In this document: positions 1 to 64,000 of the stretch, piece by piece
Layout of the letters: each line of letters opens with the position of its first letter
Position numbering within the stretch: the stretch's first letter is position 1
Assembly (NCBI GenBank): GCA_001782805.1
Contig: MFPT01000003.1
Location: forward strand, 44,072-108,071
Origin: Candidatus Magasanikbacteria bacterium RIFCSPHIGHO2_01_FULL_41_23
GTDB lineage: Bacteria > Patescibacteriota > Patescibacteriia > Magasanikbacterales > UBA922
Direction of reading: 5' to 3'
DNA length: 64,000 bases
Position numbers and translations under genes: made by a program
The notes under the pieces: generated by a model
The model's database searches: none
The model's input: the letters and a program-made list of their open reading frames with translations, nothing else
Told to the model about the DNA's origin: nothing

Positions 1-4
1 TGTT

Positions 5-394
5 ATGTCGTTTGTGGCTACGCCTGGTTTTTTTACCGCGGGTTTTGTATTCTTGCATATAGGACTGTTTGTTATATTTTATGTTTTGGGTAATAAAAAA
101 TTGCCGCCATCTTGGGGCGTGGTGCGTGATTTGGTTGATAAATCTCCAATCGGTCGAGTAGTGGTGCGCGTCTTTGATTCCGCGTATAATAAGCTGGTCA
201 ATACTGCCGTGACCGATAGCAAAGGCCGTTATGCGATTTTAATCGGTCCGAGCATGTATTATGCCAGTTATGAAAAAGATGGTTTTGTCAAAAAACAAAC
301 ATCTCTGCTTGATTATTCCAGCCAGAAAAATAAAGGAATGGGCGGAATTATTAATCGAGATGAAATCCTACAAAAAGTAGAAAGTAAAAAATAA
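5..394 (+). CDS. Partial ORF at the window edge, probably the C-terminal part of a longer protein. It contains a carboxypeptidase-regulatory-like (CarbopepD_reg-like) beta-sandwich segment.
   Basis: The ORF is open from the window start. The motif 'VVRVFDSAYNKLVNTAVTDSKGRYAI' resembles CarbopepD_reg domains. The N-terminus is hydrophobic. Confidence 0.35.
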   Translation: MSFVATPGFFTAGFVFLHIGLFVIFYVLGNKKLPPSWGVVRDLVDKSPIGRVVVRVFDSAYNKLVNTAVTDSKGRYAILIGPSMYYASYEKDGFVKKQTSLLDYSSQKNKGMGGIINRDEILQKVESKK

Positions 395-409
395 TTTTTA
401 ATTTAAAAT

Positions 410-1402
410 ATGTTGCGAATTGCCATCAATGGTTTTGGCCGCATTGGCCGACACGCGTTTAAAGTTATTCAAAATAAAAAGGGAATGGAAGTGGTCGCAA
501 TTAACGATCTCACCAGTTCCAAAATTTTAGCGCATTTGCTAAAACATGATACGGCTTATCCGGATGTGGAATATTCGGTAAAATTTGATGATAAGAATTT
601 AATTATCGCGGGTAAAAAAATTCCGGTTTTTGCGGAAAAAGATCCGAGTTTGTTGCCGTGGAAAAAAATGAACGTTGATTTGGTTTTGGAATGCACGGGA
701 TTTTTTCGCGATGAGGAAGGTGCAGGTAAACATCTGACTGCCGGAGCAAAAAAAGTCATTATTTCCGCTCCAGCCAAAGGCGAAATTAAAACTTTAGTTA
801 AAGGCGTGAATGATACAGAATATAAAGGCGAAAAAATTGTAAATAATGCGTCATGCACTACGAATTGCGCGGCGCCAGTAATGCTGGTTTTGGAAAAAGA
901 ATTTGGCATTGCCAAAGCGATGTTGACTACTGTTCATTCGTATACTGCTTCGCAGTCCCTACAAGATGGTCCCAATAAAGATTTACGCGAAGCGCGAGCC
1001 GCAGCGCAAAATATGATACCGACTTCAACGGGCGCGGCTGTGGCAGTGGCGCAGGCAATTCCCGAATTAAAAGGTAAGTTTGATGGCCTATCGATCCGTG
1101 TTCCTACCATTACTGTTTCATTGACCGATATTACCGCGCTTCTTAAATGTAGTGTAACCAAAGAAGAAATCAATGAAGCTATGAAGAAAGCCGAGAAAAC
1201 CTATTTGAAAAATATTTTGGCTACAACTGACGAAGAATTAGTGTCCAGTGATTTTATTGGCAATCCATATTCGGCCATTGTGGATTTACATTTGACCAAT
1301 GTGGTTGATGGAAATTTGGTTAAAGTTGTCGCGTGGTATGACAATGAATGGGGCTATGCCAATCGTTTGGTGGAAATGGCGCAGTTGGTGGGGAAAAAAT
1401 AA
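410..1402 (+). CDS. gap: Glyceraldehyde-3-phosphate dehydrogenase
   Basis: NAD-binding N-terminus 'INGFGRIGR', the active-site motif 'ASCTTNCAAP', and a length of 330 aa. Confidence 0.92.
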   Translation: MLRIAINGFGRIGRHAFKVIQNKKGMEVVAINDLTSSKILAHLLKHDTAYPDVEYSVKFDDKNLIIAGKKIPVFAEKDPSLLPWKKMNVDLVLECTGFFRDEEGAGKHLTAGAKKVIISAPAKGEIKTLVKGVNDTEYKGEKIVNNASCTTNCAAPVMLVLEKEFGIAKAMLTTVHSYTASQSLQDGPNKDLREARAAAQNMIPTSTGAAVAVAQAIPELKGKFDGLSIRVPTITVSLTDITALLKCSVTKEEINEAMKKAEKTYLKNILATTDEELVSSDFIGNPYSAIVDLHLTNVVDGNLVKVVAWYDNEWGYANRLVEMAQLVGKK

Positions 1403-1414
1403 AAAGGAATCTGT

Positions 1415-2647
1415 ATGCCGATTAAGTCAATTAAAAATATCAAAAATTTAAAAGGAAAACGGGTTTTGGTTCGGGTTGATACGAATGTCCCAATTAAAAA
1501 CGGAAAAGTAAAAGATGATACGCGTATTCGTGAAATTATTCCAATGCTTAAATTTTTAATTCAAAAAAAAGCCAAAGTAATTCTCGTGGCGCATTTGGGT
1601 CGGCCGGAAGGAAAGATCGTAAATGATCTACGGTTAGATCCCGTGGCCGAGCGTTTAGGTGAAATTCTTAAAAAAAATGTTATTAAACTGGATGATTTTA
1701 TTGGTTCGGCGGTAGTCAAAGAAATTGCCGAAATGAAAAACGGACAAGTGCTGATGCTGGAAAATATTCGTTTTTCAGCGGATGAAAGTCCCTCTACACG
1801 CTCACTTCGTGGTGACTCAGTGGAACCAGGACAAGCCGGTATTAAAGGAACTTTGGCAAAAAAATTAGCGAGTTTGGGAGATATTTTTGTCCAAGAAGGT
1901 TTTTCGGTTTGTCATCGAGCGGATGCGTCTGTGGTCGGTGTGGCCAAATATGTGCCGAGTTATGCTGGATTACTTTTGGAAAAAGAAATTAAAAGTTTAA
2001 ATCAGATTTTAAACAAGCCTAAACATCCGCTTTTAGCAATTATTGGTGGCGCGAAATTGGAAACTAAAATACCGGTTTTGCAAAATATCAGTCGCATTGC
2101 AGACGCGATTTTGGTTGGTGGCGGAATTGTTAATACTTTTTTATTAAGTTTGGGATATGAAGTCGGTGCATCGCTGGTTGATAAAAATCATTTGGCGATT
2201 GCCAAAAAATTGGCGTGTAAAAAGAATATTTTTTTGCCATTGGATGTAGTTGTCGGTACACGCGATGGTAAAGATTGGCGCGTGGTTTCGATTGAAAAAA
2301 AACCACATCGGATTTGCGAACCGGACGAAGCAATTTTTGATCTTGGTCCAGTCACGATTGAACATTTTTGTGTTAGTTTAACGACTGCCAAAACAATCGT
2401 CTGGAATGGAGCTTTGGGTTATTTTGAACGACCACCGTATAATGAAGCCACCAATGCTTTGGCAAAAATGCTGGCCAGTGTTTCTCGAAAAGGAGTATTT
2501 ACCGTAGCCGGCGGAGGCGAAACACTGGAAGTTTTGGCCGCGCTTAAATTGACCAAAAAAATCAGTTTTGTTTCCACGGGCGGTGGCGCCATGCTGGAAT
2601 TTTTATCCGGCAAAAAATTGCCGGGGATTAAAATTTTGGAAAAATAA
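1415..2647 (+). CDS. pgk: Phosphoglycerate kinase
   Basis: 410 aa. It follows gap directly. The PGK glycine-rich C-terminal motifs 'FVSTGGGA' and 'AGGGETL' are present. Confidence 0.9.
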   Translation: MPIKSIKNIKNLKGKRVLVRVDTNVPIKNGKVKDDTRIREIIPMLKFLIQKKAKVILVAHLGRPEGKIVNDLRLDPVAERLGEILKKNVIKLDDFIGSAVVKEIAEMKNGQVLMLENIRFSADESPSTRSLRGDSVEPGQAGIKGTLAKKLASLGDIFVQEGFSVCHRADASVVGVAKYVPSYAGLLLEKEIKSLNQILNKPKHPLLAIIGGAKLETKIPVLQNISRIADAILVGGGIVNTFLLSLGYEVGASLVDKNHLAIAKKLACKKNIFLPLDVVVGTRDGKDWRVVSIEKKPHRICEPDEAIFDLGPVTIEHFCVSLTTAKTIVWNGALGYFERPPYNEATNALAKMLASVSRKGVFTVAGGGETLEVLAALKLTKKISFVSTGGGAMLEFLSGKKLPGIKILEK

Positions 2648-2824
2648 ATTATGTGGTATACTCCTATCATATTTTTACGAAAATAAAAATTCACTGCAAA
2701 TCTTTTTCTGAGACCCTCACCCATTCGACTAACGCTCAGGGTATCGGGCTCAAAAAAGCTTTATCCGTTCCATTTTTATTTTAAATTCCCTAAAGCCCAC
2801 ATTAATTATCAATTTTTAAAATGT

Positions 2825-3643
2825 ATGTCTGTCAAAAAAACTCCTGAATTAAACGATAGTCAAACAGGCTCACGGACAATGATGTCTGGTTACAGTGACA
2901 TGGGACACAAACTAATGTGTACTCTTTTGGGAATTTTACTGGTGTACAGTATTGTTTTTGTCGGCACATTGATTCGTAATAATATCAGAAAATACCATAC
3001 CATTGGCCGGGCAGAAAAAACCGAACGCACGATTACCGTTGAGGCCGATGGTAAAGTTACAGTTAGTCCGGATATTGCTCTGACCACCATGGGCATGAGT
3101 GCTGAAAGCAAAACCGTGGCCGAGGCGCAGAAAAAAAATACCGAAGTCATGAATAAATTATTGGAAAAATTAAATGCTTTGGGTGTGGACAAAAAAGATG
3201 TGCAAACTATAAATTACAGCATTTATCCCACGTATGATTACAAAGACGGTGTTCAAGTAATCCGTGGATATCAAGTGGATCAGTCCGTCACCATTAAAAT
3301 TCGTGATTTGACCAAAGCCAACGATGTCATAGCTTTGGCCGGTGATGTCGGTGCCAATAGTGTAGGCGGTTTGCAATTTACGGTTGATGATCGGGAAATT
3401 TACAAAGCCAAAGCGCGTGATATGGCTTTGAAAAAAGTGGCACAAAAACGCGCGGCACTGGCAAGGTCGCTTGGTGTGCGTTTATCCAGCATTGTCAGTT
3501 ATAATGAATATGATGGCGGCCAAAATGGGTATGGCGATTATGGTAAAGGCGGGATGGCTCCAATGAGTACTGCGCCTGGGCTTGAACATGGCACCAATGA
3601 AATTTCTATTCATGTTGGCGTTACATTTGAAGTTCAACAATAG
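2825..3643 (+). CDS. SIMPL/DUF541-family periplasmic protein with an N-terminal TM anchor
   Basis: The core 'GYQVDQSVTIKIRDL...GGLQFTVDD...AKARDMALKKVAQKRAALA' matches the SIMPL (YggE-like) fold. One N-terminal TM helix. Confidence 0.7.
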   Translation: MSVKKTPELNDSQTGSRTMMSGYSDMGHKLMCTLLGILLVYSIVFVGTLIRNNIRKYHTIGRAEKTERTITVEADGKVTVSPDIALTTMGMSAESKTVAEAQKKNTEVMNKLLEKLNALGVDKKDVQTINYSIYPTYDYKDGVQVIRGYQVDQSVTIKIRDLTKANDVIALAGDVGANSVGGLQFTVDDREIYKAKARDMALKKVAQKRAALARSLGVRLSSIVSYNEYDGGQNGYGDYGKGGMAPMSTAPGLEHGTNEISIHVGVTFEVQQ

Positions 3644-3652
3644 TTCTAACGA

Positions 3653-3685
3653 TGGAAACACGGTCTTCACATAAGCCGTGTTTTT
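3653..3685 (+). terminator. Rho-independent terminator hairpin after the SIMPL gene
   Basis: The stem 'aacacgg'/'ccgtgtt' is followed by TTTTT. Confidence 0.45.
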
Positions 3686-3715
3686 GTTATACTAGACACA
3701 AACTAGATTATTTAT

Positions 3716-4966
3716 ATGAAAATTTTTATTACAAAAGTATTTGCCAGTGAAATTTTGGATTCTCGCGGCAATCCAACAGTACACGCCACGGTTATTTTAT
3801 CCGACGGTTCAACTGGAATCGCGGCTGTGCCCAGTGGCGCTTCCACTGGAACACATGAAGCAGTTGAATTGCGCGATGGCGGCGGACGATATGGCGGCAA
3901 AGGGGTGTTGAAGGCAGTGAAAAATGTAAATAATATAATTGCCAAAGCGCTCGTTGGTGAAACGGCTGGGGATCAGCGCGTGCTGGATACTTTTTTAAAT
4001 CAATTGGATGGCACTGACAATAAAAGTATATTGGGCGCAAACGCGATTTTGGCGGTTTCTTTGGCGCATGCTCGCGCCGTGGCGATAAGTCAAAATTTGC
4101 CGTTGTATGTTTGGATTCGGAAAAATTTCGCGCTCAAAGAAAAAATTTGGCGGATGCCGGTGCCGACCATGAATATCTTAAGTGGCGGACGACATAGTAA
4201 CAATGGCTTGTCCATTCAGGAATTTATGATCGTGCCAATTCATCGCGTGTTGTCGGAACGAGTGCGTATTGGTGCTGAAATTTTTCATTCTTTGGCCAAT
4301 CTTTTAAATAAAAAAGGCTTTAAAACCGGTGTGGGTGATGAAGGCGGTTTTGCTCCGGAACTGCCAAATAACGAGCAAGCTTTGAAATTAATAATGCAAG
4401 CAATTAAAGACGCGGGTTATGTGGCGGGTAAACAAGTGGCTCTGGCGCTGGATTTGGCCGCGTCGGAATTTTTTCGGCATAATAAATATTATATTGATAA
4501 TAATCGCGATGGCTGTGAGGCGGATAAAATCATTGAAATGCTGCAATTGTGGTTGCGTCGCTATCCGATTGTGTCAATTGAAGATCCCTTGGCTGAAGAT
4601 GATTGGGATAATTGGAAAAAATTAACCAAACGTTTGGGTAATGACGTTAATTTGGTTGGTGATGATTTGTTTGTAACCAATACCGCGCGGATTAAAATGG
4701 GAATTGATCAAGGCGTGGCGAACGCGGTTTTAATAAAATTAAATCAAATCGGCACGTTGACTGAAACCATTGACGCGATTTATTTGGCCAAAGATCACAA
4801 ATATCGTGTTTCCGTGTCGCATCGTTCGGGTGAAACCGCAGATACGTTTATCGCGGATTTGGCCGTGGCCGTGAACGCGGAATTCATTAAAACCGGATCA
4901 CTTTCGCGTTCGGAGCGTGTGGAAAAATATAATCGGTTAATGGAGATTGAAAGAGAAGTGGGATAA
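3716..4966 (+). CDS. eno: Enolase (phosphopyruvate hydratase)
   Basis: The N-terminus 'EILDSRGNPTV', a length of 416 aa, and conserved enolase motifs throughout. Confidence 0.93.
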   Translation: MKIFITKVFASEILDSRGNPTVHATVILSDGSTGIAAVPSGASTGTHEAVELRDGGGRYGGKGVLKAVKNVNNIIAKALVGETAGDQRVLDTFLNQLDGTDNKSILGANAILAVSLAHARAVAISQNLPLYVWIRKNFALKEKIWRMPVPTMNILSGGRHSNNGLSIQEFMIVPIHRVLSERVRIGAEIFHSLANLLNKKGFKTGVGDEGGFAPELPNNEQALKLIMQAIKDAGYVAGKQVALALDLAASEFFRHNKYYIDNNRDGCEADKIIEMLQLWLRRYPIVSIEDPLAEDDWDNWKKLTKRLGNDVNLVGDDLFVTNTARIKMGIDQGVANAVLIKLNQIGTLTETIDAIYLAKDHKYRVSVSHRSGETADTFIADLAVAVNAEFIKTGSLSRSERVEKYNRLMEIEREVG

Positions 4967-4990
4967 GTATTTTTTGAATAAAAAATCTAT

Positions 4991-5692
4991 TTATTTCTCC
5001 CCATCCAGCATCACGCGTAAGAAAAATAAAGTTTCTGATTTCAGTTTTGCTTTGGCCCAGATTTTTTGTTTTTCAGTGAGGAGTTCGCCCAGTCCGTCCA
5101 GAATTTTACGGTCGTTTAATTTTTCCAGATTCGCAATCAGTTTTTCCAATAATTCACGATAGGGCATATTAACGCGATTTTCCACAAGACCTTTATTGAT
5201 TGGCCAATTGTTTTGTTCAAAAAAATATACATCGAAAATATCGCGGTTGGTTTTGCCTAGTCTCTCGTACATCGCCATCAATTTATTGGCGAACATATCC
5301 GGTTGATCCATCACCAGCATCGAAATTCCCAAGTATGATTTAAGGGAATATTTTGAGCCGAAATTTCGTCGGTTGATTTCTATCTTTACATTTTGTGCGT
5401 TTTTTAATTTTTTACTATACGCCAAAATAAACAATAGATTAAATCTTTTTATATGAGCTTCTTTTATTACGCCGTATTTTACTATTATATTTTTAATTTG
5501 GTCAAAAATATACTCTTCTTTTGTCGCATCCAACAAATCAAAATCCAGATCAACGGAAAAACGATCCAAGCCATAAAATAAATATGCGGCCGTGCCGCCT
5601 TTGAAACCCAAAAATGGCGCAATGGATTTGTCGGCATAGATATCTTTCAGAATTTGCAATAAGATTTTTTTGTGCGTAGCCGGATTTAACAT
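4991..5692 (-). CDS. abiEii: AbiEii/AbiGii-family nucleotidyltransferase toxin (type IV toxin-antitoxin system)
   Basis: The nucleotidyltransferase motif 'GFKGGTAAYL...DLDFDL' (GG[ST]...DxD). The gene is 233 aa and sits directly downstream of the AbiEi-like gene on the same strand. Confidence 0.7.
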   Translation of the reverse strand: MLNPATHKKILLQILKDIYADKSIAPFLGFKGGTAAYLFYGLDRFSVDLDFDLLDATKEEYIFDQIKNIIVKYGVIKEAHIKRFNLLFILAYSKKLKNAQNVKIEINRRNFGSKYSLKSYLGISMLVMDQPDMFANKLMAMYERLGKTNRDIFDVYFFEQNNWPINKGLVENRVNMPYRELLEKLIANLEKLNDRKILDGLGELLTEKQKIWAKAKLKSETLFFLRVMLDGEK

Positions 5693-5696
5693 ATAT

Positions 5697-6293
5697 TTAG
5701 TTTGTTTTCAAAAAATTTTTATAATATTGTTTTATTTTCCTCTCCATTTTTTTATTTTCGTAGATATGCACCATAGCAAAAACTTTTTCCCAGTTCAGTG
5801 ATGATAAATTGTCAAAATGATAATCCTTACTTCGATATACCGTGTCCAAGAAAGCCCGTTCAGGCGTGGCAATGGAATATTCGCGGCTTTGGTCAATACC
5901 CAATGGGTTGATGAGGGCATTTTTTTTTATGGTTTCAAAAGTATAGATTTGTCCGTCACACACAATTTCTCGTTTAACATACGAAGCCACAAAAATTTGA
6001 TTGTAATATTGGAATGTCATACCTGAAGCTGCTAGTACAGTTTCAAAACTTATATATGAAGGGCGGAGTATATTGGTGGCCAGTTCTTTTCTGTCATAAT
6101 TGGCGTCTTTGGCGTACAGACCGCGGCGTAGGCGGATCAACTTGCTTGTTTTAACATAATAATGCAATCGAACTTCGGTTGCTCCGATATTGGTGTCTTC
6201 CCACAATAAAAAAATATCAACTGTGGTAAAGACAGTCTTCTTTGATCGGAGTAGGATGTCCAAGAAGTCGCCTCGTTTTTTCGTTATATTCAT
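5697..6293 (-). CDS. abiEi: AbiEi-family antitoxin / transcriptional regulator
   Basis: 198 aa ORF whose stop lies 4 nt upstream of abiEii, with abiEii immediately downstream on the same strand. The size and position fit AbiEi. Confidence 0.55.
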   Translation of the reverse strand: MNITKKRGDFLDILLRSKKTVFTTVDIFLLWEDTNIGATEVRLHYYVKTSKLIRLRRGLYAKDANYDRKELATNILRPSYISFETVLAASGMTFQYYNQIFVASYVKREIVCDGQIYTFETIKKNALINPLGIDQSREYSIATPERAFLDTVYRSKDYHFDNLSSLNWEKVFAMVHIYENKKMERKIKQYYKNFLKTN

Positions 6294-6296
6294 ATA

Positions 6297-6343
6297 TTCT
6301 AACTGTATATTAGTCTAAGACTAATGTATAGTTAGAATATATC
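6297..6343. promoter_or_regulatory. Imperfect 22-nt inverted repeat (candidate AbiEi auto-operator) in the divergent abiEi/gpmI promoter region
   Basis: 'tattctaactgtatattagtct' pairs with 'agactaatgtatagttagaata' (about 20/22 complementary). It lies immediately upstream of the abiEi start. Confidence 0.4.
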
Positions 6344-6430
6344 ATATTTGGCCATTCAACGCAAACTCTCACCTGTGTATAAAATTTTCTTATTGTCAAT
6401 ACATTTTACTCGGGTTATACTATCCGCACT

Positions 6431-8014
6431 ATGTCCACCAAAAAACAAATTTTTCCGATAACACCACTTGTTCTTATTATTCTTGATGGTTTTGGTTTGG
6501 CTGATCCCAAAATTTCGGGCAATGCGATTACTCCCAAAACTGCGCCGCATATTTTTTCCTATTTAAAAAAATATCCAAACGCGAAACTCAAAGCCAGTGG
6601 TCGCGATGTGGGATTATTTGCTAATCAAGAAGGGAATTCCGAAGCCGGACATTTTAATATTGGCGCGGGTAGAATCGTCAAGCAGGATTTAGTGCGAATT
6701 TCCGAAGCGATTAAAGACGGAACTTTTTACAAAAATGAAGCTTTTTTGCAGGCGATTCATTATGCGCATGAGCATAAAAGCACGTTGCATGTGATGGGAC
6801 TTTTGACCAATGGCCAGAGCGCGCACGCGCATCCGCAACATGTGTACGCGTTATTGGAATTATTGCGTCGGCATAAAGTGGAGCGCGTTGCCCTTCATTT
6901 ATTTACTGATGGACGTGATTCATCGCCGCATTCGGCCATAACGCATTTACGAAAATTGCGTAAATATTTGGCGCCGCATGAAAAAATAGCTAGTGTGATG
7001 GGTCGATTTTATGCCATGGATCGGAATAAAATTTGGAGTCGAACGGAAATCGCATATCGTGCTTTGGTTTTGGGAAAAGCTGAGCATACTGCCGCGAGCG
7101 CAGAAGAAGCCATTAGTGCAGGATACAATCGCGGCGAAACCGATGAGTACATTACGCCGACTATTATTGAAAAAGATGATAGGCCAATCGCGACGATTGG
7201 CGACCATGACGCGATTATTTTTTTTAACGCGCGGAGCGATCGGGCGCGACAGCTTACCAAAGCGTTTGTTCAGCCGCAATCTGAATTTAATGCAATAAAT
7301 TCAGGGGTGTTTAAGCGCACTCAATTCCCCAAAAATATTCGTTTTGTGGCGATGACTGATTTTGGTCCGGATTTGCCGAATATCTTGACCGCTTTTCCCA
7401 GTCCTGATGTGGTGCATAGTTTGGTGTCTGCGATTGATGAACGATATAAACAATTATATATTTCGGAAACGGAAAAGTACGCGCACATTACATATTTTAT
7501 AAATGGCGGTTATTCCACGGCAATTAACGGCGAGAAACGCGAACTGATTCCGTCGGGCGATACATATTCATATGCTGACAAGCCTGGTATGTGTTCGCGT
7601 GAAGTTACGAGTCGGATTCTTTCTCACTTAAAAAAACAAGAATACGATTTTATTGCGGTCAATTTTCCTAATGTTGATATGGTTGGTCACACCGGTGATT
7701 ATCCGGCAACGTGCCAAGCGGTAAAAATAATTGACGGTCATGTGGCGCAAATTGTAACCGCAGTTATGCGTCAACATGGTGCGGTTGTCATTACGGCGGA
7801 TCATGGCAACGCGGAAATGATGTATGATCCGGAAACAGGAGCAATGGATACGGAACATAGCACTAGTTTGGTTCCATTTATAATAATATCCGCGTCATTG
7901 CGTCATCATAAAATAATCAAATCCGGTCGTTTGGCCGATGTAGCGCCGACATTGTTGCGCTTGCTGGATATTCCTAAGCCAAAGGAAATGACGAGTAAAT
8001 CTCTGATAAGTTAG
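6431..8014 (+). CDS. gpmI: 2,3-bisphosphoglycerate-independent phosphoglycerate mutase (paralog 1)
   Basis: 527 aa with the iPGM motifs 'ILDGFGL', 'GNSEAGHFNIGAGR', 'DGRD' and 'ADHGNAE'. Confidence 0.85.
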   Translation: MSTKKQIFPITPLVLIILDGFGLADPKISGNAITPKTAPHIFSYLKKYPNAKLKASGRDVGLFANQEGNSEAGHFNIGAGRIVKQDLVRISEAIKDGTFYKNEAFLQAIHYAHEHKSTLHVMGLLTNGQSAHAHPQHVYALLELLRRHKVERVALHLFTDGRDSSPHSAITHLRKLRKYLAPHEKIASVMGRFYAMDRNKIWSRTEIAYRALVLGKAEHTAASAEEAISAGYNRGETDEYITPTIIEKDDRPIATIGDHDAIIFFNARSDRARQLTKAFVQPQSEFNAINSGVFKRTQFPKNIRFVAMTDFGPDLPNILTAFPSPDVVHSLVSAIDERYKQLYISETEKYAHITYFINGGYSTAINGEKRELIPSGDTYSYADKPGMCSREVTSRILSHLKKQEYDFIAVNFPNVDMVGHTGDYPATCQAVKIIDGHVAQIVTAVMRQHGAVVITADHGNAEMMYDPETGAMDTEHSTSLVPFIIISASLRHHKIIKSGRLADVAPTLLRLLDIPKPKEMTSKSLIS

Positions 8015-8050
8015 TGGATAAATGTTTATTTTTTATTATCGTTAAGAAAT

Positions 8051-9628
8051 ATGAATCGTCCAAAACCATTGGTTCTCGCAATTTTAGATGGTTGGGGAGT
8101 AGCGCCTGATACAGCAGGCAATGCCATTGTGCGCGCCAAAACTCCCAATTTTCAAAAGTTTATTCGGGAATATCCCACAATGACTTTATTCGCTTCGGGC
8201 AATGAGGTTGGTTTATCGTTTGGCGAAATGGGAAATTCCGAAGTTGGGCATTTGAATATTGGCGCGGGACGCGTGTATTATCAGACACTGCCGCGCTTAA
8301 ACAAAAGTATTGCCGATCATAGTTTTTTTGATAATAAAGCATTTCTGGAAGCGGCTGAACAAGTCAAGAAAAATAAATCCAATCTCCATTTAATCGGGCT
8401 CGTGGGTCCGGGCAATGTTCACGCCAGTCAAGATCATTTGGACGCACTTTTGAAATTTGCCAAACAGCAAAAAATTAAAAATGTATTTGTGCATGCTATT
8501 CTGGACGGACGCGATGCTACGTTTAACAGTGGTGTGGATTTTATTAAAAAATTGCAGGCGACGATGAAAGATATTGGTGTGGGTAAAATCGCCACATTGT
8601 CCGGCCGATATTTTGGAATGGATCGTGATAATCGCTGGGATAGAGTGGAAAAAGCCTATCGCGCAATTGTTAGTGGTATCGCGGATGTTTATGCCAAAGA
8701 TCCGATTAAAGCCATCAAAGAATCGTATGCCAAAGAAGTTTATGATGAGGAATTTGTGCCAACAGTCATTGGCGAAGAAGGCGAACCAATGGCAAAAATT
8801 TCCGACGATGATAGTGTAATATTTTTTAATTTTCGGCCGGATCGCGCACGCCAATTAACGCAAGCGTTTGTTTTGCCGACATTCACGAAATTTGAACGCG
8901 AGTATTTAAAAAAATTATGTTTTGTGACCATGACGGAATATGAAAAAGAATTGCCCGTAACAGTGGCGTTTCCGCCGAATGTTGTCGTCAATTGTTTGGC
9001 GCAAACCATCAGTGACGCGGGATTAAAACAATACCATATTGCGGAAACGGAAAAATACGCGCATATTACATTTTTTTTGAACGGCACGATTGAAGAGGCT
9101 TTTTCGCACGAAGATCGTAAAATTATTCCATCGCCAAAAGTCGCTTCGTATGATAAAGCGCCGGAAATGTCCGCGGCCGCGTTGACCAAAGATGTTGTTA
9201 AAATTATTGAGGGTGGCAAGTATGATGTTATAATGTTGAATTTGGCGAATCCCGATATGGTGGCGCATACTGGGGATACCAAAGCGACGATAAAAGGAGT
9301 GGAAATGGTGGATAAATGTTTGGGCGATATTGCGGCGCATACTTTGGCGCATCATGGCGTAATGCTAATTACCGCGGATCATGGTAATGCCGAGGAATTG
9401 GTGAATTTACAAACCAATGAACGCGATAAAGAACATAGTACGAATCCGGTTCCGTTTATTATTATTGGCGAAGAATATCACGGAAAAACCGGTCCGGCCG
9501 GCGATCCGCCCGATGGTGATTTGAGTTTGTTGCATCCGGTTGGCATGTTGGCCGATGTCGCGCCGACGGTTTTGAGTATTTTGGGGATTAAACAGCCAAA
9601 AGAAATGACGGGGCGGGCGTTGACATAA
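8051..9628 (+). CDS. gpmI: 2,3-bisphosphoglycerate-independent phosphoglycerate mutase (paralog 2)
   Basis: 525 aa with 'ILDGWGV', 'GNSEVGHLNIGAGR', 'DGRD' and 'ADHGNAE'. It is a tandem paralog of the preceding gene. Confidence 0.85.
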   Translation: MNRPKPLVLAILDGWGVAPDTAGNAIVRAKTPNFQKFIREYPTMTLFASGNEVGLSFGEMGNSEVGHLNIGAGRVYYQTLPRLNKSIADHSFFDNKAFLEAAEQVKKNKSNLHLIGLVGPGNVHASQDHLDALLKFAKQQKIKNVFVHAILDGRDATFNSGVDFIKKLQATMKDIGVGKIATLSGRYFGMDRDNRWDRVEKAYRAIVSGIADVYAKDPIKAIKESYAKEVYDEEFVPTVIGEEGEPMAKISDDDSVIFFNFRPDRARQLTQAFVLPTFTKFEREYLKKLCFVTMTEYEKELPVTVAFPPNVVVNCLAQTISDAGLKQYHIAETEKYAHITFFLNGTIEEAFSHEDRKIIPSPKVASYDKAPEMSAAALTKDVVKIIEGGKYDVIMLNLANPDMVAHTGDTKATIKGVEMVDKCLGDIAAHTLAHHGVMLITADHGNAEELVNLQTNERDKEHSTNPVPFIIIGEEYHGKTGPAGDPPDGDLSLLHPVGMLADVAPTVLSILGIKQPKEMTGRALT

Positions 9629-9747
9629 GATAACTTAATTTTGAAGATATCAAATCACTACATTACACTAAATTTGGTGATTGCATTATCTATATTACAT
9701 TAAATTTAGTGATTGGTGTCAAATGTTCAAAAATAGTGTCGTCTATT

Positions 9748-10956
9748 TTAGTTGGATTTTAATTGTTGCTTCAAATGTGCAATTACACTTTCTTCCACGG
9801 CGCGCAAAGTACGACCATCAGAAACAACAAATGAGGCATTGGTTTTATGGCCTTTTGGTTGGTAGAGCGCCAACAACGAAAGCGCGTCAAACGGTTCGCG
9901 CGTGCGTAAAAGTCCGTGGATGAGAACACCATCTTTAATTTCCGGATGCTCATGCAACAATAAAATAAATTTCGCGGCCGGCGCCGTGGTGATTAATTCG
10001 TCAACAATGGAATGCAATTCATTTTCCCGCGCGCCGGAACGGGCAAAATCTTCGCGCGTAATGGTTGACCACGCCAAACCAATGTTGTCATCGTATTGCA
10101 AATGCGATAAAGCCGCGCCCCATAACCGGAACGTGGCGATTGATTTAGTTTGATACAAATGCTTAATAATGGCGCCGCGATCCGCGCCCAAATGCACGAG
10201 TTCTGAAGCGGCCGCAAGCGTGGCCGGACGAATCTGTCCATCACGAAAACTGTTCGTGCCCGCGATCATGCCGGTCAAAAGTGCGTTGGCGATTTCCGGC
10301 ACAAGTTCTTCTTTATATAATTCTCGTAATAATCCGAATAATAATTCCGCCGTCGTACTTTTGATTGTTTCCACTATATTTAATTGGCCGTACTGTTCAT
10401 TCGCGGCCGAATTATCAATGTTAACGATTGGTGTTTTAAAAAAGAAATCCGTGTTATTGGCGTACAAATCACCAAGCGAAATTAAATCCGGAGTGTTTAT
10501 AGTTATGATTAAATCATAGGTAAAATCCGATTGCGCCGTGCGGATATTATCTTTGGATAATGTCCCGTGTTCCGGAGTTATAAAAACGCGCAGTTTTTTA
10601 TCCTGCACGTCATAACTTAATTCTTTGATACCCGTATTGGCGACGTCAATATGAAGAATGAATTTTTGCAAGTGATCAATTTTATTTTTTATTTTATCCA
10701 CGCCAACGAGAAAACGAAAATTACTCGGCATTTTAAAATCAGGCGCAACAATATCCGCGCGTTTTCCCAAACGTTCAAATAAGCGCGCCAAAGCCGTGGC
10801 ACTACCAATAGTATCGCCGTTTGCTTCCGGTCGAAATGTGATCAAAATTCTATCTTTTTCCGTGACCAGTTGTTTAAATTGTTCTTGTGTGTTTAATGCC
10901 ATATAAATACCCTTTAAGTTGATACTTAAAGGAATAAAAGAGTTTATCACGAGCAT
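9748..10956 (-). CDS. DHH-family phosphoesterase, NrnA-like, with degenerate catalytic motifs
   Basis: The N-terminus resembles the NrnA architecture: 'ILITFRPEANGDTIGS', 'LIITINTPD' and 'VNIDNSAAN'. The expected DHH triad is replaced by DNS, and the first Asp of motif I by Asn. Confidence 0.55.
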   Translation of the reverse strand: MLVINSFIPLSINLKGIYMALNTQEQFKQLVTEKDRILITFRPEANGDTIGSATALARLFERLGKRADIVAPDFKMPSNFRFLVGVDKIKNKIDHLQKFILHIDVANTGIKELSYDVQDKKLRVFITPEHGTLSKDNIRTAQSDFTYDLIITINTPDLISLGDLYANNTDFFFKTPIVNIDNSAANEQYGQLNIVETIKSTTAELLFGLLRELYKEELVPEIANALLTGMIAGTNSFRDGQIRPATLAAASELVHLGADRGAIIKHLYQTKSIATFRLWGAALSHLQYDDNIGLAWSTITREDFARSGARENELHSIVDELITTAPAAKFILLLHEHPEIKDGVLIHGLLRTREPFDALSLLALYQPKGHKTNASFVVSDGRTLRAVEESVIAHLKQQLKSN

Positions 10957-11084
10957 TTTTTTCTGTCAATCGTAATATGTACGGTCTTTTTGGCTTAATT
11001 GTGCCAAATTATTGCATTTTTTTTATCGATTAGTTATTATATGTATACCTGTATAAAGAATAAGAAAAAATTTATCCGGAGATT

Positions 11085-13805
11085 ATGTCGGAAATGCCTA
11101 AAAGTTACGATCCGAAATTATACGAAGATTCCATTTATAAACAGTGGGAAGAGAGTGGTTTTTTTAATCCGGATAATTTGAATGGCGAGCCATATTCTAT
11201 TATGATGCCGCCACCCAATGTGACCGGTGTTTTGCATTTAGGCCATGCTTTGGAAAATGCTTTGCTGGATACGATGGCACGTTACCAAAGGATGTTGGGT
11301 AAAAAAGTTTTGCTCGTGCCGGGCACAGACCATGCGGCTTTGCCAACACAAGCAAAAGTGGAAAAACTGCTCATGCAAGAGGGTATTAAAAATCCGCGTC
11401 AAGAATTTGGTCGGGAAAAATTAGTGGAAAAAATTAAAGAATTTGCCGAAAATTCAAAATCTACGATTTTAAGTCAAGTAAAAAAAATGGGAACGAGTTG
11501 TGATTGGTCACGATTGGCTTACACTTTTGATGAAGATCGAAGTAAGGCAGTGAATGAAATGTTCAAACGCATGTATGATGATGGACTTATTTATCGCGGA
11601 TATCGCGTAGTGAATTGGTCGGTTACCGGACAATCCACTTGTTCGGATGACGAAGTGGTTCACGTTGAACGGGCGGCAAAATTATATACTTTTAAATATA
11701 ACAAAGATTTTCCGATTACGATTGCCACTACTCGTCCGGAGACAAAATTGGGGGATACGGCCGTGGCTGTGAATCCAAAAGATGATCGGTATCAAAAGTA
11801 TGTTGGTAAAACATATCATATTGATGTTGGCGCGGCTAAGCTGTTAGAAATAAAAATCATTGCTGATGACGGAGTTGAAATGAATTTTGGCACAGGCGCG
11901 CTTGGTGTGACGCCGGCGCACAGTCCGATTGATTTTGAAATGTACGAGAAACAAAAAGCCAAGGGTGATCCGATTGGTATAGTGCCGGTTATTGGTTTGG
12001 ATGGTAAAATGACCGAAGCCGCTGGTAAAAATTACCAAGGTTTAACAGTTGAGGTTGCGCGCGAAAAATTTGTCCAGTGGCTCAAAGCAAATAATCTGTT
12101 GGAAAAAGAAGAAGAGATTGTTCAGAATGTGGGAACTTCTGATCGTTTTGGCGATGTAATTGAGGCGATTCCGATGACGCAGTGGTGGCTGAATATGCGT
12201 CAAGAAATTCCGGGACGGAGCAAAAGTCTCAAAGATTTGCTGCGCGAAGCAGTCACGACTGGTTTGGAAAATAATCCGGAACAAACAGTTTACATAACTC
12301 CGGATCGGTTTAAGAAATTATATCTTGACAGAATTGATAATCTTCGAGATTGGTGTTTGTCGCGACAAATTTGGTGGGGACATCGGATTCCAGTGTGGTA
12401 CCGTTCGACTTCATTCGATTCCGCTCGTGATAAATCGCTCACGGCAGGTCATGAGGAAATTTTTTGTGGCACAACCGATCCCAAAGGTGATGGTTGGGAA
12501 CAAGATCCGGATACTCTTGATACTTGGTTCAGTTCCGGCTTGTGGACATTTTCAACTCTTGGCTGGCCCCCTCGACAAGCTCCCTCGACTTGGTTCGAGA
12601 CAAGTCGGGATAAACCGAATGATTTGGAAACATTTCATCCCACGAGTTGGATCCAGATGGGATATGAGATTCGGGATTTATGGATGCTGCGAATGATTCT
12701 TATGAGTAGTTACGCGCTCAAACAAATTCCTTTTAAAAATGTTTATTTTCATGGCATGTTACGCGATGAATCCGGCAAGAAATTTTCCAAATCATCGGGA
12801 AATAATATTGATCCGCTTGATGTGATACAGCACTATGGAACCGATGCGTTGCGCTGGAGTGTTCTCAGCGGTATTGCTCCGGGCAATGATTCTAAATTTT
12901 ATGAAGAAAAAATTGTCGGCGCGCGTAACTTGGTAAATAAATTGTGGAATATCGCGCGTTTTATTTCTACAACGGCAAAAATAACAACAAGCAATTCAAT
13001 TCCGACCGCTGTTACTTTATCTGATCAATGGATTCTCGCACGACTTAATGAAACGGTTAAAACCGTCACAGAAAATATTGAAAAATATAATTTTTCGTAC
13101 GCGGGCGAAGCTCTGCGTGATTTTACCTGGAATGATTTGGCGGATTGGTATTTGGAAATTGCCAAAATTGAAAGCAAGAAAGATGAAATTCTAAATTATA
13201 TTTTGCCGACGCTTTTGAAATTATGGCATCCGTATATGCCGTTTGTGACCGAAGCGATTTGGCAAGAAATGTTTGGTGGAGAAAAAATGCTGATGGTGGA
13301 AAAGTGGCCGGCCTTGTTTGATATTGCCGCGAGCAATGTCGTACAACCTGATTTTACGATTATTCAGTCCATTATCACTGCCATCCGTGCGGTTAGAGCT
13401 GAACACAAAATTGAACCGGCAAAAAAAATATCAGTCACCGTTAAAACCAGCGATAAAAAATTATTTGTCGCCAATGAGGAAGTAATAATTGGTCTGGCGC
13501 GTTTAGATAATTTGGTATTTGACGCGGGTTATCAAAAAAATAATTCTACCGTTGGTTTTGTGATTGCCGGTATGGAAATATTTGTTGATCTGTCAGGCGC
13601 AGTTGATGTAGTCAAAGAGCGCGAACAATTGCAAAATGAAATCAGCCGGATTGAGCCATATATTGAGTCTTTGGAAAAGAAATTAAGCAATCAAGAATTT
13701 ACGCAAAACGCGCCGGCCGAAGTGGTTGAAGCCGAACAGAAAAAATTAAACGAAGCCAAAGAAAAATTAGCCAAACTAATCAATCAACAAAAACAGTTAC
13801 TGTAA
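11085..13805 (+). CDS. valS: Valine--tRNA ligase
   Basis: 906 aa with a HIGH-type motif 'PPPNVTGVLHLGHA', a KMSKS-type motif 'KFSKSSGN', and a C-terminal coiled coil. Confidence 0.93.
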   Translation: MSEMPKSYDPKLYEDSIYKQWEESGFFNPDNLNGEPYSIMMPPPNVTGVLHLGHALENALLDTMARYQRMLGKKVLLVPGTDHAALPTQAKVEKLLMQEGIKNPRQEFGREKLVEKIKEFAENSKSTILSQVKKMGTSCDWSRLAYTFDEDRSKAVNEMFKRMYDDGLIYRGYRVVNWSVTGQSTCSDDEVVHVERAAKLYTFKYNKDFPITIATTRPETKLGDTAVAVNPKDDRYQKYVGKTYHIDVGAAKLLEIKIIADDGVEMNFGTGALGVTPAHSPIDFEMYEKQKAKGDPIGIVPVIGLDGKMTEAAGKNYQGLTVEVAREKFVQWLKANNLLEKEEEIVQNVGTSDRFGDVIEAIPMTQWWLNMRQEIPGRSKSLKDLLREAVTTGLENNPEQTVYITPDRFKKLYLDRIDNLRDWCLSRQIWWGHRIPVWYRSTSFDSARDKSLTAGHEEIFCGTTDPKGDGWEQDPDTLDTWFSSGLWTFSTLGWPPRQAPSTWFETSRDKPNDLETFHPTSWIQMGYEIRDLWMLRMILMSSYALKQIPFKNVYFHGMLRDESGKKFSKSSGNNIDPLDVIQHYGTDALRWSVLSGIAPGNDSKFYEEKIVGARNLVNKLWNIARFISTTAKITTSNSIPTAVTLSDQWILARLNETVKTVTENIEKYNFSYAGEALRDFTWNDLADWYLEIAKIESKKDEILNYILPTLLKLWHPYMPFVTEAIWQEMFGGEKMLMVEKWPALFDIAASNVVQPDFTIIQSIITAIRAVRAEHKIEPAKKISVTVKTSDKKLFVANEEVIIGLARLDNLVFDAGYQKNNSTVGFVIAGMEIFVDLSGAVDVVKEREQLQNEISRIEPYIESLEKKLSNQEFTQNAPAEVVEAEQKKLNEAKEKLAKLINQQKQLL

Positions 13806-13816
13806 TAGTATCTATT

Positions 13817-14869
13817 ATGCCGGATCTGACTGAACAGAAATCTATCGCTACCCCCCCTGATTCTCATGATTTTGAGTTAGCACCCGCTGACCATATTGAA
13901 AAAATTAACGGTGAGGATATTTTGGTATTTCTTGATAATTACGATGAACGTTTAAAAAATGAGATATCGCGTGTTAGAGAAGCGTTAAATAGAGATTCTA
14001 GTCTAACCGATATTATGAAATTGGTTTCGGACATTCGTAAATTGGGTCAAGAAATTCGTCTGGAAGCAAAAAAATTAGAGACTTCGGATACAAACGGATA
14101 TGTCCGTCATGACGCGAATAACATATTGAGTTGGTCAGTGATGTCATTGCAAGATTTTGCACGTTATCTGGACACAACCGATGAAGTATCGTTCAAAGAA
14201 AAATTATTGATTGAATTAGAAGACGCGCAGAAAAGTTGGTTGGTGTATAAATTAATTATGCAAGATGTGGGGTTTCGTTACCAAGATGGAGAGAATATGG
14301 TTTCAGCTGTGACCGCGCGTTTTGATCAGGAACGTGATACTGCCGATTTGGTTACCGCTCTCAAACAGCTTTTGAAAAAAAAGTTAGATGAATCAAAAAT
14401 ATTCATTGATATTGATCCCAATAGTGCGGACTTAAAAATAGCCACCCCGCATGGTTTGATCTTGAATATGATTCAAAATTCATTGAGCAATGCTATGGCG
14501 GAAAATGTTGGAGCGCGTTCATTTATTTTTCAGATTAAACAAGTGGAAAATGAATTGGTTTTTTCTTTATATGATGACGGTGTGGGCATGCCGGCGGAAT
14601 CATTACAAAGAGATAATGAAAAATTTATTTGTAAAAAAGGCACAAGCGGAAAAGGGAGCACTGGCCTTGGTTTGGCATTTGCAGACAAGCGTTTGGCTCA
14701 AGCCCAGGCCACGCTTATTATTACGTCGCGACAAAAATTAATGTCAGAAAGTTATGACGCAATTCACTCGTTTCCTCCAGTCATAGCGGTTAAACTTGAG
14801 TCAATTGAATTGGATCGGAAAGAAGGTACATACTCCACTTGTTTCCAAATTAGAGTTCCGATTATCTAA
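13817..14869 (+). CDS. Soluble histidine-kinase-like protein (H-box plus HATPase_c; no TM segment and no recognisable sensor domain)
   Basis: H-box-like 'RHDANNILSWS', N-box 'ILNMIQNSLSNA', G1 'DDGVGM', G2 'GTSGKGSTGLGLAFA'. No response regulator is adjacent. Confidence 0.55.
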   Translation: MPDLTEQKSIATPPDSHDFELAPADHIEKINGEDILVFLDNYDERLKNEISRVREALNRDSSLTDIMKLVSDIRKLGQEIRLEAKKLETSDTNGYVRHDANNILSWSVMSLQDFARYLDTTDEVSFKEKLLIELEDAQKSWLVYKLIMQDVGFRYQDGENMVSAVTARFDQERDTADLVTALKQLLKKKLDESKIFIDIDPNSADLKIATPHGLILNMIQNSLSNAMAENVGARSFIFQIKQVENELVFSLYDDGVGMPAESLQRDNEKFICKKGTSGKGSTGLGLAFADKRLAQAQATLIITSRQKLMSESYDAIHSFPPVIAVKLESIELDRKEGTYSTCFQIRVPII

Positions 14870-14881
14870 TTTTATTTTTTT

Positions 14882-15238
14882 ATGTCTTTCAGCATTAAAA
14901 TTATCACCCAGACAACCAACCGAGCTGAATTGAAAATCATTGCCAATGAAGGATTTGGTGATATGATAAAAGCAGTGGTGGATTTGCGTCGTTCGGTAAT
15001 GGCGGTGGGCGCTGAATTGCATGTCGACGAAGAACAGTTATTATTGCAAAACAATTCGCACCAGGAAGATTTGTGGGGAATTAACTTGTATCCCGATGTC
15101 TCGGATGATTCATGGCTTGAGTTTGATTCCATGATTAATATTCGTCCAAAGCAGAATAATCGGACGCGGGCAGTGCACGATCCGACGATCCAACAAAAAA
15201 TCATTTCCGTGGTACAATTATTAGTGAAAGATTTTTAA
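14882..15238 (+). CDS. Hypothetical protein (118 aa)
   Basis: An ORF of 118 aa sitting in the tight valS-to-tyrS gene array. No family assigned. Confidence 0.4.
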   Translation: MSFSIKIITQTTNRAELKIIANEGFGDMIKAVVDLRRSVMAVGAELHVDEEQLLLQNNSHQEDLWGINLYPDVSDDSWLEFDSMINIRPKQNNRTRAVHDPTIQQKIISVVQLLVKDF

Positions 15239-15241
15239 TCT

Positions 15242-15586
15242 ATGCCGCAAGATATTCCGAGCATTACAATTCACCAAGATTTGGCCGCGGGTCGTTGGCA
15301 AAAGATGACACTCTGTGAACAGCTCGGCAACATCGGGAGCGAAGTCAGTCGCGCCCTTAATTGGCAAGAGCGTGGGAATGAAGAGCAATCGTGGCGCGCG
15401 TTTGACCGAGCTTTGGAACTTTTTTCTTTAACGCAAACTGACAAGCGTTGGTTTGGTCGATTACAAGAAGTAGCGCGCGCCAAAGAAGTTTTTGGTGATT
15501 TTTTTATTGGTAGCAATGAATATCAATCAAGCAAAGAATCCATAATAAAATATTTTGATGCGTTTGCGATTGTAGCGCGACGTTAA
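15242..15586 (+). CDS. Hypothetical protein (114 aa); possibly a MazG-like NTP-pyrophosphohydrolase fold
   Basis: The 'CEQLGNIGSEVSRAL...ERGNEEQ' segment resembles the EExGE motif of small MazG-like proteins. This is weak. Confidence 0.35.
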   Translation: MPQDIPSITIHQDLAAGRWQKMTLCEQLGNIGSEVSRALNWQERGNEEQSWRAFDRALELFSLTQTDKRWFGRLQEVARAKEVFGDFFIGSNEYQSSKESIIKYFDAFAIVARR

Positions 15587-15602
15587 TATTAAAAATAATT
15601 TT

Positions 15603-16787
15603 ATGATTTCCACTGACCAGCAAAAAATTCAAGAATTACTTACCCGCGGTGTTAGTGAGGTAATTGTCCACGAAGAATTGGAAAAAAAATTAATGTCCGG
15701 CAAAAAATTGCGGATTAAATTCGGGATAGATCCTACTGGGGCTGAACTCCATATTGGACACGCAGTGCCACTGCGAAAATTGCGTCAATTTCAGGATATG
15801 GGTCACCAAATAATTCTACTCATTGGTGATTATACTGCAATGATTGGGGATCCTACCGGTCGTAGTCAAACCAGACCAATTTTGGCGCTGGAACAAATAA
15901 AAACCAATATGCAGACTTATGTTGAACAAGCGTCTTTAGTTCTCAATATGTCCAATGTTGAGATTCGTCATAACAGTGAATGGTATGGAGCGGAAAATTT
16001 TACTCATCTTTTGATGGATTTGTCTTCAAAAATTACCGTGGCGCGAGTTTTGGAGCGGGATGATTTTAAGAAACGCATGAGTGAAGGATCTGACATTCAA
16101 ATGCAAGAAATTTTATATCCTTTATTGCAAGGCTATGATTCCGTGGCGCTTAAAGCTGATGTTGAACTGGGCGGTTCTGACCAAAAATTTAATCTTTTGA
16201 TGGGACGAAAATTACAAAAGCGTTACGATCAGCCAGAACAAGATGTTATCACTGTTCCTTTGCTGGAAGGAACAGACGGAGAGAAAAAAATGAGTAAATC
16301 GTACGGTAATTATATTGCTTTACGCGATTCACCCGAGGAGATGTATGGCAAGGTTTTGTCTATTCCCGACGCATTGATTTTTAAATATTTTGAATTGGCG
16401 ACCGATGCGACACTGCTTCAAATTGAAGATTATAAAAAACAGCTGGCGGCTGGCGCAAATCCACGCGATATAAAAATGAAACTGGCTTTGGCCATTACTT
16501 CGCTTTATCATGGTGAAAACGGCGCGCGTGTCGGGCAAGAATATTTTCAATCAACAATTCAAAATAAAGAACGCCCCGACGAAATTCCCGAACTCAAACC
16601 AACTGCGTATGATCCGGTAACTGTTTTGGTTGAGGCTGGATTTTGTAAAAGTAAATCTGAAGCAAAGCGTGAAATTGACGGCGGAGGAGTAAAATTGAAT
16701 GACAAAAAAGTTGTCGGATATGACGCGCCAATAAAATCCGGCGACATAATCCAAAAAGGTAAAAGGTTTTTTGTTAAAATAATTTGA
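15603..16787 (+). CDS. tyrS: Tyrosine--tRNA ligase
   Basis: HIGH motif 'ELHIGHAVPL', KMSKS motif 'KMSKSYGN', and a C-terminal S4-like domain. Confidence 0.9.
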   Translation: MISTDQQKIQELLTRGVSEVIVHEELEKKLMSGKKLRIKFGIDPTGAELHIGHAVPLRKLRQFQDMGHQIILLIGDYTAMIGDPTGRSQTRPILALEQIKTNMQTYVEQASLVLNMSNVEIRHNSEWYGAENFTHLLMDLSSKITVARVLERDDFKKRMSEGSDIQMQEILYPLLQGYDSVALKADVELGGSDQKFNLLMGRKLQKRYDQPEQDVITVPLLEGTDGEKKMSKSYGNYIALRDSPEEMYGKVLSIPDALIFKYFELATDATLLQIEDYKKQLAAGANPRDIKMKLALAITSLYHGENGARVGQEYFQSTIQNKERPDEIPELKPTAYDPVTVLVEAGFCKSKSEAKREIDGGGVKLNDKKVVGYDAPIKSGDIIQKGKRFFVKII

Positions 16788-16805
16788 TTTTTTTGAACCA
16801 GCGCC

Positions 16806-18551
16806 GTGTACATTTTATTACTTATGATTCAAGAAATTAAAAAAAATATTATTGATCTTCTCACTGCCGCCGGAGTCATGGGCGATATTGAATTATCATC
16901 ACCACCAAAACCAGAGATGGGGGATTTTGCCTTTGCTTGTTTTGGAATCGCGAAAGAAAAAGGGGAGAATCCGGCTACAGCGGCAAAAAACTTAGTAGAA
17001 AAAATTTCTCCGCCAGTCGACGGAGAAGAAGATTTAATAGTCAAAGTTCAGGCCTTTGGCCCATATGTAAATTTTTTTGTTGATTCCCAAGAACTTGCCA
17101 AGACAGTTTTAAAAAATATTTTGGAAAATAAAAAATTTGGCACGCACACGTTTGGCCAAGGCCAGACAATTCTCGTAGAATACGCTTGTCCTAACCCCAT
17201 GAAAGTTTTTCATTTGGGACATTTGCGTAATCTCATTACGGGCGAAGCCATGGCGCGAATCCTCGAAAACGCGGGTTATGACGTTAAACGAGTTAATTAC
17301 CAAGGCGATGTGGGAATGCATATTGCCAAATCATTGTGGGGCATAAACCAGATGAATGATGTTTTTGCCAGCATGAAAAATAAATCAGTGGAGGAGCAGG
17401 TCGCATTTTTAGGTAAAGCCTACGCGCTTGGCGCCACCAAATTTGAAGAAGACGCTGCCACGCAAGCGGAAATTTTGGAATACAATCGTAAAATATATGA
17501 ACATGATTGGGAAATTCAGGATGTTTATCAAACCGCGCGCGTTTGGAGTTTAGAGTATTTCGATACGATTTACACAAAGCTTGGCACGCGCTTTGATCGT
17601 CTTTATTTTGAATCAGAAGTCTTTAATGAGGGTAAAAAAATGGTTTTGGACGGACTGGAAAAAGGGATTTTTAAAAAAAGTGATGGCGCGATTATTTTTC
17701 CGGGAAGTGAATGTGGTTTGCATGACCGCGTTTTTATTAACAGTCAAGGATTTCCTACGTATGAAGCCAAAGATCTGGGTTTGGCAAAATTGCATTTTAC
17801 GGAATACAAACCGGATAAAGTAATTCACGTGGTGGGAAAAGAGCAAACTGAATATTTTAAAGTAGTTTTTCAAGCTCTGTCCGTCATATTGCCAAAAACT
17901 AAAGATAAGGAACTTCATTTAGTTGGCGGTTATTTGCAATTGAAAGGCGATGAAAAAATGAGTTCGCGTAAAGGCAATGTAATTTCCGGCGACGAATTGG
18001 TTATGTCTGTGGAAAACAATGTGCGGAAAATTATGGCTGAACGCGATATTCAACACAAAGAATTTATCGTAAATAAAGTCAGCATCGCGGCCCTTAAATA
18101 CACTATGTTGCGAGTGAATGCTTCCGAAGATATGGCATTTGATGTGCAAGAATCGGTCAGTATTTCGGGTGATAGCGGATCTTATGTCCTTTATATTGTA
18201 ACGCGAATTCGGAGTTTGTTGGTCAAAGCCGGTGTTTTGCCTAATAGTATTGAATTAAATGTGTCCGTTAAAATTCCCGAGGAAATAGGCGCGGAAGAAA
18301 AACAATTGTTATTGGTACTTGCTCGATTTTCCGAAGTTACTCAGCAAGCTGTAAATGAATTTAATCCGTCAGTGATTACCAAATATGTGTTTGCGCTCGC
18401 GCAGGCGTTTAATGTTTTTTATCAGACTTGTTCGGTTCTTGACGCGGCCACGGAACAAAAACAATTTAGATTGTATTTGGCACAGGCAGTGGCGCGCGTT
18501 ATGACTGATGGTTTGTATCTTTTGGGAATTGAAACGGTGGAAGAAATGTAA
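16806..18551 (+). CDS. argS: Arginine--tRNA ligase
   Basis: 581 aa with 'NPMKVFHLGHLRN' (HIGH region) and a C-terminal DALR anticodon-binding region. Confidence 0.9.
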   Translation: MYILLLMIQEIKKNIIDLLTAAGVMGDIELSSPPKPEMGDFAFACFGIAKEKGENPATAAKNLVEKISPPVDGEEDLIVKVQAFGPYVNFFVDSQELAKTVLKNILENKKFGTHTFGQGQTILVEYACPNPMKVFHLGHLRNLITGEAMARILENAGYDVKRVNYQGDVGMHIAKSLWGINQMNDVFASMKNKSVEEQVAFLGKAYALGATKFEEDAATQAEILEYNRKIYEHDWEIQDVYQTARVWSLEYFDTIYTKLGTRFDRLYFESEVFNEGKKMVLDGLEKGIFKKSDGAIIFPGSECGLHDRVFINSQGFPTYEAKDLGLAKLHFTEYKPDKVIHVVGKEQTEYFKVVFQALSVILPKTKDKELHLVGGYLQLKGDEKMSSRKGNVISGDELVMSVENNVRKIMAERDIQHKEFIVNKVSIAALKYTMLRVNASEDMAFDVQESVSISGDSGSYVLYIVTRIRSLLVKAGVLPNSIELNVSVKIPEEIGAEEKQLLLVLARFSEVTQQAVNEFNPSVITKYVFALAQAFNVFYQTCSVLDAATEQKQFRLYLAQAVARVMTDGLYLLGIETVEEM

Positions 18552-18615
18552 AAAATTAATTTAATATTGTCGCCATCCGCGCGATGCGGTATACTATCAA
18601 AGTCCATTAATTTTT

Positions 18616-19119
18616 TTGTCTAATAATTTTTATAATTATATGTTTCCCAAATCGCCCGCTGAAAATAAAATGGTTTCGCATGATGCGGTTAGTCGTGGAT
18701 CGGATGATGTCGAGACGGTTGTTGGTCCTTCGGTTGTCGTGGAAGGTGATTTTGCATCCGAAGGCAATATTTTGGTTAAAGGGACAGTTTCAGGCAGTGT
18801 CAAAACCGCCCGCTTGTTAACGGTTGAGCCGGGCGCAAAAATAATGGCCAATGTGAAGGCCGGTGACGCAGTTGTGGCCGGTGAAGTTCGTGGTAGTATT
18901 AAAGTGGAACAACAGCTGGAACTTACCGCTTCGGCTCGAGTTTTAGGCGATATTCAGTGTCAAATTTTAGTGGTCGCGGCTGGCGCATTATTGCAAGGTA
19001 AAGTGGCGATGAAAGGTTTGGAAGGCGCGAGCACTGAGCCAAATGATCGTCGTCGTGTGGCTCGCGGTGGCCGAGTTCGCGGTGAAGAAGAAATGACTGA
19101 AGATTCGGCCGAGGTCTAA
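18616..19119 (+). CDS. Bactofilin-family cytoskeletal protein
   Basis: The beta-helical repeats 'VVEGDF..GNILVKGTVSGSVKT..LTVEPGAKIMANVKAGDAVVAGEVRGSIKV' are typical of the bactofilin/DUF583 fold. Confidence 0.75.
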   Translation: MSNNFYNYMFPKSPAENKMVSHDAVSRGSDDVETVVGPSVVVEGDFASEGNILVKGTVSGSVKTARLLTVEPGAKIMANVKAGDAVVAGEVRGSIKVEQQLELTASARVLGDIQCQILVVAAGALLQGKVAMKGLEGASTEPNDRRRVARGGRVRGEEEMTEDSAEV

Positions 19120-19128
19120 GACCGTGTT

Positions 19129-19890
19129 ATGTATGTTTATTTATATGATCAGTTTCTTAAAGAGAAGCGCTTTTCCGAAGCGCTTAAATCCGTTGAAACC
19201 AGATTGACAGATTACGGTATCGCTGGTAGGATATTGCGGTTACAACATTTTACTTCGGCCGAGAGTATTATTACTGATTCCGTGCAAAAAGGCGCCAAAA
19301 CAATTGTGGTTGTTGGCAATGACGAAACATTTGCCAAAGTATTGTCGCGTGGCGCGGCTTATCCGGTTTTGTACGGTTTTATTCCAATTGGACCAAAAAA
19401 TTCCATTGCGAATGTGCTGGGAATTCCCAGCACGGAAGAAGCCGCGGATATTTTGGCGCGTCGGCGCAAAGTGTATTTGGATGTTGGCTGGTTTAATAAT
19501 CGGTATTTTATTTCCCAGCTTCATATTCCGCCACATCCAATTGTCGTGGAATATGATGAACGGTTTAAAGTTTCAAGCACGAGCCAAAAAATGGAATTGG
19601 TGGTGTGTAATTTGCAACCGTATTTTTGGCAAAATCAAGGCAAGCATATGGTTGTTCATCCGCAAGATGGAAAATTGGAAGCATTTTTGCGGCCGATCAA
19701 AAAAACCAGTTGGTTTAAACGTGAAGAGTACGAAGATCCGAGTATTTTTCCATTTGAAGAAATGGTAGTCTCTAGTACAACTCCGTTCGCCGTAGAAGCT
19801 GATGGCAAAACATCCAAGGAAATTAAAATTACCATCAAGTTGGCCAAGAATCGGATTGAGATGATTGTGGGGAAGGAACGAAAATTTTAA
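19129..19890 (+). CDS. DAGK_cat (YegS/BmrU)-like lipid-kinase-fold protein with degenerate catalytic motifs
   Basis: 'VVVGNDETF' stands where GGDGT is expected, and 'IPIGPKNSIANVLGIP' where PxGTGNDFAR is expected. The overall order fits the DAGK_cat family. Confidence 0.45.
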   Translation: MYVYLYDQFLKEKRFSEALKSVETRLTDYGIAGRILRLQHFTSAESIITDSVQKGAKTIVVVGNDETFAKVLSRGAAYPVLYGFIPIGPKNSIANVLGIPSTEEAADILARRRKVYLDVGWFNNRYFISQLHIPPHPIVVEYDERFKVSSTSQKMELVVCNLQPYFWQNQGKHMVVHPQDGKLEAFLRPIKKTSWFKREEYEDPSIFPFEEMVVSSTTPFAVEADGKTSKEIKITIKLAKNRIEMIVGKERKF

Positions 19891-19899
19891 AATTAAAAA

Positions 19900-19982
19900 G
19901 CGCGGGTGGCGTAATGGTAGCCGCACTACCTTGAGGTGGTAGCGTCCGCAAGGGCATGGAAGTTCGACTCTTCTCCCGCGCA
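19900..19982 (+). tRNA. tRNA-Leu (anticodon GAG), type II with a long variable arm
   Basis: Acceptor GCGCGGG/CCCGCGC. Anticodon loop 'ttGAGgt'. A 15-nt variable arm. T-loop TTCGACT. The CCA end is not encoded. Confidence 0.85.
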
Positions 19983-19999
19983 CAACAAATAGGAAAATT

Positions 20000-21418
20000 T
20001 TAAAGTTCAAACGCTCCACTATCACACCTCATTTTTGGTCTAAAGTATCCTCGTTGATCTTGAAAAAGCAGTTTGTCCAAATAATCAAAACAGCCGTATT
20101 TATTTCCGGCATCTTTGGCCGGACTGGTTGGCGCTAGCCGATGTGTTTTGGTGGGACCACCATTAAATTCCAGTGGAAATAATAATGGATTGGTATTTAT
20201 TTTGTCGCCGCTAATAGGAGTAAAACAACTGTTATCGGAAATCACATTATTTCCATCGGATTTAATTGAATAAATGCAATTTTTACCTTCGCTCGCAATA
20301 ATGCTATTTTTTATTTTAAAATCAGTGCCGGGAACATTCACTACAAAAAATGTGTGTCCCACTGAAACTCCGGCCGCATCTGAATTTGCTATCGTCGGTA
20401 TCTTTACTGTATTTTTTGCCACGGTCACATTGGCCAAATAGGTTTTGGAATATGCTCCGGCATAGATTGCTCCGCCATGAGCAAAGACAAAACTTTCCGC
20501 ATTAGTGTAACCATACGACGTTGCTTCATTTCCGCTAATCGTACTATTCGTGATATAGAATTTACTGGAAGATTCCAAATACATTCCCGCTCCTTGCGCT
20601 TTGCCATACAATGTTTTTTCTTGCAATGTGGTTTCCACTTTGTTGCCATAAATGCTGGAACCTTCAATATCTGTCCGAATAATCGCCGTGCTGTATATGC
20701 CACCACCACGCGCGTTGGCCGATCCTTTACTTATTTTTGAACTGGTAAACGCGTAATTATTGAATATGGTTGAATTGAGAATTGTTAGTTTGTTGGCATT
20801 ATAAATTCCCGCTCCTTGCGCCTCCACATCTTTTCCTTTGATGATCAAACCGTTGCGTGGTCCGATTTCCGAATTAATTAAGTAAAGCGATGCCGTGCTC
20901 CCATTATAAATTCCCGCGCCGCGAATCGTGGTGTTTTTGTCCAGGCTGTTTTGCTCTATATTATTCTGATAGATTTTGACCGCGAACAATTCCAATATGC
21001 CTTGATTATGGATTCCCGCGCCTTGCAGTGTTGACGAAGCGGATAAATAACCGTTCGTGATACGCAGATTATTTATTACGACATGAGCATTTTTGGCAAT
21101 GGCAAAAATTCGACCGGTTTTTTGGGCATCAATAATGGCCGTGCCGTTTATCGTCATATCAACGTTGGTATCAGGCGAATCATTTCCCTTTATCAATAAT
21201 TCGCCGACAAGATTTATTTTTTCAATTGTGGGAGAAATGGTGATAACATCAGTTTCGTTGTTGGTATTTGCGACTTCAATAGCGCCACGCAATGTACAGG
21301 TCTCAGTGCACAAATCTGTGTCCCCGCTATCATTTACTAGAAATATTTTGGCCGCGGTATTTTGAACAAGAAAAAAATTGACAATAAAAAATATTAGGGC
21401 TGAAAAAATCAGTCTCAT
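20000..21418 (-). CDS. Secreted right-handed parallel beta-helix repeat protein
   Basis: Signal peptide, then N-terminal 'CTLRGAIEVAN' and multiple 'GAGIYN'/'GGGIY' repeat rungs. The C-terminal '...NGGPTKTHRLAPTSPAKDAG' motif is typical of beta-helix adhesin-like proteins. Confidence 0.65.
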   Translation of the reverse strand: MRLIFSALIFFIVNFFLVQNTAAKIFLVNDSGDTDLCTETCTLRGAIEVANTNNETDVITISPTIEKINLVGELLIKGNDSPDTNVDMTINGTAIIDAQKTGRIFAIAKNAHVVINNLRITNGYLSASSTLQGAGIHNQGILELFAVKIYQNNIEQNSLDKNTTIRGAGIYNGSTASLYLINSEIGPRNGLIIKGKDVEAQGAGIYNANKLTILNSTIFNNYAFTSSKISKGSANARGGGIYSTAIIRTDIEGSSIYGNKVETTLQEKTLYGKAQGAGMYLESSSKFYITNSTISGNEATSYGYTNAESFVFAHGGAIYAGAYSKTYLANVTVAKNTVKIPTIANSDAAGVSVGHTFFVVNVPGTDFKIKNSIIASEGKNCIYSIKSDGNNVISDNSCFTPISGDKINTNPLLFPLEFNGGPTKTHRLAPTSPAKDAGNKYGCFDYLDKLLFQDQRGYFRPKMRCDSGAFEL

Positions 21419-21568
21419 ATAAAGAAATTTAAATAGTTAAATAAAAAAAAACTTTTTGTGCGCAAAAACACAAAAAGTTCAGGAGGATTCTTTAGCAATG
21501 AATGTATTATAATTAAAAATTTTAATGAAGTCAATAGACTTGAATAGAACAGGTTAGGGATGTTTAAT

Positions 21569-21596
21569 TTGACACATTTTCTAAATTTGGTATAAT
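21569..21596 (+). promoter_or_regulatory. Sigma70-like promoter (TTGACA-16-TATAAT) upstream of the ATPase gene
   Basis: A consensus -35 and -10 with a 16-nt spacer, about 40 nt upstream of the start codon at 21638. Confidence 0.4.
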
Positions 21597-21637
21597 TTAG
21601 TCAGTTAATTGACCATATTTAAACTAATTTAGTCAAT

Positions 21638-22768
21638 ATGTATATTCCACAAAAACAATTGGAAAATCTGTCTCGTTATGTTAAGCCGGGTAAAGCCGTA
21701 GTGATTTTTGGTCCTCGCCGTACCGGAAAAACAACCTTAGTAAAGAAATTTTTAGCAAATTATTCCGCTAAATATTTATTTGTTACCGGTGAGGATATTA
21801 ATATACGGGAATATTTGAGCAGTGAATCGATCGAGAAATTAAAAAGTTTTATTGGTAGTAATAAGCTTGTGGTCATTGACGAGGCACAAAAAATTCCGCA
21901 AATAGGTTTGAATATAAAACTAATTATTGATCATCTGCCTGAAGTCGCAGTGATTGCGACCGGTTCATCAGCGTTTGATCTTGCTCGCAATTTGGGTGAA
22001 CCTCTCACTGGTAGAAAGTATACGCTTAAGCAATATCCACTGGCGCAACTAGAGATAGCCCAAATTGAAAATCTGGCAGAAACAAATGCGCACTTAGAAG
22101 ACAGGCTCATATATGGTTCATATCCCGAAGTGGTCATCGAGTCTGGAAGAGAAGAGCGACAAATATACCTCAAAGATATTGTACAATCATATTTGTATAA
22201 AGATATTCTTGAGCTGGATGGTTTGCGTTATGCTCATAAAATAGTTCAATTATTACAGCTTCTAGCCTTTCAAATTGGAAAAGAAGTCTCCTATTCCGAA
22301 TTAGCCACACAGCTTGGGTTCAGCAAAAATACCGTGGAAAAATATCTTGACCTTTTGGAAAAGAATTTTGTGGTCTATCGTCTGACCGGCTTTAGCCGTA
22401 ATTTGCGTAAAGAATTACGCAAAAGTCATCGCTATTATTTTTATGATAATGGTATACGCAACGCGCTCATTAATAATTTTAATACCATTAGCGTGCGCGA
22501 CGATATCGGTATGCTGTGGGAAAATTATCTAATTAGTGAACGTCTAAAGAAACAAGAATATCACGGCTTATTGAGTAATAATTATTTTTGGCGCACGTAT
22601 GATCAACAAGAAATTGATTTCATTGAAGAAAGAGCAGGTAAACTTTTTGGCTATGAGATGAAATGGAAGTTTAAAAAAGTGAAACCGCCAAAATCGTGGT
22701 TGGATGCATACCCTAATTCTGAATTTGTGATAATTTCTCCTGAAAATTATTTGGATTTTATTACATAG
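21638..22768 (+). CDS. AAA-family ATPase with a C-terminal DUF4143-like domain
   Basis: Walker A 'GPRRTGKTT', Walker B 'LVVIDEAQ', and a C-terminal region typical of the AAA_14+DUF4143 'ATPase' orphans. Confidence 0.7.
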   Translation: MYIPQKQLENLSRYVKPGKAVVIFGPRRTGKTTLVKKFLANYSAKYLFVTGEDINIREYLSSESIEKLKSFIGSNKLVVIDEAQKIPQIGLNIKLIIDHLPEVAVIATGSSAFDLARNLGEPLTGRKYTLKQYPLAQLEIAQIENLAETNAHLEDRLIYGSYPEVVIESGREERQIYLKDIVQSYLYKDILELDGLRYAHKIVQLLQLLAFQIGKEVSYSELATQLGFSKNTVEKYLDLLEKNFVVYRLTGFSRNLRKELRKSHRYYFYDNGIRNALINNFNTISVRDDIGMLWENYLISERLKKQEYHGLLSNNYFWRTYDQQEIDFIEERAGKLFGYEMKWKFKKVKPPKSWLDAYPNSEFVIISPENYLDFIT

Positions 22769-22812
22769 TTTGTTATACTCCCATCCACATTAATCTCCTC
22801 ATTTAATTCCCT

Positions 22813-25122
22813 ATGACGCTCATAAAGCCATTGATTACCACCACCCTTTTAATGGGCAGTATCGTGACTTTTTTTTCTCACGTTAATTCACCCGTTGTTA
22901 CTAATGAAACCATTACGAAAAAAACAGCGAATGAAATAAAAGTCGCTCCTTTTTTTATTGCCAATAACGGCCAAATTGATGATGATGTCCATTTTTATGT
23001 CAAAGGAAGTCAACATTCTTTCTTTCTAAAAGAGAGTGGAGAAGCAGTTACTCGCAGTATTTATAAAGAAGATAAAAAAGAAAATTCCGATTCTGTTTTA
23101 CCCGGAGTGGAAACTGCAAATGCCCAAACCGTTCGCGAAGTAGGATTTACTCAAACATTTATTGGAGCAAACAGAGGAGTATTGCCAAAGGCAGGAGAAC
23201 GAGCGATTCCGATTCTTAATTTCTTTACTGGCAACAAAAAAACAACCGAAGTTCCCACGTATAATGATTTTACCTATAAAAATCTGTATGATGGAATTGA
23301 TTTGACCTATCGGGTATCCAAGGAAAACAAAGTTAAATACGATTTGATTGTTGGGGCAGGAGTTGATCCCCGCAACATTGTGATGCAGTTTGCCGGTGTG
23401 CAAGATTTGTTTGTTGATTTTGAAGGTAATTTGCAGATGAAAACCCCTGCCCAGACATTTACCCAGCACAAACCCTACGTGTACCAGTTGGTTAATGGTG
23501 TTGAGCAAGCTGTCGCGGGATCTTATAAAGTCAATATAAGCAATAATACCGTCAGTTTTGCTCTCGGTAATTACAATCTCGGTCTTCCACTTATTATCGA
23601 TCCGGTCTTGGATCAGTTGGGTGCAAGTACGTTGTATGGAGGGTCTGGTGCAGATAGTATAAATAGTCTTGTTCGAAACAGTTCAGATCAAATTTATGTG
23701 ACAGGTTCCACAGATGATAGCACTACTGATTTGCCGGTCATTTCCGGAGGATATGACATCTCTCACAATGGCGGTAATGATGCATTTGTTGCTCGGTTTG
23801 ATAATAATCTGGAAGATCTCACGTATGCTACTTATATTGGTGGATCTAGTAGTGAATATGGTGAGGATATTGCGCTTGATACTAACGGAAAGGTAGTTAT
23901 GGTTGGGCATACAAATAGTGGAGCATCATATCCAACAACCGCTGGATCATATTCAAGTTCCTCCGCTGGTGGTTTTAATATCCTTGTTTCGCGATTTTCC
24001 GCCAATTTAGCTGACCTCGAAGCATCTTCCCGATTTGGAGGAAGTGAGACCGATACTGCCTATGGATTATATATTAACAGTAGTAATATAATCTATATTT
24101 TAGGCAGCACTGGCAGCTCCAACTTTCCGGAAGTTAATGGAAATTACCAAAGCTCGTATGGAGGAGGCGAAGGAGATGTATTTGTAGCAAAGTTACCAAG
24201 TGATTTAACCTCTCTTGAATCTACCTATCTGGGTGGCGCGGCTGGTGACTATATTTATAGCGGGAATGCTCCACTTGTAGCAGATAGCAGTGGTAATATT
24301 TATGTTGGTGGTTACACTTTTTCAAGTGATTTTCCCACAACCGGCAGTGCCTACGATACTACATTTAGTGGTTCGAATTATGAGGCCTTTATTAGTAAGT
24401 TCTCATCTGATTTAACATCTCTTTCCGCTTCCACTTATTTTGGGTCTACCGGTGTTAGTCGGGTTGTAGATTTAATTTTCGATTCAAATGGTGCTCTATA
24501 TGCATCTATAGTAGTTGTTGGTACTGTGTCAACAACTCCAGATGTACTGCAGACAGATGCGTCAAAAGGATACATCGGCAAGTTTACGTCTAATTTACAG
24601 ACACTAAGTGTTGGCACCTATTTTGGTGGTGCTGGTGTAAATGTTTACCCGCGAACAATGACACTAGACAGCAGCGATAACGTTTATATTGCTGGAATTG
24701 TCTCTAGCACTATTTTCGCCACTACATCCGGCGCCTATGATACGTCGTATAATGGTGGTGCCTACGATGGTTTTGTTTCAAAAATAACCGCTAATTTGCA
24801 GACATTATCCGAATCAACGTACATTGGAGGTAGTGGAGAGGATTATATACTTGCTATAGCATTAAATGTGGATCAGGACAATGTGTTTGTAGCAGGATAT
24901 TCCGATGATTCCACTACTGATTACCCCACAACAGGAGATGCGTATGATACCACACATAATGGACTTGCGGATGGGTTTATAACTATTTTTGGAGCAATAG
25001 GAGGTATACAGGGCGGTGGTGGCGGAAGCAGTGTTCCGGAGTTTTCAACCTACATATATCTGATAACTTTGTTCTGGTGCGGGTATCTGTTGTTCAAAAA
25101 ATTTAACCCGCAATTTGTCTAG
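22813..25122 (+). CDS. Secreted SBBP (beta-propeller) repeat protein with a C-terminal PEF/PEP-CTERM-like sorting signal
   Basis: N-terminal signal/anchor. More than ten 'Y.GGsg.D.g.aia.D.sGN.YvtG.T.S.dFPtT.gAyd' SBBP-type repeats. The C-terminus is 'GGGGGSSVPEF-STYIYLITLFWCGYLLF-KKF'. Confidence 0.7.
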   Translation: MTLIKPLITTTLLMGSIVTFFSHVNSPVVTNETITKKTANEIKVAPFFIANNGQIDDDVHFYVKGSQHSFFLKESGEAVTRSIYKEDKKENSDSVLPGVETANAQTVREVGFTQTFIGANRGVLPKAGERAIPILNFFTGNKKTTEVPTYNDFTYKNLYDGIDLTYRVSKENKVKYDLIVGAGVDPRNIVMQFAGVQDLFVDFEGNLQMKTPAQTFTQHKPYVYQLVNGVEQAVAGSYKVNISNNTVSFALGNYNLGLPLIIDPVLDQLGASTLYGGSGADSINSLVRNSSDQIYVTGSTDDSTTDLPVISGGYDISHNGGNDAFVARFDNNLEDLTYATYIGGSSSEYGEDIALDTNGKVVMVGHTNSGASYPTTAGSYSSSSAGGFNILVSRFSANLADLEASSRFGGSETDTAYGLYINSSNIIYILGSTGSSNFPEVNGNYQSSYGGGEGDVFVAKLPSDLTSLESTYLGGAAGDYIYSGNAPLVADSSGNIYVGGYTFSSDFPTTGSAYDTTFSGSNYEAFISKFSSDLTSLSASTYFGSTGVSRVVDLIFDSNGALYASIVVVGTVSTTPDVLQTDASKGYIGKFTSNLQTLSVGTYFGGAGVNVYPRTMTLDSSDNVYIAGIVSSTIFATTSGAYDTSYNGGAYDGFVSKITANLQTLSESTYIGGSGEDYILAIALNVDQDNVFVAGYSDDSTTDYPTTGDAYDTTHNGLADGFITIFGAIGGIQGGGGGSSVPEFSTYIYLITLFWCGYLLFKKFNPQFV

Positions 25123-25218
25123 CTTGACACATACACGTTTTTCCTGCTAGGTTTCCTTTGTTCGTTATACCATAAATCACTTATTCCTCGGGGCTCAACT
25201 TCGAGGTAATTCATCAAT

Positions 25219-28200
25219 ATGAAACGAAGTTTTTTTCTTAGACCTCTTCTGGTTATTTTTTTGGTTTTCGTCAGCCTAGCACCCAGTGGAACACTACTGG
25301 CCGGCAATGGTTTGGAAAATCAGACCGGATTCGACCAATACGAACAGGGCAAGATATTGGTAAAATTTTCTTCTGATCTTGGTCTTGATTTGTTGGAAGG
25401 GGATTCGGCGGAAAAACGAATAAGAGGAGGAAAGCTACTATTTGTTGGAAATACCAAGCACAAACGCGATGCCAACTCTATTTTGAATAATCAATGGATA
25501 GAATCCATTGAGCCATTTTTCAAAGGTGCTCATTATTCAGCGCGCTTGATCAGGGCAAAAGATGGAACAATGACTTTGCAAGAGATAGAAAAAACGCGTA
25601 TCAATACTCTGCGACAAGCTCGCAATTTGGTTCCTTTGCCTGTCGCGCAGACCGTTACTACGTTGTCCAATATTTACCAAATTACTTTGCGTGCCGATAA
25701 ATTTCAAAATACAAAACGATTCGTAGATTTTCTGTCGGCACAGCCATACATTGAATTCGCGGAACAGCTCGATCTTCCCACATTGGGAATTTCTACCGTG
25801 CCAAATGATCCGCTGTATCCGGATCAATGGACACATAATAACACTGCTTTTAATGATGGTACGCCCGGAGCTGATATCAATACACAAGAAGCTTGGGATA
25901 CTGCCACCGGCACTTCCACAGTAATCGTAGCCGTTCTTGACAGCGGTATTACTCCACATAGTGAATTTTCCGATCGTTTGCTCGATGGTACTGCATACTA
26001 TGGCGACACTACGGACAAAGGTAAAAATGATATTTCCAATTCATCTCCCGATGGTCATGGTACGCAGGTCGCGGGCATCATAGGCGCGGAAGGTAACAAT
26101 GGTCAGGGACTCGCTGGAATATGTTGGAGCTGTAAAATGATTCCAATTCGCATTGTTGATTCAGGTGGATCAGGTAGCAAATTCAATCTTGCTGCCGGTA
26201 TTGGCGACGCGGTATCCATGGGCGCGGATGTCATAAACATGAGTATCGGTTATTCAAACGGTACAGCCACTCTGCAAGCCGCGGTACAAAATGCGTTCGC
26301 GGCAGGTGTTACCATGGTCGCGTCGAGAGGTAATTATAATTTCAGCAATCCTCAATTCAGTTCAAATGTCGCGCCGGTATTTCCCGCCAGTTATCCGGAA
26401 GTAATATCCGTGGGTGGCTTGAGTCCTTGCGATCAGCGTAAATCAGCTTCTTCATGCGACGGGGAAAATTGGTTCGAGAGTATGTACGCGGACACCTTAT
26501 CAATTTTGGCTCCGGGAACAAAAGTTGATACTACGAGCAAAAATGGTGGCTATGTGAATAATTTTAACGGTACCTCAGCCTCGGCTCCGGAAGTCAGTGG
26601 TGTAGTAGCCCTCATGTTATCTGTCAATCCTACGCTTACTCCTACGCAAGTAAGACAAGTTTTAGAGAGTACCGCGGTTGATCTCGGATCTGCCGGATAT
26701 GATTCTGAACATGGATACGGAAAAGTAAATGCCGAGGCTGCAGTGTTAGCGGCGCAAGCATTGTTGCCTGTTTCCGCGCCCACATTGCTGGCCCAATGGA
26801 ATTTTGATGAGCAAACATGGAATGGCGCGAACGCGGTTACAGATAGCGTAAACGCAAATCATGCCACTGCCTTTGGTGGAGCGTATCCTACCAGTAGTCC
26901 GGAAGTGGCGAGTGGTACAGCCGCTGTATTTGATGGAATTGATGATTATATAAAGACGCCGATTGTGTTTACCTCGCAAGGCGCGTTGAGTATCAGCGCG
27001 TGGTACAAAACAAATAATATCGGCAAAGATCGTATGGCAGTTGTGGGAGGCAATGCCGGCGGACGATTTGAAATGTATGTGCATCAGGGTAAGCCCGGAT
27101 GTCGTGTCTGGAAAAATGGAGAAAAATCAATATACGCGACAGAGCAATTTACAGGTGACTGGCATCATGTGGTATGTGTCCAAGATTACAGTGTCGGACA
27201 GACTCGGCTATATGTTGATGGCATACTGCGCGCAACGACGGCAAGCGCTTCAGATAGCGGAGGTGGATATTGGCATATAGGTCGTTCAGGATCAGCTTTG
27301 GCTTCGTCGTTTCAGGGTATGATTGATCGTGTTGGCATGTACAGCCAGACACTTGATGACGCGGATGTGCAAACTTTGTACACACAACAAAATATCTACA
27401 GTCCTGTGGCGCAAACAGACACTTCTCTACTTGGTGAATGGAAATTTGAACAATCCGCATGGACAAGCGCCACAGGTCAAGTGATTGATTCCAGTTCAAA
27501 CAATAATCACGCGACAGCGCAAGGCGGGATACAGCCAAGTACCGTCGCAGGTGTTCAAAATACCGCGGCGAATTTTGATGGAATCAATGACGCCATTCTC
27601 ACCCCTGTATCTTTTTCCAATGCGAATGATCTAACCATTTCCGCGTGGTACAAGACAGACAACGCGTCACAACAGCGTATGACGCTTATGGGCGGTAACA
27701 CCGGCGGGCGCTTTGAAATGTATGTACATCAAGGCAAGCCCGGATGTCGCGTGTGGGATACGGCTGACCGCTCCATTTACGCGCCACAAGCATCAGTAGG
27801 TATATGGACTCATGTGGCTTGTATTCAGCGCTATGGCGCCTCTCCTTCGACAGAGTTGTATGTAAACGGCGTATTCATTACTTCCACTCCACGCAGTTCT
27901 GTCGCGGCCGGAGGCGCGTGGTATATCGGTCGTTCCGGTTCAAGCATCGCTAACTATTTTAATGGTACCATAGACCATCCCATCATACGCGCCCGTGCTA
28001 TAAGCTCTGCCGAAATAACCGCATTATATAATAGTACAATCGTCGATTATCCTATAGTTACTTTTGATCCTGCATTGACCGCATGGTACAAATTCAATGA
28101 AACCGCTTGGACCGGTCAAATGGGGGATGTCTTTGACGCTACGGGGAAAAATCCGGCTCAATCAAAAAATGGAGTTTCGCAGACAGTCAAATTGGATACG

Positions 28201-28680
28201 GACAAGGTCGCGACATTTGACGGTGTGAATGATTTTATTTCAACACCAAATAAATTCACATCAAATGCTTCGATAACTCTTTCCGCGTGGGTCAAAACAT
28301 CAAATCAGACAAAAAAGCGTATGACCGTTGTTGGAGACAATGTAGGCGGGCGCTTTGAAGTATATGTTGATCAAGGCAAACCGGGATGTCGTGTGTGGAC
28401 TACGAAAGATATGAGTATATTTTCAAATTCGACGATAGACGGGCAATGGCATCATATTATATGCGTGCTCGATTATGCCTCTGGACAGACTCGTCTCTAT
28501 GTGGATGGCGTGCTTCAGAAGCAGGTCAACGGTGTCTCTGTGTCCGCTGGGGGTTATTTCTCTGTTGGAAAGTCAGGATCCGCCCTCGCTACTTATTACG
28601 AAGGATCGGTAGATAATGTTCAATTATACAGTAAGGCTTTCACTGACGCGGAAGCTGCTACTTTGTTTGGACAGGGATAA
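25219..28680 (+). CDS. Secreted subtilisin-like (S8) serine peptidase fused to three LamG/concanavalin-A-like lectin repeats
   Basis: Signal peptide. The S8 triad lies in 'VAVLDSGI', 'DGHGTQVAG' and 'GTSASAPEVSG'. Three ~215-aa repeats each carry 'W.F.E..W...HAT..GG...FDG.DD...TP......ISAWYKT...RM...G.N.GGRFEMYV.QGKPGCRVW'. Confidence 0.8.
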   Translation: MKRSFFLRPLLVIFLVFVSLAPSGTLLAGNGLENQTGFDQYEQGKILVKFSSDLGLDLLEGDSAEKRIRGGKLLFVGNTKHKRDANSILNNQWIESIEPFFKGAHYSARLIRAKDGTMTLQEIEKTRINTLRQARNLVPLPVAQTVTTLSNIYQITLRADKFQNTKRFVDFLSAQPYIEFAEQLDLPTLGISTVPNDPLYPDQWTHNNTAFNDGTPGADINTQEAWDTATGTSTVIVAVLDSGITPHSEFSDRLLDGTAYYGDTTDKGKNDISNSSPDGHGTQVAGIIGAEGNNGQGLAGICWSCKMIPIRIVDSGGSGSKFNLAAGIGDAVSMGADVINMSIGYSNGTATLQAAVQNAFAAGVTMVASRGNYNFSNPQFSSNVAPVFPASYPEVISVGGLSPCDQRKSASSCDGENWFESMYADTLSILAPGTKVDTTSKNGGYVNNFNGTSASAPEVSGVVALMLSVNPTLTPTQVRQVLESTAVDLGSAGYDSEHGYGKVNAEAAVLAAQALLPVSAPTLLAQWNFDEQTWNGANAVTDSVNANHATAFGGAYPTSSPEVASGTAAVFDGIDDYIKTPIVFTSQGALSISAWYKTNNIGKDRMAVVGGNAGGRFEMYVHQGKPGCRVWKNGEKSIYATEQFTGDWHHVVCVQDYSVGQTRLYVDGILRATTASASDSGGGYWHIGRSGSALASSFQGMIDRVGMYSQTLDDADVQTLYTQQNIYSPVAQTDTSLLGEWKFEQSAWTSATGQVIDSSSNNNHATAQGGIQPSTVAGVQNTAANFDGINDAILTPVSFSNANDLTISAWYKTDNASQQRMTLMGGNTGGRFEMYVHQGKPGCRVWDTADRSIYAPQASVGIWTHVACIQRYGASPSTELYVNGVFITSTPRSSVAAGGAWYIGRSGSSIANYFNGTIDHPIIRARAISSAEITALYNSTIVDYPIVTFDPALTAWYKFNETAWTGQMGDVFDATGKNPAQSKNGVSQTVKLDTDKVATFDGVNDFISTPNKFTSNASITLSAWVKTSNQTKKRMTVVGDNVGGRFEVYVDQGKPGCRVWTTKDMSIFSNSTIDGQWHHIICVLDYASGQTRLYVDGVLQKQVNGVSVSAGGYFSVGKSGSALATYYEGSVDNVQLYSKAFTDAEAATLFGQG

Positions 28681-29608
28681 TGAGAAGAGGAATAAGTTTA
28701 TAAATATATCCTATAAACAGGAGCAAAAATAACAACGATCCAATACCGCTATGGAATGCTTGGATGGCAAATTCAGGAGAATAATACGCGCCAACCAACA
28801 AGATAAGAAGCACACGGATGGTATTTAGTATATACGTTGCCAACAATCCAAGAATAAATAAGACAATGCTTCGTATTATATATATTTTGTGATGCAAAAT
28901 AAGCATAAGAACAGCAATCGAATACAGGGTGGTAAACGCAGTCATGGAATAGATTCCGGCGCACGGAGCTCCAATGTATATATCAAATTCTTTAATAATA
29001 ACATGATATGTATTCGGTTCTATACTATACGGCACGTGCAGCCAGGGAAGTACGATACCTAATAAAAATATGGTACCGCCCGAAAGATATGGCCAAATAT
29101 AATCAGTCAGAAGAAAAGCGCAAAAAAGCGGGAAAATAATAAGCGTGGAAAAAATCAATTCAAATTTGAATCGTCCGGCGAAATGTGTACCAAAAATAGC
29201 GAGAAAAATAAGGACATGAGTAACAAAAATAGTTATTAAATATATCGCATAGCGATCAATTTCTTTTTGCCCAAAAGAAAAAATCCATGGTAGATGAGTG
29301 TAGATAAATAACAAAAGTCCAACGCAGAAAATAGTTTCTATTTTATTTTGTTTAAAATATTTAATTGAACGAATTTTTTTGGCCGATAGCGCCAGTACGA
29401 TTGCGAGTATGACAAATCCAATATAACGCAAAAATCCATCGTTGAAAATTATTTTATAATAAATACTTTTTTCTACAATAAAATTAAAGGCAAAACGATT
29501 GACTGTATATAAAATGCAAAAAAGCATTATGCGTATAACAATCTGACTTAGATGATTTTGTTTGAGAGTGTTCCAATCAATTTCAATAAATTTCATATCC
29601 CATATCAT
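28658..29608 (-). CDS. Exosortase/archaeosortase-family integral membrane protein (putative sorting transpeptidase)
   Basis: About 8 TM helices. The Cys motif 'GAPCAGIYSM' and the conserved Asn/Arg motif 'ILNTIRVLL' are both hallmarks of EpsH/exosortase-family proteins. It lies adjacent to a PEF-CTERM-like target. Confidence 0.6.
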   Translation of the reverse strand: MIWDMKFIEIDWNTLKQNHLSQIVIRIMLFCILYTVNRFAFNFIVEKSIYYKIIFNDGFLRYIGFVILAIVLALSAKKIRSIKYFKQNKIETIFCVGLLLFIYTHLPWIFSFGQKEIDRYAIYLITIFVTHVLIFLAIFGTHFAGRFKFELIFSTLIIFPLFCAFLLTDYIWPYLSGGTIFLLGIVLPWLHVPYSIEPNTYHVIIKEFDIYIGAPCAGIYSMTAFTTLYSIAVLMLILHHKIYIIRSIVLFILGLLATYILNTIRVLLILLVGAYYSPEFAIQAFHSGIGSLLFLLLFIGYIYKLIPLLIIPVQTK

Positions 29609-29671
29609 ACCGTACTTGCTGCGGTATTGGCTAGGGTACTAAAAATACGTGGAATTAAACCACGTATTTTT

Positions 29672-30200
29672 ATACTTCTACCATATAAGCCGAATTTTGT
29701 CCTTCGACTCGACCTTCGGTCTCGCTCAGGACAAGTCCCTGTATAATTAAGGATTTATCATGAGCGAGCGAAGCGAGTCGAATGATGATCATTTCTCTTG
29801 TCCCGATGTTACCATCGGGATCAAATAACGAGCTAACTTTTCGAATCCAGACAAGTCGGGAAACGCTGCTCTTTCTCCAGGTAGGGTTTGCCATGTTGTC
29901 ATGTTGCCATAACAGAAGTATGGTAGCTTTTGACTCGAGGACAAAAACATCCATACACTTTTCACGTTTCACCACGAAGTGGTGACCCTGAGTGAACGAA
30001 GTGAATCGAAGGGTATCCTTCGACCTCGCTCAGGATAATCACTTCGCGATTAGTATTGTCTCTGTGGCACTATCCCGTACGCCGCGTTACCGCGTCGCAG
30101 GTGGATGTTATCCATTACCTTTTCCAATTGAATGGGCGGAGTTCGGACTTTCCTAACCTCGACTTTACGTCGGAGCTCGATCATCTTGGTAGAAGCGAGG
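29672..30200 (-). ncRNA. rnpB: RNase P RNA (bacterial type, with insertions), not reflected in the ORF track
   Basis: The minus-strand P4 halves are 'AGGAAAGUCCGAACUCC' (30137-30153) and 'ACAAAAUUCGGCUUAUAUGG' (29681-29700). The P1 helix pairs 5' 'CUUCUACCA' (30189-30197) with 3' 'UGGUAGAAG' (29675-29683). A terminator hairpin with a U-run follows at 29641-29672. Confidence 0.7.
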
Positions 30201-30265
30201 GAATAATAGGATAAAGTTGGATAAAAGTCAAGATTCATTTTATTTTTGATTTTCCTTTTTGATGG

Positions 30266-31729
30266 TTGACCGTAACGGATAATTGGGCTACTCTTATAGT
30301 AATAAATCTTATGAAAAAATCAGAAATCATCCTGATGTTCATCCAGTTGCCCTTGGATTTTATTTTGTTACTTTTGGCTGGCTGGTCAGCCTATTGGTTG
30401 CGGTTTTCCGATTGGGCAGTGGCTTGGCGACCAGTGTTGTTTAATCTAACGTTTGACAATTTTACCAGCATGCTCGTAGTTGTGGCCGTGGTATGGATTT
30501 TAATTTTTGCGTTGAGTGGCTTATATTCCACTGATCCCAACCGAAAATTATTGCCTGATTTGGCGCGAGTGCTACTTGGTTGTTCCGCCGGATTGTCAGC
30601 TGTTGCGGTCTATGTTTTGTTTAGGCAAACACCGTTTGATTCGCGTTTTTTAGTTGTTTTTGGTTGGGGATTTGCAGTTTCGTATGTGTGTTTTGGTCGC
30701 TTAGTTATGCGCGGATTTAAAGCTTTACTGTATCGGTCTAACATTGGTTTGCGTTGCGTGGTTTTGATCGGGGAAAATAATAGCACAGAATCAATTGTCA
30801 GTGTGTTGACCACGAGACGCGAATTAGGATATGACGTGCTTGGTGTGTACGAGCATCTTGATGAGCCAACTTCGCGCATTTTGGCCGAACTTGATTTGGA
30901 TGAAATTATTTTTTTGAATCCGCGCGCGCACGAAGATGAAGCTTTACGTGCAATTGATTTGTGCAATGAGCGTCATATCGTATTTAAATATTCAGCGGAT
31001 TTGTTCGCAACGTATTCTTCGCATATGCGCGTGCAGCCGTTGGCCGGTGTGCCGATTGTTGAATTAAAGCGCACGGCCCTTGATGGGTGGGGCCGGGTGT
31101 TAAAGCGCGTCACGGATATTGTGGTGAGCGCAGTATTAATTATAATTTTGGCACCAGTAATGCTCGCGGTTGCTTTCATTATCTGGTGTGAAACCGGTCG
31201 GCCAATTATTTATAAAAATGAACGGGTGGGTATTCGCGGCCAGAATTTTTTTACGTTTAAATTTCGTTCAATGTATCAAAAAGATTCGACCGGATCGCAA
31301 TTTGGGGCGGATGGTGAAAAAGCCGAAGCGCGTGAACAAGAATTAATTAAAAAACAAAACAGTAAAGCCGGTCCGATTTATAAAATTGCCAATGATCCGC
31401 GCGTTACGCCATTTGGGCGTTGGTTGCGACAGTGGAGTTTGGATGAATTACCACAATTTTTTAATGTGTTGAGTGGATCAATGAGTTTGGTTGGTCCGCG
31501 TCCGCATCAGCCACGCGAAGTTGGTCAATATCACGCCGAACACAAGCGGGTTTTAATTATCAAACCAGGCATTTCCGGCTTGGCGCAAATTTCCGGACGC
31601 AGTGATTTGTCATTTACCGATGAAATTCGTTTGGATGTTTTTTATATTGAGCATTGGAGTTTATTTTTAGATTTGGTAATTTTTTTTAAAACTCCGTTTA
31701 TTTTGTTCAAAAAACGACGAGTTTTATGA
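30266..31729 (+). CDS. Polyprenyl-phosphate glycosyl-1-phosphate transferase (WbaP/CpsE-like 'bacterial sugar transferase')
   Basis: N-terminal TM bundle and a C-terminal catalytic domain: 'FKFRSM...', 'PGISGLAQISGRSDLSFTDEIRLDVFYIE'. The true start may be the ATG at 30311. Confidence 0.8.
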   Translation: MTVTDNWATLIVINLMKKSEIILMFIQLPLDFILLLLAGWSAYWLRFSDWAVAWRPVLFNLTFDNFTSMLVVVAVVWILIFALSGLYSTDPNRKLLPDLARVLLGCSAGLSAVAVYVLFRQTPFDSRFLVVFGWGFAVSYVCFGRLVMRGFKALLYRSNIGLRCVVLIGENNSTESIVSVLTTRRELGYDVLGVYEHLDEPTSRILAELDLDEIIFLNPRAHEDEALRAIDLCNERHIVFKYSADLFATYSSHMRVQPLAGVPIVELKRTALDGWGRVLKRVTDIVVSAVLIIILAPVMLAVAFIIWCETGRPIIYKNERVGIRGQNFFTFKFRSMYQKDSTGSQFGADGEKAEAREQELIKKQNSKAGPIYKIANDPRVTPFGRWLRQWSLDELPQFFNVLSGSMSLVGPRPHQPREVGQYHAEHKRVLIIKPGISGLAQISGRSDLSFTDEIRLDVFYIEHWSLFLDLVIFFKTPFILFKKRRVL

Positions 31730-32850
31730 AAGTGGCTTTGGTGCATGATTATTTAAGTCAGGATGGCGGAGCGGAAAGGGTTTTGCGTGCGTTTCATGAA
31801 TTGTGGCCCGATGCGCCGATTTTTGTTTTGTTTTGCGAGCCGGGGAATGTTCCCGGTTTTGCTGACGCGCAAATTCATGAATCATTTTTGCGTTGGCTAC
31901 CGTTTGGTCGGACCAAATATCAATGGTATTTGCCCTGGATGCCGATTGCGACCGAGCGTCATAATTTACATGATTTTGATGTCGTGATTTCTTCCACGAG
32001 CGCGTTTGCCAAAGGGGTTTTGACTCGACCGGATACGCTGCACATTTCTTATTGTCACACTCCCACGCGATATTTATGGACTGACACGCATGAATACATT
32101 GCTGATCTTAAATATAATCGTTTGGTCAAAGCGGTTTTGCCAAAATTAATTCATAAATTACGGCTGTGGGATAAAATGAGCGTTGACCGGGTGGATTATT
32201 TTGTGGCTAATTCCGGCACGGTACATTCACGGATTCAAAAATATTATCGGCGCGACAGCGATGTTATATATCCGCCGGTTGATACGCATATTTTTCAGCC
32301 CGCGGAATCAATCGGCGATTATTTTGTGTCGGGCGGACGATTGGTTCCGTACAAGCGTTTCGATCTTTTGGTGCGTGTGTTTAACCGATTAGGAAAGCCA
32401 CTTAAAATTTTTGGGATTGGGCCGGAATTGTCAAAATTACAGGCGCAGGCAAAATCAAATATTCAATTTTTGGGGCGAATTTCTGAAATGGAAAAGGCTG
32501 ATTTGTTGGCAAAGGCTCAAGCATTTTTGCATCCGCAAATTGAAGATTTGGGGATTACTCCTTTGGAGTCAATGGCCGCGGGCAGACCGGTGATTGCCTA
32601 TGGCGTGGGAGGGGCAACGGAAACTGTAATTCCGGGCGAAACCGGCGTCTTGTTTCATGAACAAAATTGGGAAACCATTTTTGATACGGTATTGCGTTTT
32701 GATCCCACGGCGTGGAACAGTCAAAAAATTAGAAGTTGGGCGGAGCGCTTCAGTGTTTTTCATTTTAAAGAACGTTTTCATTCGTACGTAGATAATAAAT
32801 ACGCGGTGTTTCAAAACGAACGTGCGCGCTGTCAGTTGGAAGTGCGTTAA
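31726..32850 (+). CDS. Glycosyltransferase family 4 (GT-B)
   Basis: The EX7E-type motif 'EDLGITPLESMAAGRPVIAYGVGGATETV'. The start overlaps the stop codon of the preceding gene. Confidence 0.8.
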   Translation: MKVALVHDYLSQDGGAERVLRAFHELWPDAPIFVLFCEPGNVPGFADAQIHESFLRWLPFGRTKYQWYLPWMPIATERHNLHDFDVVISSTSAFAKGVLTRPDTLHISYCHTPTRYLWTDTHEYIADLKYNRLVKAVLPKLIHKLRLWDKMSVDRVDYFVANSGTVHSRIQKYYRRDSDVIYPPVDTHIFQPAESIGDYFVSGGRLVPYKRFDLLVRVFNRLGKPLKIFGIGPELSKLQAQAKSNIQFLGRISEMEKADLLAKAQAFLHPQIEDLGITPLESMAAGRPVIAYGVGGATETVIPGETGVLFHEQNWETIFDTVLRFDPTAWNSQKIRSWAERFSVFHFKERFHSYVDNKYAVFQNERARCQLEVR

Positions 32851-32897
32851 GAATGGGCATATGTGTTAAAAATAAGTATGCGTGTTAATTTGCCGCT

Positions 32898-34070
32898 ATG
32901 AATATTGCGATGGATATTCGCGTGCTCGCGACTATGCCCCGAACCGGAGTAGGGGAATATACGTTTGAACTGCTTAACGCGATTTTTTTATTGTCTCCCC
33001 AGAATACCTATTTTTTACTTTCCAGCGGCTGCAAAAAATTTTTTATGCCGCCGGAATGGCAAAAACCAAATATTATTTTGATACATTTGTCTTTTTCCAA
33101 TCGATTGCTGAATATACTAATGTTTTTATTTAAGTGGCCGCGTTTGACTGATTGGCCTCGTCTTGCCAGATGGCCGCATTTGAATAAAAAATGTGTTCCA
33201 AAATTTGATGTTTTGTATATTCCCAATTTTAATTTTGCTCCACTTGATCCGACGGTTAAAACTATAGTCATGGTTCATGATATTAGCTTTGCTTTATTTC
33301 CCCAATTTTTTTCGTGGAAACAGCGTCTTTGGCATTGGGCTTTGCGACCGAAACATTTATTACAAACAGCTGATCAGATTATCATGCCTTCACATAATAC
33401 GCGGCGCGATGTAATTGAATATTTTGGTATTGAAGAAAAAAAAGTTACGACTCTGTATCCCGGATTATGTTCAGAATTTTTTGCTCCGAATGAAGCAGAA
33501 ATTTATCGAGTTAAAAATAAATATAATTTGCCAGACAATTATATTTTATTTTTAGGCACGCTTGAACCGCGCAAAAATGTGGCGGCGATTATTTATGCGT
33601 TTCAAGAATTACATCGCACTAATGCACTGGCTCGCGATTTAAAATTAGTGATTGCTGGCGCGCTGGGCTGGAAAAATTCAGAGGTAAAAAAAATGATTGC
33701 GGCTGACAAACATATTGTTTCAATTGGGTATATTGATGAAAAAGATAAGCATGCCCTGTACAAACTCGCTCGCGTGTTTGTGTATCCCAGTTTTTATGAG
33801 GGTTTTGGTTTGCCGGTTTTGGAAGCGATGGCCACGGGAACACCGGTTATTACCAGTAATCGGTCTTCGTTAGTTGAAGTGGCTGGCACGGCCGCGTATC
33901 TGGTTAATCCGGATCGGATTGATGAATTAGTTACTGGTTTGGAAAGATTTTTGTTTGATTCCGAATTACATAATTTGTATAAAACTCGCGGTTTGGTACA
34001 AGCGCAAAAATTTTCTTGGGAGCGAACGGCTCGAGAATTTATGACTAATTTGATTTCAGAACCTAATTAA
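32898..34070 (+). CDS. Glycosyltransferase family 4 (GT-B)
   Basis: 'YPSFYEGFGLPVLEAMATGTPVITSNRSSLVEV'. Confidence 0.8.
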   Translation: MNIAMDIRVLATMPRTGVGEYTFELLNAIFLLSPQNTYFLLSSGCKKFFMPPEWQKPNIILIHLSFSNRLLNILMFLFKWPRLTDWPRLARWPHLNKKCVPKFDVLYIPNFNFAPLDPTVKTIVMVHDISFALFPQFFSWKQRLWHWALRPKHLLQTADQIIMPSHNTRRDVIEYFGIEEKKVTTLYPGLCSEFFAPNEAEIYRVKNKYNLPDNYILFLGTLEPRKNVAAIIYAFQELHRTNALARDLKLVIAGALGWKNSEVKKMIAADKHIVSIGYIDEKDKHALYKLARVFVYPSFYEGFGLPVLEAMATGTPVITSNRSSLVEVAGTAAYLVNPDRIDELVTGLERFLFDSELHNLYKTRGLVQAQKFSWERTAREFMTNLISEPN

Positions 34071-34251
34071 ACACATCAAGGAAATTAAAATTAAAGTTAA
34101 CTTAACCTGCGGTTATCGTCAATATTCGTTCGGTTCTCAATCATCCCAACCGCGCCGCTCGCTCGCAGTATATACTCAGTGAATGGCTCGCTCCCTACAT
34201 TGTCCGCTCGGCTTTGATTATATATAGTATAGATTCAGCCTCGCGTCCAAA

Positions 34252-34267
34252 TCCCGACATGTCGGGA
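34252..34267. repeat. A copy of the dispersed TCCCGAC-N4-GTCGGGA hairpin repeat. Other copies are at 36821-36839, 41102-41133, 41790-41816 and 54326-54343.
   Basis: The five copies share a 6-7-bp GC-rich stem and a 4-nt loop. Two are followed by T-runs. Confidence 0.6.
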
Positions 34268-34549
34268 CGTTATGGGATAATTGCCAACCTCACTAATACA
34301 ACTACGTAAGATTCAATGAGTCATTGAATCAAACTGGAACTGAATCCTCTTTTTCTGAAAGCTGAGTATATTGACTTACTGAGAATGCATAATCCGTTAG
34401 ACTATCAGTTGAAAAAAAGAGGATCAGTGAAGTTTGATTAAGACTTGGGAAAGGGAGTTTTAATACGATTTAGTAAAAACAAAAACCACCCAACCTCCTT
34501 CACAAGTGCCCAATAATTTTGGATGCTTATGATGATTTTTGGGTGGTTT

Positions 34550-35010
34550 TTGCTGTAAGGGGCAACGTCACCCCAACCCGACCGACAAGGCCAGAGTTGG
34601 GGTGACGAAGCTGGGGGGTGGCCGGGCATTGCCCAAGCCAGTCGTTCAGCCGCGGGGGTGGTTCATCCCCGCGGGCGCGCAGCCTTCCCACGAAGTGGGA
34701 GCGCCGATCGTTGTGAAGTGAACCTCCACGTCGATCCCTTGTTGTCCTTCGATCTGGCGCTTTTCGGCAGTGGCGAGGAAGATCTCGCGACGGCTCTTGC
34801 CGCCGTGATACTTCACGCGCTTCTGCACGAACAAGTGCCTGTGGGGCTGCAAGGGACGCCCCCTCCCATCGAATTGACCGATCAAATTCTTCAAAATCCC
34901 TCCAGGGATTTTCGTGGTATTTTTTCAACCACGGTTAGAGTTGAGAATGCCCATCATCTTACAGCGCGGGCATTTTTTTGTCAACCCGAGTTGTGGATTG
35001 GTGGTTATTT
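34550..35010. other. GC-rich (~58%) island 1. The best coding frame is on the minus strand (34646..34894), as a truncated ORF with high GC3.
   Basis: A sharp composition shift relative to the ~40% GC flanks. GC-rich hairpins 'cgtcacccc/ggggtgacg' and 'ccgcggggg/ccccgcgg'. A plus-strand terminator-like hairpin at 34943-34976. Confidence 0.5.
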
Positions 35011-36189
35011 TTAACCCAGCCATTCTTTTTTAAAATCAAGAAAATTATCAACATTGATTGCCTGACGCATATCGCGCATTAAATTAAGAAAAAAATGAAG
35101 ATTATGTAAAGTCGCCAAACGATAAGCGAGCATTTCATTGGCGCGAAAAAGATGATGCACATAAGCGCGCGAATGATTTAAACAAGTAAAACATAAACAT
35201 TCTGGATCAATTGGCTGGGAATCATTTCTAAACTGCGCGTTCGTAATGCTAATTTTTAAATTTGGATCGATTTTTTTGTGAACATATAACGTCCCATTGC
35301 GCGCAATGCGTGTGGGTGCCACGCAATCAAACATATCAATGCCGCGTTCCACCGCGACAAACAAATCCGCCGGCGAATATCCCAAGCCCATGGTGTAGCG
35401 TGGTTTTTCTGCCGGTAAAAATGGCGTAACCCAATCAATAATATCCGCAGTTGCGGCCATATTATAGCCAATTGATTCGCCACCAATCGCAATCCCATCA
35501 AAATTTTGCGCGGCAATAAATTTGGCGGAAGTCTCGCGTAAATGTTTATGATTCGCGCCTTGAATAATGCCAAATAAAAAACGTTTATAATCAGTTGGTT
35601 TAAATTTTTGGTGTGCTTCCATCGAGCGCGTAGCCCAACGATGCGTGCGCTCCATGGCTTCCATTGTGTATTTTTTATCCGCCGTGTCAGAAGTACATTC
35701 ATCAAAGGCCATAATAATATCCGCGCCGATTTTATGCTGCGTGGCAATGGCCGATTCCGGAGTAAAGCGATGTGTTGAACCATCAATATGTGAGCGAAAC
35801 GTCACTCCATCTTCATCAATCGCCACTAATTTTCCTTGTGTATCATTTTCCGCAATGTCGCCGCTTTTTTCTTTTTGTGTTCCTAAACTAAAAACTTGAA
35901 AACCACCGCTATCGGTTAAAATTGGCCGATCCCAGTGCATAAATTTGTGCAAGCCGCCAAATTCCGCGATCAAATCTTCGCCCGGACGCAAATGCAAATG
36001 ATAGGTATTGCCCAAAATAATTTCCGCATCTAAATTTTGCAGATCAGTTTGATCCAGACTTTTAACCGTGGCTTGCGTGCCAACCGGCATAAAAACCGGA
36101 GTTTGAATATCGCCGTGTTCAGTATGAACAACACCGGTTCGGGCGCGAGAATTTTTGTCATTATGAGTGAGGGTAAAAAATGTGTTCAT
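35011..36189 (-). CDS. tgt: Queuine tRNA-ribosyltransferase
   Basis: 392 aa. The zinc site is 'CLCFTCLNHSRAYVHHL'. The N-terminus 'GVVHTEHGDIQTPVFMPVGT' is typical of Tgt. Confidence 0.9.
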   Translation of the reverse strand: MNTFFTLTHNDKNSRARTGVVHTEHGDIQTPVFMPVGTQATVKSLDQTDLQNLDAEIILGNTYHLHLRPGEDLIAEFGGLHKFMHWDRPILTDSGGFQVFSLGTQKEKSGDIAENDTQGKLVAIDEDGVTFRSHIDGSTHRFTPESAIATQHKIGADIIMAFDECTSDTADKKYTMEAMERTHRWATRSMEAHQKFKPTDYKRFLFGIIQGANHKHLRETSAKFIAAQNFDGIAIGGESIGYNMAATADIIDWVTPFLPAEKPRYTMGLGYSPADLFVAVERGIDMFDCVAPTRIARNGTLYVHKKIDPNLKISITNAQFRNDSQPIDPECLCFTCLNHSRAYVHHLFRANEMLAYRLATLHNLHFFLNLMRDMRQAINVDNFLDFKKEWLG

Positions 36190-36315
36190 ATTTTTTTAAA
36201 ACTCGGGTGAAAAATTATACTACCATAATTTGACATCCGCATCAACTAATTCGTATAGTTATAATAATGCATTCGGCTGGTTGACCAAGTGCAAAATCCA
36301 ACGCCAGGAGGATGA

Positions 36316-36807
36316 ATGGCGAAACAATCGCCAAAACCCGGTCGCCGGAATTGGCCGCAACAGACTACGCGGCATCACATGGTGCCGCGCTGTCGGTGTC
36401 GGCTGCGTGACGGTCAACATCGTGGTAATGTCAAAAAAATACCGCGACAAGATCACGAAGCGTGGCACACTCTCTTTGGGGAAATGATGCCCCACGAGGT
36501 GGTGGCGTACATCGTCATCACACTCGCGGAAAGAGGTTATTTCAACGAGGTTCACTTGGAGGCGCATTGGGAGGGCGCGACCTACAAGTTTGATCTGGAC
36601 GCACCGAAGCAAGCTGAACCTATTATGGCGGTTCGGCGTCGCTTCAACAAGGTTGACTGGGAACGAGTGTTCGGAACCGTGACTTGGTTTTCGGCTGCCA
36701 CGCAAGTGGTGCGAGACTGGTCGCCAGCCGGATACTTTTCTTTCGTCAACATCGTAGCCACGCCCGAAGAGCGCTACGCGTTTTTTTGTGGCGAAGAGGC
36801 TGTGTAG
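36316..36807 (+). CDS. GC-rich ORF (island 2) encoding an HNH-endonuclease-like small protein
   Basis: 'HHMVPRCRCRLRDG...NVKKIPRQDHEAWHTLFG' resembles the HNH H-H-x-x-P-R...N...H core. GC3 is elevated and island GC is ~58%. Confidence 0.4.
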   Translation: MAKQSPKPGRRNWPQQTTRHHMVPRCRCRLRDGQHRGNVKKIPRQDHEAWHTLFGEMMPHEVVAYIVITLAERGYFNEVHLEAHWEGATYKFDLDAPKQAEPIMAVRRRFNKVDWERVFGTVTWFSAATQVVRDWSPAGYFSFVNIVATPEERYAFFCGEEAV

Positions 36808-36905
36808 TCCTACCTATTGGGTCCCGACAATGTCGGGACCCCTCCTTTCTTCTGCAGTCTTTCCCGACTGTTTTATTTTTTTATGTTTGCTATACTGAAG
36901 CGACT

Positions 36906-37814
36906 ATGAAACGGTCTTACTTTTCACTGTTTAATGTAACAAGTTTGGGAATAATTATCCTATTATTTTTGGCTACTTTATGGTTGTGGCGGGGATTTTG
37001 GCGTAATCAACAATTTGATCAAGCAGTGGAAAAACAAGTGACGGCCGAACGAAACGCGTCGGAATATGCGTTACCAACCAAATTAGCTACGACAACTACA
37101 ATCGATTCAATCTCTGAGATTCCAACAACTTCCGCGGCTCAAATTATTATTGCTGCAAACACTGTTTCCACTACGCCTGAGGAAAAAATTGAAAATAATA
37201 ATTCTGCTTCACACGTCGCGATTTCACCGTTAACCGGAGCGCTTACTTTGGGCGAGGATGATGTTAATTTAATCGTGCCGTATGCTTCGCAAGCGCCGGA
37301 AAGAAATTGGGATCAGCCTTGGCAGGACGCGTGTGAAGAAGCGGCGTTGTTAATGTTGGACGCCTATTACAAAGGATATGGTTTAAGTCCGTTGTCGGCC
37401 AAAGATGAAATGCAAAAAATGATTGATTGGGAAACTGAACAAGGTTGGGGAGGAAGTGTGGATATTGAACATATTAAAAAAATCGCGAACGATTATCTTA
37501 ATTTTAAAAAGAAAATTATAATTGTGGAAAATCCCAGTGTGGAACAAATTAAAAAATTTATTGATGTCGGTAATCCGGTTTTGGTCGTGGCCGATGGTAA
37601 AGTTTTGCCGAATAAATATTATGCCAATGGTGGCCCGATGTATCATGCGCTCATAATTCGTGGATATACTGCGGACAAATTTATTACCAATGATCCGGGA
37701 GTAAATCGCGGCGCGAATTTTGTTTTTCCGATTGAAGCGGTAATGAATGCGCTTCATGATTGGAATGATGGGGATGTGAAAAATGGACGCAAAGTTATTT
37801 TGGTGCTGGAATAA
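36906..37814 (+). CDS. Membrane-anchored C39-like (Peptidase_C39_2) cysteine peptidase domain protein
   Basis: One N-terminal TM helix. The catalytic Cys context is 'QDACEEAALLML' and the His context is 'MYHALIIRGY'. The track's upstream extension to 36684 runs through the GC island and is probably not translated. Confidence 0.6.
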   Translation: MKRSYFSLFNVTSLGIIILLFLATLWLWRGFWRNQQFDQAVEKQVTAERNASEYALPTKLATTTTIDSISEIPTTSAAQIIIAANTVSTTPEEKIENNNSASHVAISPLTGALTLGEDDVNLIVPYASQAPERNWDQPWQDACEEAALLMLDAYYKGYGLSPLSAKDEMQKMIDWETEQGWGGSVDIEHIKKIANDYLNFKKKIIIVENPSVEQIKKFIDVGNPVLVVADGKVLPNKYYANGGPMYHALIIRGYTADKFITNDPGVNRGANFVFPIEAVMNALHDWNDGDVKNGRKVILVLE

Positions 37815-37815
37815 T

Positions 37816-39963
37816 ATGATCGATTACAAACAAGAATTAAATGAAGAACAACTAAAAGTCGTAGAGCGAGGCGATGGACCGTGTTTAGTTCTGGCCGGAG
37901 CGGGAAGCGGGAAAACGCGCACAATTACGTATCGCGTGGCGTATTTGTTGGAGCAAGGTATTCGACCGGATGAAATTTTATTGGTGACTTTTACGAATAA
38001 GGCGGCGCGCGAAATGGTGCACCGGATTCAGGAATTGCCAATTAGCATTGAGAAATTCATTTTGAGTAAAGCCGAAGGAAAAATTTTTTTGCCGTGGAGC
38101 GGCACATTTCATCACATAGCGTTTCGCTTGTTAAAACAATACGCGTCGCTCATTGGATATGCGAATAATTTTACGGTGCTTGACGCGGAAGACAGCAAAG
38201 ATATTTTGAAATTGTGTTTGAAAATGGAAGGAGTGGACAGAACGCAAAAAAGATTTCCCTCCGCGAACGTCATACATTCATTAATCAGTTACGCGCGGAA
38301 CGCGGAACGCGCGTTGACTGAAATAATCATGGAACGTCATCCGCAATGGGTTGATGTGGCTGACACATTGGGAAGAATTGCTGGTGATTATGATAAAAGA
38401 AAACGAACGGCGAATACGATGGATTTTGACGATTTGTTGGTAAATTTGTATCGTTTGCTCATTGGGCAGCAATCATTGGCGCATAAATTGGCTACGCAGT
38501 TTTGCTATGTTTTAGTGGATGAATATCAGGATACGAATAAAATACAGGCTTCAATTATTCGCGTGCTATCATCCGTACATCGCAATATTTTGGTAGTGGG
38601 AGACGATGCCCAAAGTATTTATTCGTTTCGTGCGGCGGACATTCAAAACATTTTGGATTTTGAAATCCGTTATCCGGGCGCGGCCATTTTTCGATTGGAA
38701 ACCAATTATCGTTCCACGCCGGATATTTTGGAAGTGGCCAATGAAGTGATTGCCAATAATACCAAACAATATCAAAAAAAATTAAAAAGTATTCGGGAAA
38801 AATTTACGCGTCCGGAAATCCATTGTTTTGCGGATCAGAGTGAAGAAGCGGAATTTATTGCCGAACGCATTGTGGAATTGCACGATGAAGGCGTAGCGCT
38901 GGCGCACATCGCGGTTTTATTTCGCGCCGCGTTTCACACCCACGCTTTGGAATTGGAATTAAATAAACGAAATATTCCGTACGAATATCGCGGGGGTTTG
39001 CGTTTTTTTGAACGCGCACACGTGAAAGATGTATTGGCTTTTTTGCGTTTGTACAATAATCCGCGTGACACGGTAGCGTGGTCACGTGCTTTATCCATGC
39101 AAGTGGGGATTGGGCCGGGAACTGTGGAAAAAATCATTGCGCGCGCGTTGGCATTAATGGGAAATGATTCTCAATCAGCTCAATCAATTGATGCGTCTTT
39201 TTTTGATGAGATTGGTTTATCATTGCCGTCTCGCGCGCGCGTTGGTTGGAATGATTTTGTTTTAATGTGGCAGAGAATGGTGCGTGATGAAGATAATAAT
39301 CCCGGAAGTTTAATTACTGCACTTCTGGATTCAAAATATGCGGATTATTTGGAAGCGGAATATCCGGATTATCGTGAGCGGCGCGAAGATTTACAACAAT
39401 TGGCGCATTTGGCGGAACGCGAAGAAGATTTGGGAAAATTTTTAGCGGAATCGGTTTTGCAAGAACAATTCGCGTGGCCAAGCGGAACGCCGGATGGTTC
39501 GGCTTCGACATCAGTCGGAAATGATGAAAGAATTATTTTGTCTACGATTCACCAAGCCAAAGGTTTGGAATGGGAAGCAGTCTTTATATTAAATGTTGCA
39601 GCCGGACAATTTCCCAGTGAGCGTTCCACGCAAGAAGCCAATGGTTTGGAAGAAGAACGCCGTTTATTTTATGTGGCTGTCACGCGCGCGAAAAAATATT
39701 TGTATTTGTCGTATCCTTTAACCGGTAATTTACATAGTTATTTACAAGGCCCCAGTCAATTTTTAGGGGAAATTTCTCAGGATAATGTTGAGACGTATGG
39801 CAATTCGGTTTCCAGCACCAGTTTTTTTGATCCGAGTGACGCGGTTGATGATATAAAATACGTAGCCGAACCGGAAAATAATCGGAATGATGACAGTGAA
39901 GACGTACCATTTCATTCCAAACCTCGTCCAAAAAGTTTTTTGAAAAGTATTGATGAATTATAA
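37816..39963 (+). CDS. UvrD/PcrA-family ATP-dependent DNA helicase
   Basis: Walker A 'LAGAGSGKTRTIT', motif II 'VLVDEYQDTN', and C-terminal helicase motifs 'VTRAKKYLYLSY'. Confidence 0.85.
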   Translation: MIDYKQELNEEQLKVVERGDGPCLVLAGAGSGKTRTITYRVAYLLEQGIRPDEILLVTFTNKAAREMVHRIQELPISIEKFILSKAEGKIFLPWSGTFHHIAFRLLKQYASLIGYANNFTVLDAEDSKDILKLCLKMEGVDRTQKRFPSANVIHSLISYARNAERALTEIIMERHPQWVDVADTLGRIAGDYDKRKRTANTMDFDDLLVNLYRLLIGQQSLAHKLATQFCYVLVDEYQDTNKIQASIIRVLSSVHRNILVVGDDAQSIYSFRAADIQNILDFEIRYPGAAIFRLETNYRSTPDILEVANEVIANNTKQYQKKLKSIREKFTRPEIHCFADQSEEAEFIAERIVELHDEGVALAHIAVLFRAAFHTHALELELNKRNIPYEYRGGLRFFERAHVKDVLAFLRLYNNPRDTVAWSRALSMQVGIGPGTVEKIIARALALMGNDSQSAQSIDASFFDEIGLSLPSRARVGWNDFVLMWQRMVRDEDNNPGSLITALLDSKYADYLEAEYPDYRERREDLQQLAHLAEREEDLGKFLAESVLQEQFAWPSGTPDGSASTSVGNDERIILSTIHQAKGLEWEAVFILNVAAGQFPSERSTQEANGLEEERRLFYVAVTRAKKYLYLSYPLTGNLHSYLQGPSQFLGEISQDNVETYGNSVSSTSFFDPSDAVDDIKYVAEPENNRNDDSEDVPFHSKPRPKSFLKSIDEL

Positions 39964-40004
39964 AAATGTAGACTAAAAATCCGATTCAACATCGGATCTT
40001 TAAG

Positions 40005-40080
40005 TGGTGGACCAGACGGGGTTTGAACCCGCATTCCTATTTTTGCAGAACAGTGTTTTAACCAATTAAACTACTGGCCC
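40005..40080 (-). tRNA. tRNA-Cys (anticodon GCA), with CCA encoded
   Basis: On the minus strand: GGGCCAG-TA-GTTT-AATTGGTTA-AAAC-A-CTGTT-CTGCAAA-AATAG-GAAT-GCGGG-TTCAAAC-CCCGT-CTGGTCC-A-CCA. Confidence 0.85.
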
Positions 40081-40348
40081 ATGATCCACCATTTTTAACC
40101 ATAGCATAAACGACATTAAGAAAACCTTAAATTTTTGATTGGTTGTTTATAAACTGTGTATAAAACAATAAAACCTCCAAATTAGGAGGTTTTATTGTGC
40201 AAAAATAGGTAATGCCAGTATTGGCAACACTGTTCTTTAATTTGAGTATATCAGAAAAAAATCCTCTGTCAACTGTCAAACTTAAGATTGACAATTTTTT
40301 TATTTTCTATATACTAGACCCAATAATTCAGCTACTAAAATATTCAAT

Positions 40349-40828
40349 ATGCGTTTTGATGGAATTTACGAAAAGACGATTGTCATTGTAAAGCCGGATG
40401 GAGTTCAGCGCGGTTTGGTCGGTGAAGTTCTTAAGCGTTTGGAAATGAAAGGCCTTAAATTAGTGGGCATGAAAATGGCTTATTTGAATGAAGCAAAATT
40501 ACGCGAACATTACGCGCATCATGTAGAAAAACCATTTTACCCCGGCTTGGAAGCATTCATGAAATCCAGTCCGGTGACGATTATGTGTTTGGAAGGCAAA
40601 GACGCAGCGGGCGCAGTTCGGGTGATCGCGGGTGTAACCAATGCTGGCAAAGCTGATGGAGGAACAATTCGCGGTGATTTGGCTATGGGAATGTGCAATG
40701 TTGTCCATTGTTCCGATTCAGCTGAATCCGCTAGAGACGAAATAATGCGTTTTTTTAGTGAAGACGAAATTTTTGATTATAATAAAACTGAATACTTGCA
40801 TGTGTATATGGAAGATGAACGGAAGTAG
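40349..40828 (+). CDS. ndk: Nucleoside-diphosphate kinase
   Basis: 159 aa with 'TIVIVKPDGVQRGLVGEV', the active-site His in 'NVVHCSDS', and an upstream inverted repeat TGTCAA/TTGACA. Confidence 0.9.
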   Translation: MRFDGIYEKTIVIVKPDGVQRGLVGEVLKRLEMKGLKLVGMKMAYLNEAKLREHYAHHVEKPFYPGLEAFMKSSPVTIMCLEGKDAAGAVRVIAGVTNAGKADGGTIRGDLAMGMCNVVHCSDSAESARDEIMRFFSEDEIFDYNKTEYLHVYMEDERK

Positions 40829-40855
40829 TGCTTGCATCGAGCGAACGTAGTGAGT

Positions 40856-40884
40856 CCTTCGACTTCGCTCAGGATAAATCGAAG
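40856..40884. repeat. A copy of the TCCTTCGAC-N-CGCTCAGGATAA short dispersed repeat. Other copies are at 2724-2743, 29701-29741 and 30017-30038 (inside rnpB), and there are related palindromes at 60844-60890 and 61363-61399.
   Basis: A near-identical 22/23-nt match between 30017-30038 and 40856-40878. All copies share the TTCGAC...CGCTCAGG core. Confidence 0.55.
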
Positions 40885-41101
40885 TGTGGATAACTGGCTT
40901 GACCCATTTCAAAACCTGCGTTACAGTTATATAAGTATGTTGCAAACAGCAATACACAATTTAATTCTCATCATTAAGCGTTGTCTCTTTATTGTAGACA
41001 TGCCTTTTGCATTTGTATATGTGCGGGGTATCGGGGTGACATGCTTTGATGGTGAAAATTGTGGTTGCAGTGGCAACTGCTAACAACCAGAACAAAAGTA
41101 A

Positions 41102-41133
41102 ATCATCCCGACGTAGTCGGGATGATTTTTTTT
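41102..41133 (+). terminator. Strong rho-independent terminator; also one copy of the CCCGAC-N4-GTCGGG hairpin family
   Basis: A 10-bp stem 'atcatcccgac'/'gtcgggatgat' followed by T8. Confidence 0.6.
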
Positions 41134-41227
41134 GAGAATAGTTCTTTAAAAAATAGGCAACAGAGGAAAACACCAACCCATGTATTGATTAAGAAAAATT
41201 CTTGCTCGATACATCGGTTGGTGATGT

Positions 41228-41503
41228 GTGGGACCGAGGGGGTTCTGTGCAATGCTGACCATGTTGGGGTTAAATTCCCCTGTACGAGGTTCTTCGATGA
41301 GTAATTCTTCGATTTCTTCGGGGCAAGAGCTCCTGCTTCAACAGCCGACGACTCTCGCTCCGACGAGCATGACCGGTACGATGACTCCGCTGACGGGGGG
41401 GGACGACAAGACTGGCCGACGCTTGCGTCGCAAGCCGTCTCGCGCCGACGTCGTCGCGCGTGAACTGTTCGAGGAGCGGAAGTGGGGAGAGCGCTCTTTC
41501 TAA
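41228..41503 (+). CDS. GC-rich (island 3) small ORF, hypothetical, 91 aa
   Basis: A local GC of ~58% with high GC3 in the distal half. No family recognised. Confidence 0.25.
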   Translation: MGPRGFCAMLTMLGLNSPVRGSSMSNSSISSGQELLLQQPTTLAPTSMTGTMTPLTGGDDKTGRRLRRKPSRADVVARELFEERKWGERSF

Positions 41504-41943
41504 GAGTTACTCCTTACGACTGTTCCGGGGTTGGCCACAGTTCCTCTGTTGCCTTCCCTCCATTAAACATTGCTGTGTTTAGCGGAGGGAATTTTCCACT
41601 TAATTTTAATTTGACACAAAAATTAAGTTATTTTATACTCAAAATAGATCCTGCCATACACACAGCAAATCTTATTCTACATATCATTGTCATGGGAAGC
41701 TTATATCGCTCTAGTCCGTGGACTAGGGTTGCGGCCACCCACCTATTTTATAGGGATAATGATTTTGCTGTTCTGGCCGGATCCAAAAGATCTCCCGACA
41801 CGTCGGGGATTTTTTGTTTATACTTAGCTGACCTGTGATGAGCTCCTCGACTCCACTCGGAGTAAACCCATTCGAACCAGTCGAAGGATTACTTGAAAAA
41901 TTAATAAATAAAGAGTACGATGCAATCGTATTTAATCTAATGA

Positions 41944-42016
41944 GGGCGCATAGCTCAGTGGTTAGAGCACGTCGCTTATAACGACGGGGTCGATGGTTCA
42001 AGTCCATCTGCGCCTA
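41944..42016 (+). tRNA. tRNA-Ile with anticodon UAU (AUA-reading)
   Basis: GGGCGCA-TA-GCTC-AGTGGTTA-GAGC-A-CGTCG-CTTATAA-CGACG-GGGTC-GATGG-TTCAAGT-CCATC-TGCGCCT-A. Anticodon loop positions 34-36 read TAT. Confidence 0.8.
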
Positions 42017-42038
42017 CTGAAATTTGAGAGTTTTTTAT

Positions 42039-42114
42039 CGGGCTGTAGCGCAGTTGGTAGCGCGTATGCATGGGGTGCATGAGGTCGCAGGTTCGAGTCC
42101 TGTCAGCCCGACCA
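42039..42114 (+). tRNA. tRNA-Pro (anticodon GGG), with CCA encoded
   Basis: CGGGCTG-TA-GCGC-AGTTGGTA-GCGC-G-TATGC-ATGGGGT-GCATG-AGGTC-GCAGG-TTCGAGT-CCTGT-CAGCCCG-A-CCA. Confidence 0.85.
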
Positions 42115-42149
42115 ATTTATAAATTATATTTGCATTATTAATTTTTTTT

Positions 42150-42764
42150 ATGTCCGATTCCGAAACGAAATTCCACCAAGATCCCGGCGTTTCAAGTATT
42201 GATACCGAAGATTCAGAATCCACAGCCATGATTATCGCCCAAAAATGGGCGGCCGGAATTCCGGCTGAAGATCGCGATTTGAAAGAATGGACTCCGGAAC
42301 AAATGGAAGGACTTCTTTATATAAAAAATATTAGTGCGGAAAATAGCGGGAGTCATACTTTTGCCACCACGGATTATTTGGGCAATTTGCCTCATTCTGT
42401 ATTTGAGGCTTTATATGATGAAGCCAAAACCAAAAACGATGTGTCCAGAGTATGTAGAGAAATAGCCGCAGATCCACTGTTCGCAGCCAATCAGATACAT
42501 AAAATCAGAATTCTTGGTGAAAAAGGATTACCTGAATCTGTTGTTCGAGCAGTACAATTAATAATTATTAGTGAAGGCCAAAAACCCGGAGTTCATATTT
42601 TTGGTGAATTGGCCGATAGCATTGATGCGGCAGAAACTAAAGACGATATAATTCCTATTTTAAATGGACCCATCCGTGATGAATTAAAATCTCTCGAAGG
42701 TCGCGCGCGCGACAATGTTCGACGCGAAGCGGTTCATCTTTTGATTGGATTATTGTCGCCATAA
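42150..42764 (+). CDS. Hypothetical acidic protein (204 aa)
   Basis: Clean ORF. No recognisable family. Confidence 0.45.
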   Translation: MSDSETKFHQDPGVSSIDTEDSESTAMIIAQKWAAGIPAEDRDLKEWTPEQMEGLLYIKNISAENSGSHTFATTDYLGNLPHSVFEALYDEAKTKNDVSRVCREIAADPLFAANQIHKIRILGEKGLPESVVRAVQLIIISEGQKPGVHIFGELADSIDAAETKDDIIPILNGPIRDELKSLEGRARDNVRREAVHLLIGLLSP

Positions 42765-42798
42765 TTTGTCGATAATCCTGAATAGTAGTATTAATTAT

Positions 42799-45315
42799 CT
42801 ATAAAAATTTTGCTGCTTTTTCTAAGTCTGTGGTTGAAGCTTCATATTTTTTGCCAATTTTATATACTTTAGCAAGAAATTCCGGTAAATTACCTCGAGC
42901 CTCATTCTTTGCTGTATCTAATTCTATTTTTAATTCACCCTTTTGTCCCGGAAATATAGCCTTTTGCGCAATATTAAAAATTGTTTCCGCTAAAGTACTT
43001 TTCAAAAGATCAATATCTTCAATATCATATTGACCTTCAGGTAGAAGATCAAAGAGTAAATCCGTTTTCCTGCTTATGTCATATCGAAGTTGTAAGGATT
43101 CTTTTCTTGATTTTTCTCTTTCTGGTGCTGGTCTAATATTGATTGGTTCTAGTTGTCCACCTGCGCCTAACTCTCTTCTAAACCGAGTACTCCCCGTGGG
43201 TGCTAGTGTTTGCGATCCTGGTTTACCACCATCTCTTAATCCCACTCTGCGAGAAGTAAGTGGTGGTTTTTGTGGTCTTTTTATTTTTTGTGGCACAATA
43301 ATTTTCGGTTCGGGTGTTTGAGGCTGTATATTAACGAATAAATCTTCCGCTCCTCCACCAGTATCTTCTGTTTCTGCTCCATAAGTTGGTACAACAAGTC
43401 TTGGGGCAGGTTTTACTCCTGCGTCTGCCGGTTTTGATTCTTCTTTCTTATTATCCTTATTAGTAACAACGCCAACAACAGTCAATACGCCAGTGACAAT
43501 GGCCAATTTTCTAATATTATTACGAAGTCCACCCCAAAATCCGGCTCTAATCGGTTTATTTTGTTCTTCTTTTGTGAGAGGTTGTCGAGAAGGATTAGCG
43601 TCTAGCTCATTTTCAAGTTCATCATCTGATCTTTTATCAGATCCGGACCACGCATCTAGAATTTCATCACTGTCTTCATCTTTAAAATTCTCGTATAAAT
43701 CAGGTTTATATTTTTTAGCGTCTGTAGGACTGGCATCGTTATATTCTTCATGCTTTTTTCTGAATTTTTCTCTTAGTTTTTCCATTTTCCTTTCCGTGTC
43801 TATGGCGCCTATTTCTTCTTTTTTTCTCATTAATTCTTTCATGAGTATTTTGGCTTCGGATATCATTGCTTCTAGCTCTTGTTCAAGATCCTCTTTTGAA
43901 TTTTTTTGTTCGGGAATTGTAGAAAAATTGTCCATTGCAGGCACTGTGTCATGTTGGGGTTCAAGATCAGGATTTGTTTGAGCTTCAAGATCAGGTTCAG
44001 TAGCTTCTTCATTATCAACTGCAATATCCGTGGAAATTCCACTTGAATTTTCGGTTTTTTTATTTTGAGCTATTCTTTTTTCGACATATTTTTTGAATTG
44101 TTCCAAAATAACTTTGAAGTCGCTAGGTTTAAAGTCATCGGAGGCATTGACTTTGGTGTCTTCGTGATGAGTTTCTAAGGCTCCTCCTTTTTTTCTATTC
44201 CAACCGTTTGCTTCATATTGAGTATAACCAGTGAGTTTTCCTCTTTTGTCGTAACTAAATTCGATTCCGTATTTGAGTCCTCTACTTCCTTTTTCCTCCT
44301 CAAGACTCAAATGAAAAATAAAAGGGTTTGGATTATCTCTGCTAATAGCCGTTGGTCCGGAGGCTCTATCTTCTTTGGTCATTACAAAGGGATTAAAAAG
44401 AGGTAAATCAGGAATATCAAAGTCTACTTGGCTGTCATCTGCTAAAATAATTTGTTTTTTTTCTGTATCAATAGAACTCAAAAGCGGTGCTGGCCACTCA
44501 GGAGTTTTTGGTTCTTGGTCAGGAGCGTTAGATGTCGGAAGAATTACTGCTTCCACTACTTCATGTACTTCATGGGGAAGCGGAGGCGGCGTAGTATTGG
44601 TTACTTCTTCCAGATCGCTATCTTCAAGTTCAATTACATTTTTAGGAGGGATTGTTGTTTCATTAGTTTTCAATCCCATTCCCTTTACTATATTTCTGGT
44701 AATTTTGCGTTGAGCTTGTAATCTTTCGTCTAATTTTCTTTTTGCCTCCAATTTTTTTAATTCTAACAGTGGCTCTTTGGCATCCTCTATAATTTTTGCT
44801 ATATCTTTTTTTGCTTTTGTATATTTATTTTTTACACCGTACCAGTAATCTTCAGTACCAGTTCCGATTGAATCTTTTTTAGTATATTCAATAAGTTCAC
44901 TGATTAAATCAATTGATAATTTTACATCTTCCATGCCGTCTGTTAGTCTATCCAAAGATTTCTGAAGATCCGGTGATTTTACAATATCACTAAACACTGA
45001 AAATTCTTTTTCCAACGAGTCATAGTCCTTCCTTAAACTAGAATATTTTTCTTCCCATTCGCGTAACATTGCTTGATCTTTATTATCTACCGATACTGAT
45101 CCGGTTGGTTCATTCGCTTCGTCTGCAAAAACTGGCAAAGATTCTTCAGTGTCTGTTACCAGATGAAGTCCTGCTGGATGAAGCTCTGGTTTTATTTCAG
45201 GATCTCCTATACTAGGATCTGTTTTAAATATTGGTACTTCATTTGTACGTCTAGCCATATAAAATTTTTGATTTAAAAGTATTTTAATTGTACCACTTAT
45301 TAAAAGATAGGGCAA
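42799..45315 (-). CDS. Large acidic, low-complexity, coiled-coil protein (838 aa) with a single TM helix and a ~240-aa C-terminal ectodomain
   Basis: Long D/E/K-rich disordered stretches, and the TM helix 'LAIVTGVLTVVGVVT'. No homology recognised. Confidence 0.55.
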   Translation of the reverse strand: MPYLLISGTIKILLNQKFYMARRTNEVPIFKTDPSIGDPEIKPELHPAGLHLVTDTEESLPVFADEANEPTGSVSVDNKDQAMLREWEEKYSSLRKDYDSLEKEFSVFSDIVKSPDLQKSLDRLTDGMEDVKLSIDLISELIEYTKKDSIGTGTEDYWYGVKNKYTKAKKDIAKIIEDAKEPLLELKKLEAKRKLDERLQAQRKITRNIVKGMGLKTNETTIPPKNVIELEDSDLEEVTNTTPPPLPHEVHEVVEAVILPTSNAPDQEPKTPEWPAPLLSSIDTEKKQIILADDSQVDFDIPDLPLFNPFVMTKEDRASGPTAISRDNPNPFIFHLSLEEEKGSRGLKYGIEFSYDKRGKLTGYTQYEANGWNRKKGGALETHHEDTKVNASDDFKPSDFKVILEQFKKYVEKRIAQNKKTENSSGISTDIAVDNEEATEPDLEAQTNPDLEPQHDTVPAMDNFSTIPEQKNSKEDLEQELEAMISEAKILMKELMRKKEEIGAIDTERKMEKLREKFRKKHEEYNDASPTDAKKYKPDLYENFKDEDSDEILDAWSGSDKRSDDELENELDANPSRQPLTKEEQNKPIRAGFWGGLRNNIRKLAIVTGVLTVVGVVTNKDNKKEESKPADAGVKPAPRLVVPTYGAETEDTGGGAEDLFVNIQPQTPEPKIIVPQKIKRPQKPPLTSRRVGLRDGGKPGSQTLAPTGSTRFRRELGAGGQLEPINIRPAPEREKSRKESLQLRYDISRKTDLLFDLLPEGQYDIEDIDLLKSTLAETIFNIAQKAIFPGQKGELKIELDTAKNEARGNLPEFLAKVYKIGKKYEASTTDLEKAAKFL

Positions 45316-45339
45316 AATTTATTATTTGAATAATAAAAA

Positions 45340-45366
45340 AATCCTCGATTAAAAGGATTTTTTGTT
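45340..45366 (-). terminator. Terminator hairpin after rpmB
   Basis: 'aaaaatcct'-loop-'aggattttt', with A- and T-runs on both sides, so it looks bidirectional. Confidence 0.5.
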
Positions 45367-45401
45367 TCTCATTGATGTGAGACTAAACGGGAAATTTTGG
45401 A

Positions 45402-45566
45402 TTAAGCGGCTTTTTTGGCCAAGGTTTTGAGACAACGAGTGCACAGCCAAACACCGTTTACTTTTTGCAAATTTATTTTTTGGCGGCGAATGGTTTTGAT
45501 GTTGGAATGGCTGCGAGTCGCTGATTTTTGCGAACGCTTAAAGCACAGGTTACAGGTGAGTGACAT
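45402..45566 (-). CDS. rpmB: 50S ribosomal protein L28 (bL28). A 54-aa ORF, below the length cutoff of the supplied track.
   Basis: The minus-strand translation is 'MSLTCNLCFKRSQKSATRSHSNIKTIRRQKINLQKVNGVWLCTRCLKTLAKKAA'. It carries the Cys pairs and the 'RSHS...NLQKV' core of zinc-ribbon L28. Confidence 0.7.
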   Translation of the reverse strand: MSLTCNLCFKRSQKSATRSHSNIKTIRRQKINLQKVNGVWLCTRCLKTLAKKAA

Positions 45567-45638
45567 ATATGTAGAGTTGTCAAAAATATAATTTGGGGCT
45601 ATTATATAGGGAGTTTAATTTATTGTCAAGCCGAATGT

Positions 45639-46244
45639 ATGGATTTTTTTTCTTTGGGGCTTTATTTTTTGGTGACCGTGCCATCGGCGATTTTTCATGA
45701 ATATATGCATGGTTGGACTGCGGATCAGCTGGGGGATCCGACGGCGCGTTATGCTGGCCGTTTGACTTTGGATCCACGTTCGCACATTGATCTGTTTGGC
45801 ACGATTTTGTTGCCGATTTTACTGTCCATAAGTTCGGGCGGCAGTTTTTTGTTCGCGTACGCCAAACCAGTACCGTACAATCCATATAATTTAAAAAATC
45901 AACGCTGGGGACCGTTGGCCGTTGGTTTGGCCGGGCCAGTGGCGAATTTTATGTTGGCAGTGGTGTTTGCGTTTATTGCGCGTATGGTTCCGGTCGGGGA
46001 AATGATGCGTCAATTTTTTCACATTATCATTATTACGAATTTGTCGCTCATGGTTTTTAATTTGGTGCCGATTCCGCCGCTCGATGGTTCCAAAATTTTA
46101 TATTTATTTTTGCCCGTTGATTCGCCAATCGCGCAATTTTTGGAACGGTATGGATTTTTTGTTTTGTTGATTTTTGTTTTTTATTTTTCTTCCATAATTT
46201 CACCGATTATTTTTTGGCTGTTTGGTATTTTGATGGGGTTTTAG
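45639..46244 (+). CDS. Site-2-protease (M50)-like small membrane metalloprotease
   Basis: HExxH in 'IFHEYMHGW' within TM1, followed by four or five more TM helices and the 'LVPIPPLDGSKIL' motif typical of S2P/SpoIVFB-like proteins. Confidence 0.6.
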   Translation: MDFFSLGLYFLVTVPSAIFHEYMHGWTADQLGDPTARYAGRLTLDPRSHIDLFGTILLPILLSISSGGSFLFAYAKPVPYNPYNLKNQRWGPLAVGLAGPVANFMLAVVFAFIARMVPVGEMMRQFFHIIIITNLSLMVFNLVPIPPLDGSKILYLFLPVDSPIAQFLERYGFFVLLIFVFYFSSIISPIIFWLFGILMGF

Positions 46245-46277
46245 GTATTGACAATGTTAAAAATTTCAGTATAATAA

Positions 46278-46532
46278 ATGGATATGGTAGCAAAAACAAT
46301 TAAAAAAGTAGTTAAAGGTTTCCCCGTCTTAATTCATCCTGACGAATCCGGTGGTTTTTGGGTTGAGTGTCCTTCATTTGGTGGTTGTTATTCGGAAGGT
46401 GATACTGTTGAAGATGCAATGAAAAATATTGAGGAAGTAATTGAACTTTGTTTAGAATTACAGGAAGAAGAAAACCGGCCGGAATTTTCGCATTCCAATT
46501 CTAGTTCTAGTTTTAATCCTTTGCCAATTTAA
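46278..46532 (+). CDS. hicB: HicB-family antitoxin
   Basis: 'GFWVECPSFGGCYSEGDTVEDAMKNIEEVIELCLE' is HicB/UPF0150-like. It lies immediately upstream of hicA. Confidence 0.6.
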   Translation: MDMVAKTIKKVVKGFPVLIHPDESGGFWVECPSFGGCYSEGDTVEDAMKNIEEVIELCLELQEEENRPEFSHSNSSSSFNPLPI

Positions 46533-46537
46533 TAAAT

Positions 46538-46762
46538 ATGGGTATCTTAGGAGGGGTTTCTGGTGATATTGTCATCAGAAAATTAGAGCGTATCGGATAT
46601 TATATTGTGCGCCAAAAAGGGAGTCATGTTCGGTTATTGCACAATAATTCTTTGAATTTTCCGCCTGTAAGCGTGCCTTTACATAAAGAATTAAGAATCG
46701 GCACGCTTAAACAGATAATCAAAAGAGCAAATTTAACTGTTGAAGAATTTATTAAGTTATAA
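46538..46762 (+). CDS. hicA: HicA-family mRNA interferase toxin
   Basis: 'LERIGYYIVRQKGSHVRLLH' is the YcfA/HicA fold, with the catalytic His in the GSH motif. Confidence 0.65.
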   Translation: MGILGGVSGDIVIRKLERIGYYIVRQKGSHVRLLHNNSLNFPPVSVPLHKELRIGTLKQIIKRANLTVEEFIKL

Positions 46763-46764
46763 AA

Positions 46765-46800
46765 AAATCCTCCAGAAAAGAGGATTTTTTATTTTCCTTA
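46765..46800. terminator. Terminator hairpin after hicBA
   Basis: 'aatcctc'-'cagaaaa'-'gaggatt', with flanking A7 and T6 runs. Confidence 0.5.
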
Positions 46801-46909
46801 ATCTTCATTCAAGATAAAAATTAAGGGGATTGGGCAAGAGAGTCGGCGACGGAGGTCGCGGCAACAGGTTGCCCGAGGGAGGGAGAATGGTGGGGCAGGT
46901 CTGAGACGG

Positions 46910-47413
46910 CTACTTGTTCATGTAGTAGTCTCGACCCTTGTAGGCGGTGAACTCTTTGTAACGGGTTTCGTTCACCGGCGACGCATCGTACAGCCGCTTT
47001 TGCGCTTCGTACGGCTCGTAGTCGTAAGGGTTGAGCCTGGCGTAGTCGGCGCACTCCATCGACTGGACGTTGACGGACACACAGGTCTTCATCCCGTTCT
47101 TGTCGAAGTCGAGCGACAGCTTCCCGGTGAACTCCCGGCCATCGCACTGGGTCTGACCCAGCCCGTAGCGGAGGTCATCGTAGAGCTGTCGCACACCCCG
47201 CTCCTCACTGTAACTGTAGAAGGAGCCGCATTTCTCGTACTGGGCGACGACCCCCTGTGTCGTCTTGGAGTTGTTGATAGTGCCGGCGCAGCTCAGGCCG
47301 GACAAGATGAAGAGCGCGAGAAGCAAACGACTCATAAATCTCCTTAATCTGGACATCGAGTCCAGGTTGAGATGACGAGTCTTTGTGACTCGTATCCAAC
47401 CTATTGATTTCAA
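46910..47413 (-). CDS. GC-rich (island 4) secreted protein with a signal peptide, hypothetical, 167 aa
   Basis: GC of ~58% with strongly GC3-biased codons, unlike the host genes. The N-terminus 'MSRLLLALFILSGLSCAG' is a signal peptide and four Cys residues follow. Confidence 0.6.
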   Translation of the reverse strand: MKSIGWIRVTKTRHLNLDSMSRLRRFMSRLLLALFILSGLSCAGTINNSKTTQGVVAQYEKCGSFYSYSEERGVRQLYDDLRYGLGQTQCDGREFTGKLSLDFDKNGMKTCVSVNVQSMECADYARLNPYDYEPYEAQKRLYDASPVNETRYKEFTAYKGRDYYMNK

Positions 47414-47610
47414 CTAAGATTAAAATTAATAGGTTGGCGACGACTGTTCGGATCAGTCGTCGAGTTGTTGTTATCATCTGGGATAGTGACCCTGTGTCAC
47501 TTTCGCCAGTATGAATCCAAGAACGAGTGACTATAACAGAAAGAGAGAGATTACAATGGAAGTCTTGGGGATAACTAAATATGCTTATTTGAAAATAATT
47601 TGTCAGATAT

Positions 47611-47639
47611 TTGACATATTTTCCCTCTTTCTATATAAT
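47611..47639 (+). promoter_or_regulatory. Consensus sigma70-like promoter (TTGACA-17-TATAAT) for the rpsL-rpsG-fusA transcript
   Basis: Perfect hexamers with a 17-nt spacer, ~190 nt upstream of rpsL. The leader contains a copy of a repeat element. Confidence 0.5.
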
Positions 47640-47827
47640 CCTCGCATCCTTTAAATAAAGGAAAAAGAACGGAGTAACTCTGTCCCCTCGACAAATCGAC
47701 AAAAGCTCGGGGCAAGCTGGGGCGAAGCAAATCACGCGCTGATTTAGACGTTCGGAAAAACTATATTTTTATAGTCCCGAACCGAGCGCATGCTCGGATT
47801 TTTATTTAAAATTTTCATTTTGTAGCT

Positions 47828-48265
47828 ATGCCAACAATGAACCAAATTTTACGCAAAGGTCGCACGCCGCTCAAGCGTAAATCACAATCACCGGCCATGC
47901 AATTTACCTATGATTCTTTGCATCGTAAACGCACGGAATTAAAGCGGGGTGCTCCATTTAAACGTGGAGTTTGTACCAAGGTTTATACGACCACTCCCAA
48001 AAAACCAAACTCGGCTTTGCGTAAAGTCGCCAAAGTTCGCTTGAGTAATGGCAGTGAAATCATTGCCTATATTCCGGGTGAAGGACACAATTTACAAGAA
48101 CACTCCATTGTGCTTATTCGTGGCGGTAAAGTGAAAGATTTGCCCGGTGTTCGGTACCACATTGTTCGTGGAGTCTACGACACTCAAGGCGTAGCCAATC
48201 GTAAACGCAGTCGTTCGGTTTATGGTGCCAAGCGTCCCAAAGCAGTTAAAGTAGCTAAGAAATAG
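47828..48265 (+). CDS. rpsL: 30S ribosomal protein S12
   Basis: '[56 protein letters not shown]'. Confidence 0.93.
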
Positions 48266-48310
48266 TTCGACACAAGCTCACTACAAGTAAAATCACTATA
48301 AAATAATAAT

Positions 48311-48793
48311 ATGCCTCGTGGAAAATCTGTACCTAAACGCGAAATTTTACCGGATCCAAAATACGGTAATTTGCTGGTGGCCAAATTTACCAATTTTATC
48401 ATGAGTTGCGGTAAAAAAAATACGGCGCAACGAGTGGTCTATGGCGCTTTGGAAATATTGGCGGCCAAAAAACAGGGGAATGCTCTGGAATTATTTGAGC
48501 GTTTACTGGAAACGGTTCGTCCGCAAGTGGAAGTCCGGTCTCGTCGCGTGGGTGGTGCCAATTATCAAGTTCCAATGCCAGTGTCCGGCAGTCGCCAAAA
48601 TGCCATGGCTTTCCGTTGGATTATTACGGCGGCGCGGGCGCGCAAAGGTCATACTATGCAAGAAAAATTGGCTGGAGAATTTATGGATATTTTGGAAGGT
48701 GTTGGCGGCACGATTAAGAAAAAAGAAGATGTGCATCGCATGGCGGAATCAAATAAAGCGTTTGCCCACTTTGCTCGCTTTAATCGTAAATAA
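48311..48793 (+). CDS. rpsG: 30S ribosomal protein S7
   Basis: 'MPRGKSVPKREILPDPKYGN', 160 aa. Confidence 0.93.
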   Translation: MPRGKSVPKREILPDPKYGNLLVAKFTNFIMSCGKKNTAQRVVYGALEILAAKKQGNALELFERLLETVRPQVEVRSRRVGGANYQVPMPVSGSRQNAMAFRWIITAARARKGHTMQEKLAGEFMDILEGVGGTIKKKEDVHRMAESNKAFAHFARFNRK

Positions 48794-48802
48794 TCAGACT
48801 TT

Positions 48803-50878
48803 ATGCCCCGAGATTATTCTTTAGAAAAAACCCGAAATATCGGCATCATGGCGCACATTGATGCCGGCAAAACCACGACAACGGAACGTGTTCTGTTTTA
48901 TACCGGCCGCAAACATAAAATCGGTGAAGTGCACGAAGGCGCGGCCGAAATGGATTGGATGGAACAAGAAAAGGAACGAGGTATTACCATTACGAGCGCG
49001 GCCACCACTTGTTTTTGGAAAGATCATCGCATTAATATTATTGATACGCCGGGCCATGTGGATTTTACGGTTGAAGTGGAGCGTAGTTTGCGCGTGTTGG
49101 ATGGAGCAGTGGCTTTATTTGACGGTTCACAAGGCGTGGAACCGCAATCGGAAACCGTCTGGCGTCAAGCGGACAAATATCGTGTGCCCCGCATTTGTTT
49201 TGTTAATAAAATGGATAAAATCGGCGCGGATTTTTACATGAGTTTAAAATCAATTAAAGATCGTTTGGCCAAAAAAGCTTGTGCTATCCAATTGCCGATT
49301 GGTCAAGAATCAACCTTTTCCGCGATTATTGATTTAATTGAACAAAAAGCCTTTAAATTTGACGGTGATCATGGCATGAATATTACTACTTTTGACATTC
49401 CGGCGGATATGCTGGATTTGGTAAAAGAACATCGCGCTGAACTTTTGGAAAAAGTCGCGGAAGCTAACGATGATTTAATGAATAAATTTTTGAATGGTGA
49501 AGAATTTACGATTGAAGAAATTCGCGGCGCGATTCGTACTTTGGTTTTGCGCGATGAAATGTATCCGGTGATGTGTGGCTCGGCTTTGGGTAACAAAGGT
49601 GTTCAATTAATGTTGGACGCGGTTACATATTATTTGCCTTCGCCATCGGACGTTCCCACAACGTTTGGCACTGATCCGCAGGATGAAGAAAATAAAGTGG
49701 AAATTCATCCGGTGGATGATGAACCATTTGTGGGTTTGGCATTTAAAATCGCCACCGATCCATTTGTGGGAAAATTGATTTTTTTTCGCGTTTATTCCGG
49801 TAAATTATCCGCCGGAACTTATGTGGTCAATACTCGTACCGGTTCCAAAGAACGCATCAGTCGTATTGTGCGGATGCATGCGAACGCGCGCGAAGATGTG
49901 AGCGAAGTTTTTGCCGGTGAAATCGCGGCCGCGATTGGTCTTAAAAATACTATTACGGGCGATACGATTTGCGATGAGAAACGTGAAGTTTTATTGGAAA
50001 ATATTACATTTCCCGAGCCGGTTATTCATATTGCGATTGAACCCAAAACCAAAGGCGATCAAGAAAGAATGGGAATGGCCATGCAAAAATTGGCCGAAGA
50101 AGATCCGACTTTCCGAATTCACACAGACGAAGAAACTTTGCAAACCATTATTTCCGGAATGGGTGAACTGCATTTGGAAATTATTGTGGATCGCATGAAG
50201 CGTGAATTTAATGTGGAGGCCAATGTTGGCGCTCCGCAAGTCGCGTACAAAGAAACCATTCGCCAGAGCGCGGAAGCCGAAGGAAAATATATTAAACAAT
50301 CGGGTGGCCGTGGTCAATATGGTCATTGTTGGTTGCGCATTGAACCACTGGAAGAAGGTAAAGGTTTTGAATTTGTGGATGAAATTAAAGGCGGTCTGAT
50401 TCCGCGCGAATATATTGCCCCGATTGAAAAGGGTGTGAAAGAAGCGGTCAGTAAGGGCGTTGTCGCCGGCTATCCTCTGGTTGATGTTAAAGCCACTGTA
50501 TTTGATGGCAGTTATCACGAAGTTGACTCCAGTGAAATCGCGTTTAAAATGGCGGGAAACATTGCGTTTCAAGAAGCGGCCAAAAAAGCGCGGCCGGTTA
50601 TTTTGGAACCAATGATGGCTGTGGAAGTTATTACTCCGGAAGAATATATGGGTGATGTAATTGGGGACTTGTCTGCCAAACGCGGTCAAATTCAAGAAAT
50701 GACTGATCGAGGTCAATCAAAAATCGTCAAAGCCATGGTTCCACTTTCCAGTATGTTTGGTTATGCCACTGCTTTGCGTTCTATGTCGCAAGGTCGCGCC
50801 AGTTATACCATGGAATTTCATCATTATTCCGAATGTCCCAAAAATATTGAAGCGGAGATTGTGGCGGGTAAAAAATAA
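48803..50878 (+). CDS. fusA: Elongation factor G
   Basis: 691 aa with G motifs '[10 protein letters not shown]' and 'DTPGHVDF'. Confidence 0.93.
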
Positions 50879-50894
50879 TTCTAGTTTTGATTTT

Positions 50895-50925
50895 AAAAAC
50901 TCTGCTCATAAAGCAGGGTTTTTTG
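50895..50925 (+). terminator. Terminator after fusA
   Basis: Hairpin 'ctctgc-tcataaa-gcaggg' followed by TTTTTT. Confidence 0.45.
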
Positions 50926-51018
50926 TTCACACTAATAATTTGCTTAATTTAATTGTCGTGATATACTTTTTTTACGCGATTTTTCTTTAATTTTTTTATT
51001 TATCTTTTAATCTTTAAT

Positions 51019-52881
51019 ATGAATATGCCGAATTTTAAAAAAATCAGCAAAAAATTTATCCACTGTTCTGTCGTGATTTCAACGATAGTCTGGTCTCTTG
51101 GTTTGGTCGTTCTGCCAATTTCCGTTTCAGCGGCTGTTGTTTGTCCTAATTTAGGTTCAGGAAGAATCGTTAAATTCGGTGCCAAAGGCCAAATATCCAT
51201 TATCAGTGACTCGTATCGTTGGGAATTTACCAGCAAAGCCGCATTTGCCACATGGTCAACGGCCGCGGTCAAAACCATCAATGTCGCCTGCGCGGAAAAA
51301 TATCCCAAAGCCGGTGTTGTGGGATATCGTCCCGGATCAGTTCTTCTGAAACCGGTTGATCAGCCCGGAGTTTTTGCTGTTGGGCCAAACAACATGGTGT
51401 ATAATTTACCGAATACTGACATCGCCAAAGCTCTTTATGGGGCTAATTGGAAAAAATTAATTAAAAATTCTGCGCTAACGGAATTTGATTTGTTTACTGA
51501 AGGTGATGATTTAACCGGTTTACAATTGCATGATGGCATGTTGGTAAAAGAAAAAAATGATAAGTTTGTCCATTATGTTTGGGATGGAAAATTAAGATAT
51601 GTGAAAGGTAATTTGCCGGCTATTCTGCGTAAGAATGTTCGGATCGTTTCCGCTGAATTATTTGATTCAGTGGAAGTTGGCGATAGTATAAAAGTCGCGG
51701 ATATACTGAATATTCCCATTCCGCAAACTATCATTGGTCCGTCGATTGAACCAATTAAAGAAATTACCGATACAATTAAGGATACTGTCAAAACTGATAC
51801 CACTAAAACCACTGACAGTAACTCGGTGACAAAAGATGGTTTGGTTTATCAAGATGCAAATTATACTGGAACTTTTCCCGCTCCGGAAGGCGTAGTTGTG
51901 AAAGGTTATTATGGCAAAGATGAATATCAAGAACCAGCCGGATCAGGAGCTTATCGTTTTAATATTTTAACCAACGCGAAACGAGAATTGGTTTGTTTGG
52001 ATAAAACTAGGACTGTACAAGGAAGCAAAGGTTCAAGTTGGGAATCCGGTTATGCCTATGGTCGGGTGCGCGGAGAACAAGAATCCAAATTAATTATTCC
52101 GTATTTTGACGATACACCAATCAATGTCTCTGGTGATGTCAATTATTTTGCGGAAGGCTATCGTCAAGGTTATTTTGAATCATTCAATGGTCAGAGAGCG
52201 GTATTTTATTATGATTGCGATGAATTCAAAAAACTTGATTTGAGTAAATATGACACAGACGGCTGGTATCAGAACACTGAATTATCCGGAGCGTCTAGTG
52301 TTAAAGCTGTGTATTTGCCGATGCGTGGTGTCCAATATAAAAAAGATCCGACTAATCCCAAAAGTCTTTTGAGTAGTAAAAATGTGAATACTTGGAGTGT
52401 GCCAATCGGAGAAAGAGGTTTTGAAAAAAGTGTTCATAATACGGGCAAAGCTCCTTTGAATTTTTCGCGCATTGATTTGTATGAGTCGGATTTTGACGCG
52501 ACCGAAGCAATTATGCCACTGGAAGGCGCGAAAGGTATGACTGAAGCCGTGGCCAATTTGTATCAGAATTTTTTCAAGACCGATTTCACTCTGAAAACAA
52601 ATTGTTCTCTGACTGCGTCAAATATCAGTTATCAGACCTATGGTGGTAATCGTTTTGGCTTGGTAACTTTTGTATCCATGTGTAAAGTCGGGACAAATAC
52701 CAAAGTTTGGAAAAATCATGCGTTTGCCATTACTCAAGTTCCTGCAAAGACATGGCTGATTACTTCGTTTGTTAATAATGAAAATGTTAAAGCTAAAGAT
52801 ACGGACGAGCTTGATTTAGGAAGAGCGCAAATGAGTTCGGAATTTATTGGTCAATTCTTGGGTAAAATTCAACTCAAATAA
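51019..52881 (+). CDS. Secreted/anchored hypothetical protein (620 aa)
   Basis: An N-terminal signal/TM followed by a large hydrophilic domain. No family recognised. Confidence 0.55.
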   Translation: MNMPNFKKISKKFIHCSVVISTIVWSLGLVVLPISVSAAVVCPNLGSGRIVKFGAKGQISIISDSYRWEFTSKAAFATWSTAAVKTINVACAEKYPKAGVVGYRPGSVLLKPVDQPGVFAVGPNNMVYNLPNTDIAKALYGANWKKLIKNSALTEFDLFTEGDDLTGLQLHDGMLVKEKNDKFVHYVWDGKLRYVKGNLPAILRKNVRIVSAELFDSVEVGDSIKVADILNIPIPQTIIGPSIEPIKEITDTIKDTVKTDTTKTTDSNSVTKDGLVYQDANYTGTFPAPEGVVVKGYYGKDEYQEPAGSGAYRFNILTNAKRELVCLDKTRTVQGSKGSSWESGYAYGRVRGEQESKLIIPYFDDTPINVSGDVNYFAEGYRQGYFESFNGQRAVFYYDCDEFKKLDLSKYDTDGWYQNTELSGASSVKAVYLPMRGVQYKKDPTNPKSLLSSKNVNTWSVPIGERGFEKSVHNTGKAPLNFSRIDLYESDFDATEAIMPLEGAKGMTEAVANLYQNFFKTDFTLKTNCSLTASNISYQTYGGNRFGLVTFVSMCKVGTNTKVWKNHAFAITQVPAKTWLITSFVNNENVKAKDTDELDLGRAQMSSEFIGQFLGKIQLK

Positions 52882-52898
52882 ACTTAATGTATCTTTTC

Positions 52899-53458
52899 AT
52901 ATGCCATTTTTTCTTCCCGTTGATTTTGAATCAGCTTTGCCGGAAAATATAAATGGTCGTTTGTCTGATGACCAATTAAAGGCCATTGAATTGATGTTGC
53001 GTGCACGGAAAATAACCGGCTATATTTTATTTTTTTGTGAATTGTTTCAAGTGGCGATTGCCGGTCCGGCATTTTTATTCAGTGAGTGGGGACCGACTCA
53101 AAGAGGATTACAGGCAATGATTGGAATTTACGCGTTCATTAGTTTTGCGGCCATGATTTGGGGATTGGTAATCATTAAAAAAGCCTCGGCCGCCAAACTT
53201 ATCTTGGGTTCAATTAAGGTAACATTGGTAACGGGCACGCCCACAAAATATAATTACACGACAACGTATCGTTCTATGGGAGGCGCGACGCATTTGGCTA
53301 CTTTAAAAGGAGGCTGGCTTAGTATTGCCGGAGTCAGTTACGGAGTTTTGCCCGGAGAATTATACAGCTCAATTCCACCGAATGAGGAAAGTGATTTTTA
53401 TTATATCACTTTACCCATGACCGGATTTAAAAAATATTTAGTGGTTAACTTCTTTTAG
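52899..53458 (+). CDS. Hypothetical membrane protein. The probable start is the ATG at 52899; the track's longer version from 52847 overlaps the upstream gene.
   Basis: Two or three TM helices. Confidence 0.4.
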
Positions 53459-53466
53459 AGGTTGCT

Positions 53467-54207
53467 TTGGCTCATTTTTACATCATGAAGTTTAACGTCA
53501 TTACTATTTTTCCGGATCTCATTAAAAATTATACGGATGAGAGTATTTTGGGTCGCGCGCAGAAAAATAAAATAATTAAAGTGCGGGCAATCAATTTACG
53601 GGATTTTACCGTTGATCGCCATCATACGATTGATGATACGCCGTATGGCGGAGGAGCAGGAATGGTAATGAAACCCGAACCATTATATAAGACGCTCAAA
53701 AGTTTAGACGCGATTCCTTTTGCTAAGGCTGGTGGACTAACAAAAATTAAAAAATTATTTGGAGTCTTAGTTGGCAACTCTTCGACTTCGTTCAGAACAA
53801 GAAAACGAACGATTTTATTATCACCGCGCGGACGTCAATTTACTCAATCAATGGCTGAATCATTAAGCATATTAGACGAAATTACTTTTGTGTGCGGCCG
53901 TTATGAAGGAGTTGATGAGCGAGTTGTCGAATACATGGTGGATGAAGAAATTTCCCTTGGCCAGTATGTTTTGGCCGGCGGAGAATTGGGAGCCTTAGTA
54001 ATTATTGAAGCCATTGCACGGTTATTGCCCGGAGTATTGGGTAATCCCGAATCATTAACTGAAGAAACCCTTGGTGATGACGCGGAATATCCGCAATACA
54101 CCAAGCCAGCGGATTTTAGAGGTTGGAAAGTACCGGAAATTTTACTGTCCGGTGATCATAAAAAAATTGACGAGTGGCGCAAATCATTGCGAAAGAAAAT
54201 ACAATAA
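53467..54207 (+). CDS. trmD: tRNA (guanine37-N1)-methyltransferase
   Basis: 'MKFNVITIFPDL', 'YGGGAGMVMKPEPL', and the SPOUT C-terminal half. A ~35-aa insertion sits between the conserved blocks. Confidence 0.85.
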   Translation: MAHFYIMKFNVITIFPDLIKNYTDESILGRAQKNKIIKVRAINLRDFTVDRHHTIDDTPYGGGAGMVMKPEPLYKTLKSLDAIPFAKAGGLTKIKKLFGVLVGNSSTSFRTRKRTILLSPRGRQFTQSMAESLSILDEITFVCGRYEGVDERVVEYMVDEEISLGQYVLAGGELGALVIIEAIARLLPGVLGNPESLTEETLGDDAEYPQYTKPADFRGWKVPEILLSGDHKKIDEWRKSLRKKIQ

Positions 54208-54238
54208 GTTATCCCCAGTTTGCTCATTATCTAATCTA

Positions 54239-54267
54239 TTGACAGCTTATCTTTCAACAGATACAAT
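54239..54267 (+). promoter_or_regulatory. Sigma70-like promoter (TTGACA-17-TACAAT) ~320 nt upstream of the 16S gene
   Basis: Consensus spacing. Downstream of it there are ATTGCAAT direct repeats. Confidence 0.35.
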
Positions 54268-54905
54268 GGCCAAGCACTTAAATTCCCTACAAATTAGCTT
54301 GCTTTAAGTCCAGAAAAGGATGTAGTCCCGACAAAAGTCGGGATGTCGCCTCCGGCTCCAGATACTGAGGTAAAAAGAGTAACCTCCGCGGTTCTCTTTT
54401 TCATTATTAAGGGTTTGAGTTTGTCCATTACAATTTACACAACAATTGCAATCTGCAACAAATTGCAATTACGATAAGGTTCACATTATAAATGTGACAA
54501 GAAACAATAATCGTCTATCCAAAATCAAGATCAACTCCTTTCTGATTTATCAGAGAGGGTTACTCCAATAATCCTTCGGGATTTATTTGAGAGTTTGATC
54601 CTGGCTCAGGACGAATGTTGGCGGCGTGTATAAGGCATGCAAGTCGAGGGATCGATCGTAGCAATACGATACGGACCGGCAGACGGGAGAGTAACACATT
54701 GGTAACCTACCTCTAAGACGGGGATAGCCTTCCGAAAGGAAGATTAATACCCGATAGTAACGCGGGGACACAAGTCATTCGCGTTTAAAGATTTTTCGCT
54801 TAGAGCAGGGCCTATGGTCTATCAGCTAGTTGGTGAGGTAATGGCTCACCAAGGCGACGACGGATAGGGGACGTGAGAGCGTGATCCCCCTCACTGGGAC
54901 TGAGA

Positions 54906-54936
<31 letters not shown>

Positions 54937-55330
54937 AGGAATCTTCCGCAATGGACGAAAGTCTGACGGAGCGACGCCGCGTGCAGGATGAAGCCCTTTG
55001 GGGTGTAAACTGCTTTTATAGGGGACGAATTTGTGACGGTACCCTATGAATAAGAGGTTGCTAACTCTGTGCCAGCAGCAGCGGTAATACAGAGACCTCA
55101 AACATTGTCCGGATTCATTGGGCGTAAAGCGTCCGCAGGTTGCCATATAAGTTAGGGGTTAAATCTTCCGACCTAATCGGAAAACCGCTTCTAATACTGT
55201 ATGGCTCGAGGTTGGGAGAGGCATATGGAACTGCCGGTGTAGTAGTAAAATGCGTTGATATCGGCAGGAACACCAAAGGCGAAGGCAATATGCTGGAACA
55301 ACTCTGACACTCAGGGACGAAAGCGTGGGG

Positions 55331-55361
<31 letters not shown>

Positions 55362-55440
55362 CGCCCTAAACTATGTGTGCTAGGTATTGGGAGTATCGAC
55401 CCTCTCAGTGCCGTTTAAAAAAGCTAACGCGTTAAGCACA

Positions 55441-55482
<42 letters not shown>

Positions 55483-55946
55483 AGACGGGGACCCGCACAA
55501 GTGGAGGATCATGCGGTTTAATTCGATGGTACGCGACGAACCTTACCGGGGCTCAACTACTAGCTGCAAGCCTGATGAAAGTCGGGCCGCTTTTGAAGGT
55601 GCTAGATAGGTGCTGCATGGTTGCCGTCAGCTCGTGCCGTGAGGTGTACCCTTAAGTGGGGTAACGAGCGCAACCCTCGTTCTGTGTTAAATTTACACAG
55701 AGGACTGCCTGCGCAAGCAGGAGGAAGGTGAGGACGACGTCAAATCAGCATGGCTCTTACGTCCCGGGCTACACGCATGATACAATGGTTAGTACAGAGG
55801 GAAGCTAAGCCGCAAGGTGGAGCTAATCCCAGAAAGCTAATCTCAGTTCGGATTGTGGGCTGCAACTCGCCCACATGAAGCTGGATTCACTAGTAAACGC
55901 GCATCAGCCACGGCGCGTTGAATACGTTCTCGGGTCTTGTACTCAC

Positions 55947-56811
55947 AATAAAAGCGCTGGGCAGTTTAATAATCTAGAGAGTTAAAATCTCTCCCTCTAC
56001 AACGTCTGTAGAGCGTAGCCGAAAGATAGTCGTCTTCCGCGAGGGAGGCGGTGAAGGATCTGAAGGCAAATCACAGTCCAATCATAAAAAAACCGTATTG
56101 ACCTTTGAATCGGCGGTGAGCAAAGGGAAAATACACTTACACAGGTTTGATTGGAATGCGAGGAATAGAATATTAAATAACCCCAGGAGATCTTATGCCG
56201 TTTTGATTATTATGATAGTATAATCAAATAATGTAACTTACACGGCATAAGAAGTCAGCTGAATCGTAGTAGTGTCGACTAGTCGACATGAAGGATTCTC
56301 TCGAATCATATGGAAAAAATAAATCCAAATTATATCGTTGGTCTAACGGACGGGGAAGGAAGTTTTACAGCTTATGTAAAAAATCCGGATATGTCCAAAG
56401 AGGTCAAGCGAAGAACAAAAGTTGAGCCAAGGTTTTATATCAAACTCATTGAGAAAGATAAAAAAATTCTCTATGAATTGAAAAAATTCTTTGGCTGTGG
56501 CAATGTTTATTTTCAAAAAGATAAACGAGCCAATCATCAAGATTGTTATCGCTATGAAGTCGCCAATAGAAATGATTTGCAGAAAATAATTATTCCATTT
56601 TTCAAAAGTAACTCTTTGAGATTACGCTCAAAGAGCCGTGACTTTGAATTTTTTTGCCGGATTATGGAGATGGTCATGAGAAATGACCACCTGAAAGACA
56701 TAGGCCTCAGGAAAATCTTTAATCTCAAGCAAAAAATGCATTAGAGCTCGTCGTGTGCGGGAAATCCGCAGGCACGATGGGAACATCAATTCTAAGTTTC
56801 TAGAATATAAT
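55947..56811 (+). other. Intron inside the 16S gene (probably group I), encoding a LAGLIDADG homing endonuclease. Boundaries are approximate.
   Basis: The universally conserved 1390-1400 region is interrupted. The contained ORF has a LAGLIDADG motif. Confidence 0.6.
56310..56744 (+). CDS. LAGLIDADG-family homing endonuclease (intron-encoded)
   Basis: 'YIVGLTDGEGSF' is the LAGLIDADG motif. The gene is 144 aa and lies within the 16S intron. Confidence 0.8.
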   Translation: MEKINPNYIVGLTDGEGSFTAYVKNPDMSKEVKRRTKVEPRFYIKLIEKDKKILYELKKFFGCGNVYFQKDKRANHQDCYRYEVANRNDLQKIIIPFFKSNSLRLRSKSRDFEFFCRIMEMVMRNDHLKDIGLRKIFNLKQKMH

Positions 56812-57154
56812 CGCCCGTCACACCACGAAAGTTGGCAATGCCCAAAGGCTCCCGCAAGGGGGACGAAGGCAGGGTCAATGATCAGGGTGAAGTCGTAACA
56901 AGGCATCCCTAGCGGAAGCTGGGGATGGATCACCTCCTTTCTGGAGTTAATTCCGAGGAATCGGAATAATTTCAACTACAGATGATTATCTTCTTGTCAC
57001 ATTTATAGAGTGAACTTATCGCAAAAAAAATCCCTCGTTGGAAAAACCAAGGGATTTTTTTATTTACAAAAATAAAAATTTAAAAAATTTGACAAACACA
57101 AACGGGGGGGGGGTATTATTACTGGGAATTTAATTCAGTAATAATTAATTTTAT

Positions 57155-57781
57155 ATGGGTGAAGGAATTTCACGAGGAATACAGCCGGGTACAGCAGAGT
57201 ATGATGAGGTTAAGAGGAAATTAAATCAAGGAGGATTCCAGAAAGGTGCTGAGCGTGATGATAATGATGCTGCGGTATTTGTTGGAACCAGAGAAGAAGC
57301 GGCTATACATCGTCTTAGATTAGAATCAGAGGGAGCGCCATTTGCGGATTTGCGTTCGTATATCTCGGTAAATTCTTTTGTTGCGGCTGGGGCGGAAGAG
57401 ATAAGAGAAGCTTTTTCTTTGGATGGGAATAATAATTTATCTGAAAGTTTTGAAAAGTATCCGCCTGGTTTATTCAAGTTTATTCATAATAAGCCAGATT
57501 TTACTATTCTTTTTAAGTCTAAAGATGGTTCTTTGAAAGAATGCACAATAGATATGAAACGTATCAGTGATATGGGTGATCCTGCGGCATCAGCAGTGGC
57601 TACTGGCCATGCTACTGATAATCCATCTGATATTACTATACGTTCTTTGTCTAATATTGGTTTTACTTTTTTTAATAGTATTCCAGGTACAAATCTTAGT
57701 GGTTGTTATGAAATAGTTTTACAACAACGCGCAAAGAAATTAGCTGCTGAAAAATCATCAGGCGCAGGATTTGAGTTTTGA
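57155..57781 (+). CDS. Hypothetical protein (208 aa)
   Basis: Clean ORF with an upstream TTGACA-18-TATTAT promoter-like element and a downstream hairpin with a T-run (57811-57870). Confidence 0.45.
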   Translation: MGEGISRGIQPGTAEYDEVKRKLNQGGFQKGAERDDNDAAVFVGTREEAAIHRLRLESEGAPFADLRSYISVNSFVAAGAEEIREAFSLDGNNNLSESFEKYPPGLFKFIHNKPDFTILFKSKDGSLKECTIDMKRISDMGDPAASAVATGHATDNPSDITIRSLSNIGFTFFNSIPGTNLSGCYEIVLQQRAKKLAAEKSSGAGFEF

Positions 57782-57960
57782 GTTAATACGTATTCAGATT
57801 GAAACTTCCTCCTCGACTCTCCCCAGTGTTTATGCCGAGTCTGTCGAGGTGGAGTTTTTTGTATAAAATCCTTGACACGTTAATAAATTACAATCAACAA
57901 ATTTTTGATATACTAAAAATGCTAGGGATGCCATGATTCTTATTTTTGAATTGAATTTTT

Positions 57961-58803
57961 ATGAATGCAAATTTTTTGGATACAACAAAAGTTGCCCTGT
58001 TTAAAGGCAAACAAATTCGGAAGACCATATATAACAATGAGTGGTGGTTTTCGGTCGTGGACGTTTGCGCCATTCTCACCGAAAGCCCTGATCCGGGTGC
58101 TTACTGGAGAAAGTTTAAAGAAAGACTCATAGGAGAAGGAAGCGAAGTCGTGACATTTTGTCACGGGTTGAAATTGGAGGCTCCAGACGGCAAAATGCGA
58201 GAGACTGATTGTGCTGATGTTGAAGGTATTTTTCGTATCATTCAATCTGTCCCTTCTCCCAAAGCCGAGCCTTTCAAACGTTGGCTCGCCAAAGTCGGAT
58301 TTGAACGAATCCAGGAAATAGAAAATCCAGAGTTAGCTACTAAGCGAACGCGGGTACTTTACAAACTTAAAGGCTACAATGACGACTGGATTGAAAAACG
58401 AATGCGCGGAATCGTGATCCGTGAAGAATTAACGGACGAATGGAAAAAACGTGGTGCTGATGAACGCAGAGATTATGAAATTTTGACCGCGGAAATTTCC
58501 AAAGCAACTTTTGGCGTAACTCCGAGCGAATACAAAGAATTGAAAGGAATTGAACGAGAAAATTTGCGTGATCACATGGATGACTTTGAATTAATTTTCA
58601 ATATGCTCGGTGAGCGGGCAACGACCGAAATTCATCGGGTAGAAGATTCGCAGGGCGTACCAAAACTACAAACTGATGCGAAGGCTGGTGGAGATATTGC
58701 CGGTGGAGCAAGAAAGAATTTGGAAAAACGTCTAGGTCGATCCGTGGTTACAAACAAAAATTTTTTATCCAAGCCGGAAAGTGCAAAACGGATTGAGAAA
58801 TAA
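57961..58803 (+). CDS. Bro-N domain protein (DinD / prophage antirepressor-like)
   Basis: The N-terminus 'FKGKQIRKTIYNNEWWFSVVDVCAILTES...AYW' matches the Bro-N fold. Total length 280 aa, like DinD. Confidence 0.65.
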   Translation: MNANFLDTTKVALFKGKQIRKTIYNNEWWFSVVDVCAILTESPDPGAYWRKFKERLIGEGSEVVTFCHGLKLEAPDGKMRETDCADVEGIFRIIQSVPSPKAEPFKRWLAKVGFERIQEIENPELATKRTRVLYKLKGYNDDWIEKRMRGIVIREELTDEWKKRGADERRDYEILTAEISKATFGVTPSEYKELKGIERENLRDHMDDFELIFNMLGERATTEIHRVEDSQGVPKLQTDAKAGGDIAGGARKNLEKRLGRSVVTNKNFLSKPESAKRIEK

Positions 58804-58892
58804 TATATAAGAATGCCATTTTTTGCTTTATTATCCCCACCTTGACGATTGACTGAAAATTGTCGTAGTATACATCCACCAAGTATTTTTAT

Positions 58893-59435
58893 ATGAATGA
58901 AAATTTTGAACGTGTTCTCAATCTAGCGCAGAAAACCAATAGTCGGTTGATTGTTTTTGATCGTACAGCTGGCAAACATCTGGTAGTTATGGGGATTGAT
59001 GAATTTGAATCGTTGGTCACTGAGCCGGAAAAAAAGGAAAATATACCCAATGATAACGATGCTGACAAAGATCATGAATTGATCCAAAAATTAAATCAAG
59101 AAATTGCCGAATGGCGAAATAAAGCGCAAAAAAAAGAGGCGGAAAATGTTATTCATGATTTTAATGATTTGCCTGAAGAAATTTTAGAAGAACCAAAGTC
59201 AACTACGGAAAAAGAAGCGGTGGAAAAAGAAATATCAGAACCGCTTAATTCGCCAGCGGCATCGCTACTCCCTGCGGCATCATCGTCATGGCATAAATTT
59301 GGCGATGTCATGGCTCGTTATCAGCCCGCTCCCAAAATGCCGGAAATTCGATATGAGCCGGCCGAAACTCCACAAGCCGAGAAAACCGAATCTCTGGATG
59401 ATGAACCGATTTTTTTTGAAGAGCCAGTGGAGTAA
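58893..59435 (+). CDS. Hypothetical acidic protein (180 aa)
   Basis: Clean ORF rich in E/D/K. No recognisable family. Confidence 0.45.
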   Translation: MNENFERVLNLAQKTNSRLIVFDRTAGKHLVVMGIDEFESLVTEPEKKENIPNDNDADKDHELIQKLNQEIAEWRNKAQKKEAENVIHDFNDLPEEILEEPKSTTEKEAVEKEISEPLNSPAASLLPAASSSWHKFGDVMARYQPAPKMPEIRYEPAETPQAEKTESLDDEPIFFEEPVE

Positions 59436-59464
59436 ACTATCCCCAATTAAATAAACTTGTGCTC

Positions 59465-59493
59465 TTGACGGAAAAAAAGAGTTCCATTATAAT
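59465..59493 (+). promoter_or_regulatory. Strong sigma70-like promoter (TTGACG-17-TATAAT) upstream of tuf
   Basis: Near-consensus hexamers with a 17-nt spacer, ~145 nt upstream of the tuf start. Confidence 0.45.
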
Positions 59494-59636
59494 CAAGGAC
59501 GCTGTTAAGATAAAAAATATGTGGCTTATTTAAAGGTTTTTCACCTTTTTTAGTCTCTGATTATTTAATTAAAACAATATCGCTGGTTGACAAAACTTCA
59601 TCGGGTCACCTCGATGAGTGCGATAGGTATAATCGT

Positions 59637-60827
59637 ATGGCAGAATTTTTGCGGACCAAGCCCCATCTGAACGTTGGTACTATTGGCCACGTTGATCATG
59701 GCAAGACCACGACTACAGCGGCAATTTTAAAAGTTGCGGCCGCTCATGGAATGGTCGCTGATTTGAAAGAAGTTAATGATCTTGATAAAGCGCCGGAATC
59801 CAAAGCGCGCGGTATTACGATTGCCACTGCCCATGTTGAATACGAAACTAACAATCGCCACTATGCTCATGTTGATTGTCCTGGACATGCGGATTATGTC
59901 AAGAACATGATTACCGGAGCCGCTCAAATGGACGGCGCAATTTTGGTTGTTTCCGCGGCTGACGGTCCCATGCCTCAAACCCGCGAACATATTTTGCTTG
60001 CTCGTCAAGTTGGTGTTCCTTATATAGTTGTTTTCTTAAACAAAGTTGATCAGGTATCCGATCCAGAATTGATTGATTTGGTAGAAGAAGAAGTTCGTGA
60101 TTTGCTTAAGAAATATGATTTTCCCGGAGACACCACGCCAATTATTCGTGGCTCAGCTCTTAAGGCTTTGGAAAATCCAACCGATGAAGCCTCGGCTAAA
60201 CCGATTTTGGATCTTTTAAAAACTTTGGATGAATATATTCCTGAACCGATTCGTGATTTGGAAAAACCATTGCTCATGCCAATTGAAGATGTCTTTTCCA
60301 TTGAAGGTCGTGGAACTGTTGTAACTGGTCGTATTGAACGTGGTCGGGTAAAAATTGGTGATGAAATTGAAATTGTCGGTATGCAAGCTGATACCATGAA
60401 GACTACAGTAACCGGCGTGGAAATGTTTAATAAATCTTTGCAAGAAGGTTTGGCCGGAGACAATGCCGGTATACTTTTGCGTGGTACTAAGAAAGACGAT
60501 GTTATGCGTGGTATGGTTTTGGCTAAAACCGGATCAGTCAAACCTCATACTGAAATTGAAGCTGAAGTTTACGCTTTGACCAAAGAAGAAGGCGGACGTC
60601 ACAAACCATTCTTTAATGGTTACAAACCACAGTTTTACATTCGTACAACCGATGTAACCGGCGATGTTACATTGCCAGCTGGCACAGAAATGGTTATGCC
60701 TGGCGACACGGCCAATCTTAAAATCAAATTAATTGTTCCAGTTGCTATTGAAGAAAAAATGCGTTTTTCCATTCGTGAAGGTGGAAAAACAGTCGGCGCT
60801 GGAGTAGTAACTAAAATTATTGCATAA
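59637..60827 (+). CDS. tuf: Elongation factor Tu
   Basis: 'GHVDHGKTT', 'DCPGHADY', 'NKVD', 396 aa. Confidence 0.95.
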
Positions 60828-60918
60828 CTACTAATTTAAGTAGCCCTTCGACGTCGGGCTTGCCCTGAGCAAGCGAAGCGCGTCGAAGGGTTCGCTCTTT
60901 AATGTACATTACTAAATT

Positions 60919-61272
60919 ATGTCAACGAAAACTGAAAAAAAAGATATTGTGGAAGTCCAGGGGGCTAACGTCAAGATGCGTATAAAAATTAAGGCCTATG
61001 ATCATAAAATTATTGATATCGCCACGAAGACTATAATGGAAACAGCCGAACGCAATAATGTAATGGTAGTCGGTCCGGTTCCATTACCAACTCGGATTCA
61101 GAAATACAGTGTTAATCGCGCGACATTTGTACATAAAACAGCGCAAGAACAATATGAAATGCGTACTCATCAGCGTTTGATTGATATTGTTAATCCTTCT
61201 CCCAAAGCCATGGACGCGCTGATGAATCTGAATTTGCCCAGTGGAGTGGAATTAGAAATCAAGATGCTTTAA
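60919..61272 (+). CDS. rpsJ: 30S ribosomal protein S10
   Basis: 117 aa with 'RIKIKAYDHKIID...'. Confidence 0.9.
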   Translation: MSTKTEKKDIVEVQGANVKMRIKIKAYDHKIIDIATKTIMETAERNNVMVVGPVPLPTRIQKYSVNRATFVHKTAQEQYEMRTHQRLIDIVNPSPKAMDALMNLNLPSGVELEIKML

Positions 61273-61603
61273 ACAGTCAAAGTAAAGCTCTTGACAATCA
61301 TTTAAGAAAATAGTAGACTAGCCACGTTAGTAAAAGTCAGAATTTAAAACAGATAAGATCTCCTTCGACCCCTCGACTACGCTCGGGGCAAGCTCGGGGA
61401 AAACATCTGGAGCGAATGTCCGACTTAGTATATAGGTGAAAAGATTAAAATTATTTACACAAGCCAAAATCACTTTGTGTGTTGGCTAGAAGGTAGACCA
61501 AATGTACATTCTTATGAATGTAATAGTGGTTTCTCTTCTAGTTTTTTTATAAACAAGTGAGTGAGGAAGAATAACATTAGAATAGAAAAGATAATCGTTT
61601 TGT

Positions 61604-62302
61604 ATGAAGTTTATTCTTGGAAAAAAAATTGGGATGACACAGGTTTTTTTGGACAATGGTATTGTTGTTCCTGTAACGCGCGTTCAAGCCGGTCCTTGTG
61701 TTGTAACTCAAATAAAAACCAAAGATCATGATGGTGTTGATGCTGTTCAAATTGGTTTTGATAAACAAAAATTATTTCGTTTACATAAATCGGAAAAAGG
61801 ACATTTGGCTGGAATCAATTGGGAGCCGGGTATTTCTGTTCGTTTTTTGCGTGAAGTTCCGCAAACAAGTTCAACACTCAAACGAGGTGATGTGTTTACG
61901 GTTGGTATATTTTCTACCGGTGAAAAAGTGGCGGTAATTGGTACTTCAAAAGGTAGAGGTTTCCAAGGCGTAGTTAAGCGTCATGGTTTTGCCGGTGGTC
62001 CGGCCAGTCATGGACACAAAGATAATTTGCGTATGCCCGGAAGTATTGGCGCGGGTGGTGTGCAACGCGTATTTAAAGATATGCGTATGGGCGGACATAT
62101 GGGTGACGCGCAAATAACCGTTAAAAATTTAGAAATAGTTATGGTTAAACCAGAAGCCAATGAATTGTGGATTAAGGGCGCGATTCCCGGAGCTCGTAAT
62201 GGTTTAGTTTTTGTTTCCACTGACAGTGGCTCGATTGAAATTGAACAACCACTAACAGAAAAAAGCGAAGCGAAAGCGATCGAAGAAATAACTAATGTTT
62301 AA
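61604..62302 (+). CDS. rplC: 50S ribosomal protein L3
   Basis: 'GKKIGMTQVF', 'FQGVVKRHGF.GGPASHG'. Confidence 0.9.
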   Translation: MKFILGKKIGMTQVFLDNGIVVPVTRVQAGPCVVTQIKTKDHDGVDAVQIGFDKQKLFRLHKSEKGHLAGINWEPGISVRFLREVPQTSSTLKRGDVFTVGIFSTGEKVAVIGTSKGRGFQGVVKRHGFAGGPASHGHKDNLRMPGSIGAGGVQRVFKDMRMGGHMGDAQITVKNLEIVMVKPEANELWIKGAIPGARNGLVFVSTDSGSIEIEQPLTEKSEAKAIEEITNV

Positions 62303-62311
62303 TCGGGGAAT

Positions 62312-62938
62312 ATGGCAAATGTAAAATTATTTTCCACAACAGGAAGCGAAAAAGGAATGGTTGATTTAGCTCCAGCCGTATTTGATGTGGCGCCCAAAAT
62401 AGCGGTTGTTCATCAAGTGTATTTGGCTCATTTGGCCAATGCTCGAGAATCATGGGCTGATACCAAAGATCGCAGTCAAGTAAGTGGTGGTGGCAAAAAA
62501 CCGTGGAAACAAAAGGGAACTGGACGGGCTCGCCATGGTTCGATTCGTTCGCCAATTTGGAAGGGCGGTGGCGTAACATTCGGTCCGTTGTCTGCTCGTA
62601 ATTATACCCAAAAAATTAATAAGAAAACCAATACTTTGGCGGTGCGTATGTGTTTGTCCGATAAATGCGCCGAAGGCAAATTGGCAGTGGTTGATGTTTT
62701 TCCGGAAACAGGCAAAACAAAAAATATGAATCTTTTGCGCGCTCATTTGCCCGGCAAGAGTCGTTCGCTTTTGATAGTTACTGATGGCAAAAATGAACCG
62801 GTTCTGCGTGCGGCCGCAAATATGAAAAAGTTAGCGGTCATTCGCGCTAGTGATGTCAGTGTCGTTGATTTACTTAACCATCAGTTTGTAGTTGCCAGTG
62901 AAGCCGCGATTCGCGCTTTGGAAAAACGTTTAAAATAA
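62312..62938 (+). CDS. rplD: 50S ribosomal protein L4
   Basis: 208 aa with 'KPWKQKGTGRARHGS'. Confidence 0.9.
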   Translation: MANVKLFSTTGSEKGMVDLAPAVFDVAPKIAVVHQVYLAHLANARESWADTKDRSQVSGGGKKPWKQKGTGRARHGSIRSPIWKGGGVTFGPLSARNYTQKINKKTNTLAVRMCLSDKCAEGKLAVVDVFPETGKTKNMNLLRAHLPGKSRSLLIVTDGKNEPVLRAAANMKKLAVIRASDVSVVDLLNHQFVVASEAAIRALEKRLK

Positions 62939-62942
62939 TTGT

Positions 62943-63224
62943 ATGCCGATTTCTGTTTTGGTTCATCCTATTGTGAGTGAAAAAAGCACCAGAGCTGAAG
63001 CTGGCGGTGTGTATACTTTTGCCGTCACGATGCGCGCCACCAAAACGCAAATCTGCCAAGCAGTGGAAGTGGCTTATAAAGTGCGTCCAATTCAAATTCG
63101 TACTAGTGTTGTAGAAGGTAAAGCAACTCGATCGGCTCGGGGTATTGGCCGCAGAGTAAGTTGGAAAAAAGCCATTATCACTTTGCCCAAAGGCAAGACG
63201 ATTTCTATTCATAGCGGCGTATAA
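62943..63224 (+). CDS. rplW: 50S ribosomal protein L23
   Basis: 93 aa with 'HPIVSEKS...YTF'. Confidence 0.88.
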   Translation: MPISVLVHPIVSEKSTRAEAGGVYTFAVTMRATKTQICQAVEVAYKVRPIQIRTSVVEGKATRSARGIGRRVSWKKAIITLPKGKTISIHSGV

Positions 63225-63242
63225 TGAGATTATTTTACGAAT

Positions 63243-64000
63243 ATGTCAGTTAAATTATACAAACCAACCACTAATGGACGCCGCCAAGCCAGTGCTTCGG
63301 ATTTTTCTGATTTGACTGTTACCAAACCATTCAAGCCATTGGTTCGAATTTTGAAAAAGCATAGCGGACGTAATAATCAAGGTATTATTACTATTCGTCA
63401 TCGCGGGGGTGGAGTCAAACGTTTGTACCGGATGATTGATTTCAAACAAACAAATTTTGATGTTTTTGGTACAGTTGCCACGATTGAATATGATCCCAAT
63501 CGCGGTGCTCGTGTTGCTTTAATTGATTACGAGAATGACGTAAAAAGTTATATTATTGTTCCGCAAGGTTTGAAGGTTGGAGACAAAATTTTATCATCAC
63601 AAAAAGCCATTGAACCAAATAATGGTTCACGAATGCCATTGGAATTTATCCCGACCGGTTTATTTGTATTCAATATTGAATTAACTCCTGGCAAAGGAGG
63701 ACAATTGGTGCGTGGCGCCGGTGTGGGCGCTCAATTGCAAACTATTGAAGGCCGTTATGCTCAGATTAAAATGCCATCGGGCGAAGTTCGTTTAATTCTC
63801 AAAGAATGTTTGGCGACAGTGGGTCAAGTGGGAAATTCCGATCACAAATTGATACGCTTGGGTAAAGCGGGAAGAATGCGTCTCAAGGGTTGGCGTCCGG
63901 TTGTCCGTGGTAAAGTTATGAATCCGGTTGATCATCCACATGGTGGTGGTGAAGGACGTAATCCGATTGGTTTGAAAGGCGGTCCCAAAACTAAATGGGG
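63243..64000 (+). CDS. rplB: 50S ribosomal protein L2; the 3' end is truncated by the window
   Basis: 'MSVKLYKPTTNGRRQ', 'GGGEGRNPIGLKGGPKT'. Confidence 0.9.
   Translation, partial: MSVKLYKPTTNGRRQASASDFSDLTVTKPFKPLVRILKKHSGRNNQGIITIRHRGGGVKRLYRMIDFKQTNFDVFGTVATIEYDPNRGARVALIDYENDVKSYIIVPQGLKVGDKILSSQKAIEPNNGSRMPLEFIPTGLFVFNIELTPGKGGQLVRGAGVGAQLQTIEGRYAQIKMPSGEVRLILKECLATVGQVGNSDHKLIRLGKAGRMRLKGWRPVVRGKVMNPVDHPHGGGEGRNPIGLKGGPKTKW

Follow-up and report, generated by a model that had tools for sequence, protein, structure and literature searches.

A candidate exosortase and VPEF-tailed cargo protein in Candidatus Magasanikbacteria suggest a hitherto undescribed subtype within a known system of protein sorting

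The exosortase family, defined by the motifs Cys-x-Gly, Asn-x-x-Arg and His-x-x-x-Gly, includes exosortase A (EpsH), which works with PEP-CTERM signals in systems confined to bacteria that possess an outer membrane, with a per-genome median of 8 cargos and an association with exopolysaccharide genes that include a Bac_transf priming enzyme (Haft et al. 2006, PMC1569441). In methanogens and ANME archaea, whose cells lack an outer membrane, ArtC (TIGR03762) belongs to the same superfamily and pairs with PEF-CTERM (TIGR03024), in which P-E-F precedes a helix and a basic cluster, archaeal genomes with this signal carrying up to 19 such domains each (PMC5244752). The only experimentally studied relative is ArtA of Haloferax volcanii, a host with one membrane and an S-layer and no outer membrane; ArtA cleaves a tripartite PGF-CTERM tail and joins the substrate to a membrane lipid by a covalent bond, its predicted active-site residues proved to be essential, and cleavage and transfer have been shown for it alone (PMC6098224). 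Sortase A of Gram-positive bacteria is analogous, a Cys/His/Arg transpeptidase that acts on the outside of a single membrane and whose LPXTG signature is likewise followed by a helix and a basic tail (PMC1569441), but it is non-homologous, being a single-pass beta-barrel enzyme with lipid II/peptidoglycan as acceptor.

The locus investigated here lies in a 64-kb stretch of DNA (the window) from a tiny bacterium of the CPR lineage Candidatus Magasanikbacteria, which came from groundwater of the RIFCSPHIGHO2 sample series, and is also present in a second assembly, GCA_001784325.1. CPR bacteria account for much of bacterial diversity; most have not been cultured, and they are believed to live attached to other cells. 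The building and decoration of their cell surface is poorly understood, and their cells are reported to lack an outer membrane. An earlier, sequence-only reading of the window had proposed a CPR-type host, which is correct, and the gene coordinates it gave all agree with the open reading frame list of the window (Table 1). Upstream of the enzyme gene, and sharing its strand, is rnpB, which sets the enzyme gene apart from a divergent operon of glycosyltransferase genes; rnpB serves as a landmark, with no functional part in the sorting system. The best promoter-like site, 30231-30203 on the minus strand, is located directly upstream of rnpB.

Table 1. Features of the locus, in coordinates of the window
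Feature	Position	Strand	Size and evidence
Cargo, DUF7948 + SBBP, secreted	22813..25122	+	769 aa, ORF + HMMs
Cargo C-terminal tripartite tail	25000..25119	+	translated ORF
Gly-rich linker GGIQGGGGGSS of cargo tail	25000-25032	+	sequence
VPEF signature of cargo tail	25033-25044	+	sequence
Hydrophobic segment STYIYLITLFWCGYLLF of cargo tail	25045-25095	+	sequence
KK of cargo tail	25096-25101	+	sequence
FNPQFV of cargo tail	25102-25119	+	sequence
S8/LamG protease, secreted	25219..28680	+	1153 aa, PF00082 + PF13385
Exosortase/archaeosortase-family enzyme, polytopic	28658..29608	-	316 aa, PF09721 + TIGR04178
Enzyme codons	Cys216 28961-28963; Asn262 28823-28825; Arg265 28814-28816; His286 28751-28753	-	
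rnpB (RNase P RNA)	29670..30196	-	527 nt, RF00010 142.7 bits
Bac_transf polyprenyl-phosphate glycosylphosphotransferase, priming (WbaP/WcaJ class)	30266..31729	+	TIGR03025, PF02397
GT4-family glycosyltransferase	31726..32850	+	PF00534 82.8 bits; PF13439 40.8 bits
GT4-family glycosyltransferase	32898..34070	+	PF00534 116.6 bits

As judged from its sequence, the enzyme is a genuine exosortase-family membrane protein. It matched both family-level HMMs above their curated cutoffs, PF09721 at 62.1 bits (gathering score 25.7) and the TIGR04178 signature at 44.1 bits (cutoff 23), upholding the exosortase/archaeosortase identity proposed earlier. All named subfamily cutoffs were missed (XrtE, 40.9 bits against 150; ArtC, 31.7 against 100; XrtV, 30.7 against 313; XrtA, 29.6 against 208; XrtB, 19.1 against 275) and the enzyme is therefore without a characterised orthologue. 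The best-scoring of these models, exosortase E (TIGR04162), has a VPEID-CTERM signal that also starts V-P-E; however, its cutoff is far off, the match covers positions 167-295 of the 516 in the model and the window enzyme consists of the exosortase domain alone. With exosortase A, the enzyme shares the family, the three invariant motifs, a predicted topology with outer-face catalytic residues and a Bac_transf priming enzyme among neighbouring genes (PMC1569441) but differs in its XrtA score, in a VPEF rather than a PEP signal, in its CPR host and in having one visible cargo. Superfamily, P-E-F before a helix and basic cluster, and, as reported for CPR cells, a host without an outer membrane are shared with ArtC, whereas the host here is bacterial, the ArtC score falls short and one cargo is visible as opposed to up to 19. 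ArtA differs in its PGF signal and its archaeal host and lipids, and its model was not among the matches at E <= 1. NCBI places the start of the enzyme at Met5, giving 312 aa (P0001), its clade comprises 746 representatives, and CPR homologues are already labelled 'exosortase/archaeosortase family protein' by NCBI; no publications on these CPR homologues were found in the literature.

The two motifs quoted in the sequence-only reading, 'APCAGIYSM' and 'NTIRV', are both present and contain C216-A-G218 (CxG) and N262-T-I-R265 (NxxR), and a third family motif absent from that reading, H286-S-G-I-G290 (HxxxG), was detected. The expected conservation held, C216, G218, N262, R265 and H286 being invariant in an alignment of 45 relatives, with G290 invariant among the closer relatives. 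An AlphaFold2 model (pLDDT 91.8) contains approximately eight long helices (residues 18-49, 58-80, 89-110, 116-146, 148-190, 219-239, 244-275 and 278-309) and a three-strand sheet before Cys216. In the model, Cys216 just precedes helix 6, helix 7 contains Arg265 and helix 8 contains His286; the three residues lie toward the same ends of these successive helices, with basic loops at 81-88, 147 (linking helices 116-146 and 148-190) and 240-243 opposite the catalytic side. Orientation was taken from the positive-inside rule applied to these basic loops, rather than from a topology predictor, and would place the modelled catalytic residues near the outer membrane face. Members of the superfamily are expected to be polytopic, with about 8 or more membrane helices and the catalytic residues toward the outer ends of three successive helices, and the model agrees with this. 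A search for a solved structure of the exosortase fold, against which active-site geometry could be checked, found none.

The cargo protein belongs to a family of >6,000 members, matches PF25778 (174 bits) and PF06739 (46 bits), begins with a signal-peptide-like segment (MTLIKPLITTTLLMGSIVTFFSHV...) and ends in ...SSVPEFSTYIYLITLFWCGYLLFKKFNPQFV. In its tail, VPEF is followed by a hydrophobic segment of 17 residues and then by KK, and the protein ends in KKFNPQFV. The previously suggested tail of VPEF, an ~18-aa helix and a terminal KKF is thus retained as to signature, helix and basic pair but not as to length or ending, since six residues come after KK. The helix is moderately hydrophobic, with a Kyte-Doolittle mean of ~1.5 over the 17 residues (hand count) and 1.76 for the best 15. 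No curated NCBIfam sorting-signal model, TIGR02595 (PEP-CTERM) included, matched the window tail. The PEF-CTERM model TIGR03024 (25 positions, cutoff 23 bits) gave no match at E <= 10 to the tails of the window, its orthologue P0155 or locus L028, and a weak match to the tail of the Nomurabacteria locus L007 (14.1 bits, E = 0.043), while the same procedure, as a positive control, found IPTL-CTERM in the distant cargo relative P0218 (28.1 bits against 20.5). The PEP/PEF-CTERM architecture proposed for the tail therefore holds in its tripartite layout and not in its match to the curated models, and '-like' is the fitting word because those models do not recognise it. The tail core is 90% identical between the window and P0155, compared with 59% for the whole protein; distant relatives, P0218 among them, carry other sorting tails in the same position, and in many SBBP relatives the tail is no more than a helix with basic residues. 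By these comparisons, the tail is a swappable module.

The VPEF tail recurs modularly next to the enzyme. In L007, the enzyme homologue is preceded, at a distance of 9 bp, by a 221-aa gene whose product terminates in GVPEF, a helix and a basic KQNR stretch, and in L028, which holds the closest enzyme homologue (38% identity), the product of the 215-aa gene immediately upstream terminates in TVPEFSDYLYMITL...RMKK. Homology is evident between these two ~215-aa secreted proteins (E = 9e-35); against the window cargo, only the tail aligns by BLASTP, with 15/30 residues identical (E = 4e-5), the window VPEFSTYIYLITL and the L028 VPEFSDYLYMITL being closely similar. A putative cognate tripartite signal is encoded alongside the enzyme in the window, as VPEF-helix-KK, and in L007 and L028, lineages whose enzymes are 34-38% identical to that of the window. 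A VPEF-tailed protein was observed in 3 of 14 enzyme neighbourhoods and was not found in the other 11 (L010, L012, L016, L017, L018, L019/L023, L025, L029, L030, L031 and L032), and in L016 a homologue of the small cargo adjoins the enzyme with no tail at all. In a six-frame search of the window and L001-L027, 'PEF' followed by a hydrophobic C-terminal segment was limited to the candidate cargos and the last helix of the enzymes themselves, with no false-positive tails. This restricted occurrence and the E value of the tail-only match both speak against coincidence. No second VPEF-type cargo was detected in the window or ~10 kb past each end, confirming across ~84 kb that a single cargo is visible; the expectation of further similarly tailed proteins was not realised in this region but was in two other lineages, on unrelated proteins beside enzyme homologues.

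Between the cargo and enzyme genes lies the predicted S8 subtilase with three LamG/ConA-like domains, now supported by PF00082 (184.6 bits) and PF13385 (211 bits over three stretches) and lacking a C-terminal anchor. Its gene is convergent with the enzyme gene, their 3' ends overlapping by 23 bp, and an S8 gene is also present ~9 kb from the enzyme in L028; a role for the protease in the sorting system is putative. Past rnpB, HMMs confirmed the WbaP-like priming transferase (TIGR03025 EPS_sugtrans, 367.3 bits against 295.55; PF02397, 206.5 bits), annotated as 472 aa with a later start in other assemblies, together with the two GT4 genes. Glycan genes (Bac_transf, GT4, Wzy_C) are found near the enzyme in most loci examined, occurring within 10 kb in the window, L007, L010, L012, L016, L019/L023, L028, L030 and L031, raw counts in which several loci share one synteny block, and are absent near the enzyme in L025, L029 and L032. 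The suggested link with polysaccharide synthesis recurs in this sense, its functional side being circumstantial, and the proximity may in part reflect conserved housekeeping synteny (YidC-Wzy_C-GroESL-Xrt-PrfA).

Combined, the family HMMs, the invariant motifs and the VPEF tails beside enzyme homologues support the exosortase-plus-cargo interpretation. We consider the best explanation, at a probability of roughly 0.7 for the whole, to be that the enzyme is a member of an exosortase/archaeosortase clade centred on the CPR and sorts a VPEF-tailed cargo to an acceptor at the cell surface. The 769-aa SBBP propeller protein would be exported by Sec and then anchored in the membrane for a short time through its C-terminal helix, leaving KK on the cytoplasmic side and VPEF at the outer face of the membrane. 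The enzyme would recognise VPEF plus the helix, Cys216 would cleave there to form an acyl-enzyme, and the cargo would be handed to an acceptor on the surface of the single-membrane cell, the likeliest candidates being a membrane lipid, in the manner of archaeal ArtA, and a lipid-linked glycan from the nearby Bac_transf, GT4 and Wzy-type genes. Related CPR bacteria would use the same signal on a different small secreted protein encoded beside the enzyme. Cleavage, transpeptidation and the identity of the acceptor are what we infer from the locus; we know of no exosortase with a biochemically defined acceptor.

The tail could instead be a permanent C-terminal membrane anchor, its adjacency to the enzyme incidental and the enzyme acting otherwise, on a cargo elsewhere or in polysaccharide assembly or export. 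The 11 neighbourhoods with no VPEF protein, the blindness of the curated signal models to the tail and the plain helix-plus-basic ends of many SBBP relatives would fit such an arrangement, which we nevertheless regard as unlikely: the VPEF-plus-helix pattern is common to non-homologous proteins, each within two genes of orthologous enzymes, the tail core is better conserved than the protein body, and a conserved extracytoplasmic signature is superfluous for a plain anchor. Exchange of the C-terminal segment among CPR surface proteins by recent recombination or horizontal transfer, with no functional tie to the enzyme, would account for the close similarity of the window and L028 tails and agrees with the mosaic nature of these proteins. 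It leaves unexplained both the location of tailed genes beside the enzyme in three lineages with enzymes as divergent as 34-38% identity and the purifying selection on the tail core, and appears very improbable.

A different question is what follows recognition of VPEF, as the enzyme might be a sheddase that cuts the anchor and frees the propeller or small protein to the medium or S-layer with no covalent re-attachment. Its Cys/Arg/His chemistry fits hydrolysis as well as transpeptidation, the acceptor is not identifiable from sequence and the neighbouring S8 protease is itself secreted with no anchor. However, in ArtA, the one member of the family that has been characterised, substrates become re-attached to lipid (PMC6098224), the recurrent glycan-assembly genes suggest an acceptor pathway and a membrane-anchoring step is needless for a protein destined for release, so that we rate shedding as quite unlikely.

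Sorting of a VPEF-tailed cargo by an exosortase of the CPR clade, as preferred here, suggests a subtype, hitherto undescribed, within a known sorting system; we read it as a new subfamily, equipped with a signal of its own, inside that system. The earlier view of an unusual system stands in that enzyme and putative target occur together in a CPR genome; its novelty is softened because NCBI already names the CPR homologues and the XrtG exosortase subfamily is already known in monoderm Gram-positives. Automated annotation thus recognises the family, and an additional subfamily-plus-signal pair follows an established pattern. Even so tempered, the finding extends the exosortase family past the diderm, exopolysaccharide setting of its definition. 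The locus offers a defined enzyme-plus-signal pair, with a rule (VPEF, helix, basic cluster) for predicting surface-displayed CPR proteins, and a candidate, open to experimental test, for covalent anchoring in a bacterium that lacks an outer membrane. The two-gene module of L007 and L028, small cargo plus enzyme, is compact and could be moved into a tractable host, and so small a system, with its single visible cargo, could be of use in settling the acceptor question, since the acceptors of bacterial exosortases are not known. More tentatively, and with the odds against it, CPR bacteria and perhaps some DPANN archaea may possess their own exosortase subfamily and a dedicated 'VPEF-CTERM' signal, covalently tethering adhesin-like proteins, whether SBBP propellers or the ~215-aa domain, to lipid or to a lipid-linked glycan made by the Bac_transf/GT4/Wzy genes. 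If true, this would constitute a third, previously uncharacterised anchoring route for surface proteins in a single-membrane bacterium, one potentially central to the attachment of episymbionts to their hosts.

The sequence-only reading had placed the 316-aa exosortase candidate of the window in the exosortase/archaeosortase family, an assignment borne out by scores above cutoff against both family-level models, Pfam Exosortase_EpsH (62.1 bits; gathering score 25.7) and the TIGR04178 exosortase/archaeosortase signature (44.1 bits; cutoff 23). The family is defined by the invariant motifs Cys-x-Gly, Asn-x-x-Arg and His-x-x-x-Gly, in a topology of at least eight membrane helices, three successive ones of which carry the residues of a putative Cys/Arg/His triad at their outer ends (Haft et al. 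2006, PMC1569441). These motifs are observed in the window enzyme as C216-A-G218, N262-T-I-R265 and H286-S-G-I-G290. In an alignment of 45 relatives, drawn from the representatives matched by an exhaustive HMMER search, W172, C216, G218, N262, R265, G273, A281, F285 and H286 are invariant, confirming the proposed conservation of the Cys and Asn/Arg motifs. The HMMER search returned 746 cluster representatives at E <= 1e-3, of which 106 were at E <= 1e-10, the clade being visible only by this route: a word-indexed homologue search, by single sequence or profile, retrieved only four relatives. A contig search with a five-sequence enzyme alignment yielded five loci from genome contigs and five from metagenome contigs, too few for a statistical profile. 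Cutoffs of the named subfamilies are not reached, with scores of 40.9 against 150 for XrtE, 31.7 against 100 for ArtC, 30.7 against 313 for XrtV and 29.6 against 208 for XrtA. Judged by sequence, the window enzyme is a true family member belonging to an unnamed clade. Its named relatives occur in Nomurabacteria, Gracilibacteria, Peribacteria and another Magasanikbacteria, with a distant relative in a genome of Nanoarchaeota (DPANN), and several already carry the NCBI name 'exosortase/archaeosortase family protein'.

An AlphaFold2 model built from the 45-sequence alignment (pLDDT 91.8, pTM 0.84) comprises eight long helices, with a small sheet of three strands immediately ahead of Cys216. The basic loops comprise residues 81-88, residue 147 (joining helices 116-146 and 148-190) and residues 240-243. 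If these loops are cytoplasmic, the orientation predicted by the positive-inside rule, Cys216, Arg265 and His286 would all be directed toward the outer face. Solved structures resembling the enzyme were not found by profile search of PDB sequences, nor were significant ones found by Foldseek against the PDB. The enzyme itself carries 'YYSPEFAIQAFH' at residues 275-286 (window 28751-28786, minus strand) ahead of its last helix, a layout of PEF, helix and basic residue. This element, which resembles the proposed substrate signal and adjoins the predicted catalytic His286, could represent a substrate mimic or a coincidence; PEF(A) occurs at this position in the window enzyme and in relatives P0002, P0003, P0004 and P0006 and is not clade-wide.

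Every ORF previously described was recovered at its position, and the proposed CPR origin of the window is correct, since exact-sequence matches (protein P0001, GCA_001784325.1) belong to Candidatus Magasanikbacteria from the Rifle aquifer. The identical locus is also present in many independent assemblies, GCA_001784325.1 being one exact-sequence match. The 3' ends of the convergent S8 protease and enzyme genes overlap by 23 bp (28658-28680). The RNase P RNA is 527 nt in length against a model of 367 positions, implying large insertions. A search for promoters and terminators near the enzyme gene told little, with 9 sites observed and 7.3 expected. Elsewhere, the 16S rRNA gene is followed by no 23S gene anywhere in the window, and the homing-endonuclease ORF, after which comes a Bro-N domain gene, lies ∼310 nt downstream of it. 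The tRNA-Ile carries the anticodon TAT; decoding of AUA by this tRNA is uncommon in bacteria.

Features of the exosortase locus and of the remainder of the window
Feature	Position	Strand	Basis or content
AbiEii toxin-family gene	4991-5692	-	Pfam annotation from locus L026
Two tandem cofactor-independent phosphoglycerate mutase paralogues	6431-9628	+	Pfam annotation from L026
Secreted protein, 472 aa	20000-21418	-	'choice-of-anchor Q' domain, 59.3 bits, at extreme C-terminus; nothing anchoring after
Window cargo, 769 aa	22813-25122	+	ORF; DUF7948 domain and SBBP repeats
S8 protease, 1153 aa	25219-28680	+	ORF
Window enzyme, 316 aa	28658-29608	-	ORF; exosortase/archaeosortase family HMMs
RNase P RNA	29670-30196	-	RNA model match, 142.7 bits
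Three glycosyltransferase genes	30266-34070	+	First product 30266-31729; next two GT4
tRNA-Ile	41944-42017	+	
16S rRNA gene	54583-55998	+	
LAGLIDADG homing-endonuclease ORF	56310-56744	+	

The cargo possesses a signal-peptide-like N-terminus and ends in '...GGIQGGGGGSSVPEFSTYIYLITLFWCGYLLFKKFNPQFV'. The tripartite layout claimed for this tail, a VPEF signature followed by a hydrophobic segment and basic residues, is present, but the protein does not end at KKF as had been read, six residues following KK. Recognition by PEP-CTERM or PEF-CTERM models, the check proposed for this tail, did not occur, as no curated sorting-signal model matched, even with the tail alone at E <= 10. The same procedure detected IPTL-CTERM in the relative P0218, used as a positive control (28.1 bits; cutoff 20.5), and the null result therefore indicates that the signal is absent from the model library. 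The cargo orthologue P0155 is 59% identical overall, and identity in its VPEF...LL core rises to 90%. In the same position, remoter members of the cargo family bear different C-terminal modules, among them a genuine IPTL-CTERM and modules that more weakly resemble GlyGly-CTERM, Synerg-CTERM, MYXO-CTERM-type and CFI-box tails, and some other relatives carry no anchor whatever.

VPEF tails are also found beside homologous enzymes. In the Nomurabacteria locus L007, whose enzyme homologue is 34% identical to the window enzyme, a gene stopping 9 bp short of the enzyme gene codes for a secreted protein of 221 aa with the C-terminus '...SSGVPEFQDIVYVMVMAILVGYMLVFLKQNR...'. In locus L028 the enzyme is, at 38% identity, the nearest homologue detected, and the 215-aa product of the adjacent gene ends '...ETVPEFSDYLYMITLAAGGWYVFTRMKKF...'. 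Homology links the two small proteins (E = 9e-35), and they are unrelated to the window cargo outside the tail, in which 15 of 30 residues are identical (E = 4e-5). When the window and loci L001-L027 were scanned in six frames, the combination of PEF with a hydrophobic C-terminal stretch after it was detected only in the VPEF cargos and in the last helix of the enzymes themselves. Combined, the L007 and L028 tails, the constraint on the P0155 tail and the modularity of the cargo family favour the VPEF tail being a sorting signal and not just an anchor. The tail could alternatively be a plain anchor, the enzyme could act by shedding only, or the tail could have spread by recombination, and against each of these stands the conservation of an extracytoplasmic signature on non-homologous proteins beside orthologous enzymes.

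A VPEF protein was detected in only 3 of the 14 enzyme neighbourhoods examined and is lacking near the enzyme in the Peribacteria, Gracilibacteria-type, Nanoarchaeota and second Magasanikbacteria loci, as in several unnamed ones. Cargo genes need not adjoin the enzyme gene. The proposed search for similarly tailed proteins succeeded beside the L007 and L028 enzymes but yielded no second example in the ∼84 kb of this genome covered, one cargo only being visible there. In L016 (7557-9890, contig CAZMHV010000002.1), the product of the enzyme-adjacent gene is homologous to the small VPEF cargo (55% identity), but a ∼600-aa extension lacking a C-terminal helix replaces its tail, making it a natural 'tail-less' variant. 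This record is labelled Gammaproteobacteria, a label which is probably wrong, since its synteny, YidC-Wzy_C-GroEL-enzyme-PrfA-Sua5, matches that of L007. L030 and the Gracilibacteria locus L032 share the order DUF1290, Dus, enzyme, T2SSE-type ATPase and methyltransferase, with no VPEF protein nearby. In the Peribacteria locus L017 (3743-17091), the enzyme homologue lies amid clustered genes for four or more secreted proteins that end in helix-plus-basic tails; no common signature was seen among them and the locus was therefore not counted as a further VPEF instance. The signal in the Peribacteria clade may be different or degenerate.

Other candidates were rejected. The Gly-rich stretch ahead of VPEF was not accepted as a GlyGly-CTERM/rhombosortase signal: it gave no GlyGly-CTERM match, and the Gly run is not kept in the L007 and L028 tails, in which VPEF is kept. 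The S8 protease was set aside as the sorting enzyme, being a soluble secreted subtilase that adjoins the enzyme in the window only; the one further S8 gene observed in an enzyme neighbourhood is ∼9 kb distant, in L028. The 472-aa 'choice-of-anchor Q' protein, encoded two genes upstream of the cargo, lacks a C-terminal helix and was dismissed as a second cargo.

The priming transferase and two GT4 enzymes described beyond rnpB are present, the first product scoring 367.3 bits on TIGR03025 (EPS priming transferase; cutoff 295.55), and these genes are divergent from rnpB and the enzyme gene. In L031, the gene order on a single strand runs Bac_transf, three GT4 genes, YidC, Wzy_C, GroES/EL, enzyme. 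Wzy_C is located three to four genes upstream of the enzyme in L007, L016 and L019/L023, and GT2 immediately upstream in L010. A GT cluster lies near the enzyme in the Nanoarchaeota locus L012, GT4, GT2 and an epimerase in L028, and Bac_transf in L030. The exopolysaccharide linkage drawn from this arrangement is, by gene order, only suggestive. Several glycan-positive loci share one synteny block, and three loci have no glycan genes near the enzyme.

ArtA, the only relative studied, cleaves tripartite tails and lipid-anchors its substrates in a single-membrane cell (PMC6098224). By analogy, the window cargo would be exported, retained through its C-terminal helix so that VPEF lies at the membrane's outer face, cleaved by Cys216 of the window enzyme and passed to a lipid or lipid-linked glycan, the cleavage, transfer and acceptor all being putative.

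The window system would work like ArtC/PEF-CTERM and XrtA/PEP-CTERM; however, its enzyme and tail fail membership of ArtC and PEF-CTERM and of XrtA and PEP-CTERM, as of every other named subfamily and signal model. PEP-CTERM/EpsH was defined as limited to bacteria with an outer membrane (PMC1569441). No description of such a system was found in full-text literature searches on exosortase/archaeosortase with CPR, Patescibacteria, Parcubacteria or DPANN. CPR bacteria are reported to lack an outer membrane, and the host of the window system would differ in this respect from the hosts of PEP-CTERM/EpsH. Strong novelty is countered by the generic NCBI family annotation which already exists, and is further tempered because an additional subfamily with its own signal follows the pattern of Haft and colleagues. 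The XrtG subfamily of exosortases is already known in Gram-positive bacteria. In practice, the system offers the study of CPR surfaces a small enzyme-plus-signal module that can be tested.

Follow-up and report, generated by a model that had tools for sequence, protein, structure and literature searches.

[quoted passage not shown] The NCBI taxonomy places Candidatus Magasanikbacteria in the Parcubacteria group of the Patescibacteria group, that is, in the CPR. The G+C content of the window is 41%, and its short 16S gene and its RNase P RNA with large insertions fit a CPR genome. The tRNA-Ile(UAU) gene and the features around it are as follows:

41793-41815, + strand: terminator-like hairpin (41793-41808) plus T-run, from a consensus scan
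41893-41921, + strand: promoter-like TTGAAA-17-TACGAT, a weak 9/12 match in a consensus scan that is not evidence of function
41944-42016, + strand: tRNA-Ile(UAU) gene, 73 nt, from ARAGORN and Rfam RF00005
41970-41974 / 41982-41986, + strand: 5-bp anticodon stem, from the sequence
41975-41981, + strand: 7-nt anticodon loop CTTATAA, from the sequence
41977-41979, + strand: anticodon T-A-T, tRNA positions 34-36; sequence, ARAGORN position and Infernal alignment concordant
42039-42114, + strand: tRNA-Pro(GGG), from ARAGORN and Rfam (63.3 bits), 22 nt downstream of tRNA-Ile(UAU)

ARAGORN reports a tRNA-Ile with anticodon (tat) at 41944-42017(+), and the Rfam tRNA model RF00005 aligns over its full length (positions 1-71 of 71) to 41944-42016(+) with 72.2 bits (E = 7.9e-14), above its gathering score of 29. 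In this alignment the anticodon stem is CGUCG/CGACG, enclosing the loop C-U-U-A-U-A-A; the sequence itself gives the acceptor stem as GGGCGCA/UGCGCCU, the D stem as GCUC/GAGC, the variable loop as GGGUC, and the T stem as GAUGG/CCAUC. The acceptor stem is topped by a G1.U72 wobble (41944 / 42015), which recurs in 15 of 108 family members, including those of two other Magasanikbacteria loci (L066 and L071). A sequence-only reading of this DNA had described an elongator tRNA with a UAU anticodon and canonical arms that ends at 42016, and had held that a shifted anticodon stem would undo the assignment. Both programs agree with that description, and position 42016 is the discriminator base, A73; since they place the anticodon identically, the possibility of a shifted stem does not apply. 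The CCA end is not encoded and would probably be added after transcription; the neighboring tRNA-Pro and tRNA-Cys genes, unlike tRNA-Ile(UAU), do encode it. Single-sequence minimum free energy folding of the tRNA does not return a cloverleaf, as is common for unmodified tRNA sequences. We do not weigh this fold against the gene, because both the covariance model and the covariation across the family described below give the cloverleaf. On the opposite strand, the reverse complement of the gene (41944-42017, -) matches the Plastid-ycf2 5'UTR family (RF04354) weakly, at 42.3 bits against a gathering score of 65.7, presumably because that family overlaps the antisense of plastid trnI-CAU.

The sequence of the gene is identical across four independent assemblies of the population (L001-L004), so it is not an assembly error. 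All four have T at window position 41977: a T34 is thus genomically encoded, as in decoding of the Mycoplasma mobile type, in place of the C34 that defines tRNA-Ile2(CAU). A 204-aa protein adjoining the tRNA is found on 24 of the contigs read, comprising MFQH01000001.1 (GCA_001784325.1) and contigs from ENA and JGI aquifer metagenome assemblies.

With a spacing of 22 nt and no terminator-like site between them, tRNA-Ile(UAU) and tRNA-Pro(GGG) are probably co-transcribed as one small operon. Between the promoter-like site and the tRNA-Ile 5' end lie 22 nt, and the terminator-like hairpin would close the unit upstream, which apparently leaves the two tRNAs as a transcription unit by themselves. 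Many CPR loci have the UAU gene beside tRNA-Val(GAC) and the valyl-tRNA synthetase (ValRS) gene. Some 20 loci of 8-15 kb, from genomes and metagenomes, contain ValRS together with tRNA-Ile(UAU) (L008, L022, L042, L051, L070, L091, L112, L140, L148, L152, L167, and L195 among them), and of 63 TAT loci from metagenomes, among the matches listed, 25 also have tRNA-Val(GAC). The window does not have this arrangement; its ValRS lies 28 kb from tRNA-Ile(UAU).

Just upstream of the tRNA pair lies a candidate small RNA (41611-41815(+)). It has a near-consensus promoter (TTGACA-17-TATACT, 41611-41639, 11/12) and ends at the terminator-like hairpin at 41793-41808; for the 170 nt between the two, the predicted structure is a long closed rod (-63.7 kcal/mol, z = -6.1 versus shuffles), and there is a weak, subthreshold match to 6S RNA (20.6 bits, E = 0.18). 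The 1.1 kb at 40829-41940 contain no gene called in the NCBI MAG and no Pfam match. We considered this stretch as a decayed tilS and rejected that reading, its ORFs being without a Pfam match and the candidate small RNA lying there instead.

Several further features of the window and its borders merit description. The 16S rRNA gene (1416 nt, full model) lies in the region 54583-59600 with no 23S gene in the 8 kb beyond its 3' side. What comes next is an ORF for a LAGLIDADG endonuclease (56310-56744), then two unknown ORFs, a Bro-N ORF (57961-58803), and tuf, and the region looks like an unlinked rRNA gene with an adjacent mobile-element-like insert. The class A RNase P RNA (29670-30196(-)) owes its length of 527 nt, where the model has 367 positions, to several large insertions; a complete RNA of this class would be expected to score above the 142.7 bits obtained. 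Within the row of glycolysis genes sit an AbiEii-family toxin gene and a small upstream partner (4991-6293(-)), after which come two tandem paralogues of cofactor-independent phosphoglycerate mutase (6431-9628(+)). The 10-kb flanks contain RF-1, L31, S2, EF-Ts, a ribosomal protein operon with SecY, and, just upstream of the window between tsf and gap (L125, 4310-9985), a 1891-aa protein with fn3 and Big_13 domains, which is a giant surface-type protein as often found in CPR genomes; we saw nothing in these flanks relevant to AUA decoding.

Isoleucine identity and the meaning of AUA

The bacterial isoleucine identity set reportedly defined by Nureki et al. in 1994 consists of the N-A-U anticodon (A35 and U36), A37, A38, A73, C4:G69, U12:A23, and C29:G41. 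The loop of the window gene supplies A35, U36, A37, and A38, and A73, C4:G69, and U12:A23 are all three present. Its 29:41 pair is U:A in place of C:G; as C29:G41 is an element specific to E. coli, its absence weighs little. For a view of the family we used 108 distinct TAT sequences from the matches listed in the species scan described below. In this set the 29:41 pair is G:C in 59 sequences, A:U in 33, U:A in 9, and C:G in 7. A73, which lies outside the search pattern, is present in 108/108, and C4:G69 in 81/108; U12:A23 is fixed by the search pattern. Canonical pairing holds in 98.9% of stem cells, and every stem pair outside the search pattern shows several pair types, for instance C:G (50), G:C (27), and A:U (18) at 5:68, and A:U (51), G:C (27), U:A (15), and C:G (15) at 50:64. 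The TAT family thus bears the hallmarks of a selected tRNA with isoleucine identity elements, and this strong covariation, together with the four identical assemblies, puts the gene far beyond chance.

These observations bear on the possibility that the gene is an accident or artefact, that is, a copy of tRNA-Ile1(GAU) or tRNA-Ile2(CAU) whose anticodon was altered by mutation or sequencing error, or a pseudogene. Events of this kind do occur. In a Flavobacterium MAG (L114), a tRNA-Ile(tat) gene equals the tRNA-Ile(gat) gene of the same contig (3276-3349) except at position 34; going by this near identity, the tat gene is a copy of Ile1 whose anticodon mutated recently, and it has no relation to the CPR family. 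The suppressors of a tilS deletion in Bacillus subtilis arose in the same way (PMC3919564). Against such an origin stand the identity of the window gene across four independent assemblies, the occurrence of the TAT family, its stems showing compensatory changes, in more than 100 species, and the presence of AUA in essential genes, and we regard it as very improbable.

The sequence-only reading had proposed AUA usage as a check, and the codon proves to be in use: it makes up 235 of the 1312 isoleucine codons (12.9 per 1000 codons) in the 53 non-overlapping ORFs of the window and occurs 19 times (6.1 per 1000) in ten genes for translation and glycolysis. AUA is hence a minor but real codon here. 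Its meaning was approached through a codon alignment of the window ValRS with seven orthologues from related loci (n=8), in which AUA-to-AUA matches were left out of the counts to avoid circularity. Where one sequence has AUA, the orthologue has ATT or ATC in 41% of cases and ATG in 4%. The corresponding values are 46-47% and 3% for ATT or ATC columns, and 8% and 47% for ATG columns. The AUA columns thus behave like AUU/AUC columns and not like AUG columns, and, judging from these ValRS alignments, AUA means isoleucine in the source organism, as had been expected of a tRNA-Ile(UAU). This leaves next to no room for an altered meaning, in which the tRNA would be charged with another amino acid, such as methionine as in many mitochondria, and AUA would be recoded. 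What speaks for that reading is a general organelle precedent; besides the ValRS columns, A73, C4:G69, and U12:A23 all fit isoleucine identity, and it is the least credible of the explanations considered here.

Distribution of the UAU gene and of the lysidine system

The sequence-only reading had called a genomically encoded UAU anticodon rare and known from a few reduced genomes. This is how the literature has it: tRNA-Ile(UAU) is recorded in 17 bacterial genomes in the tRNAscan-SE 2.0 paper (PMC8450103) and in 19 bacterial species in tRNADB-CE (PMC4013482), a survey of 167 archaeal genomes found UAU in two of them, and reviews describe this anticodon as lost in prokaryotes. The description does not hold for the CPR. 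Scanning one genome per species across 185,579 species with the pattern AGCTCAG-N(1-3)-GGTTAGAGC-N6-CTTATAA recovered at least 120 loci, and 112 of the 120 listed are tRNA-Ile(tat) by ARAGORN. Grouped by record title, which is unreliable for part of the loci, the matches listed divide as follows:

CPR: 61 loci
Archaea, mostly DPANN: 12 loci
Ignavibacteria: 8 loci
Other named groups: 9 loci
No taxon in title: 16 loci
"Uncultured Gammaproteobacteria": 14 loci

The CPR loci listed range across the main classes of the CPR and come from Saccharibacteria, Microgenomates (Woesebacteria and Shapirobacteria), Dojkabacteria, Parcubacteria/Paceibacteria, Peregrinibacteria and Peribacteria, as well as Magasanik-, Uhr-, Kuenen-, Falkow-, Komeili-, Buchanan-, and Moranbacteria. 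Some of the loci titled "MAG TPA_asm: uncultured Gammaproteobacteria" (e.g., L012, L014, and L025) look like mislabelled CPR: the tRNA-Ile(UAU) genes of the loci so titled are nearly identical to CPR ones, the initiator tRNA of L014 is the same as that in a Patescibacteria locus, and the ValRS fragment of L025 scores 299 bits against the Magasanikbacteria ValRS. A scan of metagenome contigs for the common body (D arm, variable loop, and T arm) with a Y at position 34 gave at least 120 matches, among which 66 of those listed have TAT and 54 CAT. In environmental DNA, among the matches listed, this body thus occurs with UAU roughly as often as with the CAU of classical Ile2. With at least 61 of the loci listed falling in the CPR, tRNA-Ile(UAU) is ordinary in this lineage and not an anomaly.

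We looked for the lysidine system on several levels. A PP-loop motif scan and HMM searches found no TilS or PP-loop protein in the window or its 10-kb flanks (~84 kb), and NCBIfam and Pfam searches of the unannotated ORFs found no tilS. A three-sequence TilS HMM found no TilS among the ORFs of all fetched sequence (at least 1.06 Mb), of which ~0.7 Mb is CPR DNA, where less than one tilS match would be expected at random, an amount too small to prove absence. Against a large protein database, a profile built from the TilS of E. coli, Geobacillus, and Aquifex retrieved only relatives of its seeds among the matches listed; CPR TilS lies beyond the reach of such a profile without a CPR seed. None of the four tRNAs that ARAGORN finds in the window has a CAT anticodon, and those CAT tRNAs that neighbor the TAT gene in related CPR loci resemble initiator or elongator tRNA-Met and not tRNA-Ile2. 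A search with E. coli IleRS across all fetched ORFs returned only its ValRS, LeuRS, and MetRS paralogues and no IleRS; the large class I synthetase of the window is ValRS. Near tRNA-Ile(UAU) itself we saw no candidate for a U34-modifying enzyme.

A broader view is afforded by Supplementary Data 1 of Meheust 2019 (PMC6744442), which counts the genomes carrying each protein family among 2321 CPR and 1198 non-CPR bacterial genomes and includes Magasanikbacteria. In these data TilS (K04075, PF01171) is depleted in the CPR, being present in 123/2321 CPR as against 866/1198 non-CPR genomes, as are MnmG (K03495; 5/2321 versus 897/1198) and TadA (K11991; 158/2321 versus 873/1198). In contrast, TsaD (K01409; 1942/2321 versus 995/1198), MnmA (K00566; 1495/2321 versus 948/1198), and, as a comparison family, EF-Ts (1983/2321 versus 1046/1198) are equally distributed. 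The main text of that study does not mention TilS (PMC6744442). Loss of TilS would accordingly be a property of the CPR at the level of the group, ~5% of CPR genomes carrying the enzyme.

These counts also bear on a redundant decoder, in which the source genome would have tilS and tRNA-Ile2(CAU) as well, and AUA would be read by both the lysidine-bearing (LAU) and the UAU tRNA. Such a state would be the intermediate stage in the scenario of Taniguchi et al. (PMC3575796), who note that some bacteria have both systems. It would be in keeping with the 123 CPR genomes that carry TilS and with the extent of the source genome read here, ~84 kb, a minor part of the whole. On the other hand, TilS is missing from ~95% of CPR genomes in a dataset in which EF-Ts is found in 1983 of them (PMC6744442), the window, its flanks, and the other fetched sequence hold no TilS-like ORF, and the CAT tRNAs near the TAT gene in CPR-like loci look like initiator or elongator tRNA-Met. 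On balance we consider a redundant decoder unlikely. The existence of bacteria with both systems also qualifies the earlier proposal that an encoded UAU implies either a genome lacking tilS or a distinct modification of the wobble U, which is plausible as an expectation and too strong as a strict implication. The group-level counts of TilS and MnmG in the CPR give this expectation strong, if indirect, backing.

Decoding of AUA and its bearing on the CPR

We consider it quite probable that the gene described here is a functional, single-copy tRNA-Ile(UAU) that serves this CPR member of the Magasanikbacteria as a dedicated, TilS-independent decoder of AUA, of the kind found in M. mobile. Under this proposal U34 would pair directly with the A of AUA, so that decoding would proceed without lysidine and neither TilS nor tRNA-Ile2(CAU) would be needed. 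Because the CPR largely lack both TilS and the MnmE/MnmG pathway, and MnmG is required for xm5U34, U34 would most likely be unmodified, or at least not xm5-modified. The retention of TsaD in the CPR suggests that A37 is probably t6A. Two assumptions complete the proposal: the IleRS of the source organism would have to accept U34, and either the ribosome or the kinetics of decoding would have to keep misreading of AUG low, as has been demonstrated in M. mobile.

An unmodified U34 is expected to wobble onto AUG and thus to read G too, which counts against the explanation we prefer and in favor of an alternative in which the tRNA has the same role with another chemistry, its U34 being modified, so as to block AUG, by an enzyme that has so far had no connection with this tRNA. 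The chemistry might then be pseudouridine, as in eukaryotes, or a new 5-substituent of the kind seen in a haloarchaeal mutant; we hold the modification, and likewise either of these candidates for it, to be possible on a tentative footing. Precedents exist in the eukaryotic tRNA-Ile(UAU), which has pseudouridine at positions 34 and 36 (PMC8007984, PMC6000648), and in a haloarchaeal mutant tRNA-Ile(UAU) with 5-cyanomethyl-U (PMC3895270). Conversely, the CPR lack the pathway by which bacteria commonly modify U34, with MnmG in 5/2321 genomes (PMC6744442), the surroundings of the gene showed no candidate enzyme, and the sole bacterial tRNA-Ile(UAU) to have been chemically analysed has an unmodified U34 (PMC3575796).

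That tRNA is the one from M. mobile, where IleRS has Arg865 at the site of E. coli Trp905 and the ribosome rejects AUG (PMC3575796). Both cases have a bacterial, genomically encoded UAU reading AUA in a reduced genome with sparse anticodon modification. They differ in that M. mobile belongs to another phylum and an independent tRNA lineage, and in that its loss was a late event in a single species whereas the CPR tRNA is spread superphylum-wide. Loss of tilS has been shown for M. mobile itself and, in the present case, for the CPR taken together. The status of U34, the IleRS residue, and ribosomal discrimination are established in M. mobile, whereas the window gene is known from its sequence.

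Other systems show comparable mixtures of likeness and difference. Bifidobacterium and Neorickettsia are likewise bacteria that encode UAU and have no tilS, but they have a eukaryote-type IleRS (PMC3575796), and reliance on an enzyme of this IleRS2 type has been proposed for them. In the archaea, Nanoarchaeum equitans and Korarchaeum cryptofilum resemble the CPR in decoding directly with UAU, in their small genomes, and in missing the C34-modifying enzyme; they belong to another domain, the system replaced is agmatidine/TiaS, and some of the genes have introns. The tRNA-Ile1(UAU) suppressor of the B. subtilis tilS deletion demonstrates that a bacterium can do without the lysidine system when a UAU tRNA takes its place (Kohrer et al. 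2014, PMC3919564), but it is a laboratory G34-to-T mutation of Ile1, whereas the CPR family is old and diversified.

Closest in body is the canonical tRNA-Ile2(CAU)/TilS system itself, which serves the same codon with a tRNA of very similar D arm, variable loop, and T arm. The difference lies at position 34, where the window gene has T and not C, so that TilS has no substrate. The window tRNA is 80% identical to E. coli Ile2, 77% to Ile1, and 73% to Met, and 64-81% identical to the GAU genes of the compared loci. The median best identity to ~52-54 classical CAU genes is 85%, a value biased in that these genes were picked with a pattern derived from the window tRNA. The body resembles both Ile2(CAU) and Ile1(GAU), and these identities are not decisive on its origin.

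TilS-independent decoding of AUA is already known, and we found no description of a CPR-wide pattern, nor any publication linking the CPR to tRNA-Ile(UAU) or to TilS loss, within the searchable literature. In reviews and surveys, only a handful of bacterial species have tRNA-Ile(UAU), and TilS is treated as essentially universal. In contrast, the dominance of CPR and DPANN among the matches listed in our scan and the presence of TilS in ~5% of CPR genomes suggest the abandonment of lysidine by an entire superphylum. We lean, with some reserve, toward the general view that across the CPR, and in parallel in many DPANN archaea, AUA is read by tRNA-Ile(UAU) with TilS, MnmG, and TadA absent, and that lysidine is not the bacterial default.

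The window gene is thus what a CPR genome should carry, and the result corrects expectations more than it adds an exception. In practical terms, CAU tRNAs in CPR genomes should not be forced into the Ile2 class during annotation, and marker-gene sets that contain TilS are affected when the completeness of CPR genomes is judged. The finding also bears on how AUA and AUG stay apart without a modified C34. If the general view is true, a large share of bacterial diversity uses a decoding scheme that has been described for only about 20 oddities, and the CPR would constitute a natural system for studying how AUG goes unread by a U34 that may be bare. The question of whether UAU or lysidine decoding was the ancestral state would likewise be affected.
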